DNA of 64,000 nt, taken from Yuukianura sp. NJ FZ-2021. Taxonomy: Eukaryota. The translations under genes were made by a program, and so were the position numbers. The stretch spans positions 4,712,001 to 4,776,000 of the forward strand of contig CM102289.1 of NCBI GenBank assembly GCA_046563655.1, given 5' to 3'. The notes under the pieces are model-generated. The model was not told where the DNA came from. It ran no database searches and was given only the letters and a program-made list of their open reading frames with translations. Numbering within the stretch: position 1 is the stretch's first letter; each line of letters opens with the position of its first letter. Positions 1 to 64,000 of this stretch are shown here, in pieces.

Positions 1-371
1 AAATGATTTAGGAATCCTAAATTAGGATCTTAAGGATGATGCAAAAAATATTGCAAGTAGAAATGACGCGTGACTGGCCAGGCCACCGCTCCAAAAAAAA
101 GGCATGAACAAAAGTGGGGACTGAAGTAAGCTTTAGCAGTTCTTGATGACACTTCTTGACACTTGACATGGGTGAGATGACAAGTGACCGATATTTGATC
201 TTTGTTTTCTTGAGTGCTTGCCAAATATTGGCATAACGACGAGTGGACTCAAGGGAAAGCATGTGTGGGTAGTTTTGGAAGTGGATGTAGTAGGCCACCA
301 TTTCCGTTCTCATAAGGCATGCATTGTCCAGCTTAGTGGCAGTCTCTGCATTTATTTCTCTTTCACAAGGC

Positions 372-378
372 TATAAAA
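372..378 (+). promoter_or_regulatory. Candidate TATA box upstream of the orphan ORF
   Basis: TATAAAA about 80 nt upstream of ATG 453. Confidence 0.5.
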
Positions 379-452
379 GAGCCCTGCGTAATTTGAGGCC
401 TGGTTAGACTGAATACAGTTCTTCATGAGGTCAAGTGGGTCATGAGCACGAC

Positions 453-1235
453 ATGAGTCGCTTCCTGGTCTGGGCACTCTTCTTACAGACCATTTTCTGC
501 CTCCATCTCACAAACAAACATCATCGTTGGATCCCAGTGCACGGTCCATACGGTCGTATCACTCCGGACAAGTTAAGGGGCACGCTCACACTGTCTCCAA
601 GCAAGAATTACTTCAAGCACAACGAGAAATTTACTTACCCAACTTCAGTTCCTCCAACTTGGTTTGAAACAAAAAATGGATCCAGCAGGAAAAAGTATTT
701 GGGACGCCTCCAAATTCAGCAGTCATTCAAAAGTAACCAATTTCTGGTTCCGTCTTTAAGTTCCAGCTTGAACAAGCTCCCAAGCAAGGAGAAGGAATGC
801 AAGGGGCTGGACAACCTGATAGGCGACATTGGAATCATGAGCTACGTCCTAGGTCTCGTGGGCACAATGAACGGATTCTTCACTCTCCTTGTCGGCTTCG
901 TTAGTCAAATCCAGACATTTCTCAGCACGTACTTCGTCGGTGTGCCCAGTTCCATGCTCACGCTCAACACATTCTTCGGAGATCCATCGGCCATTCCATC
1001 GTGGTTCGTCAACGCCGTTTCTTGGTTTGGAATCGTTGACACTTTCGTCAACATCACGTTCGCCAATAACGTCAACGGTCTCGTGAACTTGTTCAGTATT
1101 CTGGGGGCCATCTTCTCCTTTGTGAGCTTGTACATCGGCGTCGCGTCAACTTTCCCAACGGCTGTCAAGTACGTGTTCAAGGAACTGCTTGGCGCAGATC
1201 TAGAAACACTTTTCGCCAACTACGGATGCCCATGA
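453..1235 (+). CDS. Intronless uncharacterised protein with signal peptide and long hydrophobic C-terminal region
   Basis: 260-aa ORF from the first ATG (MSRFLVWALFLQTIFCLHL), upstream TATAAAA, downstream ATTAAA/AATAAA; no family recognised. Confidence 0.7.
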   Translation: MSRFLVWALFLQTIFCLHLTNKHHRWIPVHGPYGRITPDKLRGTLTLSPSKNYFKHNEKFTYPTSVPPTWFETKNGSSRKKYLGRLQIQQSFKSNQFLVPSLSSSLNKLPSKEKECKGLDNLIGDIGIMSYVLGLVGTMNGFFTLLVGFVSQIQTFLSTYFVGVPSSMLTLNTFFGDPSAIPSWFVNAVSWFGIVDTFVNITFANNVNGLVNLFSILGAIFSFVSLYIGVASTFPTAVKYVFKELLGADLETLFANYGCP

Positions 1236-1646
1236 AAAAGGAGCGGAAGGGCGCAGCTATTTCACACACAAACAGTTTATTAAAACACAAACAAATTGTC
1301 CAAAGGTGAAAAGCAGACTGACTACCCAGGGCGGGAAGTAACTATCAATAAATCAATCCAATTCCAACCGGAGTTGGAATGTAACTGTTGAAATTCAAAA
1401 ATAAATCCACTTACAAAATGATAAAATGGCCACTACTACTTACGTAGTACTGGGAAATCTCATATTTTGAAACTGTGTTGGAAGTTGGAAGCGCTAATTG
1501 GAGTGAGCACTCAAAGGACGATACTTACGCACTAAATAGGTTTAAGAAGTAGTATTTCAAATAGTTGAACACACAAAGCCTCCAAAAGTGCTTGATTTCA
1601 ATGCCAAACTGAGAAGACGAAGTCCTTTTTTCTTTTTTCTTTTTTT

Positions 1647-5293
<3,647 letters not shown>

Positions 5294-6518
5294 TTTGCTT
5301 GATATTCTCTTTACCTGACTGAACTGACAGTGATGATGAGGATGACTGACTTAGGAAAACTGGTCGCCGGTGAGTGACAACCAAGAAAAAGATTACCTAG
5401 CAACGGATGAGATCTTGTGGACGAGATCAAGATTTGACAAGAGACAAGGATATTTAGGGAGGCGAAGAAGAAGAAAGTCACTTTATAAACAGAAAGAAGA
5501 ACCCGAAGTGGGGAATGGATGAGGATGGACGGAGACGGAGGGTTACACAACACAGGGGAGAGAAATTTAACTGGAATGACTATTCGTCAGAAATGGTTTA
5601 TGCTCGGCTTCACTTTACTGTCTACGATTTTAAGAATTTCTACTATAGAATAACCAATTCGGCTCGTACTGAGCAGCAGAAGTAAAGTGCGACTAAAATA
5701 AATTAACTAAAGTAAATTTAAACTACAGGATTCAAAGATAGTATAAGCGAATTAGTTTTTACGGTTTTTAACCGCAAAACTTCTCTCCAGATTCCAGACT
5801 CTATTTGGAGCTTTTAATTTTGTGAATATGTAATAAAAGTCGTCGTGTAAATTACAGGCTAATGTAATCACAATAAGGCTTTAAGACAAAAAGAGTTATT
5901 AATGATTGGTTTAGCGTAACCTAAAATCGATGAATACTAGGAATAATTTTAAGGTATGCTGACATTTAATTATATTTTGAACGTTTGAGACCTAAGTACT
6001 ATCAGTACGATACAAGGGTTTTGAACGTTGACATTTTTTGAATTCGAAGTTCGAAGTCTTGCGATTTGCGATTCTTTCATTGTACTATATATTCCTGGAT
6101 TCAATGAATTAGTCAAACGTCTCTCTCAATACACTGGGTTGGGTGCGAGGGTTTTTTTCTTATGTAATTTTAAGACAGTGTTTTATAGGATGAACTGCGA
6201 GTAAAATGATGGAGGAAAAAAAAACTAACCTTCTGTGACTTCTAAAAATTGTAAAAAGAAGTGGGTATACTCCAGCGGGGAGGCCGTGCCGGGCTGGATA
6301 TGTAGTTTTCACTGGTGAGCTTATCGGTATCATTATCTTAGCCTCTTAAAATTCACTGTCACATGTGTCGTTCGTAAATCTCATTTAACTTATTTCTCAG
6401 GTTAGAGTACGTCCACTGGTCCACTCACTCCTGGTCCACTTAACGATAGCGAAGGTCAAGGATTTGCAAACTTCTAAGTACGAATTTAGCGTGAGACAAT
6501 TTCGCGTTAGATCCAACG

Positions 6519-8223
6519 ATGTTGATGAGCACCGGAAGAGCGTTGACGTCCGTTATTTGCAAACAGAGTCCTAGCGCTGCATTGTTAGGGTGCGTCAGGT
6601 TTGCCAGCAATCAACGCGCAGGGTTTGATTACAAGGATGCACTCTGTCTCGAGTCGCAGTTGACAGAGGAAGAGATCCTCATCCGAGATACAAGCGCTGA
6701 CTTCTGTAGAGAAAAACTGATGCCTCGGATCTTGCAGGCGAATCGAAATGAAGTGTTCGACAAAGAAATTTTGAAGGAGATGGGCAGCCTTGGGTTACTC
6801 GGATCAACAATCAAGGGGTTCGTTTCGCTACGCCAAATCCGTCTGATGCTTGTCCTTGATCTCACAATTTCATCTCACCGTTTGCTGTACTATTTTTTAG
6901 GTACGGCTGCCCGGGCGTGTCTTCCGTCGCTTATGGTCTCATCGCCAGGGAAGTGGAAAGAGTGGACAGTGCCTATCGCTCTGGTGAGTGACAGTTTTGT
7001 TCAATTCATCGTGGTTGGCACACTAAAGTGGTTCATGTTGCTGTTTATTTGTGATTTGTGTAGCCCTGAGTGTTCAATCCAGCTTAGTCATGTGGCCCAT
7101 TTACGCATACGGAAGTGAGGAACAGAAGCAGCGCTTTCTTCCTAAACTGGCCAAGGGTGAATTGGTTGGCTGCTTCGGGCTCACAGAACCCAACCATGGG
7201 TCAGATCCAGGAGGTTTAGAAACCAAGGCAACTTATAAGGACGGCGTATACGTTCTGAACGGTGAGCCTAAATCGTGGGCTTCATTGTATGAAGTTTTGA
7301 ATTGAGGAAGTTAATTGAAGTGGCGTGTTTTAGGATCTAAGACATGGATTACGAATGCTCCTGTCGCGGACGTGTTTGTGGTGTGGGCAAAAGAACAAGG
7401 AAAGTTACGTGGCTTTCTGCTGGAGAAGGGAATGAAGGGACTCTCCGCCCCCAAAATCCAGGGCAAGTTTTCACTCAGAGCCAGCGACACGGGAATGATA
7501 CTCATGGACAACGTCCAGGTTCCAAAGGAAAATGTATTGCCAGAAGCCAGTGGCTATTCTGGTCCATTCGGCTGCCTCAACAACGCTAGGTAGGTCTTCG
7601 AGGTAAGGGATGTTCCAGTACCGATGAAGAAGAATACGGAGGATAAATAGTTTAGGTGGTTAATCTGTTGATTATAAACACAAATTCACTCTCCGATTTT
7701 TTGTGTGCAGGTTTGGGATTGCGTGGGGAGCCTTAGGTGCTGCTGAATTTTGTATGAATACTGCCAGAGATTACACATGTGATCGACCGCAGTTTGGGCG
7801 CCCGCTTGCCGCTAACCAACTTATTCAGAAGAAGCTGGCTGACATGTGTACGGAGATTACGTTGGGTCTTCACGCATGCCTGGCTCTTGGGAGACTGAAG
7901 GACCAAGGAAAGGCTGCTCCAGAGATGATTTCCTTGCTCAAGCGGAATTCTTGCGGAAAAAGCTTGGATATCGGTGAGTTTGAGTTTTTTAGATTGAGTT
8001 CAATGTACTCAATGTACCCTAATGAATTTAACATTATTTATGATTTTTGTGCTGTCAAGCTCGTGCTGCGAGAGATATGTTGGGGGGAAATGGAATCTGT
8101 GACGAGTACCATGTCATTCGCCATGTTATGAATCTGGAGGCAGTCAACACGTACGAAGGGACGCATGACATTCATGCCCTCATTCTGGGCAAGGCAATTA
8201 CAGGCATACCCGCATTTTCATGA
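6519..8223 (+). CDS. GCDH: Glutaryl-CoA dehydrogenase, mitochondrial (multi-exon)
   Basis: Transit-peptide-like N-terminus; motifs [88 protein letters not shown] at 8221-8223. Confidence 0.96.
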
Positions 8224-8985
8224 GACCTGTTGCTGGACTGGACTGGACATGTAGGAGTTGGAATTGTGACGTCACGCAAAATAGTTTAATCCAATTGAAA
8301 CCGATAGCATTTCACTTTTTATTTTTGTTGCAACCTCATTTTAAGGTAATCGAAACCCACGTGCAGTAAAAATAAAAATTGGAAAACCAAATGATATGCC
8401 TAACATGTTTCTGTGCAGTGCGATAACTAAACCCAGTAATTCTTCAAGTACTATTTGATAATCCTGATTAGTACCCTAATTCTAAGTAATTTCACGTCGA
8501 TAGCTATCGTCAAGCAGACCAAATCTTATCTCCGATTCGGATTTTCAAGCATTTCCGAGTATTAGTGGGGGTTTGGCCCCTCTTGTCTCCAGATCCACCT
8601 GTTGCTCTCCATTTCAGACTGTCATTTCATCTCAACATTTTTTCACATCAGCATCACATCATTTCTCTTCTGCTTCTGCAGCATACCAACAAACCAGACT
8701 ATAAACAACAAGGACGTAATTCCCTTGGTCTTCTACCTAATTCAATCCGCCCAACAGTTTTTCACACCTACCTCGCATTGCATCGTCAACAACTCTCACT
8801 TTCACTGTTTACGAGCCTAAGTATTCAGTCATCGATTCAACCTCTATCCCATAGGATAGGACTCACGTTCACCTTCAGAATCAGGATTCAGGAACGTCTT
8901 CCAGCAGCACCCACCCATAAGCAGGTCAAGGTACGGTAACTGGACAAACACGTTCTAAAAATCAACTTCAAGTCGAGCATACAAC

Positions 8986-10407
8986 ATGGACAAGAGGGGC
9001 GAGGTCACACCACCGCCCAGGCTCTGTCACCTCATCAAGGTAATTCCCATCCTCTTCATTCCACTTCATTTACTTACTCAATTTTTTGTCGCCTATCTTA
9101 CAGTGGCCTGACTTTGATGGATTCGGATTCAACTTGCATGGAGAGAAGACCAAGGCAGGCCAGTACATTGGGAAAGTGGATGCAGACTCTCCTGCCGCAG
9201 CTGGTAAACTGAACTTATTTTACATTTACGCATGAACGTCATGCGTAAATGTCCAGCAGTCGATTTCTAACTGAATCTTTGTTTCACCTTCTCAGCGGGC
9301 CTCAAAGCCAAAGATCGGATTATAGAAGTCAACGGAACGAACATTGCAAATGAAAACCATAAGCAAGTTGTTGAGAGGATCAAGGCAGTTCCACACGAAA
9401 CGAAGTTGCTCGTTGTAGATGAAGACGCTGAAGAGTACTACAGAACTCGAAACATTATTGTGACTGGTGATATGCCTAATGTCATCTACATCAAGACACC
9501 TTCACGCTCTCCACCGCAAGTAGTTACCAGTTCAGAAAGTATTGGAGCAGAGGGAATCAAGAAAATGGACGGCGACAGTGAGGAGGAAGGACTGTCAGAC
9601 TCGGGTTCTCTAGACTCTTCGTCATTACCCGTAAGTAGAAATAAGCGTTGTTTCAGCGAAAGTTACGAAAACTTTTAGATTTGATAAGTCTAGTCATTGC
9701 CACATATTGCCGTATTAGTCAACAAAACTGAATAATTAGTTACGCCGGAGAGTTTACACATTGAGCTTATAATTCAAGTACGCTACGGTCTTGGAAGTTG
9801 ATTTGAGTAATAAGCTCAATGTGAAAAAAACTTCCTTCTTTTAGTATTCAGTGGTTGAGTGTGGCAATGAGTAGGTTATGAAGGCTAGTGGTTTGTGCTG
9901 CCACTTTTGTTGTTTATTGCCAACAGGAGCGGCATTCTTTATTGGTTGGTATGATGATATGAGATGGTTTAGTTGGGTTTCCAGCTCAGATGCGATGGGA
10001 ACCGTCACAAGGTCACACTCTTTTGTTATGCAGAAGAAACAGATCCCAATTGACAGAACCTTCAGTTGATTGAGATCGAGGGAATTGAACGTGTATAATA
10101 ACGTGGGAAATTGTTTCTTTTTCTTTTTTTACAGAGCAAGTCGAATTCGCTGAAGAAGAAGGGGGCCAATGGCTTCCTCGAGAGTGGTGAAGATGGGGGT
10201 AGCTGGGGGTCGAGTCCAGTGGCCACCCCCTCCCCCACCCCGCTCAACTTTAACCCCAGCTCGAACTCCAAGGGATCCACTTCTTCCCTGGACTTGAACA
10301 TGACGGCACAGGAGATGAGGGCCAAGTTGGCAGCAAGGAAGAAAGTGGACCCCAAGAACTCCAAGATGGACCTCAAGAAGAAGTACGACATCATACAGAC
10401 TCTGTGA
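8986..10407 (+). CDS. Sip1: NHERF/EBP50-family single-PDZ scaffold (Sip1-like), multi-exon
   Basis: PRLCHLIKWPDFDGFGFNLHGEK...DRIIEVNG...HKQVVERIKA PDZ domain; C-terminal ERM-binding tail MTAQEMRAKL...MDLKKKYDIIQTL. Confidence 0.9.
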
Positions 10408-11395
10408 ATACCACAAGCCATCGATACCCGCCGTCAACGCCTTATATGCTGTTCCTTACGTTCCAACTGACCCCGTCCTGACCACCTTTATTGACTAGTT
10501 AACGTCATACAGAAGACGTCATTGAGTACTTAACCTTCTCCGCCATTCCAATATAACGAAAATAGTTTGTGCTCCAGACATTCCTTCCTTTCACTGTGCC
10601 TTATCCATAATATTAACATTCCTATGACATTCGTCCTGTTGTCCTGGATTCCTCTCCTTCTGGGAGGATGAGTGTACAACTAACAATTAGTTAACTGTAG
10701 GGGACCAATCACCATTACTTAAGACTAACACTTCATACATTTCCATCCGTCGCCCTTGTCCAATGCCCACGGATGAGCCGACATAGGATTTGTCTTCCCT
10801 AAATCACCTTCATATTCTTTTAAACTTTAAATATTAATTCTTAAATCATGTCCCAGTGACGGAACTTGATTTAAAGTCGAGATGAATAAATGGAAAACGT
10901 CCTTCGTGGGACTTACGTCGTTCGCTCGACTTTTAAACCTACAAACAACTCGGAAATCAAATGTTGCATTTATTATTACAAAGTACAACAATTTACATTT
11001 CAGCTTAAATGACACAATCTGCCAATGATGAAAATGGAGATGATATAACTCCTACAGCAAGGACTGGTTGTGAGGTAACGCATTGCATCATTCCAACCAT
11101 CATTATTATGAGGTCTGTGTTTCACCATAAATATGTAAGTTTGTCTTGTGATTATTGTAGGATGGTGGATAAAAGGGAAGAGGATGATTAGAACAATCCA
11201 TTTTCAGATGACCTCTGACCTCTCTCATCTTTTAACAGCCGAGTCTTTATATGTGTCGGTTGATCATGTGGACTTTACACCAATGAATGCCTCATTCACG
11301 AATGATAGCCTTAAGTTAGTTGGGAAGCGTCTCGACTTCAACTTTGGTTCTGTTAAACAGAGACTCATCCACTCATCTGCACGCAGGATACAAAG

Positions 11396-12546
11396 ATGGC
11401 CACAAAAGCAGAGTGCGAATCAAAGGGTAAGTAAAAACATAGCATAAGAAAATGTAATAGAAAAAAATACTAATGTAGTGAAACGTTTACTTTAAAATGG
11501 TTTCATTTAGTGTAATTGGTCTCCAGGGACGTTCAGTGTCAAATGTGGGCTTGCTCAGATGCTGAAGGGTGGGATCATCATGGACGTGACGACGGTGGAG
11601 GAGGCTAAGATAGCAGAGAAGGCTGGCGCATGTGCCGTCATGGCGCTGGAGAGAGTTCCGGCAGATATCCGGCGGGACGGTGGCGTGGCTCGGATGAGCG
11701 ATCCCAAGGTAAAGTCGCTTGCAATTTGCAATTGTTTGTTTCTGAGTGTTTCATAGCTAATAAACGGTTGTTTTTTATCTAGATGATCAAGGAAATCAAG
11801 AGTGCCGTGACGATCCCTGTAATGGCCAAAGTTAGGATCGGTCACTTCGTGGAGGCACAGATTCTCGAGGCCCTGGAAGTGGACTATATCGACGAATCCG
11901 AAGTTCTCACTCCCGCCGATACGGAACACCACATCAACAAGCACAAGTTCTGCGTGCCCTTTGTATGTGGAGCAAGAAGTCTTGGCGAAGCCCTGAGACG
12001 CATTGAGGAAGGAGCCGCCATGATCCGAACAAAAGGAGAAGCTGGAACAGGTAAATGTCGAAACACAATTAAATTAATTGGTTTTCGTTGGAGACATTTA
12101 CCGATATTGTTTGGATAGGAAATGTGGTTCATGCTGTGGAGCATGCGCGAGCAATCAACCGTGAAATCAAATTGGCGTCCGTGATGGATGAGGATGAGTT
12201 GTTCTCGCATGCGAAAAAGTTGGGCGTGTCGTTGGAACTGTTGAAGACGACTGCGAAACTGGGCCGACTGCCCGTGGTTACGTTTAGTGCTGGTGGTTTG
12301 GCAACTCCGGCAGACGTAGGTCTCCTCATGCAACTTGGAGTGGACGGTGTTTTTGTTGGAAGCGGAATTTTCAAATCCACGAATCCAGAGAAGAGGGCTC
12401 GTGCCATGGTGTTGGCGACAACTCATTTTAACGAGCCAGCAACACTGGCTGAAGTTAGTGAGGATTTGGGTGGCGCTATGGTGGGTATTGGGTCAAACGA
12501 TACTTTTGAAAACTGGGCAAGCAGAGAAAGCGGCCATAGCAAATAA
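11396..12546 (+). CDS. PDX1: Pyridoxal 5'-phosphate synthase subunit PDX1/PdxS/SNZ; exons 11396-11426, 11527-11708, 11783-12050, 12119-12546 (302 aa)
   Basis: [104 protein letters not shown]; three in-phase GT-AG introns. Confidence 0.96.
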
Positions 12547-12728
12547 AAGCAGAACACTTTTCCACCTCTGACCTCAGTTAACAGTTTGACCTTGTGACAG
12601 ACAGCGTTTCACATATTTCGATCTGCGTTTTATTTAAAAAAAGACAGATTTTTTTTAAAAAGGTTAAAAAACGAGTTTTTCAATATAGTCGTACCAACAG
12701 CAAAATAGGCATGGTTGCCATTTGCCGT

Positions 12729-15700
12729 CTACTTATTGCCACTACTGCCGTAGTAGGTGGGGCAGACGCCCTTGGCTTGTTGCTTGTCGTTGATCTCGGG
12801 AAAGATGGAACTGAGGTTGAAGTTGGAGATTGAGTTGGAGGTGGGTCCAGAGAGGTAGGGTTGGTGGGGCTGGTGGTGCGTGGGGTTAAAGTAATTCTGA
12901 TGCTGAGAGTGGTACTCGTTGGGACCGTGATGACCCCTCTGATTGTAAGACTCTACCAATCCATGTGACTGAGGAAGAGGCGGAGCATATGGTTTGGCGT
13001 GAGTCTGGACTTGCCCATAAGCACTTGGCTTCTGCACATTGGAGTCAAAATGGACGTCACCCCAAGGATTTCGATGTTGTCTGACGATGGCATCTCCCTC
13101 AGTCGTATTCTGCACTCCCACCAACTTGCTCACGGAAAATTCGTTTCCTTTTTTATACGCAGAATCCGTCATCCAGTTGACAGGACGCTGCTGCTGAGCT
13201 TGAGATTGAGTAGTACCCTGCGCCTGCGCAGTAAACGCCTTCTTTTGTTCTATATTTCGCTTCGTAGGAGCCGATTGGTTTACTCTTTGAGGATGTGGAT
13301 TGGCTGAATGCTGCCCAGTATTAGTAGTGGAAGTAGTTGCGGAACGGGAAGAGGGTTGAGGATGAATGTACGCGTGGTTACCGTCGTGATATGACCGACT
13401 TTGACCTGCATTGCAAAATCCTTCATTTTGGAACTGAAGCTGACTACTCTGGATATGCTGCGGTTGGAGACAATGAGGTGGGGCCAAGTAGAACGGTGGT
13501 GTTGGTGCATCATTTACTAATGGTGGGGCATAGAAAGGCCTTCCAAGACGTTCGTAAGACGTTTTGTCTGCAACAGTGGTTGAGCTTGGTGTGTTGTGAA
13601 AGTGGGCTGAATAAAAGTGCGACGATGTTGGTGGCGCCGCGATTTGAGAATTTGGAACTGAATGTTGCGGACGTGAGACAATGGTTGGATTGCTTGCCAA
13701 ATTGCTTGGATTGAGACAGTTTGCACTTTCTGTTCTTTGTTCGGAACTGTTTGTTCTAAATTGAGCATTGGGCTGCTGGAAGTATCTGAAGGGAGATGGA
13801 TCGGCGTCTCTCGGAGTTGACTGTGCCTTTGGTCCAGAAAATTTTGAACTTCCCGTTCTCGTTTCCGATTGGCTGGCACTCACAACTGAAGTTTTATTGC
13901 GTGTTTTCGTATGGTGGCTAACTGGCGGGGGATATTTCTTTTGGTGATTCTGGTTATCATACCGTTGGTTTTGAGGAAACGTATTTTCTAGCCCGGTTTC
14001 AACATATTTGTGTCTAAAGGTGTAAGTTAAGTCTTGAGTTGGACCTGATACTCCGCATTGAGAAGTGGTTGGATGCGTAAAGTGGTTTTGAAGGTATGAA
14101 GAAGATGGAATGGCCTCGTTTGCTTTGCGTTGAGTGTAGCTCGGAAAAAATAAGTCGTAAGATTGAGTAGGATTTTGAAAAACTCCTGAATTCCCAGCAG
14201 AATTTGTTTGTGGAGCCTCCGGGCTGGAGTAGGTAAACGGTTGCCCTTGACTTGCATTTGTGGCTGGAATGGTCGGAAGAGCCGTAGGTTGCATAGCGAC
14301 ACTGTTCTTGCCACTGGATCTTTCATTGGTCGAAATCGGTTCCAGGCCAAACGCATCTTCCGAATGAAGAAATGCAGAGAGTGACAAGATTTCCGAACTT
14401 CGTTTTTCTCTGCTTAGAGGCTGCAGGGGTGCTAAAATTGTGTCCAGAGAGTCCCCATCTCCCAATGATCGCTTGCTTTTTCCCGTTGTATCACATGAAT
14501 CGAAGTTCAGAACGGGCGTTGCATGTTGCTGATGACTTCCAGGCAGCATAGAATCAATGAAAAAGGAAGATCGACAGGACTTTTGCTGTGAAGTTGCTTG
14601 ACTATGCGGATTCGAATCTTGTGTCTGCCCAGACTGTTCCATTTGAACCGGAACTGCCACGAGACTCTCGCGTGGCAGTAACGGAAACATCGACAGGAAC
14701 ATTTGTGTTGGTGAAATAGGAGATTTAGGTGAATGACCAACGACATCTCCCCAGTCTGTGCCTAGTTCCATTAACTCTGCTTCCGTTTCCTCTGATCCCT
14801 CCTCCATCAATCCAATACTCCTTGCAATGCACTCGCTCATCTTTTCCGTATCCAGTGAAACCGGATGATTGACCTCCGGAGTCGATATTGGTGCTAAAGG
14901 AGTCGCACGACGACTTTCGTTCAAGTCCATGTCGAAGTCTACAACACGAGTGACTGGGACAGATGACATGGGAGTAGGACTTTGTTCATGAGTAGAAGAA
15001 GAAGGAATGGTACAGACTGTATTGTCCACCTCCACATTGAGTAGCGATTTATCCGCACTGCTGATCAATGAGGAAGATGTAAATGTAGACGTACTAAGTT
15101 CTGGCTGTGATACTTGTGAATTAGCGTTTTCTGGAAGTTCGTCAGTCTTTGTATTCCCATTTTGAGATGAATCCGTAGCATTGGCTATAATACGGTCAGT
15201 ATTGGAAATCATGGTTTCACTGGAAGAGGTTCCTGCCGCAACAACATTATCTTCGATGTCTTTATTTTCGCATAAGTGATTCATTTCGGCGATGTCCTTA
15301 GGACCTTCCTGAGGAATGGATTCCAATCTGGAGTCATTTTGTATTTGAATAGAAGTAGGATTCGGGGTCGGTTCCTCTGATTTTGCTAGTGACTCCTCAA
15401 CACATGAGATCAAATTCTCCTTAATTGTGATAACACTCTCCGTTGCAACCGATCCTGAGGAAAATTCTTTATCATTGAGTGGGAAATCAGCATTCACATT
15501 GTCATGAACCGCTTGATCAATCGATTGAGGATCAGACTCTAGATGCGTGTTATCTTTAGGCTCAGCGGAAGTGTCGGTAAAACTAGTTGTACTAGTTTGA
15601 GTACCAAATTCAACTTTGTCATTTCCACTTTTTAGTCGCTTCGGTTTCAAACTTGGCTTTCGTATTTTCCGTGGCACTCTTTTCGTGATGGACTTGATGG

Positions 15701-16641
15701 GAATCTTGGGAAATGACGACGGTCCTACTATGACTTTTGACAGAATCGGTTGACACTGTGAGAGGGGCGCGGCCAAGTTAACTCGAGTAATTAGCTGAGG
15801 TTGAATTTGAATTGGTGTGAAAATGAAGGTTGGTTGCTGCTGAACTTGGTGAACCGGAGGAGACGTTGACTGATTCGCTGGGTTGCTCGTCACGTTTGCT
15901 GTTTCGGTTGACGAACGAGCAGGTTGGTCAATCGGTGGAGACTGCTTCGGAGGAATTTCCATACCTTCAATGCGGTCGACGATAGTAATTTTCGTCTTAC
16001 CCAGTCTATCTACAACAATTTAACCCATACCTAAAATTTTGCTTCTTGATAATAATTTTGCAAACAGTGAAGAGTCACTCACCATTTTGAAGTGTCGCAG
16101 GTCCATTTTTGGAAACTTCACAAATTGGTGTAGTTTTGGATATTTGGATGCGTTGGATATCCCGAACTCCCAACTTGTTCGACCACTTGAATCGTTTCTT
16201 TCCAAGTGATTTAATTGAAGGTCCATTTGGAATGGTTATTTTCGCTTTGACTAATAGCGCCGTCAACTGCTTCACACGCAAAATCAACTTGTTCACCTCG
16301 TCTTGTAGATGCTTCACTTTTTTAACTACAATTTACAAACATTGCATTTTTCTTAAACATTCTTTGAGTCAGAATAGAAAGCCAGATTTGTTTTCAATAA
16401 TACTCCTTGATTTTTAATTACCCATTTCCGATGGTTGATTATGATCTGCAGCGAGCCTGGAGTTTGATAATCTCAGCTCCTTGATAAACTGTGTGGCATT
16501 TTCCAGGATTTCAATGCGAGCGGGTATCTTGGCAGGATCGTAGTTTGGGAGAAGTTCAACAAGAAGCTTGAAAGCATCAGCTAATCTATCCCTTCGTCTC
16601 CGCTCCCATTCCCTGCACTTGGAATTGTCCCGCACCTTCAT
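12729..16641 (-). CDS. Large bHLH transcription factor with long low-complexity C-terminus (USF3-like architecture); exons ~16641-16422, 16325-16083, 16009-12729
   Basis: N-terminal bHLH (WERRRRDRLADAFKLLVELLP...ARIEILENATQFIKEL), a coiled segment, then more than 1000 aa of S/T/P/Q-rich sequence ending NFNLSSIFPEI. Confidence 0.8.
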
Positions 16642-16843
16642 TAGTTACTGGAAACATGAAAAAATATAAATACATATACGAGATTTCCTTGTCCTGATAA
16701 AAGACTGACATTTGATTCGACTGAACAAGGCCTAACCTACGACTGCGCAAGATCAACACGTGTGCATTCAGTTTTGCCTTTTGCAGTAATTTGAATCGTG
16801 TCAGTAATTTTCCAATTCTGCTGCTTTCGTTTATCACCGCCCA

Positions 16844-17117
16844 GGGTTGGATTTTACCCATGTGTACGCATGTTAAACGAGAAAAAGGTCAATGACATCT
16901 CTAGAGAACCCAAAAAATGACCCCTACAAAAGTAGTTGGGCTTGATGAGGGGATCATTTTTTGTCCTCTGACATATGACCCTGTGACCTCAATGGAAGGT
17001 CACAGGGTCACAACTTTTGTAGGGGTCATTTTTTGGGTTGTCTAGAGATGTCATTGACCTTTTTCTTGAAATTTGTCTAAGTTTTTAACATGCGTACACA
17101 TGGGTATAATCCAACCC
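16844..17117. mobile_element. Palindromic MITE-like element
   Basis: Arms of ~90 bp (GGGTTGGATTTTACCCATGTGTACGCATGTTAAA...GACCCCTACAAAAGT) recur as the reverse complement; internal hairpin TGACCCTGTGACCT/AGGTCACAGGGTCA. Confidence 0.75.
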
Positions 17118-18050
17118 CGCCCCGATTTCCCAAATCAATTGGCAATAGGTTTACAGAATGGAAGATTTCATTGCAGCAACAATAAATTAATGGATCCATG
17201 CCATTTCGCCGAAATGGCGAAATGGCGTGCTACCAAATTAATTACCCGTACCAACACTACTGGTACCTGCTGATCAGCTGTACCGTCCCGATTGAATCCC
17301 TCGCGTCGCGACACCTTTTTTTTCATTTACCATGAATTGCCGAATCTTTCTAGATAATATATTATTAATAAGTAAATATAGTTATTAAGTATTCTTCATA
17401 TATAATAAATCCACTGAGTTATGCAACATAAGGTAAAAAATAAAAAATTCGAGTTACCCATGAAAGTAAAATTTTCGTCGTTCGCTTTCACTAAAATTAA
17501 AAAAAAACTAATAACTAAACTTAAACATTTTGCAAGGATTGAAGAATGTAAGGTTAGGTTTTACAACTTTACAAGCATTTCCCTTCGGTCACGTATGTAT
17601 ATGTTCGTCCCGCTCGTTTTACTAAAATTAAAAAAAAATTATTAATAACTAAACTTAACTACATTAATTGTATTTTGCAAGGGTTGAAGAATGTATCTTT
17701 AGTACCAGTATTTTTCGGTTTTCAGGTCATGTTGTATTTTATTTTGTTTGGATTTTGGTTCTTCGATTCTTTTCCAAAACAAATTTCCCACACATCCCGT
17801 CTCAATTCCTACTAACGTATGGTCATTGGCCCTGACTAAAAGTCTGAAGTGCTATCCGAAGTTAGTGTCTGAAGTAACAACTTTGTCCATGAGCGTGGGA
17901 AATGACTGGAAACTTCAAAAACAATTCTCCCGTGACCTCCTTGTTCGTTTCGATCACTACTGAGAAATGCTGGGAAGGCACTGGGGAAAAAACTACCTCT
18001 TTATTGTTGGGGGACTCTGTTGTCTGAAGTTGTAATAACGTTGGCTAGGG

Positions 18051-18100
18051 AAGTGGGAAGTGCTGGGAACTGAGAGCTCAGTTCCCAGCACTTCCCACTT
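18051..18100. repeat. Perfect 24-bp-arm palindrome inside a degenerate repeat
   Basis: AAGTGGGAAGTGCTGGGAACTGAG-AG-CTCAGTTCCCAGCACTTCCCACTT. Confidence 0.9.
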
Positions 18101-18390
18101 GATCATTTTCTTCTCACTCACTTCTCACTTGAGCATCCAATTGATCATTTTCGACTACTGGAAAATGGTGGGAAGTCACTGTGGAATAAACTACCTCTTC
18201 GCTTGTAGTTTCAGTACATACTACACGTTACCTCAAAGTGAAAGAATGCAATGATTTTCCAGCTGTTTCAGTCTTATGTAAGAAGCAACGTCATGCTATG
18301 TAATGAGTGAAATATTGCAAATTTCTAACACAATATAGACGTCTTGTTTTTTTTTAGTTGCAGACTGCGACTAAAAGGATCTAGACTCTA

Positions 18391-20039
18391 GATCTTCTAT
18401 TCTGCATATACTGTTAACCGCCGTAGTGTGAATGTTGGTGAATAACTTGAACGATTTGATTCGATTTGAATATAATCGTGGACCACATAACATACAACCA
18501 GCTGTACACGCAGGATTGATCCTTAGGTTCGGTGAACGAGCAAGCGACAGCTACAAAACTTCGCTTGACTAAAAACTCTTGGTATGCAAGACTTGAACAC
18601 CGCAAGCGTCTAGATCTTCTACTCTGCATATGCTCTTAACCGCCGTAGTGTGAATGTTGATGAATAACTTATACCAATTGATTCGATTTCAATAGAGCCA
18701 TGGACCGCATAACAGACAACCACTTTTTAACGCAGGATTGGTCGCAAGGTTCGATGAACGAGCAAACACCCGCTGCATAAGTTCGTTTGCCTAAAAACAT
18801 TTTGAATGCAAAAGTTGTACACCAAATTTCATGCAAGCGTCTGGATCTTCTATTCTACATATACTGTTAACAGCCGCAGTGTGAATGTTGGTGAATAACT
18901 TGAACCATTTGATTCGATTTGAACAGAATCTAGGACCCCATAACAAACAACCACCTTTGAACGCAGGACTGGTCCATAGGTTCCGTGAACAAGGAAACGA
19001 CTGCTCCATAACATCGTTTGCCTAAAAACATTTTGAATGCAAAAGTTGTACACCAAATTTCATGCAAGCGTCTGGATCTTCTATTCTACATATACTGTTA
19101 ACAGCCGCAGTGTGAATGTTGGTGAATAACTTGAACCATTTGATTCGATTTGAACAGAATCTAGGACCCCATAACAAACAACCACCTTTGAACGCAGGAC
19201 TGGTCCATAGGTTCCGTGAACAAGGAAACGACTGCTCCATAACATCGTTTGCCTAAAAACATTTTGAATGCAAAAGTTGTACACCAAATTTCATGCAAGC
19301 GTCTGGATCTTCTATTCTACATATACTGTTAACAGCCGCAGTGTGAATGTTGGTGAATAACTTGAACCATTTGATTCGATTTGAACAGAATCTAGGACCC
19401 CATAACAAACAACCACCTTTGAACGCAGGATTGGTCCATAGGTTCCGTGAACAAGGAAACGACTGCTCCATAACATCGTTTGCCTAAAAACATTTTGAAT
19501 GCAAAAGTTGTACACCAAATTTCATGCAAGCGTCTGGATCTTCTATTCTACATATACTGTTAACAGCCGCAGTGTGAATGTTGGTGAATAACTTTGATTC
19601 GATTTGAACAGAATCAAGGACCCCATGACAAACAACCACCTTTGAACGCAGGATTGGTCCATAGGTTCCTGAACAAGGAAACGACTGCTCCATAACATCG
19701 TTTGCCTAAAAACATTTTGAATGCAAAAGTTGTACACCAAATTTCATGCAAGCGTCTGGATCTTCTATTCCACATATACTGTTAACAGCCGCAGTGTGAA
19801 TGTTGGTGAATAACTTGAGCCACTTGATTCGATTTGAACAGAATCAAGGACCCCATAACAAACAACCACCTTTGAACGCAGGATTGGTCCATAGGTTCCT
19901 GAACAAGGAAACGACTGCTCCATAACATCGTTTGCCTAAAAACATTTTGAATGCAAAAGTTGTACACCAAATTTCATGCAAGCGTCTGGATCTTCTATTC
20001 CACATATACTGTTAACAGCCGCAGTGTGAACGTTGGTGA
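18391..20039. repeat. Tandem satellite, ~231-bp unit, 7 full copies plus a partial copy
   Basis: GATCTTCTA anchor at 18391, 18613, 18844, 19075, 19306, 19537, 19759 and 19989. Confidence 0.97.
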
Positions 20040-22125
20040 TTCGATTTTGACTAAAAACATTTTCAATGTAAAACTTCTAGTGGAATGCATTACATTTTTC
20101 GGAACCTTTGCAGTAAAAATTACCAGTTGACCTTCCATTTCTTGTCCATAGGCGTTAAATTTTGCCCTGCTGTCCTTTTGGTCACGAGAAACTACTTCCT
20201 GGAAGCTTAACCAAACGATGTCACGTTGCCTACCGTTAGTCATTGTTTAATTAACTCAAAACTACGAACGATTTTAGCGTGAGAAATAACGCCCTTGGCA
20301 CTAAAATAGAATAATTTTGAATGCGTGTAAGGCGATCTACTAATGCTGAATCTATACTTTTACCTTTTAAATTTCCGTTCCTCTTCCATTCCCGTTCCAT
20401 TCCATTACGAATGCATTGTTGTCATCTATACTACAATTGCATTCCAGTACCATTTCCATGACAGTACCATTCCGTTTTCTATTTCATCCAGCATTTTCGA
20501 TGAAAAGTATGGATCATGTCGTCGATGCACAAATTGAAGCTGCATATTTTTCGTATTTTCCTTTAGCGTTGGTGCATTTGTGCAAATTTAATTTGGCACA
20601 GCAACCCGCTTTTCCTCGGTCGTTCCATTGAAGGAATAGAACTGAGTTGAATGGCACGATGTCACTGGCATGGCAATGGAGTGCAACAGGAACGGAGAAC
20701 TAAAAACGCAGATTGATTGCACAAAACCTAGCCATATGAATTGTCACTGGATTCTTGTTGGCTGACGGCTATTTCAACGCTGAATTGATCAATATAACAG
20801 TATAATTTAAAAACCCGGAGTAACTTTTACTAGCAATTTGATAAATATTCGTTTTTTAAGTAAATATTTACTTAAATATTTGGCCAATTCTCAGTAAAGT
20901 AAATAAATATTCCGGGTGTTTTTAGTAAATATTTTTTCAATGTACAGTTATGACAAAATTTATGAAAAAGGTGCCTTTCGGTTTTTCTATTCCATACACG
21001 TTTAACTCTATAACACGTTTATGCTACATGATTGTTAGGTAAACGGCTAAAGGTCATAAACGGCGGAGTCATATACGACTAAACTCTATTCGACCTCCAA
21101 TTTCAAACCTTATGCTTAACTGTATGCCCGTCTTTCCTGCTAGTTATGTGAAAATCATAGCGCTTAGGTCAAATGCCACTACATTTCTCAGAGTATACTT
21201 ACATGTCTACTTTTTCTGTCACTTTTTTCAAAACTCACAGTGCTAGGTCAAAAGTCAAGCGCTAGATTAACATGTCATACGTACGGCCTATACCTTAAGT
21301 TGAGCCCTCCTGAGTAGGTTAGGCATAGTATGTCCAAACTGGCCGGTCGGTCTGAGAGGAGGAGTAGGACCTACCAGCAAAAATAGAGATTTATCTAGCG
21401 TTTATATTATCGAAATTTCAAACCATCAAATATAAAACACTTCATAAGGTTGAAATTTCGATAGAATTTCAAAACAAAGATTGACATTTGAACTTCCGGG
21501 ATTCATAATAACACTGGTAATATTCCGTTTCTTCTTCAATTTTATTGGAGGTAGACCATATGAAGAATTTTCAACAAAAACAGTACGAAAATATTAGTAA
21601 AGACGCTGAGAAGATGCAATGGTAAGGTTGCAATGTGATGATCACTTCGCAGTTTTCTACCTCCTGGCCTACAAGATGGCAAATAAAACCAGACTTTGAA
21701 CATTTTCGATTTCTACAACAAGGAAGGAAAACTACTGTGTTAATTTTTTAGCCCAAGTTTAGGTACATTAATGTTTTAAATACGTTTAAGAAAGTTTTTT
21801 TTTCTTTTCAATTTATACAGTAGTGGTTTTGAGTTGGGAAATTGAAATGTGAAAATAAATTAAAGTGGCTTCATCTACACCACCAGGTCGAAATTTACAA
21901 AACGGAATTGTCATAACCACTTATTTGTACTCATCCCGGATACTGTGGCGAATTGTAGTTTCAATTTTTCCCATGTATTCCGAAAGCAAATCCCATAATT
22001 CCACCGAGTTGATAAAGTTTTTGAGGTTTTCGGTATTAATATAAATAGTACACAAAACATTTCCGAACACATAATTTTCTAGAATTGTACTTGAAAAAGC
22101 ACGAGAGGTATTGAAGAAAGTTGCA

Positions 22126-22530
22126 ATGCAAGGAAAAATATTCAGAGTGTATCTAATTACGCTCTTCTTATTTTCAAACGGGAATATATTGTCTAGGGCA
22201 CAAGCCCCGATTTTTATTAGTGCTCTTGGAAAAATTGTTGGAGCTGCAGGAGGAGGAATACAACAGGTTTTGGGCGCCACCACTATACCACGCTTCTATG
22301 AACATGGGAACTTTCAAGGAGCAAGCTTTTTGGATCGACCATGGGGAATCTGTAAAAATGTTCCAGACGGATGGAATGACCGAATTTCATCGGTGGACAC
22401 GAGAGGAACATGCATGATTGTCTACGACCACGCCAACTGTGAAGGAGAATCCGTACGAATTGCTCCAGGAACTGGCGGTCATAGGCAAGTGGAATTGAAC
22501 GATCGTATCACCTCTTACCGTACATGCTAA
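22126..22530 (+). CDS. Secreted single-domain beta/gamma-crystallin-fold protein, intronless
   Basis: Signal-like N-terminus; paired Greek-key motifs FYEHGNFQG...WNDRISSV and YDHANCEG...LNDRITSY; TATAAATA near 22040. Confidence 0.8.
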   Translation: MQGKIFRVYLITLFLFSNGNILSRAQAPIFISALGKIVGAAGGGIQQVLGATTIPRFYEHGNFQGASFLDRPWGICKNVPDGWNDRISSVDTRGTCMIVYDHANCEGESVRIAPGTGGHRQVELNDRITSYRTC

Positions 22531-22946
22531 GTTGACATTACCTAGACAATGAATTATCTGTTGAATCAAAACCCTTGTAACCATTAGCTGAATAATTCTC
22601 CGTTAAATTATATTATCTAAATGCATTTAATTTCAACTGTTTATAAGTTCCAATTAACAATAAACTAGCGATACACACGGGAAACTTATACATACCAAAG
22701 AAGGGAATCGCTCTAATTCTCCGTCGAACTTTCATAAATATTAATTTTTTGGAAATATTTGCTCGTTTTCAGTAAATTTTTAAATATTTTGCGTATTTTC
22801 AGTAAATATTTTTAGCAGCTCTACTCATGAAGTGAAAAATGGTTTGGCTCAGCGTATTAAGATCGTACAGTGACGCCAAATATATCAAACGTTAGAATGC
22901 CTTGTATTTTGAAAGACAGAACTTCAGAATTTTAATTCTATTCCAT

Positions 22947-23620
22947 GTAATAAGGTCGAAATAGTTTGATCGCAAGTAATAAGGTCGCAGGTAATAAGGT
23001 CGCAAGTAATAAGGTCGCAAAGTGAAAAGATCGCAAGTGAAATGATCGCAATGTAAAAAGATCGCAATATGAAAAGGTCGAAAAGTAAATTGGTCGGAAG
23101 TAAAATGGTCGCAACAGCAAATGGTCGAAAAATAAAAAGATCGAAAAACTTGATAATTTCTGAAAACTTTTTATCGTTGTTATATCTAAATAACCTAACG
23201 CGCGCCTTCGGGCGGTGAAATAGGGCACAATTTATGTTATCCAATCATTACACAATAGAAATTCTGATGCTGTATGTCAAACTCACATTGCTAATGCCAA
23301 AATCAATTAACCGATCTTATATAAAAGGAGGTATTGCCGTCAAAAACGGGTTCCAGAGTCGGAATCTACGACAAAAGATCAATATAAAAAAATTAATTAC
23401 TAAAAAATATCATCTCTTTTTTTCGACCTTTTTATGTTTCGACCATTTGTTGTTGCGACCATTTTACTTCCGACCAATTTACTTTTCGACCTTTTCATAT
23501 TGCGATCTTTTTACATTGCGATCATTTCCCTTGCGATCTTTTCACTTTGCGACCTTATTACTTGCGACCTTATTACCTGCGACCTTATTACTTGCGACCA
23601 AATTATTTCGACCAAATTAC
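22947..23620. mobile_element. Foldback-like element with ~200-bp inverted arms built from ~15-bp GGTCG/GATCG units
   Basis: 22947-23149 is the near-exact reverse complement of ~23418-23620; the ORF track shows the same peptide (CDLITCDLITCDLITCD) on opposite strands. Confidence 0.85.
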
Positions 23621-23639
23621 CTGCTACGCCTCGAATATA

Positions 23640-23866
23640 CAGCATGTCGCATTAAAACCTGAACACCTCAATATAATTCCATGCCAACCACTTCAAAATT
23701 TACAAAACATGGAGAGATATTTCCAACCTTTTCTTGTAGTAGTAGTTAATTTTTACAAGAAGTTTTACCAAAATTTTTACAAAGTTAGCTTAGAAATCTC
23801 TTCATGGTTTCAAAAACAAATAACTTGTCTAGGCTGAAAGTGTTCAGTTTTTATTGTGACACGCTG
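23640..23866. mobile_element. Tc1/mariner-type MITE, copy 1
   Basis: TA|CAGCATGTC...GACACGCTG|TA; homologous to 24513-24755 in the opposite orientation. Confidence 0.75.
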
Positions 23867-24010
23867 TATATTCCTCACAACAGTGTTGAGGGCCCGTACC
23901 GTGTGAGGGCCTAATTATTTATGACTAATTATTTTAAACATAGCCAGGACTTAAATTGTGGAACCCACTGTACGTTTCAACATGTATTCCCCTATGAAAT
24001 TGCAATTTTT

Positions 24011-24350
24011 AATTATTACTCCGGCAGGCTGCAATTTACTAAAAATTTCCTACTCTAATATGCTACAATTTACTAAAAAAAAAGTTCATTACTCTATTAG
24101 ACTACAATTAAATAAAAAAAAAAGCGTTAATACTCTAGTAAGCTGCAGTTTACTAAAAACAATGTCTATTACCCTATCAGGTAGCAATTAAATAAAGAAA
24201 GCTTAATACTACTCTACCAGTCTACAATTTACTGAAAAACAAGTTTACTATTCCAGTAATGGTACAATATAACAGAATTAAGTCTATGATTCGTGTATGC
24301 TGCAAATTAAATAAAGAAAAAGTCTAGTACTTTAGTAGGCAACAATTTAG
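24011..24350. repeat. Degenerate ~40-bp AT-rich tandem repeat
   Basis: Recurring TACTCTA..AG.C/TGCAATTTACTAAAAA-like units, about 8 copies. Confidence 0.7.
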
Positions 24351-24512
24351 TTTTATATAAAAAAAGTTTCACTTTTCAAAGCTTGAAAATTAAGTAAAAC
24401 CTATCATTAACTTCTAATTCGAGTTCATTAGCGTTAGTAAGGAAAGTATTAATTTTTTGAAAAGCCTTGCATGAGCACGATAAAGATAGGTTTGGAAGGA
24501 TACATATATATA

Positions 24513-24755
24513 CAACGTGTCACACTAAAAACTGAACACCTTCAGTGTAAACAACTTGTTTATTTTTGAAACAAGGGTATTCTATTGTATTCTACATGAG
24601 GGTATTTCTAAAGCTAATTTTGTAAAAAATTCGGTAAAACGTTTTGCAAAAAGTTGTTACGAGGAGTTAGCAAATATCTCTCCATGTTTTGCAAATTTTG
24701 AACCGGTTGTGACGGGAATTATTTTGGGGTGTTGAGGTTTTAATTTGACACGCTG
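24513..24755. mobile_element. Tc1/mariner-type MITE, copy 2 (inverted relative to copy 1)
   Basis: TA|CAACGTGTC...GACACGCTG|TA; shares AAATATCTCTCCATGTTTTG and AAAAACTGAACAC with the reverse complement of copy 1. Confidence 0.75.
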
Positions 24756-25661
24756 TATATATATAATACGAATTTTTCCATTAACCAAGATAACCCAACC
24801 CCAAAGGAGGAAAAGGAACTTTTCGTTTCGTTACCTCGTTATTGGAAATCGCTTTAGTTTTTAAAATCTAAGAATTATTTTATGATGTTAAGGACAAGCA
24901 TTGTTGATTTTGCATCTAGTGAATGACACTGTTTTTTTTATGTTTTAAACATTTAAACATATATATTTTAGTGACAACATTTAGAACAAGTGTTATTGCT
25001 GAAGTATAACGTGAACCGTGAAATACTAAACCGTTCTACTCAAGGTGGGTAAACAAGCAGATTGTTGATTACTACAAGAGGTTATTCATTAACTCGACGT
25101 TTTTTAATTTTGTTAAATTATTTGCAAAACTTGCTTCGCCATGCCTTTCTATGGTAATGATTTGTATGTAGTCTAATGGGAATTGGTTCAAAATTGGTTC
25201 AAAAAGTTGTTTTGATTCAGGGGGCGGCAAAAATGCCTTAGCGACCAAAACTGATTCTTTATTTGTTTACAATTTCACTCACAGTGACATCACTCCGAGT
25301 GAAAATACAGGTTCAACCGAGTTTTTAAGCTATTTTTAAGTTTGTGGCGAAAGTATTGAGACTAAAATGATGAAAATTTTGAACAACACTGTAAATGAGT
25401 GAACTCGGAGTGAAAAAAATCCCATAGCAACTCGGTTTTGAAAAAATAATTTTCAGGGACCGTACCTATAAGTATTCTATTTACCTTGGTTTTGACTCAA
25501 TTTTTTATAAACGTCGGAGGTATTGAATAACCTCTTGCAGCATTGCAATTGGTTGCAATAGCAACCTTGGTTCTACTAGGAAAAGTAAGCAAAGGAAAAA
25601 AGTATAAATTGAGCTTTGGGTAATTCTTTTTTCAGTTCAACATAAAAGTCCAGAGGTTAAA

Positions 25662-26961
25662 ATGGATCGTACCATTTTGTGGGTCAGGTTAATGTATACT
25701 TGGAGTAGGTTTATGCGCTACATACCGGTAACATACCATTTTGGATATGGGGAGCCAGACACTCTTGTTCACACTAAAAACAACGCAATGTACAAGGTGT
25801 TTGCAGCATTTTCTACAATTACTTCTGGGGTACTTATAGTATGTTGGTACTACGAAACCGTTCTTGGTGGTACGACAAAGTTTGAAAAAATAATTGCTGT
25901 GGGGTTAAACAGTGTCTTTAATGTATTACATATGGCGCAATGGATTCTACTCATTCCGTCCACACGACAACGTTGCATCAACGTCACAAACAATAATCTC
26001 AATACCAAGTTCAATTTATCTGGAAAATTGTCGCGATATTATGGAATGATGTGTTTTCTCTTATGTGCGTGTAGTATAATGTACCCGTTTGTTGTGTTGC
26101 CATTTGTATATGCTATGTCATGGGCATTACCTGGATTGTTCACAACAATTCACAATATACTGGCAGTTACTGCTTCACAACTCGCCATTCCGCAGTCTAC
26201 CGCGTACGTCCGACTATTCATCATATTTAAATTTATAACATTTGCTAGTATAGCAGCTGGCATAGGTCATGCAGTGGTCACCACTGCTGCGCTGTTTCAC
26301 TGGATCTTCGTGTACTTGTTCACAACTAATCGGCAACTAAAGGATCTCAAATTCATCGGGTAGGTTGCCTAAAGGCATGTATTTTTTTGCTTTTGTTTTT
26401 AAACCTTTTCAAAGTGTTCTTGTGTGTTTTGAGTAAATTAGTTATTTATTTTTTTTGCTTTGTAGGGAAACAAGCCGACAAGAAGAAAGCAATAATTATT
26501 GTTGTGTACCTCAAATCTGTACAGATACATCGCTGTATTTGAAAGTTAAAGTAATCGGTAAATTATTTGACGTAGCTTTTGGTGGTTTAATTACTGCATT
26601 TGCAATTAATGTTTTGGTGATTATAATCGTTTTTTCATTTTTTGTGATTCGTGCCAGCAGTGTATATCCTATTGCGATAGTTTTTGTTATTGTTTATGCT
26701 GATTTTGTTCTAACAGTATGTACAGTCCTCCTCTTATCTATTGGAACTGATCAGTACATTTTGTCTAAAAGCTTAATTGAACTAGCTCGTCACCAAGCAA
26801 GAAAATCCGGCTCAGTATACGAATCAAAGTTTTGGAATAGCATGACTCCATTACGCATTAATGTTGGAAGTTTTTGTTCCCTTGAAACGAAAGAATTCAT
26901 TTTGTTCATTTGGTCCCAAATAGTTATTGTATCAATTATAAATCTTCTCTTAGCATACTAG
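25662..26961 (+). CDS. Divergent multi-pass chemoreceptor-like protein (GR/OR superfamily-like), two exons
   Basis: Two long hydrophobic ORFs joined by a GT-AG intron (~26360-26465); about seven predicted hydrophobic segments; C-terminus PLRINVGSF...IINLLL. Confidence 0.65.
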
Positions 26962-29699
26962 AATGATAACTGATTTACTATCAAAATTTAATAACATACA
27001 AGTTAAAAGTTACAACTACAGTCATGTTGTTACATTTACATTCATACCACCACTTTGCAAGTCTTTAATGAAAATGTGTTTTAGTTTTGTTTTTAAAGTT
27101 TCTTACTATAAGATTTACGAAAAATTTTCCGCTTTTTACGTTCTGTGTAATCAGTGTAGTAGGGGAACAAGATGAGTACATTTATAATAATCAGATTTAA
27201 AACAAATACTTAAGGTTATCCGAACTTATTGGTTGATATTATTATTGGCTGATTACAATAAGTAGAGAAGTGTGATGCAAAACGCTACGTGTCTTAATTA
27301 GTTAAAGCGTAAGCTGTAATGCAAATTTCACGCTTGCGATTTCTCGTACCGGCGTACCGATATTCTTCTCATCAAAAGAATCGAAAATTGGAATCTGCAA
27401 CGTCAAGAAATCGCAGATAAGAGCAAAGCAAACATTTCTTAACAAATAGGAGTTACTATAGCATAACCTGCTTAAAAACAATAAAAAAATTTTTGCTAAC
27501 GCTAAATGTGAAACTAGTCATATTGATTTATCATTGTTAAATGCATTCTAAATATTTGCTTTATACAATTGTAAATTAAGTTACAGAATTTTCGAAAATT
27601 GGCGCAACTACAAGAAATTTGTTTGTCGTTTCAAGTAACGGTTGGATTCGTGCCACCTTATTAATTCAAAACATTAACGTAATAAAAAAAAACTAATCTA
27701 TTATACTACTAATGAGCACTGGTAATTCCGCGAATGCATAGCAACCGATCGTTTGTTGATTTGGAATTCGGTGCCCGCATAGTTACGAGAGAATTTGTTT
27801 ACACTGAAAATTTTTGACACAAAAACTCTTTCTTTGGCAAAAATATTGAGCCGTTCACAAGATTGTGTGGTTGGTTCAAAAGTTGCATCTATCTGTAAAC
27901 ACGAATACAAATTGACTTACTCGTGTCAGCCTGCGACACCAAACTAAACAAACCGGAATAAACATTTTTCATCGGAATTTACTTTACTCCTTTTTCCGTT
28001 GTGTTAAAATATTTAAGTTAGTACCAGGTTTTACGAAGGTAAAATATAATGCTGAGTAAAGGTGGAGTGAAAATTGCAAATGCATTATTCTCAATAATCT
28101 AGGTAGCTTAAGCTACCTAGACCATTGAGATCTCTTTTCACAAAAACCCAAATAAATTAAATATTTTCTTCGTCGTACGAACACCTTTCCGTTTCCTTCT
28201 CTAATTTCCATCTGAATTGATTTCAAACGGAAGGAAACTCTGATTCTTCTCTCTGGGACGCATTTCACCTCCTTTCTTCCGCTGACTTGAAGAAGGGAGA
28301 AAAGAACATGTTGAATGGGTCCTTGGAAACAACGTTCAATGAATCTGACTGACATCCGAAAGAAACCTGAGAATAGGATCCAGGGACAAACCAACCTAAG
28401 GGAACCTAAGGGTCCCTTTGTCAATGAAATTTGGAATCTCAAGGTGTGGCACCAAGTCCACATTCCCAGGGACCCTTAGCTCGTGTCTTTGAGCCCTTTA
28501 AAAAGGAAATCCAGATCATTCAGTCCAACGGTTTCTTTTTGTTCAACGCTTTTCAAGATTTTCAGGAGCAGATGACGATGATGCACGCTGCTAATTTCAA
28601 CGGAACATTTTCCGACTTTGTCCACTTTCAACCTTCAACAAATTTTCGCGCTTGATGAATATTTCTACAGCATTATTGTTTAAATTTTTTGGAATTTAGA
28701 ATTGTTTGAAATAAATTTTTAAACAAACAAGGCAAAGGGAGTTGATGGTCCTTACAGTCGAAGAATTCTTGTGCTGGCCAGTGCCAAGGAATGTTTTGCT
28801 GTAGGGTGTCTCATGTAATTCAAGAAACATAAAAAATACCACCAGGATTGAATCTCATGGAGATCTCTAGAGGGAAAGGACGCTGCATCCAAGGGCCCAG
28901 TACCCTTCAGGGTCCCGGAGTGGAAGGAGGCTGCGTGTGTGTCTTCTTTTAACAACTAAAGATCATGTCAAAAACAAGTGACCATTATACTATTTCGTTT
29001 CCATTTTACGTTTTACTAAAATCCAGACAAAAACGTTCCACATTCTTAGTGTAAAAACGAAAACTAAGCGGTAAGTTTCTCCAATCTCGTATTGTAAACT
29101 CAATTTTGATTTTTTTTTAAAGCGATGGGTTACATTAAGAGTTTAACGTTCTGATGTTTGGCCATTAACGGTGAATTTTTATCTTAGCAAAAAATATCGG
29201 CCGAAAAGGAAAATCCCAGAAACAATTTTTTCTGTATTGTCACACAAAACACAACTTCTAAAACCGGGCGAAGTTGGGAAATATGTTTCCCAATTTCTCA
29301 GCAAAAAGTTATACTTTTTTGCTTGGGAACAAAATGATAAGAACTTTATAGTTGCGTGCTCGGAGAATGCTATTGAAATTTAAATTGGTTTTGGAGGAAG
29401 ATGTGGATGAAGATGCGTTTCTTTTGTTTTTTGTGTTGGGTGGGGCGGGGTGCCTCTTTATTTATAGCTTCGCCTAAGAATAAGGCGGTGCTCCTTTGAA
29501 GTTCCTTCTAATGGACCAGAACAAAAGACGCTTGAAATGCCCTCGAGTCCAGCACATTCCAAAATGATCAAAATTAAGGGCCCTCTGGAGCGGGCCTTGA
29601 AGGGCCGCCGCCTTGAAATATGGACAATTTCTCATTTGGAATTCAAAAATGAACCGGTTAATCTTTTTCTAAAATGGTTATTATTACATACTTGCAGAG

Positions 29700-32600
29700 A
29701 TGCTCAAGTGGGCAGTGGCACCTGAAGAGCGCAGGCGCCGTGACCCAACATTCACGAAACGAAGGAAACTGAGTTCCATAAATGGACAACTACAGCATGA
29801 CAGGGCGCCATTGCAACAACATGTTTCCGATCCCAATACTCCAGTTACTCCAGGATTTCCCACGGTACGCCTAGAAAATGCTTTAGAAAGTGAAAGTGAC
29901 AGCAAGTCCTTGTTCTACATGAGTCTCGACCACCTTCCTCTGGCTATTGTCAAGCAGTATGAAAGAATGATCCAAGAATCCGAACAAGCTCATTGCACCG
30001 AACTGGAGAATGCGCACAATGTGGCTCCTAAGTCAAGTGAACTTGATATTTCCATAGAAAGTACTAAAATGGTTGACAGCGGGAAGAACCATAACTTAAT
30101 CAGTGGTATCAAAGAAGCAATCCACCGTCCACTCAAAGTAATAAACCAACAGGCAAGGCGCATGCACATTTTAGAGTCGACGCAACGCTACTCAGACGTA
30201 GACTCGGATTCAAGCTCCAGCAGCTCAGAGTCTGCGCAGATACGATCTCAATGGAAACCCACCCAGGAGCAGCTCGGCGGGAATTCTGCCCTTTTGAAAA
30301 AACGAATTTCGAAAAGAACCCCTGCGTCTCCCATGTTCCAAAGGGGAGCTCCTCTGAAAGAAAAGATGAGATCCAACAGAGGCAGAAATGACATTCAATT
30401 ACTCAAATCAAGCCATCAAGGTAATTTATTCTTTATTTGTCATTTTTGTTGACTTAATTGAACGTGGGTCAAATTCATGTAGAACGTTTCGTTTATGAGG
30501 TTGTAACCATGACTTTTTTTTTATTTTTAAAGAAAAATTCACAACTCATGACACGACTGACCCCGACTTCCTAGGTGAATCCACCCCTTGTCCGACTAAA
30601 TCCGTTAAAAGGCTAAGTTTGAAAAGACATGAACTTCGGAAACTTGAAAAGTTGCGTCTGGAGAGTGAAAAGTTGAACCGATTTCTGCGGAAGTATTACA
30701 ACGATTGTCTACCGAAGCTATCCGAAGAAGAGGTCGAGTGTAGTCCAGAAGAAAAGAGTGTGTCCATGTTTCTGGGTCAGTTGGCCAAATCCATTGTACT
30801 TTGGGACAAGGGCATTGACCTTTCGGATTCAACGAGTACTCCGTCTGAAGTCGGAGTTCCGCTGACCCTAGCTGATATCACAGAAGAAGATTCAGATCTT
30901 TCGTGGGGAGAAGGCGGTGGGAAAATTGGCGGCAAACCAAATTCAATTCAAATTCCACATGAAAAGACTCTGTCTTCGATGGCTTCTCCCGCGGTTTTCA
31001 GTGACTGGAATGAAAATCAACGGAAGATTTCTTTTGCTGATCAGCCCTTGGATGATCATAGCTCATCTCTCTCCGCTTCCACGACCGAGGTCATGGGAGG
31101 TCAAAAGGTCAGCAACAAAAAGACACCGAGGAAAGCAGCGGCAAGAAGAGTCGTGGTGAAACGACGAACACCCAAGTCCAGTTCTTCTAAAAGTGAGCAA
31201 CTTTTTCATCTTTTGTAAAATCAGAAGTGTGAAATGGTCCACTGATCTCTGAGCTTTTTTTCTGATCTTTGTTAGGCTGCGGAGGGGAAGTGGAGGTGCG
31301 AACTGTGCGAAATGGGAACTGCGTCACACTTCATGGTAAGACAAACAATTAGTCCTTCCAAGGCAAGCTCCGCTGATTCACAAATCATGCCCAACAATTT
31401 GCCACTGGGTTTAAGAAGGCTTTAATTGTTAAACACTTTAGTTTCAGAAGCCAGGAATCTTCACCACTCACAATCAGCAACCACTCCTTCCAAGTCCAAC
31501 CAATCCTGGTTTCTCTCACTCAAGGTCACCAAAGTTAAAAACGAAGTCTCTAGCGATTTTTTTAAACATTAGATTGTGAAAATGTTTTGTGGTTTGTGAA
31601 ACAGATTTCATTGCTTGGAAACTCAGAAGAGATTGTAGGAAAAGTACAAACTTCCTGCTGGGTGAAGGTCACCAAAGGTCAAAGGCGTGTGGCGATTGAC
31701 GAAGACTTTCCATTTGAAGTGACTCAAAGTGAAGGGAAAGTGAAAGTATTCATCAGCTTTTGGCGGAGGTGGGCGTCGAAGTAAGTTCGATTATTGGAAA
31801 TCAGTTTAATCACAATGCCACTTTTAAGCATATTCGACTTTTGGGACGGATATGGCTCATTTATGTGACATGTCCCGACTACCCGTTGTTATTTTAAAAA
31901 AATCCATTTCAATAGTAAAGTGTACAGACATAACCTTCCTCAAAAGTATACTACTTTTACTTTTCCATTTCACAACATTTCGATTTCTGGCGACATCTGA
32001 AAATTTTCTTTCTGTTTCATTTCTAAAGCAGGTCTCGAAAAAGTACTTTATTGGGGTGGACTAGAACTCAACTGGAACAAAACGTAAGATTTTTTACATT
32101 TTGTGGCCTTGACCTCAAAAATTTGTGTCCGTCATAAACCGTGTTGCAAATCAAACTCTTGATTATTTTTTAGTTTGTTGTTTTTTAATTCCGATTTTTT
32201 TTATTGCCGATTTCTCTAGCAATCGGATACTTGGCTTCCACTTAGGAGAGATAAGATGCAAAAAACCTCACAAGCTTCAAAATTTCAAGAGAAAAAACGT
32301 CCTGGAATTTCCCGGAATTTGTTCAACGAAACCCAAGCTTCCATGGGAGCTCCGCGGTGTTCCTTGGCAACAATGGACTCGGGAGTAGAAGACTGCGGTT
32401 CAGACCAAGCCAATGGCAGCAGCGCATCTCATGGTTCAACCCAATCGCAGTTCCTCGTCACTCTCCGGAAAGAAATCGGAGAAACCGGATTCGGATTTTC
32501 AGTTATTTGGTCTTCTCCTCCTCGGTAATGATTTTTATTCATGGATTTTTTAGAAGAAGATTTTAACACGCTAGTTCTTTTTTTTTTTTTATAGAATTGG

Positions 32601-33024
32601 GCGTGTCACTGAGGGAATGGCTGCTGAGAGAGCTGGACTAAGAAAAGGTGACCTAATTGCCAGGGTCAATGATGAAGAAATTGGGTACCTCGATCGCGAG
32701 TTGATCATGGAGAAGATGAAGGCTTTTGACCATTTCTTAGAACTGGATGTGCTGCGTGACGTTGATGAGGTTGATTTCGATTCAGGACACCATTGCTGCT
32801 GCTGTTCAGCGCATGTGCACCATGAAAATACCTCATTCCATGGCGCAGCTCCAAACCAAAGGCCTAAAATGTCTTTGCAGCTTAACTTCCTCCCACCGCC
32901 GCCTTCACTGCTCAAGCGTCCTCCACCTCCGCTGCCCTACGAAAGTAGCAGAAACAGCAGAGGAGAAACGACGTTCTGGAAAATTGAATTCAAACCTGAC
33001 GTTGGCCAAGGAACACTGGTGTAG
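29700..33024 (+). CDS. Multi-exon protein with a disordered N-terminus, a divergent C2-like domain and a PDZ domain
   Basis: Phase-compatible exons give VTLHVSEARNLHH...IDEDFPFEV...KVFISFW...LLGW...TWLPL (C2-like), then GFGFSVIWSSPPRIGRVTEGMAAERAGLRKGDLIARVN (PDZ). Confidence 0.7.
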
Positions 33025-33291
33025 AGCACGTGATTTCCAAAGATTAGTAATTAACTAAAGTTAGACATAGACTTACACTAATTAATTCACTGTTAGCTAT
33101 TTCATAGAATACACAACTGAAACCGAGCCTACCTCACTGTATCAAATTGCACATTTAGTAATAAACTATTTTTTCTAACTCAAACAATTCCCTCCATTAA
33201 TATAAGAATCGTGACAGGTATCAGACAACATTCTACAATTTTTCTATGATCAACTGCGATTAACACTTAAAATGTAAAATAAAGCTGCTGT

Positions 33292-35207
33292 CTAATACTT
33301 TGGCGCTTCATACTGAATGATTACGACAGAGAACGTGAGGATCAATGCACAGACCTAAATTAAACATACAAAATTCTGTTTTTTTTTCTTTCCAAATTGA
33401 AATTACTATCAATATCAATACAAGCTTAAGTATAACGATTGTTCTTACAGTTCCCAGAAACGACGAGTCGAGGCTCATGAACCCCAATGGTTTGATGGCC
33501 AAGTTGTCTGTGGATACTTCGTACAATAGCATCATTAGATCACTCTCTTGAAATAGCACAAAATTTTTCCGAACAATGATCCAGTTGTGAAAAATTGTTT
33601 GGACCTAGAGAGATTTGTGTAAAGGTTAAGTTAATTAGTTAATGTAGAATATAAACTTAATTAACGTAAATTTGTTATTATTGTAAGATTTTTTTTGTTT
33701 CACCCACTTTGGCTTTGAACCATGCGGCGCATATCAAGAATAGTAATGGGATCATCACAAAGCTGACGGTGGCGAATTCTGCCAAGGCGCTGATAGGCTG
33801 AATGACTTCAGGAATGCATTTCATCAGAGCCGGAATACTGCCAAATATGAAGCCACATACTATCATACCAGTGGAGTTGTTCATGAGGTCAACCAGCTTC
33901 CGAAACTTTCTTAGTTCTTGTACTCCCTTGTTAAATTGAATTAAATAAATTGAGTTAAATAAGTTTTAAAGTATTTGTAAGGTGATACAGCCTATAAAAA
34001 CAAATGGTTATGAACTTGCTTCATATGCAGTCATAGTTTTTGCCTTGGCTTCCAAATGTACTGCGGAGCGATGTATTTGGACCATCAGGACGAGCATGAA
34101 CGTTTCACCAGCAGATCTCAATGCCGTTAGAACGAGTTGCGAATGAATTCCAAAGACAAATCCAAGATGGCGCCCATACTCTTTCCATGCATCAGCATCT
34201 AATGCATCCAGAAAAAGTAAGGGGCGACCCCATGCTGCCATTTCATCATAGTATGACTCCAATTTCCAAGAAGATTTTTGTACCAAACGGAGAACTTCTA
34301 TACCAACACGAAGAGCCATCATTGTTGAAATTACAATGAAAACGTTACGTTTTCCCTAGAAAATACAAATATTCACAAGATTATAATCAGAAAATGTAAA
34401 AATATAATTGACCAATGGTAAACCGGTCGTATACAAAATTAGGAAAGATAGGGCTCCATTAGCGGAGTAGGTTGACGTGTGGAAGCGGGGATCTTGGAAA
34501 TATTGAGTCGCTTTCGACAAATGCTGCCGACTGCAGAAGGGGTCAGGTAAACAATGCCAAAGCACAAAGTAATTTTTTGGTGCATATATTACATAATGCG
34601 ATGTACAATAGTTTGTGTGTACGATATAGGACATAGTAATGTATAAAATTTAGTTAACAAAACCTTATGTTTTGTTACATTTTTGGTTGGGGCAGTTCCA
34701 AGCGACGCTTTAACCGACTCTACTTCACAATAGTTGACAAGATCCACAAAATGGTTTCCATTCCGCCAGAAAGAAACGAATATGCAAATAAGTTCAAAAG
34801 CGAATCCAACAACGTCTGCTTTGAAAAAATAATTCATCTGCGGACTAATATTTGGCAGCTTTTGCTTCGAATTTATGTATCGGGCCCAGCCGTTGATACT
34901 GATGCATACTATGACAATGATATAAACATTCACAACCTATGAAAAAAAAAAGCCTTTCATTAATAAACATAAAACTTTTTGAGCCAATTTTAGTCGTTTT
35001 TTAAATGATTTGGTCTATTTTAAAGTCTAACTGTCCATAGAATAGGAAAAACGTCTTTGGCTGCCTTTTTACCTTTTGAATACGGCGAGATGTAACTTCC
35101 CAAGCCTTTGTGTTTGGGTTAAACGTGAGTGTTGATGGACAAATGCCAAAGCGATTCCAGAATTCGAAGTATGTCACAAAGCAGTCTGACATGCTTGCGT
35201 TTAACAT
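33292..35207 (-). CDS. Gustatory receptor-like 7TM chemoreceptor (multi-exon)
   Basis: Hydrophobic exons; C-terminal AIKPLGFMSLDSSFLGT, an intron, then VCALILTFSVVIIQY, matching the GR TYxxxxxQF-type TM7 motif. Confidence 0.8.
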
Positions 35208-36016
35208 TTTGAAAATTTACTGTCGACAGTTCTGCAGGAACAGCTTTAAATATCGAAGACTAATAATTAGTTTTACTTTTAAAGCAACTCCCAGGTTTAT
35301 AACACCAGTATACCTGGTAAACTAACTTGCAAAGTTACCAGAAATGGTTCAGAGACTTATGCGAGCAAAAATTTCGCATCAACTAATCCTTTTGTGTATT
35401 TTTTTTAATTTGCAAAATGAATTTAGTCTTCTGCTGGATCATAAGAATGTTTATTTTAATTTCTTTTCTCAACCATAAGAAAACAGTTTTCAACCAACTG
35501 TTGCATGAAAAATCATGCAAGCTTGAAAGTGTACACAAATTCAAATTTTATTGGAATTGGACAAACATCGCAACATAATGGAAAGGTTTAATATCAGAAT
35601 TCAATTTTTTTCTTTTAAAAAAAATACAACTGCTCTTGAAAAAAAGTTCTTCGAATATTGTGAATTATATGTCAACTTGGCCTGCAATTTTGCCATTGGA
35701 TTTGGGGGTTCATGAGCTCGTCAATATGAATATTAATACGAATACAAATAGAATGATAGAAACGATCAGTGAAAACTAAAAAAAGTTTTTGATGCTATAT
35801 AGTTACTTATGCCCGTTATGCCCTTCCGCAGCAGAACAAAATATTTAATCGACAAACGGATTGCATGGTTTCTGGATACCCAGGAACTTACGTTCACACC
35901 TACAAATTGTTCCTAAATAGTTGTAACTATTGCTCATATGTTTGCCCTAAGAAAGTATCCTCTGCCAGTTAAAAAACATAGCATAAACAAAGGTTATATA
36001 GAATGCTACTATTCCC

Positions 36017-38077
36017 TTAACCTCGTGATTTGAATTGAGAAGGTCGGCGTAATGCGTAGAGGTCATGTTTCGGTGGGGTCAAAATGAACCCTGACCTGGG
36101 ACCAATGTCAGGTTTCGGTTGATTCGGGTCGAGAGTAAATGAAAACTGTTGAAGAATTCCGACGAAGAACAGGAAGTATTCTTGGAGAGCCAAATTTTGA
36201 GCTGGACAAGTTCTTCTGCCAACGAAAAACGGAATGAGACGCTCGTCCCTGCGAAACTTTCCGAATGAATCGATAAATCGTTCGGGTCGAAAGGTGTGCG
36301 GGTCTCCCCAGTACTGTGGATCATGATGGATATGGTATAGGTTATTAAGGAAAAACGTTCCTTTTGGGAATGAGTAACCGCCAAATTCAAAATCTTCGAT
36401 TGGAGCATGGAAAAGTCCGAACGGAGTAATGGTTGACTTGCGCATCACTTCGGCCATGGTAGCCTCCACATACGGCAGCCTACAACACAAACAACAAATA
36501 TCATCCACAGTAATCTAACTTTGCAAGGTCAAGGTTGATTGAGCTTATTACTCTAACATTTACGGTCAATCAAAACACCTTGCTCAAGGTCATCCTTGAT
36601 ACTAATTAATATAAATATGAAAAAGAAATTCGTTGACCTCTGTCGATCCTCTGCACAGGGCATGTGATTTTCTAAAACAGTGTCAATTTCACAGTGAATT
36701 TTCTTTTGGACTTCAGGCCACATCGCTAGGAAAAGAAACGTCCAACCCAATGTTGAGCTCAACGTGTCTGATCCGGCAAAGAACATGTCCAGGACAGTGT
36801 AGTGAACGTTTTTCACTGAAAAAAATTCCAATGCGTCAAAATTTGACTTCAGTTGTTTACGACGCATACCCAGGAAGGCATAATCTATCAAGCTTACGTC
36901 CTCTTTGTTGAAAAAACTGAGACTGTGGGTTTGTTGTGGAGTAGACTTTGCCGAGACCACAATCAACAAAGTCTCTATGATTAGTTGGATCGTAAGTGGC
37001 GATGTGCTTGTCCATAATTTCTCGCACAAGATCTTCTGGAGCTTCAAAGTATTCCATTCCTTGTGCATAACCTGAAAAACCAGGCAGTAGTTTTGCCAAC
37101 CAGGGGAGGAAAGACGCAATTCCAACAAGATTTTGCGACGCCAAACCTCTGTTTACGGAAAAAATCAAAACAAAACTCTTGTTTAAAAAAATATTACGAA
37201 GTTCAAAAGAGTTTTCTACGGACTCTGAAAGGATGTTAGCAACTTTTCGTTTGAGCGGGTCCTCAATGTTGTACTTCTCTCCAGTGAATATTTCCCAGAG
37301 GGCGTTGATCACTGCGATTTCGAGGACCGGCTTTAAATCAACAGGTTTTCCCACGTTCTTCCTGTTGTACAAAAAGCGAAAACTTAGAAGCGTACATGAC
37401 TGAAGAACATTTCAGTTATTATTTTAAATTGTTACCCAATGAATTGCGTGCACTGAGTCACTTGTTCAAGGATGGATGCCTCCATGCTCTTTGTACCGAA
37501 ACCAAACTCCCTCAGACATCGCATCATGAACCGTCGTACTTCTGACCAGTCATTGCCCTCCAGTAAACCGATTCCTAAAAAAAATGGTCAAATAGGCAAA
37601 TAGTGGTTCTATTTGAAGGACGTACCGTAGTATCCCCTCTGTTGAAAAACTTCCAATTGGGCTCGTCCTGTCATCACGTCCAATTTGTAAAGTTCCTTTA
37701 TGGTTTCAAAGTCATTCACAAAAACAACACTGCAAAGCGACGAAAAACAGAATGAATTTTTCAGATTACATATAAATATGAAATGAAGCTTACGGATATT
37801 TCCCTAGCTGAAGTGTAAAAATATTTCCAAACTTTGGAATCAGGCTGGTAACTGTAAGACAAGGAACTTTTCCTAGGAACGGTAAGTATCCAAATATTGG
37901 CAATCCAATTGGCCCTGAAATCAACACAAAACAGAAAATTAGAAAGTGACGCTTTTATTTTTAATTTATATGAGCAGTACCTGGCGGAAGATTTTTGTTG
38001 TTTCGTTTTTGACACCTTTGGAAAAAGCATCTTACTAAAGTTAGTGTTACTAAGAACAAAACCAGTTCGACGTACAT
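36017..38077 (-). CDS. Cytochrome P450, CYP2-clan-like, copy A (apparently intact)
   Basis: Anchor MYVELVLFLV, LPPGPIGLPIFG, I-helix DMFFAGSDT, EVMR (ExxR), FRPERF, heme motif PFFVGRRTCPA. Confidence 0.92.
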
Positions 38078-38377
38078 ATTGACACTGCGAAACTAAATAG
38101 TTGGAAGTTTGCCAAATCTTTATCCAAAGTTGTCTTTTCAAGTTCGTATTTAATTCTGCTGGAAAAAATATACTTTCAATTTCCTTTTATGCTCGTCATT
38201 CTGCACTTGCAAATGCAGCAGTAATTACTGAAATCAGATAAGTTCTTATTCCATAGTAGAGCGGATACGCTTGACGAAGACGATAATCACTTTTCACAAC
38301 ATGCACTTATGATCTCCCGTCCATAATTTGAATACGTCAGTCTTCATGGATCGACAAGTTCTGCCAACTCTTGAAAA

Positions 38378-39932
38378 CTAGGGAACGAAGCTGCGGTAAA
38401 GAACCATTTTCTCATCAACTTCGATTGGCATGTCGGTATCACCAGCAGGCACAAACATCACAGAGCCTCTGCTTAAGGCAACGTTATTCGCCCCAAAACG
38501 TCCTTTCCCCTCCAGCACAAGGCAGACGGAGCAACTTCGAGAAGTTGGCAAATGGAAAGATTCACTTTTCTGAAAAACAGAAACAATTCAATCTTAATCA
38601 TGGCCACTTAAACTTTAATCAAAGCGTACTTAAATAGAAAGCTTACTTCAAACAACTCCACTGCAAATTCATCAACTGGAGGTTCATAAAGAAATCTCCC
38701 TGGTTCAATTTGTTTAGCCTTCATGGTCCATTCCTTTCCAGTATCAAATGTCAACATGGTCGTCAGCACATCTACGTCCTTGAACTTTGGAGTTAGCCCT
38801 GCTCTGACGACGTTATCCGAATTGGCCATACATTCCATGCAGTCTGCAAATGAAAAAAAAGAATTCGGATTTAATCAAAAATGAAAAACCGAGTGAAGTT
38901 TTTGCAATGAATTCTTACCACCATCCAAGTAAGCATGAGGTTCATTTGCAGGAAGAAAAATCGCTTCCCCTGGACGAAGCAGAATGTGCTGAAGGAAGAA
39001 GACACCGAAGACTCCTACATCGCCGGGAAACTGTTGATGGAGACGGGAGATAAGTTCGTGTTCTGGTACAGAGTCGCCACGAGCTACTAAGGTTGTAACT
39101 TTGGCAGCAATTTCATCAGCATCTGTCTTCATCAATCGTGTGAATACCTCCTGCAGATCCTTCTTCGATTCCAGTGCAGCACCCGCCACTAAGGCTCCCA
39201 GTTCCGGAACATCTAAAGATGAATAAAGGTAACATTAACATTACAAATTGAAACTCCTGAATTCCTGACCTCATTAAATGATTGATTTTACCACGGATTA
39301 GTTGCTTGATTTCCTCCAAAGTACGAAATCCACAAAGTACTTCGAACGGTGAAACTGCAATGGCCATTTCAGGTTTATGATTGTCATCTGGATAGTTGGC
39401 AGGGTCTAAATAAAAACAGATAGCTTTAATAAATTACACACTAAATATAAATAAGTATCATGACGAGTTATAATTTGTAACAGATTTGTAGTGCGAAGCA
39501 AACACAACAGATCGAGTCAGTTCGAGTAAGGTTTGCAACAAAGCCTTTCTCAAATCTCAAGTGTGCTGAAAAATTTCCTCATAATAGACATGGCCTACCT
39601 CGTTCATGTAAAATCCGAGCAAGACTTTTGTCTGGATGGGCCTGGATGCTCAGTGCCTTTTGAACACTGAGTACTTTGAACAGAAACGGTAAGCTTGGTC
39701 CGAACTTGGACAAAGTTTGACTTCCTAAAACATCGGGATTGGCGCTTATGTAATCGTTGAGAGGTTGTCCATTTGGTAAGTAGCAAGGACCAGACGGATG
39801 AGCACCCATCCATAGTTCTGCATACGGTGTACTGTTACATGTCGGTTCTATTTTCGAAGTCAGTTGAGCAACTAGTGAATCCAAGCCCACTCTACCCCAT
39901 GGATAATTCTTGATTGATGGTCTAAGCAACAT
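38378..39932 (-). CDS. MPI: Mannose-6-phosphate isomerase (type I PMI), copy A (apparently intact)
   Basis: [88 protein letters not shown]. Confidence 0.95.
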
Positions 39933-40344
39933 CTTGTCTCCTTTACGAATTCGTTTAATTAATTATTGATTTAGGTTTGGTTAGGTTACTGTTCCTATGC
40001 AACTAATTTTCCATGTGTCTGTGTCAGTGTCACTGTCACTGATATCGTTTGTTTTGTCCCGGTATGGATGGGATGGACTATTCCTCCGATTCCTACGTAA
40101 AGTTTTGTAAGCAAGACAATTCCGAGGATTATTCACCTTTCTACAACGCAATTTATACCTAGGTACTACACGGCGGTCGTAATCCCCGGACATGTTTGAC
40201 GTTTTCGCTCAGGATTGTCCCGTATCGGACACTTTTCGACATTGTTTTTATGAAATGTCTGAATTCTGAAATATCAGACGAAAACACACAACGCGGTTTG
40301 CACATGAGCCACTGAGCCAGGCGCAGTATTTACTAACGCCAGTG

Positions 40345-40662
40345 CCCCAAAGTGTGTTCTAGCCCCAAAATAGCCCCAAAGTGTGTTCTAGCCCCAAAAT
40401 AGCCCCAAAGTGTGTTCTAGCCCCAAAATAGCCCCAAAGTGTGTTCTAGCCCCAAAGTGTGTTCTAGCCCCAAAATAGCCCCAAAGTTTGTGTCATCCCC
40501 AAAATGTGATCTAGCCCCAAAATAGCCCCAAAGTTGGTGCCAGCCCCAAAATAGCCCCAAAGTTGGTGACAGCCCCAAAATAGCCCCAAACTTGGTGCCA
40601 GCCCCAAAATAGCCCCAAACTTGGTGCCAGCCCCAAAATAGCCCCAAAATGTGTTTTGGCCC
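40345..40662. repeat. 29-bp minisatellite (AGCCCCAAAATAGCCCCAAAGTGTGTTCT and variants)
   Basis: About 11 tandem units beginning exactly where homology between the duplicated blocks ends. Confidence 0.95.
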
Positions 40663-40859
40663 CTAAGTAGCACAAAACTAACTGACATCACTAAAACAGC
40701 CTTAAGCCGAATTTAAGTTCAACACTTTTTATTCTTGAGCACTACTCAAAACCAAAATTCAACTTAAGAGCTGAAATATTTCCAGCTAAAACTGACGTTG
40801 TTGTTTAAAGATTTTGAGTGTAACGTAGACCTTGTAAAAAGTGTTCACCTACACGTACC

Positions 40860-41130
40860 ACCCCTGGGTCTTATGTTTTAGTGCAAATATTCCTCAAAAC
40901 GTAACGTACGGACGTGTATACTAAGTATAAACAGTCCTCTCAGTACACTGTAGCCATTGTATGAGTCTCCAGCATACAACAAGGTAGGGCGACGCTCACG
41001 GGTTGAACATTGGTCTTCTGGAGGCAGTTCGCAAATGAAACAACTTAGACCCGCCGGACACAATACTGTGGAACAAAGAGATGAGATACCGTTTAAATTC
41101 GTTTCAAGCTGCGCAACTTCGCTCAAAATT
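40860..41130. mobile_element. Fragments of the Helentron/DINE-like family seen at 55364-56195, head-to-tail
   Basis: ACAAGGTAGGGC...GGGTTGA.CAT.GGTCTTCTGGAGG near 40979 matches 55366; GG.CTTATGTTT.AGTG..AA...ACGGACG near 40867 matches ~56078. Confidence 0.6.
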
Positions 41131-41580
41131 TAAAGAATTTCTTGAGAAAGCAAATTTGAACCATGCCATACACTGTTTACATGTTTACATGTTTAAGTCC
41201 AACAACAAACCGAATGGCCAATTTTCCTAAAAAGTTAACCAAAACTACCAGTTTCATTTTTTATTATCCTAACTGTTATTTACCTTGTATTATAAACTTC
41301 GATTTATCCTTACTGTCTTACTTCGACGCGAGAGAGAAATGAGGTGATACCTTCCTTCCACGCTTTTCCTAGACACCATTTTTATTTCCCCACATGCTTT
41401 GCTACTTACACGAGACAGTGTGAAGTACAACTTGCATGTTTTCTCAAATTAGATATGCACCGCCAGCTGATTTCCGTTACATAATTAACCACGGAAAGAC
41501 TTCCTATTCTTCTACTGCGAAAGCACGTAAAACACTGAGCTAAGTCGATTTTTTTCACTCACTACATGCCGCACTAGGCA

Positions 41581-42010
41581 CTTAATTTCATCCACTTTTG
41601 GGGCTGGGATTGAATGGAACTTAATTTCATCCACTTTTGGGGCTGGGATTGAATTTCATCCATTTTTGGGGCTGGACAGTAGTTTCTGCCATTTTTGGGG
41701 CTGGGATTGAATTTCATTCATTTTTGGGGCTGGACAGTAGTTTCTGCCATTTTTGGGGCTGGGATTGAATTTCATCCACTTTTGGGGCTGGGATTGAATG
41801 GAACTTAATTTCATCCACTTTTGGGGCTGGGATTGAATGGAACTTAATTTCATCCACTTTTGGGGCTGGGATTGAATTTCATCCATTTTTGGGGCTGGGA
41901 ATTAGTTTCAGCCACTTTTGGCCATTTTTGGGGATGGGGCTAACTTCAGGTTTTTGGGGATGGGGCTAACTTCAGATTTTTGGGGTTGGGGATAACTTCT
42001 TGCTCCCCCA
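41581..42010. repeat. 29/39-bp minisatellite with TTTTGGGGCTGG core
   Basis: Tandem units; the core is the reverse complement of the AGCCCCAAAA core at 40345-40662. Confidence 0.92.
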
Positions 42011-42233
42011 GTACGGTTAGCGACTGGACACAGTGCGATTAAAAAGTTTCAAAAGAGGTTTCTGCGGTATAGCGATATATATAGGTATATACATATATAT
42101 ATATAATACGTAATACGAAATCACACCTAACCTTTACAAAAGCACGTTTTCAAACAGTTAAGAAGCACATAACATAATTCGTTGAATTACGGACCATTTC
42201 GTCCTAGCGTGAGTTGTTTTCCAAAGCCAAGAC

Positions 42234-44143
42234 ATGGATTATATTCCAACTGAAGTAACGTTCATCTCAATCTCAATTATTAATTTGATAATTTAATAAC
42301 TACAAAACGATATGCTTAACAAACTGACATATGTTTCAGATACTGGATGATATCATTGGCTATTTGAGGAAGGTTGACGTTCCAAAACTGCGTCTTGTGA
42401 ATACCCGCTTCAATCTCGTAGCAACGCCATTTTTACAAAAATTGTTTCAAGTGGACTTTAGAGAGGACTCGGACATTGTGAAGTTTGTGGAAGTATTTGA
42501 AAACACATTTGTGCCCTTTGCGACGTTTGGATTTGGCGAATTGGTAACCGCGCAGCCGTTGGAGCAGTTTTGTGTCAAATGGGGAAACAATGTTAAATTC
42601 TGGAAAAATTGTGTGATTGATGAATCTGATATACGCAATACAAAGAGTTCGATTTCAATAAACACTCGAATCATATTGGAAAACTGCCTGAACTTAGAAG
42701 AAATCAAATACATTGTAGTGAGGGAGAAGGAAATGGGTGACGTTACTGGAATTCCTGTACCCCGAGATCTGAAGACCACAAAGCTCATGGAAGAAGACAC
42801 GCCTAGAAACGAAAATGTCTTTTTGGATCAAATTTTTCAAAAAACTCCACACCTCCGGTACGTTTCAATCGAAAATTGGGGAGATGCAACATTAACCGCA
42901 AACATTTTAAATCAACTGTACAAGATCAACGGAACTGTTCAAATAAGAAAGTTGGACATCTTACTTCAGCTTCCGCGGGTGGACATGGATTATGTCAAAA
43001 ATTTAGTTGCAATTTCAACTAAATTCACAATTCTAGACTTGGAATTGTGTATGACTTCAGAAGACCAGAATCCAGAACCACCACAAACCGGCGAAATTTT
43101 GTCAAAATGGATTGAAATGCTGGCGCCATTGCGCAAGCTTTCTCTGAAATATGCCGCGTGGGGGAATAACGGCGGTGATCTAATTTCAATTCCGCTCCAT
43201 TCCCTCGTTAATCTTCGATGTCTGACGGTTGAAAATCTACACACTCCTGTGCTTCCACACCTGGAGTTTCCAGTTCTCACAATGCTCGATTACATGTATG
43301 GTGGCGATAAGTTCAGTTTTTCTGGATGTGTATTTCCAAATGTGAAATTTGCAAGTATCGATTTAACACGTGAAGAAGAGTGTGCACAGTGGCCATTGGT
43401 GTTACCCAACGTTCAAGAATTGTATGTCTTGTCTCACACTTTGAAGGGAATTTTTCGATTTCCGAAGGTCAAGAAACTCCACATTCATGTTGAATTTGAT
43501 GTGTATGCTAGTAGTGATGCTCGTGAAATTCATATGAAACACTGCTGGAACAACCTCACACGAGATGCTAAATGCATGTCGAACGCAGAAATTTGTAATT
43601 TCGACCTGGAAGCTGAGAAGATTGATTCGATGGATTCCTTCGGGAATTTGCCTCGTACGTGCTTTACCTTACTAAACTAAAACTAAACTAGCTTTTTCAT
43701 GTCACTTAAGATAATTTTTCAATTCTTTGGAATCCTTTTTAAATAAGTTTAAGTTCCATTTAAACCACAACTTTGCTTTGTTTTTTTTTAGTGTTGACTC
43801 ATTTGAAGTTTTTCGGGGAAAACATTGAGTGCTGGAAGGCGGTTATTTACGCAAGTCGAACTGGTCAATTACGACGCCTTCAAAAGTTGGTATTCAGTGA
43901 AAATATGTATTTTAGCGAAGTAAGTAAAGCAAAACAAAAACTATAAAGGCATTGCGAAATTTCCAAGAAATAATCAAAATCTTACAAAAGTAATGATGAA
44001 GTATTCGAATATATAAATGAGGAAGTAATTTGCTATTTCAGAGAGATGAATTCCGCTCACAATTGATGAAGTACCACGACTCTACGATTATTTCGCAGAA
44101 TTATAAACTGCCACCGTTTCTCTGCAGCAAAGCTAGAAGTTAA
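42234..44143 (+). CDS. F-box protein with LRR-like C-terminal region (about 4 exons)
   Basis: Spliced N-terminus MDYIPTE|ILDDIIGYLRKVDVPKLRLVNTRFNLVA is F-box-like; LxxLxL repeats (LRKLSL, LRCLTV, VQELYV, VKKLHI). The 3' exons are inferred from splice phase. Confidence 0.8.
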
Positions 44144-44195
44144 ATATTTAACTTTTAGGCTAAAAGTTAAAAAAAATTAAATAAATTTAAATATA

Positions 44196-45082
44196 CTTCT
44201 TCAAAGACGATGTAAATAAGTATCGTCAGATGAATTATAGAGGGTTCCCGCGCAGGGTATTGTTGACCTAGACCTCTGATATTGTTGTAGGTCATTTGAG
44301 GTCAAACAATATTCGGAAACTTAGTCCTTCGTCGTCAAACATCCATCCCCGAAAACCACTTCCGAATCGGTCCGAATTGTAGAGAAAACGAGGACCTTGA
44401 CCTTTGACCCTGTTAGAGGTCACTCGAGGGTCGAAGTAAACTTGAGTGCCTCGCCTGTCCCCACCCGTTCAAATTTTTGCCGCGCTGCTTCAATTGTCTT
44501 CACCAAGTGGAAAGAAATATGCACCCACCAGCCTTACACGGAGTCCCCCTAGCGGCTGAAGTGGGACTAGCTTTTGGTTATGGTGGGGACCAATGTATCC
44601 AGCCGGTGGGAACACTGGGTGAGTACAATGAAAGTAGCGCAAAAATTTGAACTGGTGGGGACACGCGGGGTACTCAAGTTTACTTCAACCCACTCAAGGT
44701 CATAAAAATCGAATTCCCGTAAACCCCTTCCGAGTCTTTCCATCCGTTTCCGTATTGTAAATGGAGCATAACCTTGACCTTTGATACCATTAGAAGTCAC
44801 CTGAGGTGAATCCAACAACTGAGAGTTTTAGTAATCTGGTCAGCAGTTACGAATTAAAAAGAAACGATTAGAAATCGTTGCAGTGGTTATCGAGTTATAA
44901 GCATTACTGACGGACGGACAGACGCACGCACGGACGGACGGACCGACGCACGCACGGACGGACGGACAGACGGACGGACAGACAGACGGACGGACAGACA
45001 GACGGACGGACGGACAGACGGACGGACAGACTGACGGACGGACGGACAATACGATCCCTATAAGTATCTGACGATCCTTAAT
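44196..45082 (-). mobile_element. Non-autonomous Helentron/DINE-1-like element, family 1 copy 1
   Basis: Subterminal inverted repeats AAGTATCGTCAGAT / ATCTGACGAT.CTT, (GGAC/AGAC)n microsatellite at ~44909-45047, homology to 45849-46468. Confidence 0.75.
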
Positions 45083-45848
45083 AAACCCTAAACTAAAAAA
45101 ACGTTCAAGTTAAAGAAATAAGTTAAATAAATTTTTTATGGTTTATTTAAATTTATTTAAGTTTTTTTTTACATAATTTAATTAATTTAAGTTAAGTTAA
45201 TTTAATTTAAGCTAAACTAAATTTTGTATTTCAAGATTTAAGGCGCCGAATGAGATGCATTCAAGGCGTGGGAAAAATTTAAAATTTTGAAACTTAACTA
45301 TCCGGGCTGGTTGGAGTAAACTTTAATAGTAATAATTGTAACCTCTCAGCTATTATAAAGTGGAATTAGGTTAACCGGGAGATACAATTACCCTATTTTC
45401 TCGCAGATAATACGCTCTCGCGTATAATACGCACCCAGAAATTGTTGAAAACACTGAATAGCGAGAGAATGGAAAGTTTGACGCTAAAAATTTCCTTCCT
45501 TAACCAGGCTTCCAAAATTGCGATGTTAATTTCTACGTATTTAACGTTTAAGTTTTGACAACGAATGTAAAACCAAAAGTAATTAAAAAAAAAGCATTAT
45601 TCACAGCAGAACTCCTAAACGAATCCCTTGCTGTAAGTAAGATATCATCATTCCGAAATTCTAATCCAATATCAATATCTTCACAGGACTGTTATCTTTG
45701 GCGCCAAAAATGGTTTTGGTACGCAATTTCGGCATTTAAAGCGCCACATGCGAAAAATGCGTGGCTAACAATGCGATTTTTGTCTCCATTTAATTATGGC
45801 AGTTTTAAATGAAAATAATAAGTATTGATTAAAGTAAGATTAAATAAA

Positions 45849-46468
45849 CTTCTTGCAAAGACGATGTAAATAAGTATCGTCAGATCAGAGAATTATAGAA
45901 AGTTCCCGCGCAGGATATTGTTGACCTAGACTTCTGATATTGTTAGAGGTCACTTGAGGTCAAACAACGTTCGGTATATTAATCCTCGCGCCGTCAAACA
46001 TCCATCCTCGGAAACCACTTCCGAATCGGTCCATCCGTTTCCGAATTGTAGAGAAAAGGATGACCTTTAGCTTTGACCCTGTTAGAGGTCACTCGCGCGC
46101 GTAGCATGAGCGACGCCATTTTGCAACTTGCAGCGTCTATATCTCTAGAACCGTAGGTCAAAGGTCAACATCGCCGACAGAAAAGTTGTTCCTCTCATTG
46201 AGATGAACAACTTTTGTAGAGACCATTTTTCCAAATTCTGTCGAAAATGTACTTGACCTTGACCTTTGACCCGGAGGTTGGCCACTTCCGGTCAAACCGA
46301 AAACGACTTGTTCATCCCTGGACCATGTGCAGTTCATCTGTGAAGACAGATTGAAAATCGGTCCAGCGGTTCCAGAAATATTGTGGCTAGTATAGTCGGA
46401 CGGACAGACGGACAGACGGACAGACGGACGGCCATTACGATCCCTATAAGTATCTGACGATACTTAAT
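45849..46468 (-). mobile_element. Non-autonomous Helentron/DINE-1-like element, family 1 copy 2
   Basis: Same termini (CAAAGACGATGTAAATAAGTATCGTCAGAT ... TACGATCCCTATAAGTATCTGACGATACTTAA) and GGAC/AGAC microsatellite. Confidence 0.75.
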
Positions 46469-48424
46469 AAATTGTAAATGAAAACTGTTGTAGAATTCCG
46501 ACGAAGAACAGGAAGTATTCTTGGAGAGCCAAATTTTGAGCGGGACAAGTTCTTCTGCCAATGAAAAACGGAATGAGATGCTCGTCCCTCCGAAACTTCC
46601 CGAATGGATCGATAAATCGTTCAGGTCGAAAGGTGTGTGGGTCTCCCCAGTACTGCGGATCATGATGGATATGGTATAAGTTATTAAGGAAAAACGTTCC
46701 TTTTGGAAATGAGTAACCGCCAAATTCAAAATCTTCGATTGGAGCATGGAAAAGTCCGAACGGAGTAATGGTTGACTTGCGCATCACTTCGGCCATGGTA
46801 GCCTCCACATACGGCAGCCTACAACACAAACAACAAATATCATCCACAGTGACCTAACTTTGCAAGGTCAAGGTTGCTTGATTGAACTTACTACTCTAAC
46901 ATTTACGGTCAATCAAAACACCTTGCTCAAGGTCATCCTTGACACTAATTAATATAAATATGAAAAAGAAATTAGTTGACCTCTGTCGATCCTCTGCACA
47001 GGGCATGTGATTTTGTAAAACAGTGTCAATTTCACAGTGAATTTTCTTTTGGACTTCAGGCCACATCGCTAGGAAAAGAAATGTCCAACCCAATGTTGAG
47101 CTTAACGTGTCTGATCCAGCAAAGAACATGTCCAGGACAGTGTAGTGAACGTTTTTCACTGAAAAAAAATTCCAATGCGTCAAAATTTGACTTCAGGAGG
47201 TTGCGTGCGACGACGCCAACGCAGGAAGGCAAAATTAACCTTACGCCCTCTTTGTTGAAAAAACTGAGACTGTGGGTTTGTCGTGGAGTAGACTTTCCCG
47301 AGACCGCAATCAACAAAGTCTCTATGATTAGTTGGATCGTAAGTGGCGATATGCTTGTCCATAATTTCTCGCACAAGATCTTCTGGAGCTTCAAAGTATT
47401 CCATTCCCTGTGCATAACCTGAAAAACCAGGCAGCAGTTTTGCCAACCAGGGGAGGAAAGACGCAATTCCGACAAGATTTTGTGAAGCTAAACCTCTGTT
47501 TACAGAAGAAATCAAAACAAAACTCTTGTTTAAAAATACGACGAAATTCAAAAGATATGTTTACGGACTCTGAAAGGATGTGAGCAACTTTTCGCTTGAG
47601 CGGGTCCTCAATGTTGTACTTCTCTCCAGTGAATATTTCCCAGAGGGCATTGATCACCGCGATTTCAAGGGCCGGCTTCAAATCAACAGGTTTTCCCACG
47701 TTCTTCCTGTTGTACAAAAAGCGAACTTAGAAGCGTGCATGACTGAAGAAGAACATTTCAGTTATTATTTTAAATTGTTACCCAATGAATTGCGTGCACT
47801 GAGTCACTTGTTCAAGGATGGATGCCTCCATGCTCTTTGTACCGAAACCAAACTCCCTCAGACATCGCATCATAAACCGTCGTACTTCTGACCAGTCATT
47901 GCCCTCCAGTAAACCGATTCCTAAAAAAAGATGATCAAATAGGCAAATAGTGCTTCAATTTGAAGGACGTACCGTAGTATCCCCTCTGTTCAAAAACTTC
48001 CAATTGGGCTCGTCCTGTCATCACGTCCAATTTGTAAAGTTCCTTTATAGGTTCAAAGTCATTCACAAAAACAACACTGCAAAGCGACAAAAAACAGAAT
48101 GAATTTTTCAGATTACATATAAATATGAAATGCAGCTTACGGATATTTCCCTAGCTGAAGTGTAAAAATATTTCCAAACTTTGGAATCAGGCTGGTAACT
48201 GTAAGACAAGGAACTTTTCCTAGGAACGGTAAGTATCCAAATATTGGCAATCCAATTGGCCCTGAAATCAACACAAAACAGAAAATTAGAAAGTGACGCT
48301 TTTATTTTTAATTTATATGAGCAGTACCTGGCGGAAGATTTTTGTTGTTTCGTTTTTGACACCTTTGGAAAAAGCATCTTACTAAAGTTAGTGTTACTAA
48401 GAACAAAACCAGTTCGACGTACAT
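46464..48424 (-). pseudogene. Cytochrome P450 copy B, 3'-truncated
   Basis: Near-identical to copy A, but homology stops at 46474; reads ...QQFSFTIY* instead of ...QQFSFTLDPNQPKPDIGPRSGFILTPPKH..., losing about 38 C-terminal residues. Confidence 0.8.
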
Positions 48425-48724
48425 ATTGACACTGCGAAACTAAATAGTTGGAAGTTTGCCAAATCTTTATCCAAAGTTGTCTTTTCAAGTTCGTATTTAA
48501 TTCTGCTGGAAAAAATATACTTTCAATTTCCTTTTATGCTCGTCATTCTGCACTTGCAAATGCAGCAGTAATTACTGAAATCAGATAAGTTCTTATTCCA
48601 TAGTAGAGCGGATACGCTTGACGAAGACGATAATCACTTTTCACAACATGCACTTATGATCTCCCGTCCATAATCTGAATCCGTCAGTCTTCATGGATCG
48701 ACAAGTTCTGCCAACTCTTGAAAA

Positions 48725-50281
48725 CTAGGGAACGAAGCTGCGGTAAAGAACCATTTTCTCGTCAACTTCGATTGGCATGTCGGTATCACCAGCAGGCACA
48801 AACATCACAGAGCCTCTGCTTAAGGCAACGTTATCCGCCCCAAAACGTCCTTTCCCCTCCAGCACAAGGCAGACCGAGCAACTTCGAGCAGTTGGCAAAT
48901 GGAAAGATTCAGTTTTCTGAAAAACAGAAACAATTCAATCTTAATCATCGCCACTAAATTAAACTTTAATCAGAGTTTACTTAAATAGAAAGCTTACTTC
49001 AAACAACTCCACAGCAAATTCATCAACTGGAGGTTCATAAAGAAATCTCCCTGGTTCAATTTGTTTAGCCTTCATGGTCCATTCCTTCCCAGTATCAAAT
49101 GTCAACATGGTCGTCAGCACATCTACGTCCTTGAACTTTGGGGTTAGCCCTGCTCTGACGACGTTATCCGAATTGGCCATACATTCCATGCAGTCTGCAA
49201 ATGAAAAAAAGAATTCGGATAATTCACTTAACCAAAAATGAAAAACCGAGTGAAGTTTTTGCAATGAATTCTTACCACCATCCAAGTAAGCATGAGGTTC
49301 ATTTGCAGGAAGAAAAATCGCTTCCCCTGGACGAAGCAGAATGTGTTGAAGGAAGAAAACACTGAAGACTCCTACATCGCCGGGAAACTGTTGATGGAGA
49401 CGGGAGATAAGTTCGTGTTCTGGTACAGAGTCGCCACGGGCTACTCAGGTTGTAACTTTGGCAGCAATTTCATCAGCATCTGTCTTCATCAATCGTGTAA
49501 ATACCTCCTGCAGATCCTTCTTCGATTCCAGTGCAGCACCTGCCACTAAGGCTCCCAGTTCCGGAACATCTAAAGATGAATAAAGGTAATATTAACATTA
49601 CATATTGAAACTCCTGCGATTGAATGATTGATTTTACCACGGATGAGTTGCTTTATCTCCTCCAAACTACGGAATCCGCAAAGTACTTCGAACGGTGACA
49701 CTGCAATGGCCATTTCAGGTTTATGATTGTCATCTGGATAGTTGGCAGGGTCTAAATAAAACCAGACAGCTTTAGGAATTGACAAACCTAATATAAATAG
49801 TATCATAAGTTATAATTTGTAATAGATTTGTAGTACGAAACTTAGTTTAAAACACGACAGATCGAGTCAGTTCGAGTAAGGTTTACAATTACAACAATAC
49901 CTTTCTTAAGTGTGCTTAAAAATTTTCCCATAATAGACATGGCCTACCTCGTTCATGTAAAATCCGAGCAAGACTTTTGTCTGGATGGGCCTGGATGCTC
50001 AGTGCCTTTTGCACACTGAGTACTTTGAACAGAAACGGTAAGCTTGGTCCGAACTTGGACAAAGTTCGACTTCCTAAAACATCGGGTTTGGCGCTTATGT
50101 AATCGTTGAGAGGTTGTCCATTTGGTAAGTAGCAAGGACCAGATGGATGAGCACCCATCCATAGTTCCGCGTACGGTGTACTGTTACATGTCGGTTCTAT
50201 TTTCGAAGTCAGTTGAGCAACTAGTGAATCCAAGCCCACTCTACCCCATGGATAATTCTTGATTGATGGTCTAAGCAACAT
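48725..50281 (-). pseudogene. MPI: Mannose-6-phosphate isomerase copy B with in-frame nonsense codon
   Basis: Copy A has AAA GTT ACA ACC TTA GTA (KVTTLV); copy B has AAA GTT ACA ACC TGA GTA (TCA at 49445-49447 on the + strand). Confidence 0.85.
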
Positions 50282-50747
50282 CTTGTCTCCTTTAGGAATT
50301 CGTTTAATTAATTACTGATTTAGATTTCGTTAGGTTACTGTTCCTATGCAACTAGTAATTGTCCATGTGTCTGTGTCAGTGTCACTCTTCTGTCACTGAT
50401 ATTGTTTGTTTTGTCCCGACATGGATGGGTTGGCCTATTCCTCCGATACCTACGTAAAGTTTTGTAAGCAAGACAATTCCGAGGATTATTCACCTACCAC
50501 ACCGCGATTTATACCTACAAGGCGGTCCTAATTCGCGGATATGTTTGACGTTTTCGCTTAGGATTGTCCCGTTTCGGACACTTTTCGACATTGTTTTTCT
50601 GAAATGTCTGAAATCTGAAATATCAAACGAAAACACACAACGCGGTTTGCACATGAGCCAGGCGCAGTATTTACTAACGCCAGTGATTTTATGTCTTTTA
50701 AAATGTTGCAAATAAGGAAAAAAAAACATAATTTTTTGAAGGGTTTG

Positions 50748-50959
50748 AGGGTCTGACTATTCCTGATTCCGAGGCTTCTGAAAAAAAATCAGAGGATTCG
50801 GTTCTGTTTCTGAGGAATGAGGATTCCAACAAAAAATTCAAAAATTAATAAAGGGCTCTGAGAAATTCTCTGAAAACTCTGAGGATTTTCTTTTTGTAAT
50901 CCTCAGAATCCTCTGAATTTTTTTTTCGGAATCCTTAGTATCAGGAATAGTCAGACCCT
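50748..50959. mobile_element. MITE with AGGGTCTGACTATTCCTGAT terminal inverted repeats
   Basis: AGGGTCTGACTATTCCTGAT ... ATCAGGAATAGTCAGACCCT with internal GAGGATTC/GAATCCTC subrepeats. Confidence 0.75.
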
Positions 50960-51095
50960 TCAAAAAATACACCTTTGGCTTGGTTTCTTCTTTCTTGTTT
51001 TAAATTTTTTCGTTTTTCTATAATTAATTATAAGTTACTACATTCCACTCCAAGATTATAATAGCAATCACTTTTAGTTGATTTACGTCCTCAAC

Positions 51096-52144
51096 ATGAC
51101 AATGTCAACTAGAGAGAGAGCATTTGAGATGGGGATAGAGAGCATGTTGAACAGAGTAAACGAGATGAAGACCTCACTCAACAATCTAATTCTTAGGATT
51201 GAGTTGGATCACGAAAACTTTAGTTACCCGGATGCTCTGGATTCTTTTGCAGTGATTTCTGGCCAGGAAAGTATTCCTACAAACAAAACATTCACCTGCT
51301 AGGTTTATTGATGGATAAATGTTTGTTGTTGTTTTAGATGCATACGGTGATGCAGTTACTAAAATCTGACAAACTACCGTCATTGAAGGAACTCATTGCT
51401 ATTCCACTCTTGCTCAATCCTGACAAGGACACTGACCTTCAAACTTTGACAGAAGGAAGGCTGGAGTGCTTTAATCACGCAGTAATAAGAGTTACTTTAT
51501 TTTCGTGCTTAAGCAATAGGCGAATCCAAAGAAGATGAGAATGGTTTGTTTGTAATCTTTTTAGGTAGTTCCAGACTATTTGAGAACAAAGCCTGACCCA
51601 ACGGTTGAAAAGGAACATGACCGAGTGGAGCTACGTGGTAGCACTCAGAACCCGGACACCGTTAATGTAAGCTGAAAAGACTCAGAAATGGAATACGTCA
51701 TTGAATTACAATTTGTATATTCTTCCCTGTAATCCCACGAGTACTCACTGCGCTACTTGTACCTTTATTACGCAGAAACAACTGGCAAACTTCGCAAAAA
51801 TGGCCGATCACATGCTGGCAATCATTGAAACAAACTCGAGAGAGTGGGACGCGTCTTCTGAGAGGACTGCTGCTCCTCCAACAAGTTCGCAAGCAGATAC
51901 TCTTGAACTTGTAACTTCCGTTTACAATGGAAAGGCTTTTAGATTTGCTCCACCAACCGCACCAATGCAACGGCAAGTGCCACCATCTGCCTCGGGGGCT
52001 TCTCCACAGGGTCAAGGCAAGTTCTCAACAATATTTCACCAACGAATACGATCAATGTCGTGATTTATTTCTTCTGTTGGTTTAGTGAAAGGTGCTGGAG
52101 GAACTATTAAAACTACAATTAAACCAGCGGGAAGGAACTATTAA
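51096..52144 (+). CDS. MED8: Mediator complex subunit 8 (5 exons)
   Basis: [45 protein letters not shown], C-terminal IKTTIK. Confidence 0.92.
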
Positions 52145-52549
52145 GAAATCAAATTGAGAACAATTTTAAGTTGTTATTAATTTTTGTTTACATTGTACTG
52201 ATAAATTCATTCTCCTTCGTACGTTTTTCGTGTCGCTTTCATTTATTTTTTTCTGTTTGGTCTATATAAAAAATTTTTCCTATATAAAATACTATAGATA
52301 ACTCTTCCTATATTTGTTTTTTTTTATTGATTTTTCGGATTGAATTACTAACAACACTTATTACCGAATTAATCCATATAGTATCTTATGCGATAACGCA
52401 GTTTAGCTCGATACTCGAATGGTTTTGCGTTCAGCTTGTTTGAGGAGACTTTTACTACCAATTTCAAAATCGCAGGTTTTCTGAGGATTAGGCGTCGTTT
52501 GAACTAATCTAAGCCTCAATTGAGACTCAAAACTACCGTATGGTAGTTT

Positions 52550-52671
52550 GCTAACAAGAATTAGCCGGGTCTGACTTTTCCCCTGACACGTGTTTTTTCT
52601 CATTGAGTAAAGGAGAAAAAACACTTGTCAGAGGAAAAGTCAGACCCGTCTCATTCTTGTTAGCAAACTAC
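52550..52671. mobile_element. Palindromic MITE-like element of the GGGTCTGACT family
   Basis: GGTAGTTTGCTAACAAGAAT...GGGTCTGACTTTTCC.CTGACA.GTGTTTTTTCTC mirrored by GAGAAAAAACAC.TGTCAG.GGAAAAGTCAGACCC...ATTCTTGTTAGCAAACTACC; ends approximate. Confidence 0.75.
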
Positions 52672-52959
52672 CCTATGGTAGCCTAACAAAAATTTGACTA
52701 AAAGGAAAAGGATAAACAAACAAGCGAATGCGAATTAAACTGTTTGTTTTGTCGGTAAACGGAGGAAGGTCAGTTAGTTAAAGTTGTTTTTAGTTAATTG
52801 GTATCGTTCGTAGGAGTTTTGAACTAACAAGATCACTCAGGTCATAAAAGTGATTCGTTTCACCTAATTTGCAGTTGGAAATCATTAGTTCACTTCTTAC
52901 TCCATTTTCACTCGTGTTTATATTTTAAAAAGGTTGCTTTGGTTCTGTAATTTTGAGAA

Positions 52960-53858
52960 ATGTCCAAGTCCGTAGGGGCGGGGAAGAGTACGCTGAAGGG
53001 TCTCAGAAAAGTTGCCGAGAAAGTTGTCCACGGCAGAATTATGAGGACAAATATTCCTGCAGGAATGGCGATGGCGGGACCACCACTAGGACCGATGTTG
53101 GGACAAGTAATTGAACATAACAATATTAGAAATATTGGGTAACTAATTGTACGTTTTTTATGTTTTCCAGAGGGGTATAAACATAGCGGCATTCTGGTGA
53201 GTGCTGAGTGATTATTCAGTATAATGGTAGACCGCCCTAGTCCAATGTATGAGTTATTAATCTATTCTGTTAATTTTTAATGTAGCAAAGACTTCAACGA
53301 CAAAACGAAGGAGTACAAAGAAGGAATTCCTCTTCCGACAAGGGTTACCGTCAATTCAGACAGGACATACGAGTTACAGATCAATAAACCCCCAGTTACT
53401 TACTACTTGAAACAAGCTGCTGGAATTTCGAGAGGCTCTATGAGAAACAACAGTATTTCAGCCTTAATCTTATGAGATTTGGGTTAAATGCTAAATATTA
53501 AATAGTGTTTTCATCTTATTTTAGCCGAAATTGCTGGAAAGGTGACCTTGAAGCATATATATGAAATCGCACTATTAAAGAGGACTGATCCCTTTCTTCG
53601 ATTTCTTCCATTGCAAGACCTGTGCGAGAAAATCATTCTCACTGCTCATACGTGTGGGATTGAAGTAAGCAAATACATTATATTAAAACACAAAGACGAA
53701 TGCAAAGTCCGTTACCAAATAAGAAAAATTAACTTCAGGTAGTAAAATCGCTGGATCCAAAGGAATACGGCCAATTTCTGGAAGAAAGAAAGCAAGTCGT
53801 AGCTCAGCAGCTCGAAGAACTGAAGTCAATCAAAGAAGCTAAAATGCTAAGAGCCTAG
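52960..53858 (+). CDS. mRpL11: Mitochondrial ribosomal protein L11 (multi-exon)
   Basis: [60 protein letters not shown]. Confidence 0.95.
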
Positions 53859-53969
53859 TTTAATAATATGTTATAGAAAAGTTTGAAAACGAATGTGGTA
53901 GTTTCAGTACTGAAATTTTTTAACGGGATGATTAAATATTCGACAACACAACAACTATAAGTCTCCATT

Positions 53970-54944
53970 TTAGCTTTGCTGAGCTTCCTTCAGCTTCCTT
54001 TTGTTCTTTCCTCGTAAAATTGCTTCTTTGAAAAGTTTACAATATAATTCTACAGAGCAGAGGCTGTCGTCATTTCCAGGAACCGGATACGTAATTAAGT
54101 TAGGGTTGCAGTTGCTGTCAACGATACCTACAGTGGGAATTAGCATCTTAGCAGAATCTTTGATAGCCCCATGTGGGCTCATCACCGTCGTCAATGTGTT
54201 CGTGAGGATGACAAGATCAGGGAGCCTCGTTATTCCTTCAAAAGTTTTCTGTAAAAAAAAAAGTACAGGAGTAATTAAAAAATGGATCGCTTTTCAGTCC
54301 TTATGATTAAAAGCGGCTTACGATTGAATTTGTAAACACTTTTGTCATCCACTCTCTCGTATGCACATACTCTCCACATTCAATAGCAGTTTTCTCCACC
54401 AAGTTCATTGTTTGTGGAGATCGCGTTACAAACAAAATGATTCCCTTGCGATATGCGATGTGAGCAGCAAAATTGAGCGCTTGTCGAAGGTAGTGTGCAG
54501 TGATGTCGAGGTCAAAAATTGTGGACTCAAATCTGGTGCCAAATATGAACGGCCTCATGTTTGGATCCATGGAACCCAGTTTATGACCCATGTGAACTCT
54601 GGCTTCAAAGAGGTCCTTCACAGTGAATAAACTATAAACTTGAAAGTAGTCTGGACTCTGCAAACTCTCGTCAGCGGCAATTACGTCAGAGACTGAAATC
54701 AGTATTAAAAACAATTTCAAATCGATGATTTCGAAATTTCTGATGATTTGAAAAAATTCATTGCCTTACCTGGTGGTATAACACTTGCTTTGGGGAGACG
54801 TCTTTGAAGCAACGGAGACTGGACATCTGGAACTGGTCGGGGAGAGTAGCAACGTAACAAATTGTACTGCCTTTGAACAGGATTCTGTATTCGAATAATT
54901 GCAGACCCGGTCGCCATCCCCATTAAAGATCTTGTTCCTATCAT
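53970..54944 (-). CDS. mRpS2: Mitochondrial ribosomal protein S2 (3 exons)
   Basis: [65 protein letters not shown]. Confidence 0.95.
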
Positions 54945-55363
54945 GATCAGCTTGTCAATTGAATACTACCTGGTCGCAGTGACTATTGTATTGTAGCGAC
55001 TCTGTATTAACGGCAACGGCGAAGGGAAAACCCACCGACTAGAATCTAAAAGAGTCTGAGAAATCTTATGAGAATCTTATGTACAAGATCCGAGGGATCC
55101 GATATCCAACCTTTAGCCAGACCCGGGAAAGGAAACAGGAGTTACCTAATCCTGGGAATTTCAGTCTGGTGAAACAGTCGTACCTTACACTAACGATAAG
55201 ATTGGTTGCCCAAGCGGGTTGACGTTGACGTAAATTGCATCCATTACTACAGCGCAGTGTAAGAAGTGACTCATTTCTGTCGTCAGCGTCACCATGTGGC
55301 ATGGAGCTACAAGGAAAAATAACATGAGGTATTTAGTAAATCGTAAAATCCATTTGAATTACG

Positions 55364-56195
55364 AAACAAGGTAGGGCAATGCTCAAGGGTTGAGCATAGG
55401 TCTTCTGGAGGGAGTTGACAATTGATGCGACTTAAACCGGCCTGCTCAAAATTGTAGAAGAACTGAGAAACCGTTTTCATGTAGCGGATGTACCAAAACG
55501 TCGCTCAAAATTTTCAGCGCGGATGTGAGGTCCTCTTTTGTGCATGCGTTGCACCAAAACTGGGTTGCCAATGGCATGCACTAAAATCATGCTCCAGTTT
55601 TGCGCCCCAAAATATTTGCAATAAATTGATGTTCTTAACTTGTTGAGCAGGATGCACATAATGTATTATCGGTGTTGCCGTGGCAATGTACTTATTAGCG
55701 AAAAGAGCGTGAACCAAACGACGTCAAAATAATGATACCGAAATTTAGCTTTATGCATTATAAAAATTTCTAGTAAATGCAACTTTGACCCCTGTTGTGC
55801 ACCATTCACATATTAAACATTTAAGCCGGATTTTCTACCCTCTGATCAGTCTTAATTTAACAACGTGATTAAACATACTGCCAGAAAATGACCAGATCAA
55901 AATTCCGTTGTTTATAAATATTTTGAGTGCAATCGAAACCAAAACAGTTTTGCGGAGCCACGATACTGCGGGTACATAAAGTAGCCGCCCACTTCAACGT
56001 TGTTAATCTAACAGTTTGAGTGCAATGTAGACCTATTGAAAACTCTTGAGCCAAACATAACCCCCCGACTGCGATGGGGCTTATGTTTCAGTGGAAAAGG
56101 TACTAAAAAACGTTACGGACGGACGGACAGACGGACAAAGTCGTATCAATAGTCTTCTTCAGCACGTCGTAGACGTGCGTCTCCAGAAGACTAAA
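55364..56195 (-). mobile_element. Non-autonomous Helentron/DINE-1-like element, family 2
   Basis: SubTIRs GTCTTCTGGAG / CTCCAGAAGAC, terminal hairpin ATGCTCAA-GGG-TTGAGCAT, (GGAC)n microsatellite, hairpin GCACGTC-GTA-GACGTGC, A/T-rich ends. Confidence 0.75.
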
Positions 56196-56591
56196 AGTAA
56201 TGTAAATGAAAATACAAAACTCTGCACCAATCTCCTAGGAAGAGATGATTCAATTTTAACCTATTAATGGCTAAGTATCGATGAATAAACGACACGCTAC
56301 TATATCGACGTGATCATGTTTCCTCTCAATCCGTAATGGATTACAATGGTGTCAGTAGTAAATTAATTGTTTATTGAAAAGGAATCAGAAACCAGTATAC
56401 ATGAATCGGAGCAAAGACAATCCATTAGACAATTGAAAGACAATGAATCAATCTGGAAAACAGGAAAATTTCCTAAAAGGAAGAGGACAGTGCTGGTAAT
56501 AGTAGTAAGTACCCTATTCGTAATGTTAATTACCATTCACGTGCAGCTTATTTTCAGTAAGATCAGTTGAAACGTGTAGGACAATCCTGGA

Positions 56592-57250
56592 TCATTTTTC
56601 CTCGCACCACTCATTCTCCTTCCGAATTTGCTCCTTCTCTTCCTCGGTAAGGTCATCAGCAATATTGAATGTTTTCCTAATCTCCTCTGGAGTCTTTCCT
56701 TTGATCATGTTAGCCACACTCTTGCAGGTGACATCCAATAGTCCTTTGATATCCAGGTAATTTGCAGCCTATGTGGCGATAATATAAACCAAATAAACCA
56801 AAAATTCACGCAGAAAGGACTTAGACGAAGGGCAAGTGCTTACGAGGATCAGTTCAAACAGAGTGCCTTGGTCCACTTTGAGAAACTCTAAATCCCATGG
56901 ACTAATATCATCAGTCCTTCTCTCCTTGTTATCTGGTTCCTCTTCTGGCATAGGTGGGTCATCCTGAAACACGTACAAATAAGAATTAACTACTACATTC
57001 AGTTACATACCAACATCGGCAAAATACCAATTATTGTAAGTTTTCGTTTTACCTTATGGTGCTTCGCCCATTCGATTACTTTTTCAAGAATAACGGCGTT
57101 AACATTTGGGAGCGGAATTTCCTCCTCGCCGCCATCATCTTCGCCCAGGTCTTCTAACATTGTTTTGATAGTCTTCGAACAGGCACGAATAATGTCGCTT
57201 TCTACTGTGAACATCTGATCGTCAGAACTCTTCAACTTCAGAGGGGCCAT
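56592..57250 (-). CDS. SKP1: S-phase kinase-associated protein 1 (3 coding exons)
   Basis: [97 protein letters not shown]. Confidence 0.97.
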
Positions 57251-57424
57251 GATGTATCTTAACACGTTGATAGTTCAAGGCCTGTAACAAAAATAGAGTT
57301 ATCAATTAGTTGTTCGCTGTCGTTGAACATAAATCTCCTTACTACTGTTGCCGCAAGTGGAAAAGGAAACTACTAAAAATAGGTATAAAAGGCTGAAGGG
57401 CTGAACTGTTCAACTTGAACAGAA

Positions 57425-57617
57425 GAAGCGTTTTTCCCTGTACCTTTTTTCCTCAAATGAGAAAAACAAGGGTCAGGGCAATAGTCAGACCCTGGTTATT
57501 CATGTTTTAAGCGAACGAGCGTGAGCGTACGGTAACTATAAAAATCGGGTTTGACTATTCCCCAGAAATCTTTTTCTCAAGTCAATGAGAAAAAAGCGTG
57601 TCAGGGGAATAGTCACC
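57425..57617. mobile_element. Degenerate remnants of the GGGTCTGACTATTCC MITE family
   Basis: AATAGTCAGACCCT near 57480, GGGTTTGACTATTCCCC near 57547, GTGTCAGGGGAATAGTCA near 57598. Confidence 0.55.
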
Positions 57618-57949
57618 ACGAATTTAATAGATACTACCTTAGCAAAAGAGTGAACATTTGAGGATGGATGAGTAAGGTAAACGTTTGACACTGACGAGGA
57701 CGACAATTAGTATAAATAATAAACATTCAGAACGGTGAGGCTGCAACGAGGTGAGTTATAGTCCCAAACGTTTTGGTTGCTACCGCTTTGCCGCCAGATT
57801 CTGGCTACTCATTCATAAGTCATAAATAACCGTAACATTTTGTTTTCCCATGATTAAGCGGGTATTACTGTGTTCAGGTTCGGTTAGTTACTCGTACTCC
57901 ATACTGTCCATACCATTTCTCAATCTTTTGAATTTTCAGATTACCAACG

Positions 57950-60402
57950 ATGCGCTGTTTTCTCTACCCTCCACGTCCAGATGGCCTCGACGAAGAGGAC
58001 TATGTAGACCCAGACATTGTTGAGCCCGTTTTCTTTCCCGAAGCGGTACAAATCATTCTCGATGACGAAGACGAGGAAGAAGAGCATTATGATGAGGAGG
58101 AAGACCTTGAGGATGGGAACGTGCCTCTCGCGACAGTTTCCGAAGCCACACAGATCATCTTGACTGGAGTTTTAGAAGAAACGAATCAAGCGAATCACCA
58201 GGACGAGGACGACGTCGAGGAAGGAGTACGAGTAGTTTTTCCAACGGTCGAGGATGAAGACACTACGGACACGGTAGATGATCAAGATCTGAAGTCCGAT
58301 ACTGTTGCTGACGAGCACAGCATCCAGGAAGGTCTTCAATCTTGTAATTCATTTCAATAGAGTAATCGTTTGCAGCTTTTTTGTTTTTGCCACAGAGTTT
58401 GATCCAGTAGAACCAGGAGTTTGTAGCACATCGGTCATTCCGCAAATTGAGGTTACAGGTGACGAAGATGTAACATGTGATGGGAAGTCTCCTGAGGCGA
58501 CAACCGAAACCGACTCTTTATCGGTCAGCACTAACAAGCGACAAGGTGGCTCTCCGGATTCTTCAGTTCCAGAGACAAAACGCCTTTTGCTCGTGCCTGA
58601 TGAAGATTCTACTCAATTTCAAAGTGGAGACGAGGCCTATTCCAATCCGTTGGCATCTGCTGAAGAAGTGGATGGAATCGATGATGAAGCTTTTCGTGGG
58701 GACAGAATTGGGGACACTACGTACTCTGAACGACATGTCCTTAAAATCCTAATGAAGTGGATTGAGGTGAGTGATAATAAATGATAATAAGGAAACGGAA
58801 CTGATATCTGATCAATTAAATATTTCTAATTACCAGGACTTGCCAAAATATTCAGAACCTGTCTATACCGACGCATCCAATGAAAATGGAGCTGATGTTG
58901 AGGATGGTGACGAGAAGAAACTGGACAGACTGTTCAAGAAGGAGATGACTCTCCTTTGGGACATGAGCTCTGAGCAGGATGTCATGATTTACTTGGTGGA
59001 CAAAGGTATTTTTGGAATTGTACGCGACAGTCTCCTTTCTTCCAGATGTGACCGTCTTACAGTAAGTAAAAATTCTTTAAATCTTCTTATACTCATTACT
59101 AACTGTGTTGACTGTTAATAAAACTTGTGTTTTGTTGTGATTTTCAAGGAGATTTCCCTCGGAATCTTGGCCAACGTACTCTCATGCGCAGAAATGTCCA
59201 AGAAACTTTCTGTTGAAGATGGATTCCTAAAACTCATTGAGACTGTTGTAACTGTTGGGTCTGGAACCACCCAGGTTCCAATCTTGCTACAAGTATTCGC
59301 TGTTCTTCGTCGCGTGGCGTGGTTTATGCATCACATTTCTCCAGTTGAGGTTTGGGTTTCCTGTACCGTTGGGTCTCCATCTTTCCTCAACATGCTCACT
59401 CTTATTCTCAAAGGGTCAACGCACTGTAAGTAACACCATGGTAATGCTTACGTAGAAGTCATAACTCTGAGCTTGTCATTTGATACAATGATAATTCGAT
59501 TTGATTTGTGCTCTTCTCGTTAACGCTTTTGTTTGTTTCTGTAGCTGTTCTTATCAAAGATGCCGTGATGGTGGTTTATTTCCTGCTGGAGGCTTTGATC
59601 CGATCACCGGAGTCGACAAGTGAAAACGAAGCCTCTGAACAAATCGATGACCGCGTTCTGGCTTTGGCTACGGAGCCAGTTGTTGCTTCCCTATGTGAAG
59701 GACTGCAAGAACTACTCAAAGTGCGCGACGAAGATGAAGCCGGGATGAGGGAGTTAATTGACGAAGCCAGAGTAGTTCCTCATCACATTCAATTGGCCTT
59801 ACGCTCCGGCCTTGGAGCGCTCTGCTTTATCCAAAAACTTCCTACTGGAGAAAACGCACTTCGTAAGTAAAATATGAAACCCTTAAGACTTTAGCATCTC
59901 TCTCTCTCTCTCTCTCTCTCTTCTTCTCTTCATCTTCAAGAGACTACATACTTGTTATTGTCTAGGAACAGAGAAGGATGTCGTCACGAGGTTTGTTGAT
60001 GGTTTGCTTGCCGAATTTATGGAAGTGACTAGTGACATTGACAAAACACAAGCCGTGGAGTACTTGGTAGCTAGCATCAGTCTTTCTGTCTTCTGCCATC
60101 TTGAATACGATGAGCTTCAGATAGATGCTATCCTTCGTCTAATAATGGCTACTCAGAAACTGTTGGAAGGAGAAGTTGACGGATCTATCGTCAAACCAGT
60201 TTACAGTGCTTTTGAGGAACACGTAACACAACTTGCCAGAAAGTTCGGACTGGATGCCATCCGGAAAGCAATTGATCAAGCTAATTGGGAAAGCAAGGCG
60301 TTTCTGGAACCGATTTATACTACACTTATTAACAAAACATTGACTATGGAACAAGCAGGAGCAAAAATTGGATCAGAAACGGACGATGTTAGTAAACCAT
60401 GA
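57950..60402 (+). CDS. SAAL1: SAAL1-like armadillo-type protein with acidic N-terminus (multi-exon)
   Basis: DRIGDTTYSERHVLK, LWDMSSEQDVMIYL, CDRLTEISLGILANV match SAAL1 family motifs as recalled. Confidence 0.82.
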
Positions 60403-60662
60403 TTAACTCAATTTAGAAATGTTTAGCTAAGATAATCCTATTTTACTATTTATTTCATCCAGAATAAATTATAGACAATTCATTAAAATGCAGAAACTGA
60501 AGCTCACGTTAGAACAAGCTGTGTGCAACAAGGCCACTGGAGGTCATCAATTTATTGATTTTATCGCCATCACTAATGATCAAAATCCTATAATTTAGGA
60601 TTAATTCCACAATTTTAGGACCGGCCAGAGACGGCAAGCAAAAGCAAACTCTCACTCATAAC

Positions 60663-61415
60663 CAGAGGGGCAAAACATATTTTTTTACATATTACATATT
60701 TTTATATTTTAAAAAAATATTTCGCCAAAAAAAATATAAAAAATATTTAGCAAAATATTCTCCGAATTTGACAAAAATGTGGTATTTTTGGCAAATTTTG
60801 GACGATTTTATGGCATTTCAAGCGAATTTTGCGCCTATCGACGATTGATTTGATTTATATTCAGGCATTTGACGTAAGATTTTCCACAATGGTATGAAGG
60901 GATATGAGTGGCAAAATTATTTTACAATTCCGCGCTTTTGAAACAGGTCCTCTAATTAAAGATCACCCTTTACGCGCACTACATTATGTTGTTTAATGCG
61001 CAAAAATTTTTTTTTAATTGCAGTAACACTTTCAGTAAAACTTTAAACGCGCGAAATCGCATAAAGCGTACGGAAATATTGATCGTACGCGTAAAAAACC
61101 CTAAGCTTAAACAAATTTACGCTTAAAAGCCAATTGCAGAAGAAACCTAAGCGAAAGACGGGTCAGCGTACGCTTGCATTAATGTACGAAGAACACGGTT
61201 AACCTAATGTAAGAATCCTCTCATACATTTGTAAACGTTTCCAATACGAATAGATGCTCTTAATACTCACATCCAGGCACAGTTGGGTAGTAATTTCTAG
61301 GAAATAGCTAAATATATCGCAAAATAAAAAATATGTTAGTAAATATTTCACTGGTTTTTAGTACATATTTAAATACATATTTCCTGGTTTTAACAACATA
61401 TTTTTTGCCCCTCTG
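60663..61415. mobile_element. Non-autonomous hAT element (753 bp) with 8-bp target-site duplication
   Basis: CTCATAAC|CAGAGGGGCAAAA ... TTTTGCCCCTCTG|CTCATAAC. Confidence 0.9.
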
Positions 61416-61819
61416 CTCATAACATAACCTCTTATGAGTTTGTTTACATGAGCCACACGCATACGCATCTGTCTAATACAAACAGCTGTTTGTGCTCACA
61501 CAATTTTGGTTACCGGAATTCACCATTAACTCATGACGTAAATTGAAGTTTAACTGCGATTTGGGTAAGTTAACTCAGAGTTTTGAAGAGATAAACTGAA
61601 GTACTGTTATTTTTGGTATTATGAATGTAGTTTCATTAATTCATTTATGTTAACAGCTACAGCACTGTTTGAGGAAGTGAGGAAGTGCATTTGATCTTGA
61701 GGTGGAACTGACTTTACTTTGTGTAAGTCTAATTTAATTTAATCTTATTTAGTCGATCAGCAAGTTGGAACGGAACGCGGGGTGAAGGAAGGTGTCTGGA
61801 ACAGTTACAGCAAAGTCAC

Positions 61820-64000
61820 ATGGAGCAAAAGCTAAATCAAGGGGATTCCGAGCACTGTCTAAGTGTTCCGCTGGAGAGGCGAACTGTTGAACTTATCGGA
61901 GACAATGGAATTAAACAGAAAGTTCCCGCATTGGTAAGGCACGGTATTTATTAGTCACGCGAATAATAATGATTTGATATTATATTTTGACATGTTGAAT
62001 TGTCCTTACAGAACAAACTCTTTGCACCCAAATTCAACTACATGGGGTTCTACCTCGTGCGACTGGACTCCGCCATTGAAGAACCATCTCTAGTTGACGA
62101 CTGGGAAGATCATATGCGAATCTATAGGGATGATTTAAAATGGCTACTCGGACTTCCTCATCACAAGTTCTGGTCGGCACTTGTTTATTCGGAGCCAATT
62201 TCTCAGCATGTTCTCACGTCGTATCTCATCCAAGCGCCACGGCCGCATGAGCACAGCTACAAGGAATACTTTGCTCACTCGAGAATTGGCCCTCTCCTAG
62301 CACAAATACATGATTTCGTTTTCAGAATTTTTTTACGTCTGTCAACCTTCAAAGAAACCAAGGTTAGGCCCTGATAATTGATTCACCTCGGGGTTGTTGG
62401 ATTTGTTCAAGTTGGAACTCAATCGGTTTAATTTTGTGCTTTACAGGAGGATCACATCACACCCAGCAAATGGGCTACTCTCATCTACGACCACTACTTG
62501 TTCGACGTGCCGAAGTTGTTTGATCTCGTTGTCCTTTACGGCTCTAGCCGAAAGCAAATCTTAACCAAGATGATTGACAATGTTCTTAGCCATCAACCAA
62601 ATTATCTCCACGACTTCAGTGCAACTCTTCCCATTTACGTTGGAAAGTGGTTAATGCAAAGCGAGCAGCTAGGAAGCCTGGTGCGGAAACAAAAGCAGTT
62701 CAGCAGCGGACAATGGGATTATACTGGCTTTGAAGACATCATTCTTTTCAATGTCGATCAAGCAATCTCGCTTTATAAGCTTATCGATATCCATCCTCCA
62801 TTTGCCATTGCCGCTCATACAACATCTGAGTTCGAGGTCACGTAAGTTCCGTTTTGCCTTAAAATGCTGTATAATATTATGCTTCAGAATTTCTGGGTGA
62901 TTTTTGTGTATTCAGAATCGGTGCCAGTTACGAGCAAGACGTCCAGGAGTGGAAGAAAGTTATTCAACACTTACCGCAGTTGGAAAGTCTTGTAAACACA
63001 TGGAGAGTTTACATGCTAAAACTTTTCCGACTTGTACTGGCGTCTTCGACGATTCAAACTGTTGAGAGACCTCAAAAGTACGTTCTTACATCGACCTTCT
63101 GTCTATAAACGTTGTATCTAAGGATTTTTTTTTTATTTTAGTGGTGCTGTGGATGAGTTCCTGGGAGTTATTTCCAACTGTTTGGAGTCATGCATCTTTT
63201 TATATGACTATGACAAAACATTTCCTTTTGCCGCAGATATAGATGAACTACGTCGCAGAGGAGTTTATGTGTAAGTTAACTCAACCATTCTATTCGGCTG
63301 TATGCTGTTTTTCTTAATTTCAACGATGTCTTTACACTTTACCGTTCGAAATGCTATTACGTTGGTTAGCATTTTAGTAATTGAACCCTTTCCCTCTCGG
63401 GAAGGGTTCAATAACCTAACCTAGAATTGTAGAATTGTAACACCGTCAAATCGCACGCTCCGAATTGAAAAATCCTGAAGTTACGTTGTGGCTCCTTGTT
63501 AGCCTATGACTTGTTAGCCCAGGTTGTAATGCTTATGTCAACTGAAGAGTACGTGGTACAATCACTCTCTCACCCTAAACCTCTTCTCTTTTACAGAGAT
63601 TCGACCCGGGTAGAATATCTTTCGAACGCTGTTGCAGCAGCATATGAAGCGTGCGGACAGCGATATCAAGCTGCAAAAGTAGAAGTACCTGACACAGTCC
63701 CTGACCCTCTGAACGATCCAACGTTTGACAGGCAACTTCTAGGAGCATGCTCTCTCGATGTGGTTGGTCCTGAACTTATTTCTCTCGTCTCTCAAGTCAA
63801 GGATTTGTTACCTGATCTACCAGACGCTTACATAGAGGTACACTCATTACTGAATACAAAAGTTTACCGAGAAATTAAAGTTATACTTTCTTATTTCATA
63901 GGCATGTTTGAAACACTTTGGATATCAAACGGAGACTGCTATAAATGCTATTCTGGAAGGCTCGGTGCCAACCCACTTAGAAAAGTTTAAGGAGACCAGA
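61820..64000 (+). CDS. ASCC2: Activating signal cointegrator 1 complex subunit 2 (5' partial, runs off the window)
   Basis: WLLGLPHHKFWS, VFRIFLRLSTFKE, LFDVPKLFDLVVLYG, QPNY, CUE domain start SLVSQVKDLLPDL. Confidence 0.92.

Follow-up and report, generated by a model that had tools for sequence, protein, structure and literature searches.

The 64-kb window analysed here, a single gap-free sequence (0 N), carries an intact, intron-bearing gene of the PDX1/PdxS family in a genome that most likely belongs to a springtail or to a close relative of this group. The gene is embedded in the genome, belongs to the SOR_SNZ protein family, keeps its catalytic residues and is placed in an animal-type clade. 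Judged from its sequence, it is probably a working nuclear gene for the PDX1 synthase subunit of the DXP-independent PLP synthase, with expression and enzyme activity predicted. The reading of its past that we favour, again as a probable one, is that of an ancestral animal-type eukaryotic gene kept in this hexapod lineage and lost in most insects and vertebrates, which would make its history a vertical one.

The coding sequence is distributed over four exons (Table 1), and the introns follow codons 10 (phase 1), 71 (phase 0) and 160 (phase 1). Exons 2, 3 and 4 matched the Pfam family SOR_SNZ (PF01680) with 98.7, 180.4 and 47.9 bits, respectively (cut-off 27). The three matches abut in order and together span positions 2-207 of the 207 positions of the profile, which strongly supports the splice model. 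The spliced protein runs without a gap across every exon junction in all 11 alignments with the homologues chosen, and the codon split at junction 1 encodes a glycine that is aligned with glycine in each of the ten homologues reaching that column. The GC content of the introns is 26-32%, compared with 52.6% in the coding sequence and 40.2% in the whole window.

Table 1 Features of the window around and including the PDX1 gene (positions counted from the first nucleotide of the window)
Feature	Position	Strand	Evidence and remarks
Acyl-CoA dehydrogenase (ACAD)	6495-8128	+	Pfam
PDZ-domain exon of the upstream neighbour	9271-9675	+	PF00595, E=2.9e-7
PDX1/PdxS gene, 4 exons	11396-12546	+	CDS 909 nt, 302 aa; start ATG at 11396, stop TAA at 12544-12546
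PDX1 exon 1	11396-11426	+	start codon, 10 codons + 1 base; donor agg|GTAAGT
PDX1 intron 1	11427-11526	+	100 nt, phase 1, GT-AG (GTAAGT...CAG), GC 26%
PDX1 exon 2	11527-11708	+	N-terminal helix region, IMDV aspartate; SOR_SNZ E=5.2e-28, profile 2-60
PDX1 intron 2	11709-11782	+	74 nt, phase 0, GT-AG (GTAAAG...TAG), GC 32%
PDX1 exon 3	11783-12050	+	K87, K155 and LGEALRRI P2 phosphate motif; SOR_SNZ E=5.1e-53, profile 61-149
PDX1 intron 3	12051-12118	+	68 nt, phase 1, GT-AG (GTAAAT...TAG), GC 31%
PDX1 exon 4	12119-12546	+	GGLATPAD and GSGIFKS loops, C-terminal tail, stop TAA; SOR_SNZ E=2e-12, profile 151-207
AATAAA polyadenylation-like hexamer	12542-12547	+	overlaps the PDX1 stop codon; pattern match, putative function
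1096-codon open exon	12732-16019	-	open frame; no Pfam match; Ser/Thr/Pro/Gln-rich
HLH exon of the downstream convergent bHLH gene	16417-16644	-	PF00010, E=3.2e-9
Mitochondrial ribosomal protein S2 (MRPS2) gene	53973-54765	-	PF00318; ORF 54310-54765; 42 kb from PDX1

The genes on both sides are of animal type. The HLH domain of the downstream neighbour surfaced from a scan of 87 further ORFs of the window, and the 1096-codon open exon presumably encodes the C-terminal part of the same bHLH protein, so that the two exons would form one gene. Besides acyl-CoA dehydrogenase, Pfam matches revealed other split eukaryotic genes in the window, namely two for cytochrome P450, two for phosphomannose isomerase (PMI), and those for Med8, MRPS2 and Skp1; scans for Rfam families and for tRNAs gave no matches in it. 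The GC3 of PDX1 (0.56) is within the range of the neighbouring genes (0.36-0.59). The gene had initially been described, in a sequence-only reading, as a full-length PDX1 of 302 residues with three short GT-AG introns like those of its neighbours, located between a putative NHERF/Sip1 gene and a bHLH gene and hence unlikely to be a microbial contaminant. In-silico splicing and the SOR_SNZ coverage bear out the gene model, the size and composition of the introns are indeed shared with the flanking animal genes, and the Pfam matches to PDZ and HLH confirm the position between an upstream and a convergent neighbour. Microbial contamination is likewise disfavoured by the intron-bearing animal genes on either side and by the GC3 value.

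Within the window, a segment of ~4.2 kb is duplicated in direct orientation (36135-40344 and 46474-50685; 94.1% identity over 4259 aligned bases). On the minus strand of each copy are the 3' exons of two genes, one for cytochrome P450 and one for phosphomannose isomerase. A 231-bp unit is repeated in tandem (18387-20039; 7.2 copies, 92% matches) upstream of the bHLH gene and gives rise to a ladder of short minus-strand ORFs. At 22947-23147 and 23421-23624, a 15-16-nt unit (GTAAAAAGGTCGCAA-like) forms two arrays, which are placed in opposite orientation ~300 bp apart and jointly make up a large imperfect inverted repeat.

The affiliation of the host was read from MRPS2. Among the 21 proteins found with E <= 0.001 in a set of 172 candidates, the best named matches were those of Orchesella dallaii and O. 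cincta (69% and 68%; 195 and 194 bits), followed by a sawfly with 158 bits. A quick tree of 22 rows recovered a six-row clade with both Orchesella proteins (SH-aLRT 99), in which the window protein was located outside the Orchesella pair. Since MRPS2 groups with these springtails, we most likely deal with a springtail, or with a close relative of springtails, that is not close to Orchesella; the assignment is based on this one gene.

Similarity searches with PDX1 pointed to animal-type relatives. A protein search with exon 4 scored 8000 candidates. Among the best 120 of these, animal-type matches had 66-85% identity and 177-242 bits, and the best named ones were from sponges (Amphimedon 73%, Dysidea 70%, Suberites SNZERR 69%). 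Against PDB chains the same exon scored 153 bits with Arabidopsis, 125 with yeast Snz1 and 114-149 with chains named PdxS. A scan of prokaryotes confirmed 407 of 600 stretches as loci, of which the best 80 were kept; the highest identity over exon 4 was 64% (Chloroflexia). A profile search with an alignment (A1) of five clade members added, among named sequences, Caligus (copepod), Owenia and Dimorphilus (annelids), Balamuthia, and the fungi Calcarisporiella and Polychytrium. Profile scores of 584-630 bits were found for the five query sequences only, the next being 562 with a smooth fall thereafter. The top profile match, P0142 (760 bits), was rejected as a clade member, being an internally duplicated Clostridia-like sequence. 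This 475-aa PdxS from an NCBI source has its N-terminal two thirds repeated, probably as an artefact of assembly or annotation, and the duplication explains its first rank in profile searches.

Close relatives, with 79-87% identity, are uninterrupted ORFs on contigs of ~1 kb, which would fit transcribed and spliced genes. A metagenome scan for intron-bearing relatives confirmed 431 of 598 pattern-matching stretches, none of them close (best identity 67%). No PDX1 from Orchesella or Folsomia was among the best 120 of either the exon 4 or the clade-profile search, both made against annotated proteins. Since Orchesella proteins are represented in that database, PDX1 looks patchy within springtails, as weak evidence from sequence searches would have it.

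For the phylogeny, which the sequence-only reading had proposed, we used 64 hand-picked rows and 309 columns, most of the rows being without an organism name (IQ-TREE, LG+C20 PMSF). The window PDX1 pairs with P0001 (support 99/93) and is a member of a six-row clade (100/99) together with P0003, P0006, P0024 and P0016 from Bradysia odoriphaga. The stem of this clade is fairly long (0.2). With the five nearest sequences, all without an organism name, it makes up a clade of 11 rows (97/90). A clade of 38 rows (99/94) contains the window protein, all ten named animal sequences of the tree (three sponges, three annelids, Ciona, two copepods and Bradysia) and Stygamoeba, and leaves outside both fungi, Balamuthia, a row labelled 'soil metagenome PdxS' and all nine prokaryote loci. 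Stygamoeba P0019, an amoebozoan, thus nests among animal PDX1 sequences, whereas Balamuthia, also amoebozoan, does not; its position suggests either that the transcriptome in question is contaminated or that a transfer of animal-type PDX1 has taken place. Because of this nested amoebozoan, the 'animal clade' of PDX1 is not a clean one.

A FastTree analysis of 134 rows (113 of the best 120 proteins, with at least 270 aa, the window PDX1 and 20 hand-picked prokaryote ORFs) and a quick tree of 77 rows had already set the window PDX1 apart from the sponge rows. The assignment of PDX1 to a sponge, as suggested by the named matches of exon 4, was rejected: the trees separate the protein from the sponge rows, and MRPS2 points to springtails.

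One incongruence concerns the crustacean sequences. When the window clade and the copepod clade were forced together, the tree was rejected (delta lnL 20.5, AU p=0.0039), i.e., the order of the species tree, with hexapod beside crustacean, was not recovered for PDX1 in the AU test against copepods. Forcing the window clade together with the 17 rows of the bilaterian clade gave a marginal result and was not rejected (delta lnL 7.4, AU p=0.056). Both groups were named after the tree had been seen, and the AU tests are weakened by this choice.

The sequence-only reading had wavered between a horizontal transfer and rare ancestral retention. Of these, retention fits better, given the animal-type clade with its 99/94 support, and a microbial donor is not supported. 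We therefore regard the window PDX1 as probably retained from an ancestral animal-type gene. In our reading, retention implies many losses, and the long stem of the six-row clade blurs its placement.

Alternatively, the hexapod lineage of PDX1 (the six-row clade) might have been acquired laterally from another eukaryote, an animal or a protist, with host-type introns gained later, in which case it would not be an orthologue of the crustacean gene. The rejected grouping with copepods speaks for such a transfer, as do the nearest relatives beyond the six-row clade, which are five sequences without an organism name, the presence of Stygamoeba in the large clade, from which it follows that non-animals can carry animal-type PDX1, the missing Orchesella PDX1 among the best 120 matches of both protein searches, and a statement in PMC9460274 that springtails carry transferred genes. 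Nevertheless, we consider it unlikely. The copepod group was picked with the tree at hand, the grouping with bilaterian rows was not rejected, all named members of the 38-row clade but one are animals, and the GC3 of PDX1 does not depart from that of its neighbours; moreover, a change in rate or hidden paralogy can explain a misplacement on so long a stem. A broader proposal, to which we assign a still lower probability, is that some soil hexapods (springtail-like ones and perhaps sciarid flies) make their own B6 by means of a separate PDX1 lineage, not orthologous to the crustacean gene, that goes back to an old eukaryote transfer or to a hidden paralogue. If this were true, the rule by which hexapods obtain their B6 from the diet or from symbionts would no longer hold.

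By homology, PDX1 forms PLP from ribose 5-phosphate, glyceraldehyde 3-phosphate and ammonia via a relay of two lysines, with PDX2 as the usual source of ammonia. The catalytic-type motifs noticed earlier are all present in the window protein (MDV at aa 29, VMAKVRIGH at aa 84 and a third motif of ten residues at aa 152), and both lysines are intact. K87 is part of VMAKVRIGH and corresponds in alignment to the MAK lysine in PDX1.3 chains, and K155, in the ten-residue motif, follows 68 residues later. This spacing equals that of the catalytic lysines K82, which binds ribose 5-phosphate, and K150 of S. aureus Pdx1, as given in a section of PMC11237949; the same source describes LGEAxRRI as the P2 phosphate-site motif of Pdx1, present here as LGEALRRI in exon 3. 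By analogy with characterised PDX1 enzymes, K87 would form a Schiff base with ribose 5-phosphate, ammonia would join the K87-bound intermediate, which would then move to K155, and condensation with glyceraldehyde 3-phosphate at this second lysine would yield PLP. The ammonia would most likely come from a putative partner, the PDX2/SNO glutaminase, encoded elsewhere in the genome.

That PDX2 is not visible within the 64 kb, as first stated from the sequence alone, agrees with our scans. None of the 153 window ORFs scanned matched PF01174; they were drawn from 161 stop-to-stop ORFs of at least 80 aa, the other eight of which overlap PDX1 itself. From 60 prokaryote PdxT ORFs (three of them checked with Pfam, all three SNO) we built an HMM, whose best E-value was 3.9 against six-frame pieces of the window of at least 15 aa; such a prokaryote-built model could miss short eukaryotic exons. 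Eukaryotic PDX1 and PDX2 genes need not be linked. The N-terminal segment ahead of the IMDV motif, which we take to be the PDX2 docking part, is conserved as in the homologues. Both points count against the view that PDX1 was kept here without PDX2, using free ammonia or serving in stress or singlet-oxygen resistance, and so does the sponge Suberites, for which the title of a 2001 paper by Seack et al. (cited in PMC7954711) indicates SNZ as well as SNO. What favours this view is that PDX2 was not found within the 64 kb surrounding PDX1, and that the Pdx1 of S. aureus can form PLP by itself from ammonia, ribose 5-phosphate and glyceraldehyde 3-phosphate, with an efficiency ~2.5-fold below that reached together with Pdx2 and glutamine (a passage of PMC11237949). 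We judge it improbable, and a PDX1 that works with a PDX2 encoded elsewhere is the reading that we retain.

Two further explanations find very little credence with us. Pseudoenzyme copies of PDX1 exist, as the PDX1.2 chains in PDB illustrate, and the window gene could be such a pseudoenzyme or a decaying relic, or else a contaminant or the product of a chimeric contig; its 302 codons are open, however, its splice sites are canonical, it retains 87% identity to its nearest relative, and its introns match those of flanking animal genes in size and composition on one gap-free sequence. The pseudoenzyme reading in particular is unsupported, because the protein retains the two lysines together with the phosphate motifs and because exon 3 is closer to the catalytic PDX1.3 of Arabidopsis (PDB chains aligned without gaps, 153 bits) than to the pseudoenzyme PDX1.2 (124 bits).

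Soil bacteria and fungi commonly carry PDX1, which counts for a transfer from either of them. Cyst nematodes provide a precedent, a horizontally acquired SOR/SNZ gene (PMC4901422, in a passage citing Craig et al. 2008), but the window gene has three spliceosomal introns, and its nearest relatives, by the prokaryote scan and the careful tree alike, are not bacterial: the best prokaryote locus has 64% identity over exon 4, compared with 66-85% for animal-type matches. A microbial transfer is thus unsupported, as the 38-row clade holds the window PDX1 and the named animals, with fungi, prokaryote loci and the soil metagenome row outside, and we regard it as highly improbable.

Insect nutrition is commonly framed around diet or symbionts as suppliers of B vitamins. 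As regards hexapods, the finding contradicts the common textbook statement, and a hexapod with an intact animal-type PDX1 would mean that the B6 pathway was lost piecemeal in arthropods. A springtail-like host with PDX1 would also offer a rearable soil animal in which to test B6 prototrophy. The advance is modest, as PDX1 is known from, or annotated in, sponges and several other animal phyla, and activity and the PDX2 partner are predicted here. Animals are unable to synthesise B6 according to the abstract of a review (PMC7954711), a passage of which nevertheless mentions the DXP-independent pathway in 'some sponges', with reference to the SNZ and SNO of Suberites domuncula (Seack et al. 2001). 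Animal PDX1 is already known: it has been recorded in sponges since 2001 and is annotated in several invertebrate phyla, and the present case adds a hexapod. The initial statement that animal occurrences are scattered was right as to the occurrence; the rarity that it implied was not, since the sources name sponges, annelids, a tunicate, copepods and a fly. Among the open-access papers listed in our literature searches, none deals with PDX1 or PLP synthase in springtails, in insects or in any other arthropod, and none came up under the name SNZERR, a result that falls short of showing that there are none.

Among known systems, the bacterial, yeast and plant enzymes (PdxS, Snz1 and Arabidopsis PDX1.3) have the fold family and the residues of the lysine relay in common with the window PDX1, and over exon 4 their structures are farther from it than are the animal-type sequences (177-242 bits). 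The SNZ/SNO genes of cyst nematodes offer a likeness of another sort, that of an animal with de novo B6 genes where close relatives lack them; these genes are reported as transfers in a passage of PMC4901422, whereas the nearest relatives of the window PDX1 are animal-type eukaryotic and not bacterial.

The nearest named counterpart is the hypothetical protein HA402_013158 (P0016) of Bradysia odoriphaga, the only other named member of the six-row clade, with 75% identity over exon 4. It derives from a fly assembly and might be a true fly gene or that of another soil arthropod; with a path of 0.71 changes per site to the window PDX1, it is not a close copy. Sponge SNZERR/SNZ of Suberites domuncula and the proteins termed 'SNZERR-like' at NCBI (Amphimedon, Dysidea, Ciona and Tigriopus) belong to the same family and to the same animal-type clade, have 71-77% full-length identity to the window PDX1 and are alike in length, catalytic lysines and motifs. 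Unlike these, the window PDX1 comes from a springtail-like hexapod and is a member of a separate six-row subclade, apart from the copepods.

Follow-up and report, generated by a model that had tools for sequence, protein, structure and literature searches.

A local direct duplication of a cytochrome P450 and phosphomannose isomerase gene pair bordered by two kinds of repeat in Yuukianura sp. NJ FZ-2021

Genes and features of the locus

The locus lies within a 64-kb stretch of contig CM102289.1 (the window) and contains two copies of a 4.2-kb block in direct orientation, with 10.3 kb between their starts and a 6.1-kb spacer separating them (Table 1). The genes of copy 1 are a CYP2-clan cytochrome P450, which matches Pfam p450 (1.1e-39 and 1.1e-18), and a type I phosphomannose isomerase (MPI), which matches PMI_typeI_cat (6.7e-30) and PMI_typeI_hel (2.7e-15), so the P450 and MPI content proposed in an earlier sequence-only reading has Pfam support. 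The last P450 exon shares 63% identity with the protein called 'P450 2C23' in Folsomia candida and 59% with that called 'methyl farnesoate epoxidase' in Orchesella cincta. The duplication does not include the final 118 coding bases of the P450 gene and its stop (36017-36134). We observed P450 introns 37730-37793 and ~37361-37435 as spliced joints in run X4, and all four MPI introns (4/4) were backed by spliced contigs of this run. Wherever the sequence discriminates between the copies, the spliced X4 contigs agree with copy 1 (0 other letters). The MED8 gene, identified by Pfam Med8 (7.7e-09 and 1.3e-06) and by spliced joints in run X4, is arranged head to head with the MPI gene of copy 2.

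Table 1. Positions of genes, repeats and block copies in the window.
Feature	Position	Strand	Structure	Basis or remark
P450 gene, copy 1	36017..38077	-	8 exons, 504 aa	intact
Duplicated block, copy 1	36135-40344		4210 bp	sequence alignment
MPI gene, copy 1	38378..39932	-	5 exons, 376 aa	intact
Foldback-type structure	40345..42005		two inverted arrays, ~900 bp between	tandem repeat search and motif counts
Spacer gene	42331..43946	+	coding exons 42331-43654, 43792-43946; 492 codons	
HINE/DINE-1-type element E1	44190..45085	-		alignment to E2; older or more diverged
HINE/DINE-1-type element E2	45843..46471	-		very high-copy family; terminus 2-3 nt from copy 2
P450 gene, copy 2	46464..48424	-	all 8 exon lengths and all splice sites kept	projection and translation
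Duplicated block, copy 2	46474-50685		4212 bp	sequence alignment
MPI gene, copy 2	48725..50281	-	exon lengths and splice sites kept	one in-frame TGA
Right flank with MED8 gene	50686..52063	+	start near 51096	single-copy in window

The genes of copy 2 are damaged at two points. The P450 frame ends after codon 466 plus Ile-Tyr, at a stop codon (46464-46466) that lies within the terminus of the adjoining HINE, and the product is left without 38 C-terminal residues that are conserved in aligned springtail relatives and include the GPRSGFIL.PPKH segment. In MPI the TGA is codon 191 (+ strand 49445-49447); a contig of run X3 covers 49439-49446 with the same letters as the window. We conclude that copy 1 is the working P450-MPI pair and that copy 2, with its P450 ending at codon 466 and its MPI carrying the TGA, is now decaying.

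Extent and edges of the duplicated block

Alignment with blastn and MAFFT bore out the direct duplication at the positions given by the sequence-only reading, but the copies described there as near-identical have diverged. Identity was 94.36% over 4254 columns in blastn (154 mismatches, 39 gap openings) and 95.8% at aligned bases in the global MAFFT alignment (3996 matches, 174 mismatches, 82 gap columns and 19 indels, all of them intronic or intergenic). The MAFFT alignment also showed that divergence is very patchy along the block, the most diverged stretch (39309-39500) having 22 mismatches and 12 gap columns in 200 columns. The most alike stretch (37719-38318, 2 mismatches in 600 columns) resembles a gene-conversion tract.

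Both edges of the block are abrupt, with no similarity past the block ends and no microhomology at either junction. As described earlier, a 29-bp minisatellite starts directly at the left junction (...TACTAACGCCAGTG), with zero gap between the end of copy 1 and the array. At the right junction, the neighboring repeat is indeed the end of a Helentron-related element, of the HINE/DINE-1 type, although the gap is 2-3 nt rather than about 5, since this end falls at 46470/46471 and copy 2 starts at 46474. The HINE end was set both by the divergence of contigs from other genomic copies and by the point where its match to another copy nearby stops (46397-46471 versus 45011-45085). Thus the breakpoints adjoin repeats on precise alignment at both inner junctions. 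This adjacency is not due to chance: the 15-bp subterminal inverted repeat (subTIR) of the HINE occurs four times in the 64 kb, always in the spacer, against an expected 0.16. No repeat is common to the breakpoints of both copies, as the matches to the subTIR (4) and to the array motif (20) are all internal to the spacer; non-allelic homologous recombination (NAHR) is therefore not supported. The outer flanks (35000-36134 and 50686-51100) had no further copy in the window by blastn, in agreement with the claim that they are single-copy.

One explanation for such a structure is an assembly artefact, in which two haplotypes were assembled in tandem or a false join was made in the high-copy HINE, so that the two blocks would not truly lie 6 kb from each other. 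Among the contigs listed, none bridges the junction of the spacer with copy 2 (46471 to 46474), where linkage is that of the assembly, and the short-read contigs of runs X1 and X2 mix both copies. However, the window contains no N (0 letters), the copies have different left and right flanks and a transposon end is joined to copy 2, unlike alleles, and the copy-specific states of each copy occur in runs from two studies. Independent short-read contigs also bridge the outer junctions, that of U1 with copy 1 in runs X1 and X3 and that of copy 2 with U2 in run X2. Half-depth coverage, suggested previously as the mark of tandem haplotypes, was not seen, X1 word depth being 210-344 on the copies versus 132-227 on flanks and spacer, although contig word depth of this kind does not give copy number. 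We regard an artefact as highly improbable.

Coding differences between the copies

Differences between the copies were unevenly distributed, with 103 mismatches in 1642 non-coding positions versus 71 in 2528 exonic positions, and at codon positions 1/2/3 they numbered 9/3/31 in P450 and 3/4/21 in MPI. By the Nei-Gojobori method, dS was 0.107, dN 0.0116 and omega 0.109 for P450, and dS was 0.082, dN 0.0081 and omega 0.099 for MPI. The proposal that copy 2 has been neutral since birth was rejected for both P450 (P = 3.6e-7) and MPI (P = 4.1e-5), and with the two genes pooled, neutrality of copy 2 for at least 20% of the time was rejected as well (P < 0.05). Outside the truncation there are 11 amino-acid differences; the derived state belongs to copy 1 in 3 of these and to copy 2 in 2, and the other 6 are ambiguous. 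These coding statistics indicate that purifying selection has acted on both copy 2 genes through most of their history since the split of the copies. Yet the copy 2 P450 lacks 38 conserved codons and the copy 2 MPI has a TGA, so that either the HINE-side edge was truncated later or the copies had diverged before the event; we favor a later truncation over reading this edge as the original breakpoint. The idea that the duplicating event itself made the truncated copy is not supported, as a P450 truncated from birth would not show this predominance of third-position differences, an omega of about 0.1 and symmetric derived changes. Low omega values could also arise if the template had already diverged, or from indirect selection through gene conversion.

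Composition of the spacer

Rather than a single inserted element, the 6.1-kb spacer is a mosaic with four or more unrelated components. Next to copy 1 lies the foldback-type structure, in which array 1 (29-bp minisatellite, 40344-40671, 11.1 copies by TRF) is followed by an inverted array 2 of 29/39/26-bp units (41577-41999, TRF). The motif AGCCCCAAAA occurs 10 times on the + strand (40361-40649) and 10 times on the - strand (41596-41896) and nowhere else in the 64 kb (expected 0.16). The inverted arms are 70-74% complementary, and part of the middle (40795-41197) is 65-73% similar to 55365-56197. Foldback elements, such as Drosophila FB and similar long-TIR elements, consist of inverted short-repeat arrays around a unique middle. 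The arrays in the spacer share with FB their short tandem sub-repeats, their inverted arrangement and the unique middle between them, but they differ in having no target-site duplication, matching outer termini or transposase, and contigs of the left array and middle are at single-copy word depth. The structure may simply be a local inverted minisatellite.

The spacer gene is expressed and spliced: contigs cover 42388-43654, and its GT..AG intron (43655-43791) was observed as a joint in run X4. A search of 1.84 billion representatives gave only two relatives of its product, at E 4.9e-17 and 3e-6. The protein had been labeled an F-box protein, but it matched no Pfam family, and no F-box or F-box-like domain was detected even at E<=10; the leads that point this way are an LRR solenoid fold and language-model features. 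The AF2 model (mean pLDDT 60) alternates strand and helix, with the N-terminal 38 residues at a pLDDT of about 30, and the language-model features lie near F-box clusters (0.94 and 0.90). Top Foldseek matches, at TM 0.3-0.46, included internalins and NLRs as well as TIR1, COI1, D3 and FBXL2. The modeled protein thus resembles SCF F-box/LRR receptors (TIR1, COI1, D3/MAX2, FBXL2) in the size of its LRR solenoid, its Foldseek matches and its F-box-cluster neighbors, and it differs from them in the missing Pfam F-box and in TM values that unrelated LRR proteins equal. Visual inspection of the N-terminus shows an LRLVNTRF-type motif, in the manner of the F-box consensus. The product is a lineage-restricted LRR-solenoid protein that may be F-box-like. 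The one related locus that was recovered adjoins neither repeat type, which speaks against the proposal that an F-box gene was brought in by the elements.

The remainder of the spacer contains two HINE/DINE-1-type elements. E1 carries a long (GACG/GACA)n microsatellite (44909-45048, TRF), an internal 53-nt inverted repeat and subTIRs at 44217-44231 and 45066-45080. E2 has 15-bp subTIRs at 45871-45885 and 46452-46466 and hairpins; contigs from other genomic copies of its family split off at 45839-45843 and 46467-46471, and bins of the E2 region (45773-46906) have a summed contig word depth of 19,000-26,000 in X1/X2, versus a few hundred in most bins. Both elements share features given for HINE/DINE-1 non-autonomous Helentrons in Thomas, Vadnagara and Pritham 2014 (PMC4067079), namely 15-bp subTIRs of which one is palindromic, a short palindrome by the other end, an internal microsatellite, AT/T-rich flanks without target-site duplication and very high copy number; their subTIRs lie 5 and ~28 nt from the ends, in contrast to 2-4 and 38-60 nt in the mite elements described there. 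The four subTIRs make up two complete small elements inside the spacer; the duplicated block is not enclosed by any pair of termini, which is evidence against its capture by a rolling circle. There was no sign of host DNA moved by these HINE copies.

This anatomy bears on the suggestion of the sequence-only reading that one element-driven event, by rolling circle or template switch, brought in the spacer and duplicated the 4.2 kb like a giant target-site duplication. Both ends of the spacer are ends of homology, and the spacer does contain HINE-type ends, but its left end is a minisatellite/foldback array with no HINE end, no terminus pair encloses the spacer or the block, and no donor copy is known. 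Together with the solitary related gene locus and with coding statistics that oppose truncation at birth, the mosaic makes such an event quite improbable. Serial insertions exactly at the junction of a plain tandem duplication (copy next to copy) would build the spacer piecemeal, and plain tandem duplication is the commonest duplication route while HINEs are, by contig depth, very abundant in the genome. We nevertheless consider this very unlikely, as the first insertion must strike the junction with single-base precision, a host gene that is expressed and carries an intron must also land there, and the P450 would still be truncated from birth, contrary to the coding statistics.

Origin of the duplication

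From these observations we infer the following mechanism and order of events, favored with only moderate confidence: a real, fairly old local segmental duplication of non-homologous, repeat-associated origin, truncated later at its HINE-side edge. The block, which as it stands holds a P450 gene minus its last 38 codons and a complete MPI gene, would have been duplicated locally in direct orientation, either through repeat-associated breakage and non-homologous rejoining or through template switching, with neither shared-repeat recombination nor rolling-circle capture as the origin. A later deletion ending at the HINE terminus would have cut the copy 2 P450, which would then have taken its stop from the transposon. 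The spacer retains no trace of either the lost P450 end or the left-hand flank (best tblastn E 0.54, best blastn E 0.06), and this secondary deletion is thus an assumption rather than an observation.

Alternatively, a break at the HINE terminus may have been patched by copying the nearby 4.2-kb P450-MPI segment. The ancestral order is then presumed to be P450-MPI-foldback arrays-LRR gene-HINEs-MED8, with Helentron enzymes proposed to nick at the HINE terminus, copying halted where the hairpin-prone array begins and the ends joined without homology. An initial nick in a T run beside the element is the hypothesis of the Helentron authors (PMC4067079). A single event of this kind would cover both coincidences, the HINE 2-3 nt from copy 2 and the end of copy 1 at array base 0; the spacer gene would be what it appears to be, an ordinary expressed and spliced gene with distant relatives only, and an RNA contig of MPI copy 1 continues into array 1 (39599-40373), as if this were its native upstream flank. 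However, a P450 cut at birth should gather replacements, whereas omega is 0.109 and 31 of 43 differences are at third positions. To save the model, the template must already have been about 4-6% diverged, while in the unique flanks the run contigs depart much less from the window (0-14 other letters per 475-1230 bases). The junctions also lack microhomology. We judge this patch unlikely. As a separate observation, both inner edges lie exactly at repeat ends, which a single break-repair event would fit too.

Repeat-associated gene duplications have already been described in Drosophila, and the locus described here, under the favored history of repeat-associated duplication and later truncation, is a further example. 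In Yang et al. 2008 (PLoS Genet, PMC2211543), 10 of 17 young duplicates had repeats at or near their breakpoints (7 DNAREP1/DINE-1, 2 satellites and 1 simple repeat), five of these 10 had the repeat at one copy only, and NAHR, mobilization of flanking DNA and repeats as preferred sites of breakage are discussed. The Drosophila duplicates share with our locus the carrying of introns and flanks, abrupt breakpoints, loss of identity close to a repeat, and a DINE-1/DNAREP1-type element, satellite or simple repeat by the breakpoints. The present case differs from them in its springtail-type host, in a duplicate that is local and only 6 kb off, in having two repeat types at its two junctions with none common to the parental and new copies, and in coding statistics that suggest a more recent date for the repeat-side edge than for the divergence of the copies.

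A diverged direct duplication of a P450 gene and its neighbour

The sequence-only reading had the anatomy of the locus right. Self-comparison confirmed that copy 1 and copy 2 are direct duplicates with exactly the boundaries it had assigned (see table), neither outer flank had a second copy within the window, and repeats adjoin both inner edges: a minisatellite begins at the very next base after copy 1, and the terminus of a transposable element lies beside copy 2, at a distance of 2-3 nt instead of the roughly 5 nt first given. The copies, however, had been called near-identical and were clearly diverged. In the 4254 columns of the self-comparison, identity was 94.36%, and there were 154 mismatches and 39 gap openings; a global alignment had 3996 matches, 174 mismatches (101 transitions and 73 transversions) and 19 indels that made up 82 gap columns. 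Homology ended abruptly at either edge, and no microhomology was seen at the duplication junctions.

Features of the duplicated locus (positions within the window)
Feature	Position	Strand	Description
Copy 1	36135-40344		duplicated block
Copy 2	46474-50685		duplicated block, direct
P450 gene, copy 1	38077 to 36017	-	modelled, 8 exons, 504 codons, whole
MPI, copy 1	next to P450	-	phosphomannose isomerase type I; 5 exons, 376 codons
Foldback-type structure	40345 to about 42005		two inverted minisatellite arrays, about 900 bp between
Spacer gene	42331-43946		two exons, 492 codons
E1	44190-45085		copy of one small element, same orientation as E2
E2	45843-46471		copy of one small element, same orientation as E1
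MED8	right of copy 2		head to head with MPI copy 2

Divergence between the copies was uneven, reaching 22 mismatches and 12 gap columns per 200 columns at 39309-39500, and this patchiness suggests gene conversion or uneven constraint. At the other extreme, only 2 differences in 600 columns separated 37719-38318 from 48066-48665, against 3-11% elsewhere, and this stretch looks either recently converted or, as a regulatory region, strongly constrained. It takes in 5′ exons of the P450 gene, the promoter region of that gene and the intergenic DNA, and ends just short of the MPI stop (38378).

An assembly artefact is unlikely as the source of the second copy. The window is without any N, the neighbours of the copies differ on both sides, and copy-specific letters of each copy were present in sequencing runs from two studies. 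Among the run contig sets compared with the window (X1-X4), contigs of X1 and X3 bridged the junction between left flank and copy 1, and X2 bridged that between copy 2 and right flank; the junction of spacer and copy 2, which lies at a high-copy repeat, was bridged by none of the contigs listed and is taken from the assembly alone. The contig word depth of the copies was not half that of the flanks, which speaks against two haplotypes falsely assembled in tandem, with word depth providing weak evidence at most and no copy number. The run search listed none as RNA, and we treated X4 as an RNA assembly on account of its GT..AG joints; its cover was nearly absent over copy 2, which was given no weight either way.

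Two contig observations were set aside. An X2 contig running from copy 2 through copy 1 into the right flank (contig 10) was rejected as proof of gene conversion, since the two copies are identical in their last 32 bases and a chimeric path is equally possible. A joint in X4 (37729>48141, skipping 10,411) was rejected as trans-copy splicing, since 37794-37913 and 48141-48260 are identical and the placement is a tie.

Coding content of the two copies

Assignment of the first gene to the P450 family followed from a match to the Pfam p450 profile (PF00067, 1.1e-39) and from the heme-binding FxxGxRxCxG loop, which reads FFVGRRTCPA in the first copy and FFIGRRTCPA in the second. Two introns of the copy 1 gene were confirmed as spliced joints in X4, and its last exon showed 63% identity to 'cytochrome P450 2C23' of Folsomia candida and 59% to 'methyl farnesoate epoxidase' of Orchesella cincta, as these proteins are named. 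The left edge of the duplication cuts the gene at codon 466, so that P450 copy 1 runs on into unique DNA and is whole. P450 copy 2 consists of 466 residues followed by Ile-Tyr and a stop codon supplied by the terminus of E2. The 38 residues absent from it include a segment conserved in springtail relatives, and no trace of the lost P450 end or the left flank turned up in a search of the spacer. Within the P450 gene, 37575-37625 forms a canonical 51-nt GT..AG intron that is required for the open frame; it was retained in an X4 contig whose neighbouring introns are spliced out and is possibly an inefficiently spliced mini-intron.

The second gene is a type I phosphomannose isomerase gene by its Pfam PMI catalytic (PF20511, 6.7e-30) and helical (PF20512, 2.7e-15) domains, and all four introns of copy 1 were confirmed as spliced joints. 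MPI copy 2 has kept all exon lengths and splice sites and carries a TGA at codon 191 (49445-49447), the same letters being seen in a contig of the independent run X3. An apparent intact Leu allele of MPI copy 2 in X1 and X2 contigs (49446 C>A, TGA to TTA) was withdrawn because these contigs are paralog mosaics: 28 of 30 listed other letters on copy 2 were the copy-1 state, a 1990-base X1 contig was a 19:25 mosaic, matching copy 1 at 19 of the 44 sites that discriminate the copies, and such short-read contigs cannot separate real conversion from assembly path switching. Just downstream of MED8, a near-perfect palindrome occupies 52533-52681, with 72-nt arms that are 90% complementary and 5 nt apart.

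The spacer is a mosaic that includes two HINE-type elements and a foldback-type structure

The spacer between the copies (40345-46473) is a mosaic of a foldback structure, a two-exon gene and the elements E1 and E2. The family of E2 is very abundant, with a summed contig word depth of 19,000-26,000 versus a few hundred in most other bins, and the ends of E2 were set by contigs from other genomic copies, which diverge at 45839-45843 and 46467-46471. The 15-bp sequence TAAGTATCGTCAGAT and its complement form subterminal inverted repeats at 44217/45066 in E1 and 45871/46452 in E2; at up to 2 mismatches there were 4 matches in 64 kb versus 0.16 expected, all of them within E1 or E2.

The passages on HINE/DINE-1 features in PMC4067079 give subterminal inverted repeats of 12-15 bp, separated by 2-4 nt from the 5′ terminus and by 38-60 nt from the 3′ terminus. 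The repeats of E1 and E2 have a length within this range, and the distances in E2 (5 nt at 46466-46471 and about 28 nt at 45843-45871) share the asymmetry published there but lie outside the published ranges; the strand was assigned from this asymmetry alone. HINEs have a short palindrome near the 3′ end, and both elements have one about 20 nt from one end, where a 6-bp stem (GACGAT/ATCGTC) encloses a loop of 10 nt (fold z-scores weak at -1.3 and -2.3). Both also have the internal microsatellite, (GACG/GACA)n at 44909-45048 and 46399-46429. The subterminal repeat at the opposite end from the stem-loop is palindromic. For HINEs, a T-rich insertion site and no target-site duplication are expected; with the ends as placed here, no duplicated flank was seen at E1 or E2, and the flanks are AT-rich. 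We accept the earlier assignment of the right-hand element to the Helentron/DINE type, as a HINE-type element, by its subterminal repeats, palindromes, microsatellite and copy number. E1 also contains a 53-nt inverted repeat (44428-44480 and 44639-44691, 91% complementary) that is absent from E2 and may be a nested small element.

In the foldback structure, array 1 has 29-bp units and array 2 has 29-, 39- and 26-bp units in the opposite orientation. The motif AGCCCCAAAA occurred 10 times on the + strand and 10 times on the - strand of these arrays and nowhere else in the 64 kb, mostly at a spacing of 29 bp; array 1 has spacings of 18-47 bp, and array 2 has spacings of 29 or 39 bp. Long inverted terminal arrays of tandem sub-repeats, as present here, are a feature of FB-type transposons, which also have target-site duplications and multiple genomic copies; here no target-site duplication was seen at 40344/42005, and contigs over 40619-41609 had a single-copy-like word depth, itself a weak guide to copy number. 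The middle part (40795-41197) resembled 55365-56197, near the mitochondrial ribosomal protein S2 gene, in three pieces at 65-73% similarity, a likeness that probably reflects an old, unclassified repeat family. Scans of the window for tRNA genes and Rfam families gave 0 matches; the small 40978/55365 repeat thus corresponds to no known RNA gene. The AGCCCCAAAA arrays and adjoining DNA (40345-42330) separate two diverging genes, MPI copy 1 on the left and the spacer gene on the right, and an X4 RNA contig of MPI copy 1 (39599-40373) extends 29 nt into array 1; the foldback pair might be a shared two-way promoter region of these genes.

The spacer gene encodes an LRR protein

The spacer gene, whose GT..AG intron and most of exon 1 were covered by spliced X4 contigs, had been called an F-box gene, a label for which the defining domain was not detected by Pfam. 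Neither a 450-aa frame of the spacer protein nor its first 60 aa matched any Pfam family at E≤10, including the F-box families PF00646 and PF12937, and Pfam likewise found no F-box in its relatives P0001 and P0002 or in the N-terminal exon of a third relative on a metagenome contig (L001). A word-indexed search among proteins of near length found no homolog. HMMER over 1.84 billion representatives found two (E of 4.9e-17 and 3e-6), P0001 and P0002, which are unnamed single-member metagenome proteins; Pfam LRR matches among the relatives were sub-threshold at most.

Structure prediction points to a C-terminal LRR solenoid, a feature of FBXL-type proteins. An AF2 model built from three sequences had a mean pLDDT of 60 and a regular strand/helix solenoid, with a pLDDT of about 30 at the F-box position (first 38 residues). 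Foldseek returned 53 matches to this model at E≤0.001, and all matches listed were LRR proteins, the best including the F-box-LRR proteins TIR1, COI1, D3 and FBXL2 but also internalins and NLRs (TM 0.3-0.46). PDB sequences searched with a profile built from the three relatives yielded only weak LRR matches (E 0.011). The language-model neighbours of the protein were mostly F-box clusters (0.94 for the whole protein, 0.90 for the N-terminus alone), which we regard as leads and no test. We conclude that the spacer protein is of the LRR type and lineage-restricted, and that it may belong to the F-box family.

The relative on L001 was 26-30% identical to the spacer protein. Its neighbour is a carboxylesterase-like gene, a match that fell below the Pfam cut-off (E 0.0062), and the contig carried none of MPI, MED8 and P450; the L001 gene is probably a paralog of the spacer gene and is uninformative on synteny. 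The idea that relatives of the spacer gene are flanked by the same repeats was not borne out at this one locus, probably from another species, where neither HINE nor array was present. At 849-2636 of L001, an N-terminal exon bearing an F-box-like motif is followed by a long LRR exon and then by a short C-terminal exon, which ends ...CWKAIIYAGRLGQLHRLQKL. This is the layout of the spacer gene, so the architecture of the family is conserved even at 26-30% identity.

Origin of the duplication

We conclude that the locus is a real, ordinary, repeat-associated local duplication. The sequence-only reading had proposed one element-driven event that imported or trapped an F-box gene and duplicated the block. 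This is not supported, and three arguments speak against it: the copies share no repeat at their breakpoints, the block lies outside the element termini, and the coding differences do not fit. NAHR requires a repeat common to the breakpoints of both copies, and none was found, the HINE and the array motif being confined to the spacer and absent from the left flank of copy 1 and the right flank of copy 2. In Helitron/Helentron capture, the host DNA would lie between element termini; the four subterminal repeats form two small complete elements inside the spacer, and no termini enclose either copy of the 4.2-kb block, which speaks against rolling-circle capture.

The pattern of differences between the copies is the most telling of the three arguments. 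All 19 indels fall outside exons, and differences at first, second and third codon positions numbered 9/3/31 in P450 and 3/4/21 in MPI. Nei-Gojobori estimates gave an omega of 0.109 for P450 (dS 0.107) and 0.099 for MPI (dS 0.082). For a copy 2 without function from the start, replacements are expected to form about two thirds of all coding differences; they made up 12 of 43 in P450 and 7 of 27 in MPI, which rejects neutrality of copy 2 since birth (P = 3.6e-7 and 4.1e-5). With the genes pooled, neutrality of copy 2 for at least 20% of the time was also rejected (P < 0.05). When polarised with five relatives (P0003-P0007), the replacements were symmetric, copy 1 having 3 derived changes and copy 2 having 2; a further 6 were ambiguous.

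A P450 shorn of a conserved C-terminal segment at birth is not expected to look so, and the coding statistics indicate that the copies had diverged before the HINE-side edge formed. That a truncated P450 bears clear marks of purifying selection is a puzzle with several possible answers: a secondary deletion, a template that was already diverged or, less usually, selection acting through gene conversion or a functional short form. In the unique flanks, window and run contigs differed at 0-14 letters per 475-1230 bases, so an allelic template diverged by 4-6% seems unlikely, and we favour secondary truncation over a diverged template. P450 copy 2 would then have been shortened later, for example by a deletion ending at the HINE terminus. 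A weakness of secondary truncation is that the lost DNA left no remnant in the spacer.

One-step patching is a serious rival to secondary truncation. The nearby block would have served as template for the repair of a break at the HINE end, and copying would have stopped at the hairpin-prone array; this accounts for the coincidence of both edges with repeats and fits the X4 RNA contig of MPI copy 1 (39599-40373) that continues into array 1. We consider it rather improbable that, specifically, a Helentron enzyme nicked the HINE end and the break was patched with 4.2 kb from the P450-MPI block up to a stop at the foldback array. In a bolder variant, the truncated P450 with its HINE-supplied stop would be a functional shortened enzyme under selection. 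If the nick-and-patch sequence were true, Helentron end-nicking and structure-forming minisatellites would together duplicate springtail genes locally and directly, without capture.

Known parallels and other repeats in the window

Repeat-associated duplication of this sort has already been described, and the present locus is a further example. In the passages of Yang et al. that treat Drosophila duplicates with repeats (PMC2211543), the repeats are 7 DNAREP1/DINE-1, 2 satellites and 1 simple repeat, the repeat lies at one copy only in 5 of 10 cases, identity is lost near the repeat, and NAHR, flank mobilisation and preferential breakage are discussed. The locus is of the kind described in those passages; the genome here is springtail-like, and one junction carries a HINE, the other a minisatellite. 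It is a clean, well-resolved example of the copying of a detoxification-type P450 and its neighbour in a springtail genome with abundant Helentron-type repeats, and a caution that a transposon end beside a duplication edge does not show that the transposon made the duplication. Apart from the P450 puzzle, which is small and testable, it represents ordinary genome turnover.

Elsewhere in the window, 18387-20039 is a tandem array of about 7 copies with a period of about 231 bp, 80-93% alike. An inverted repeat of 202 nt (22947-23148 and 23419-23620) has arms of 96% identity with about 270 bp between them and is probably a long-TIR or foldback-type element; weaker, related inverted matches reach 24760.
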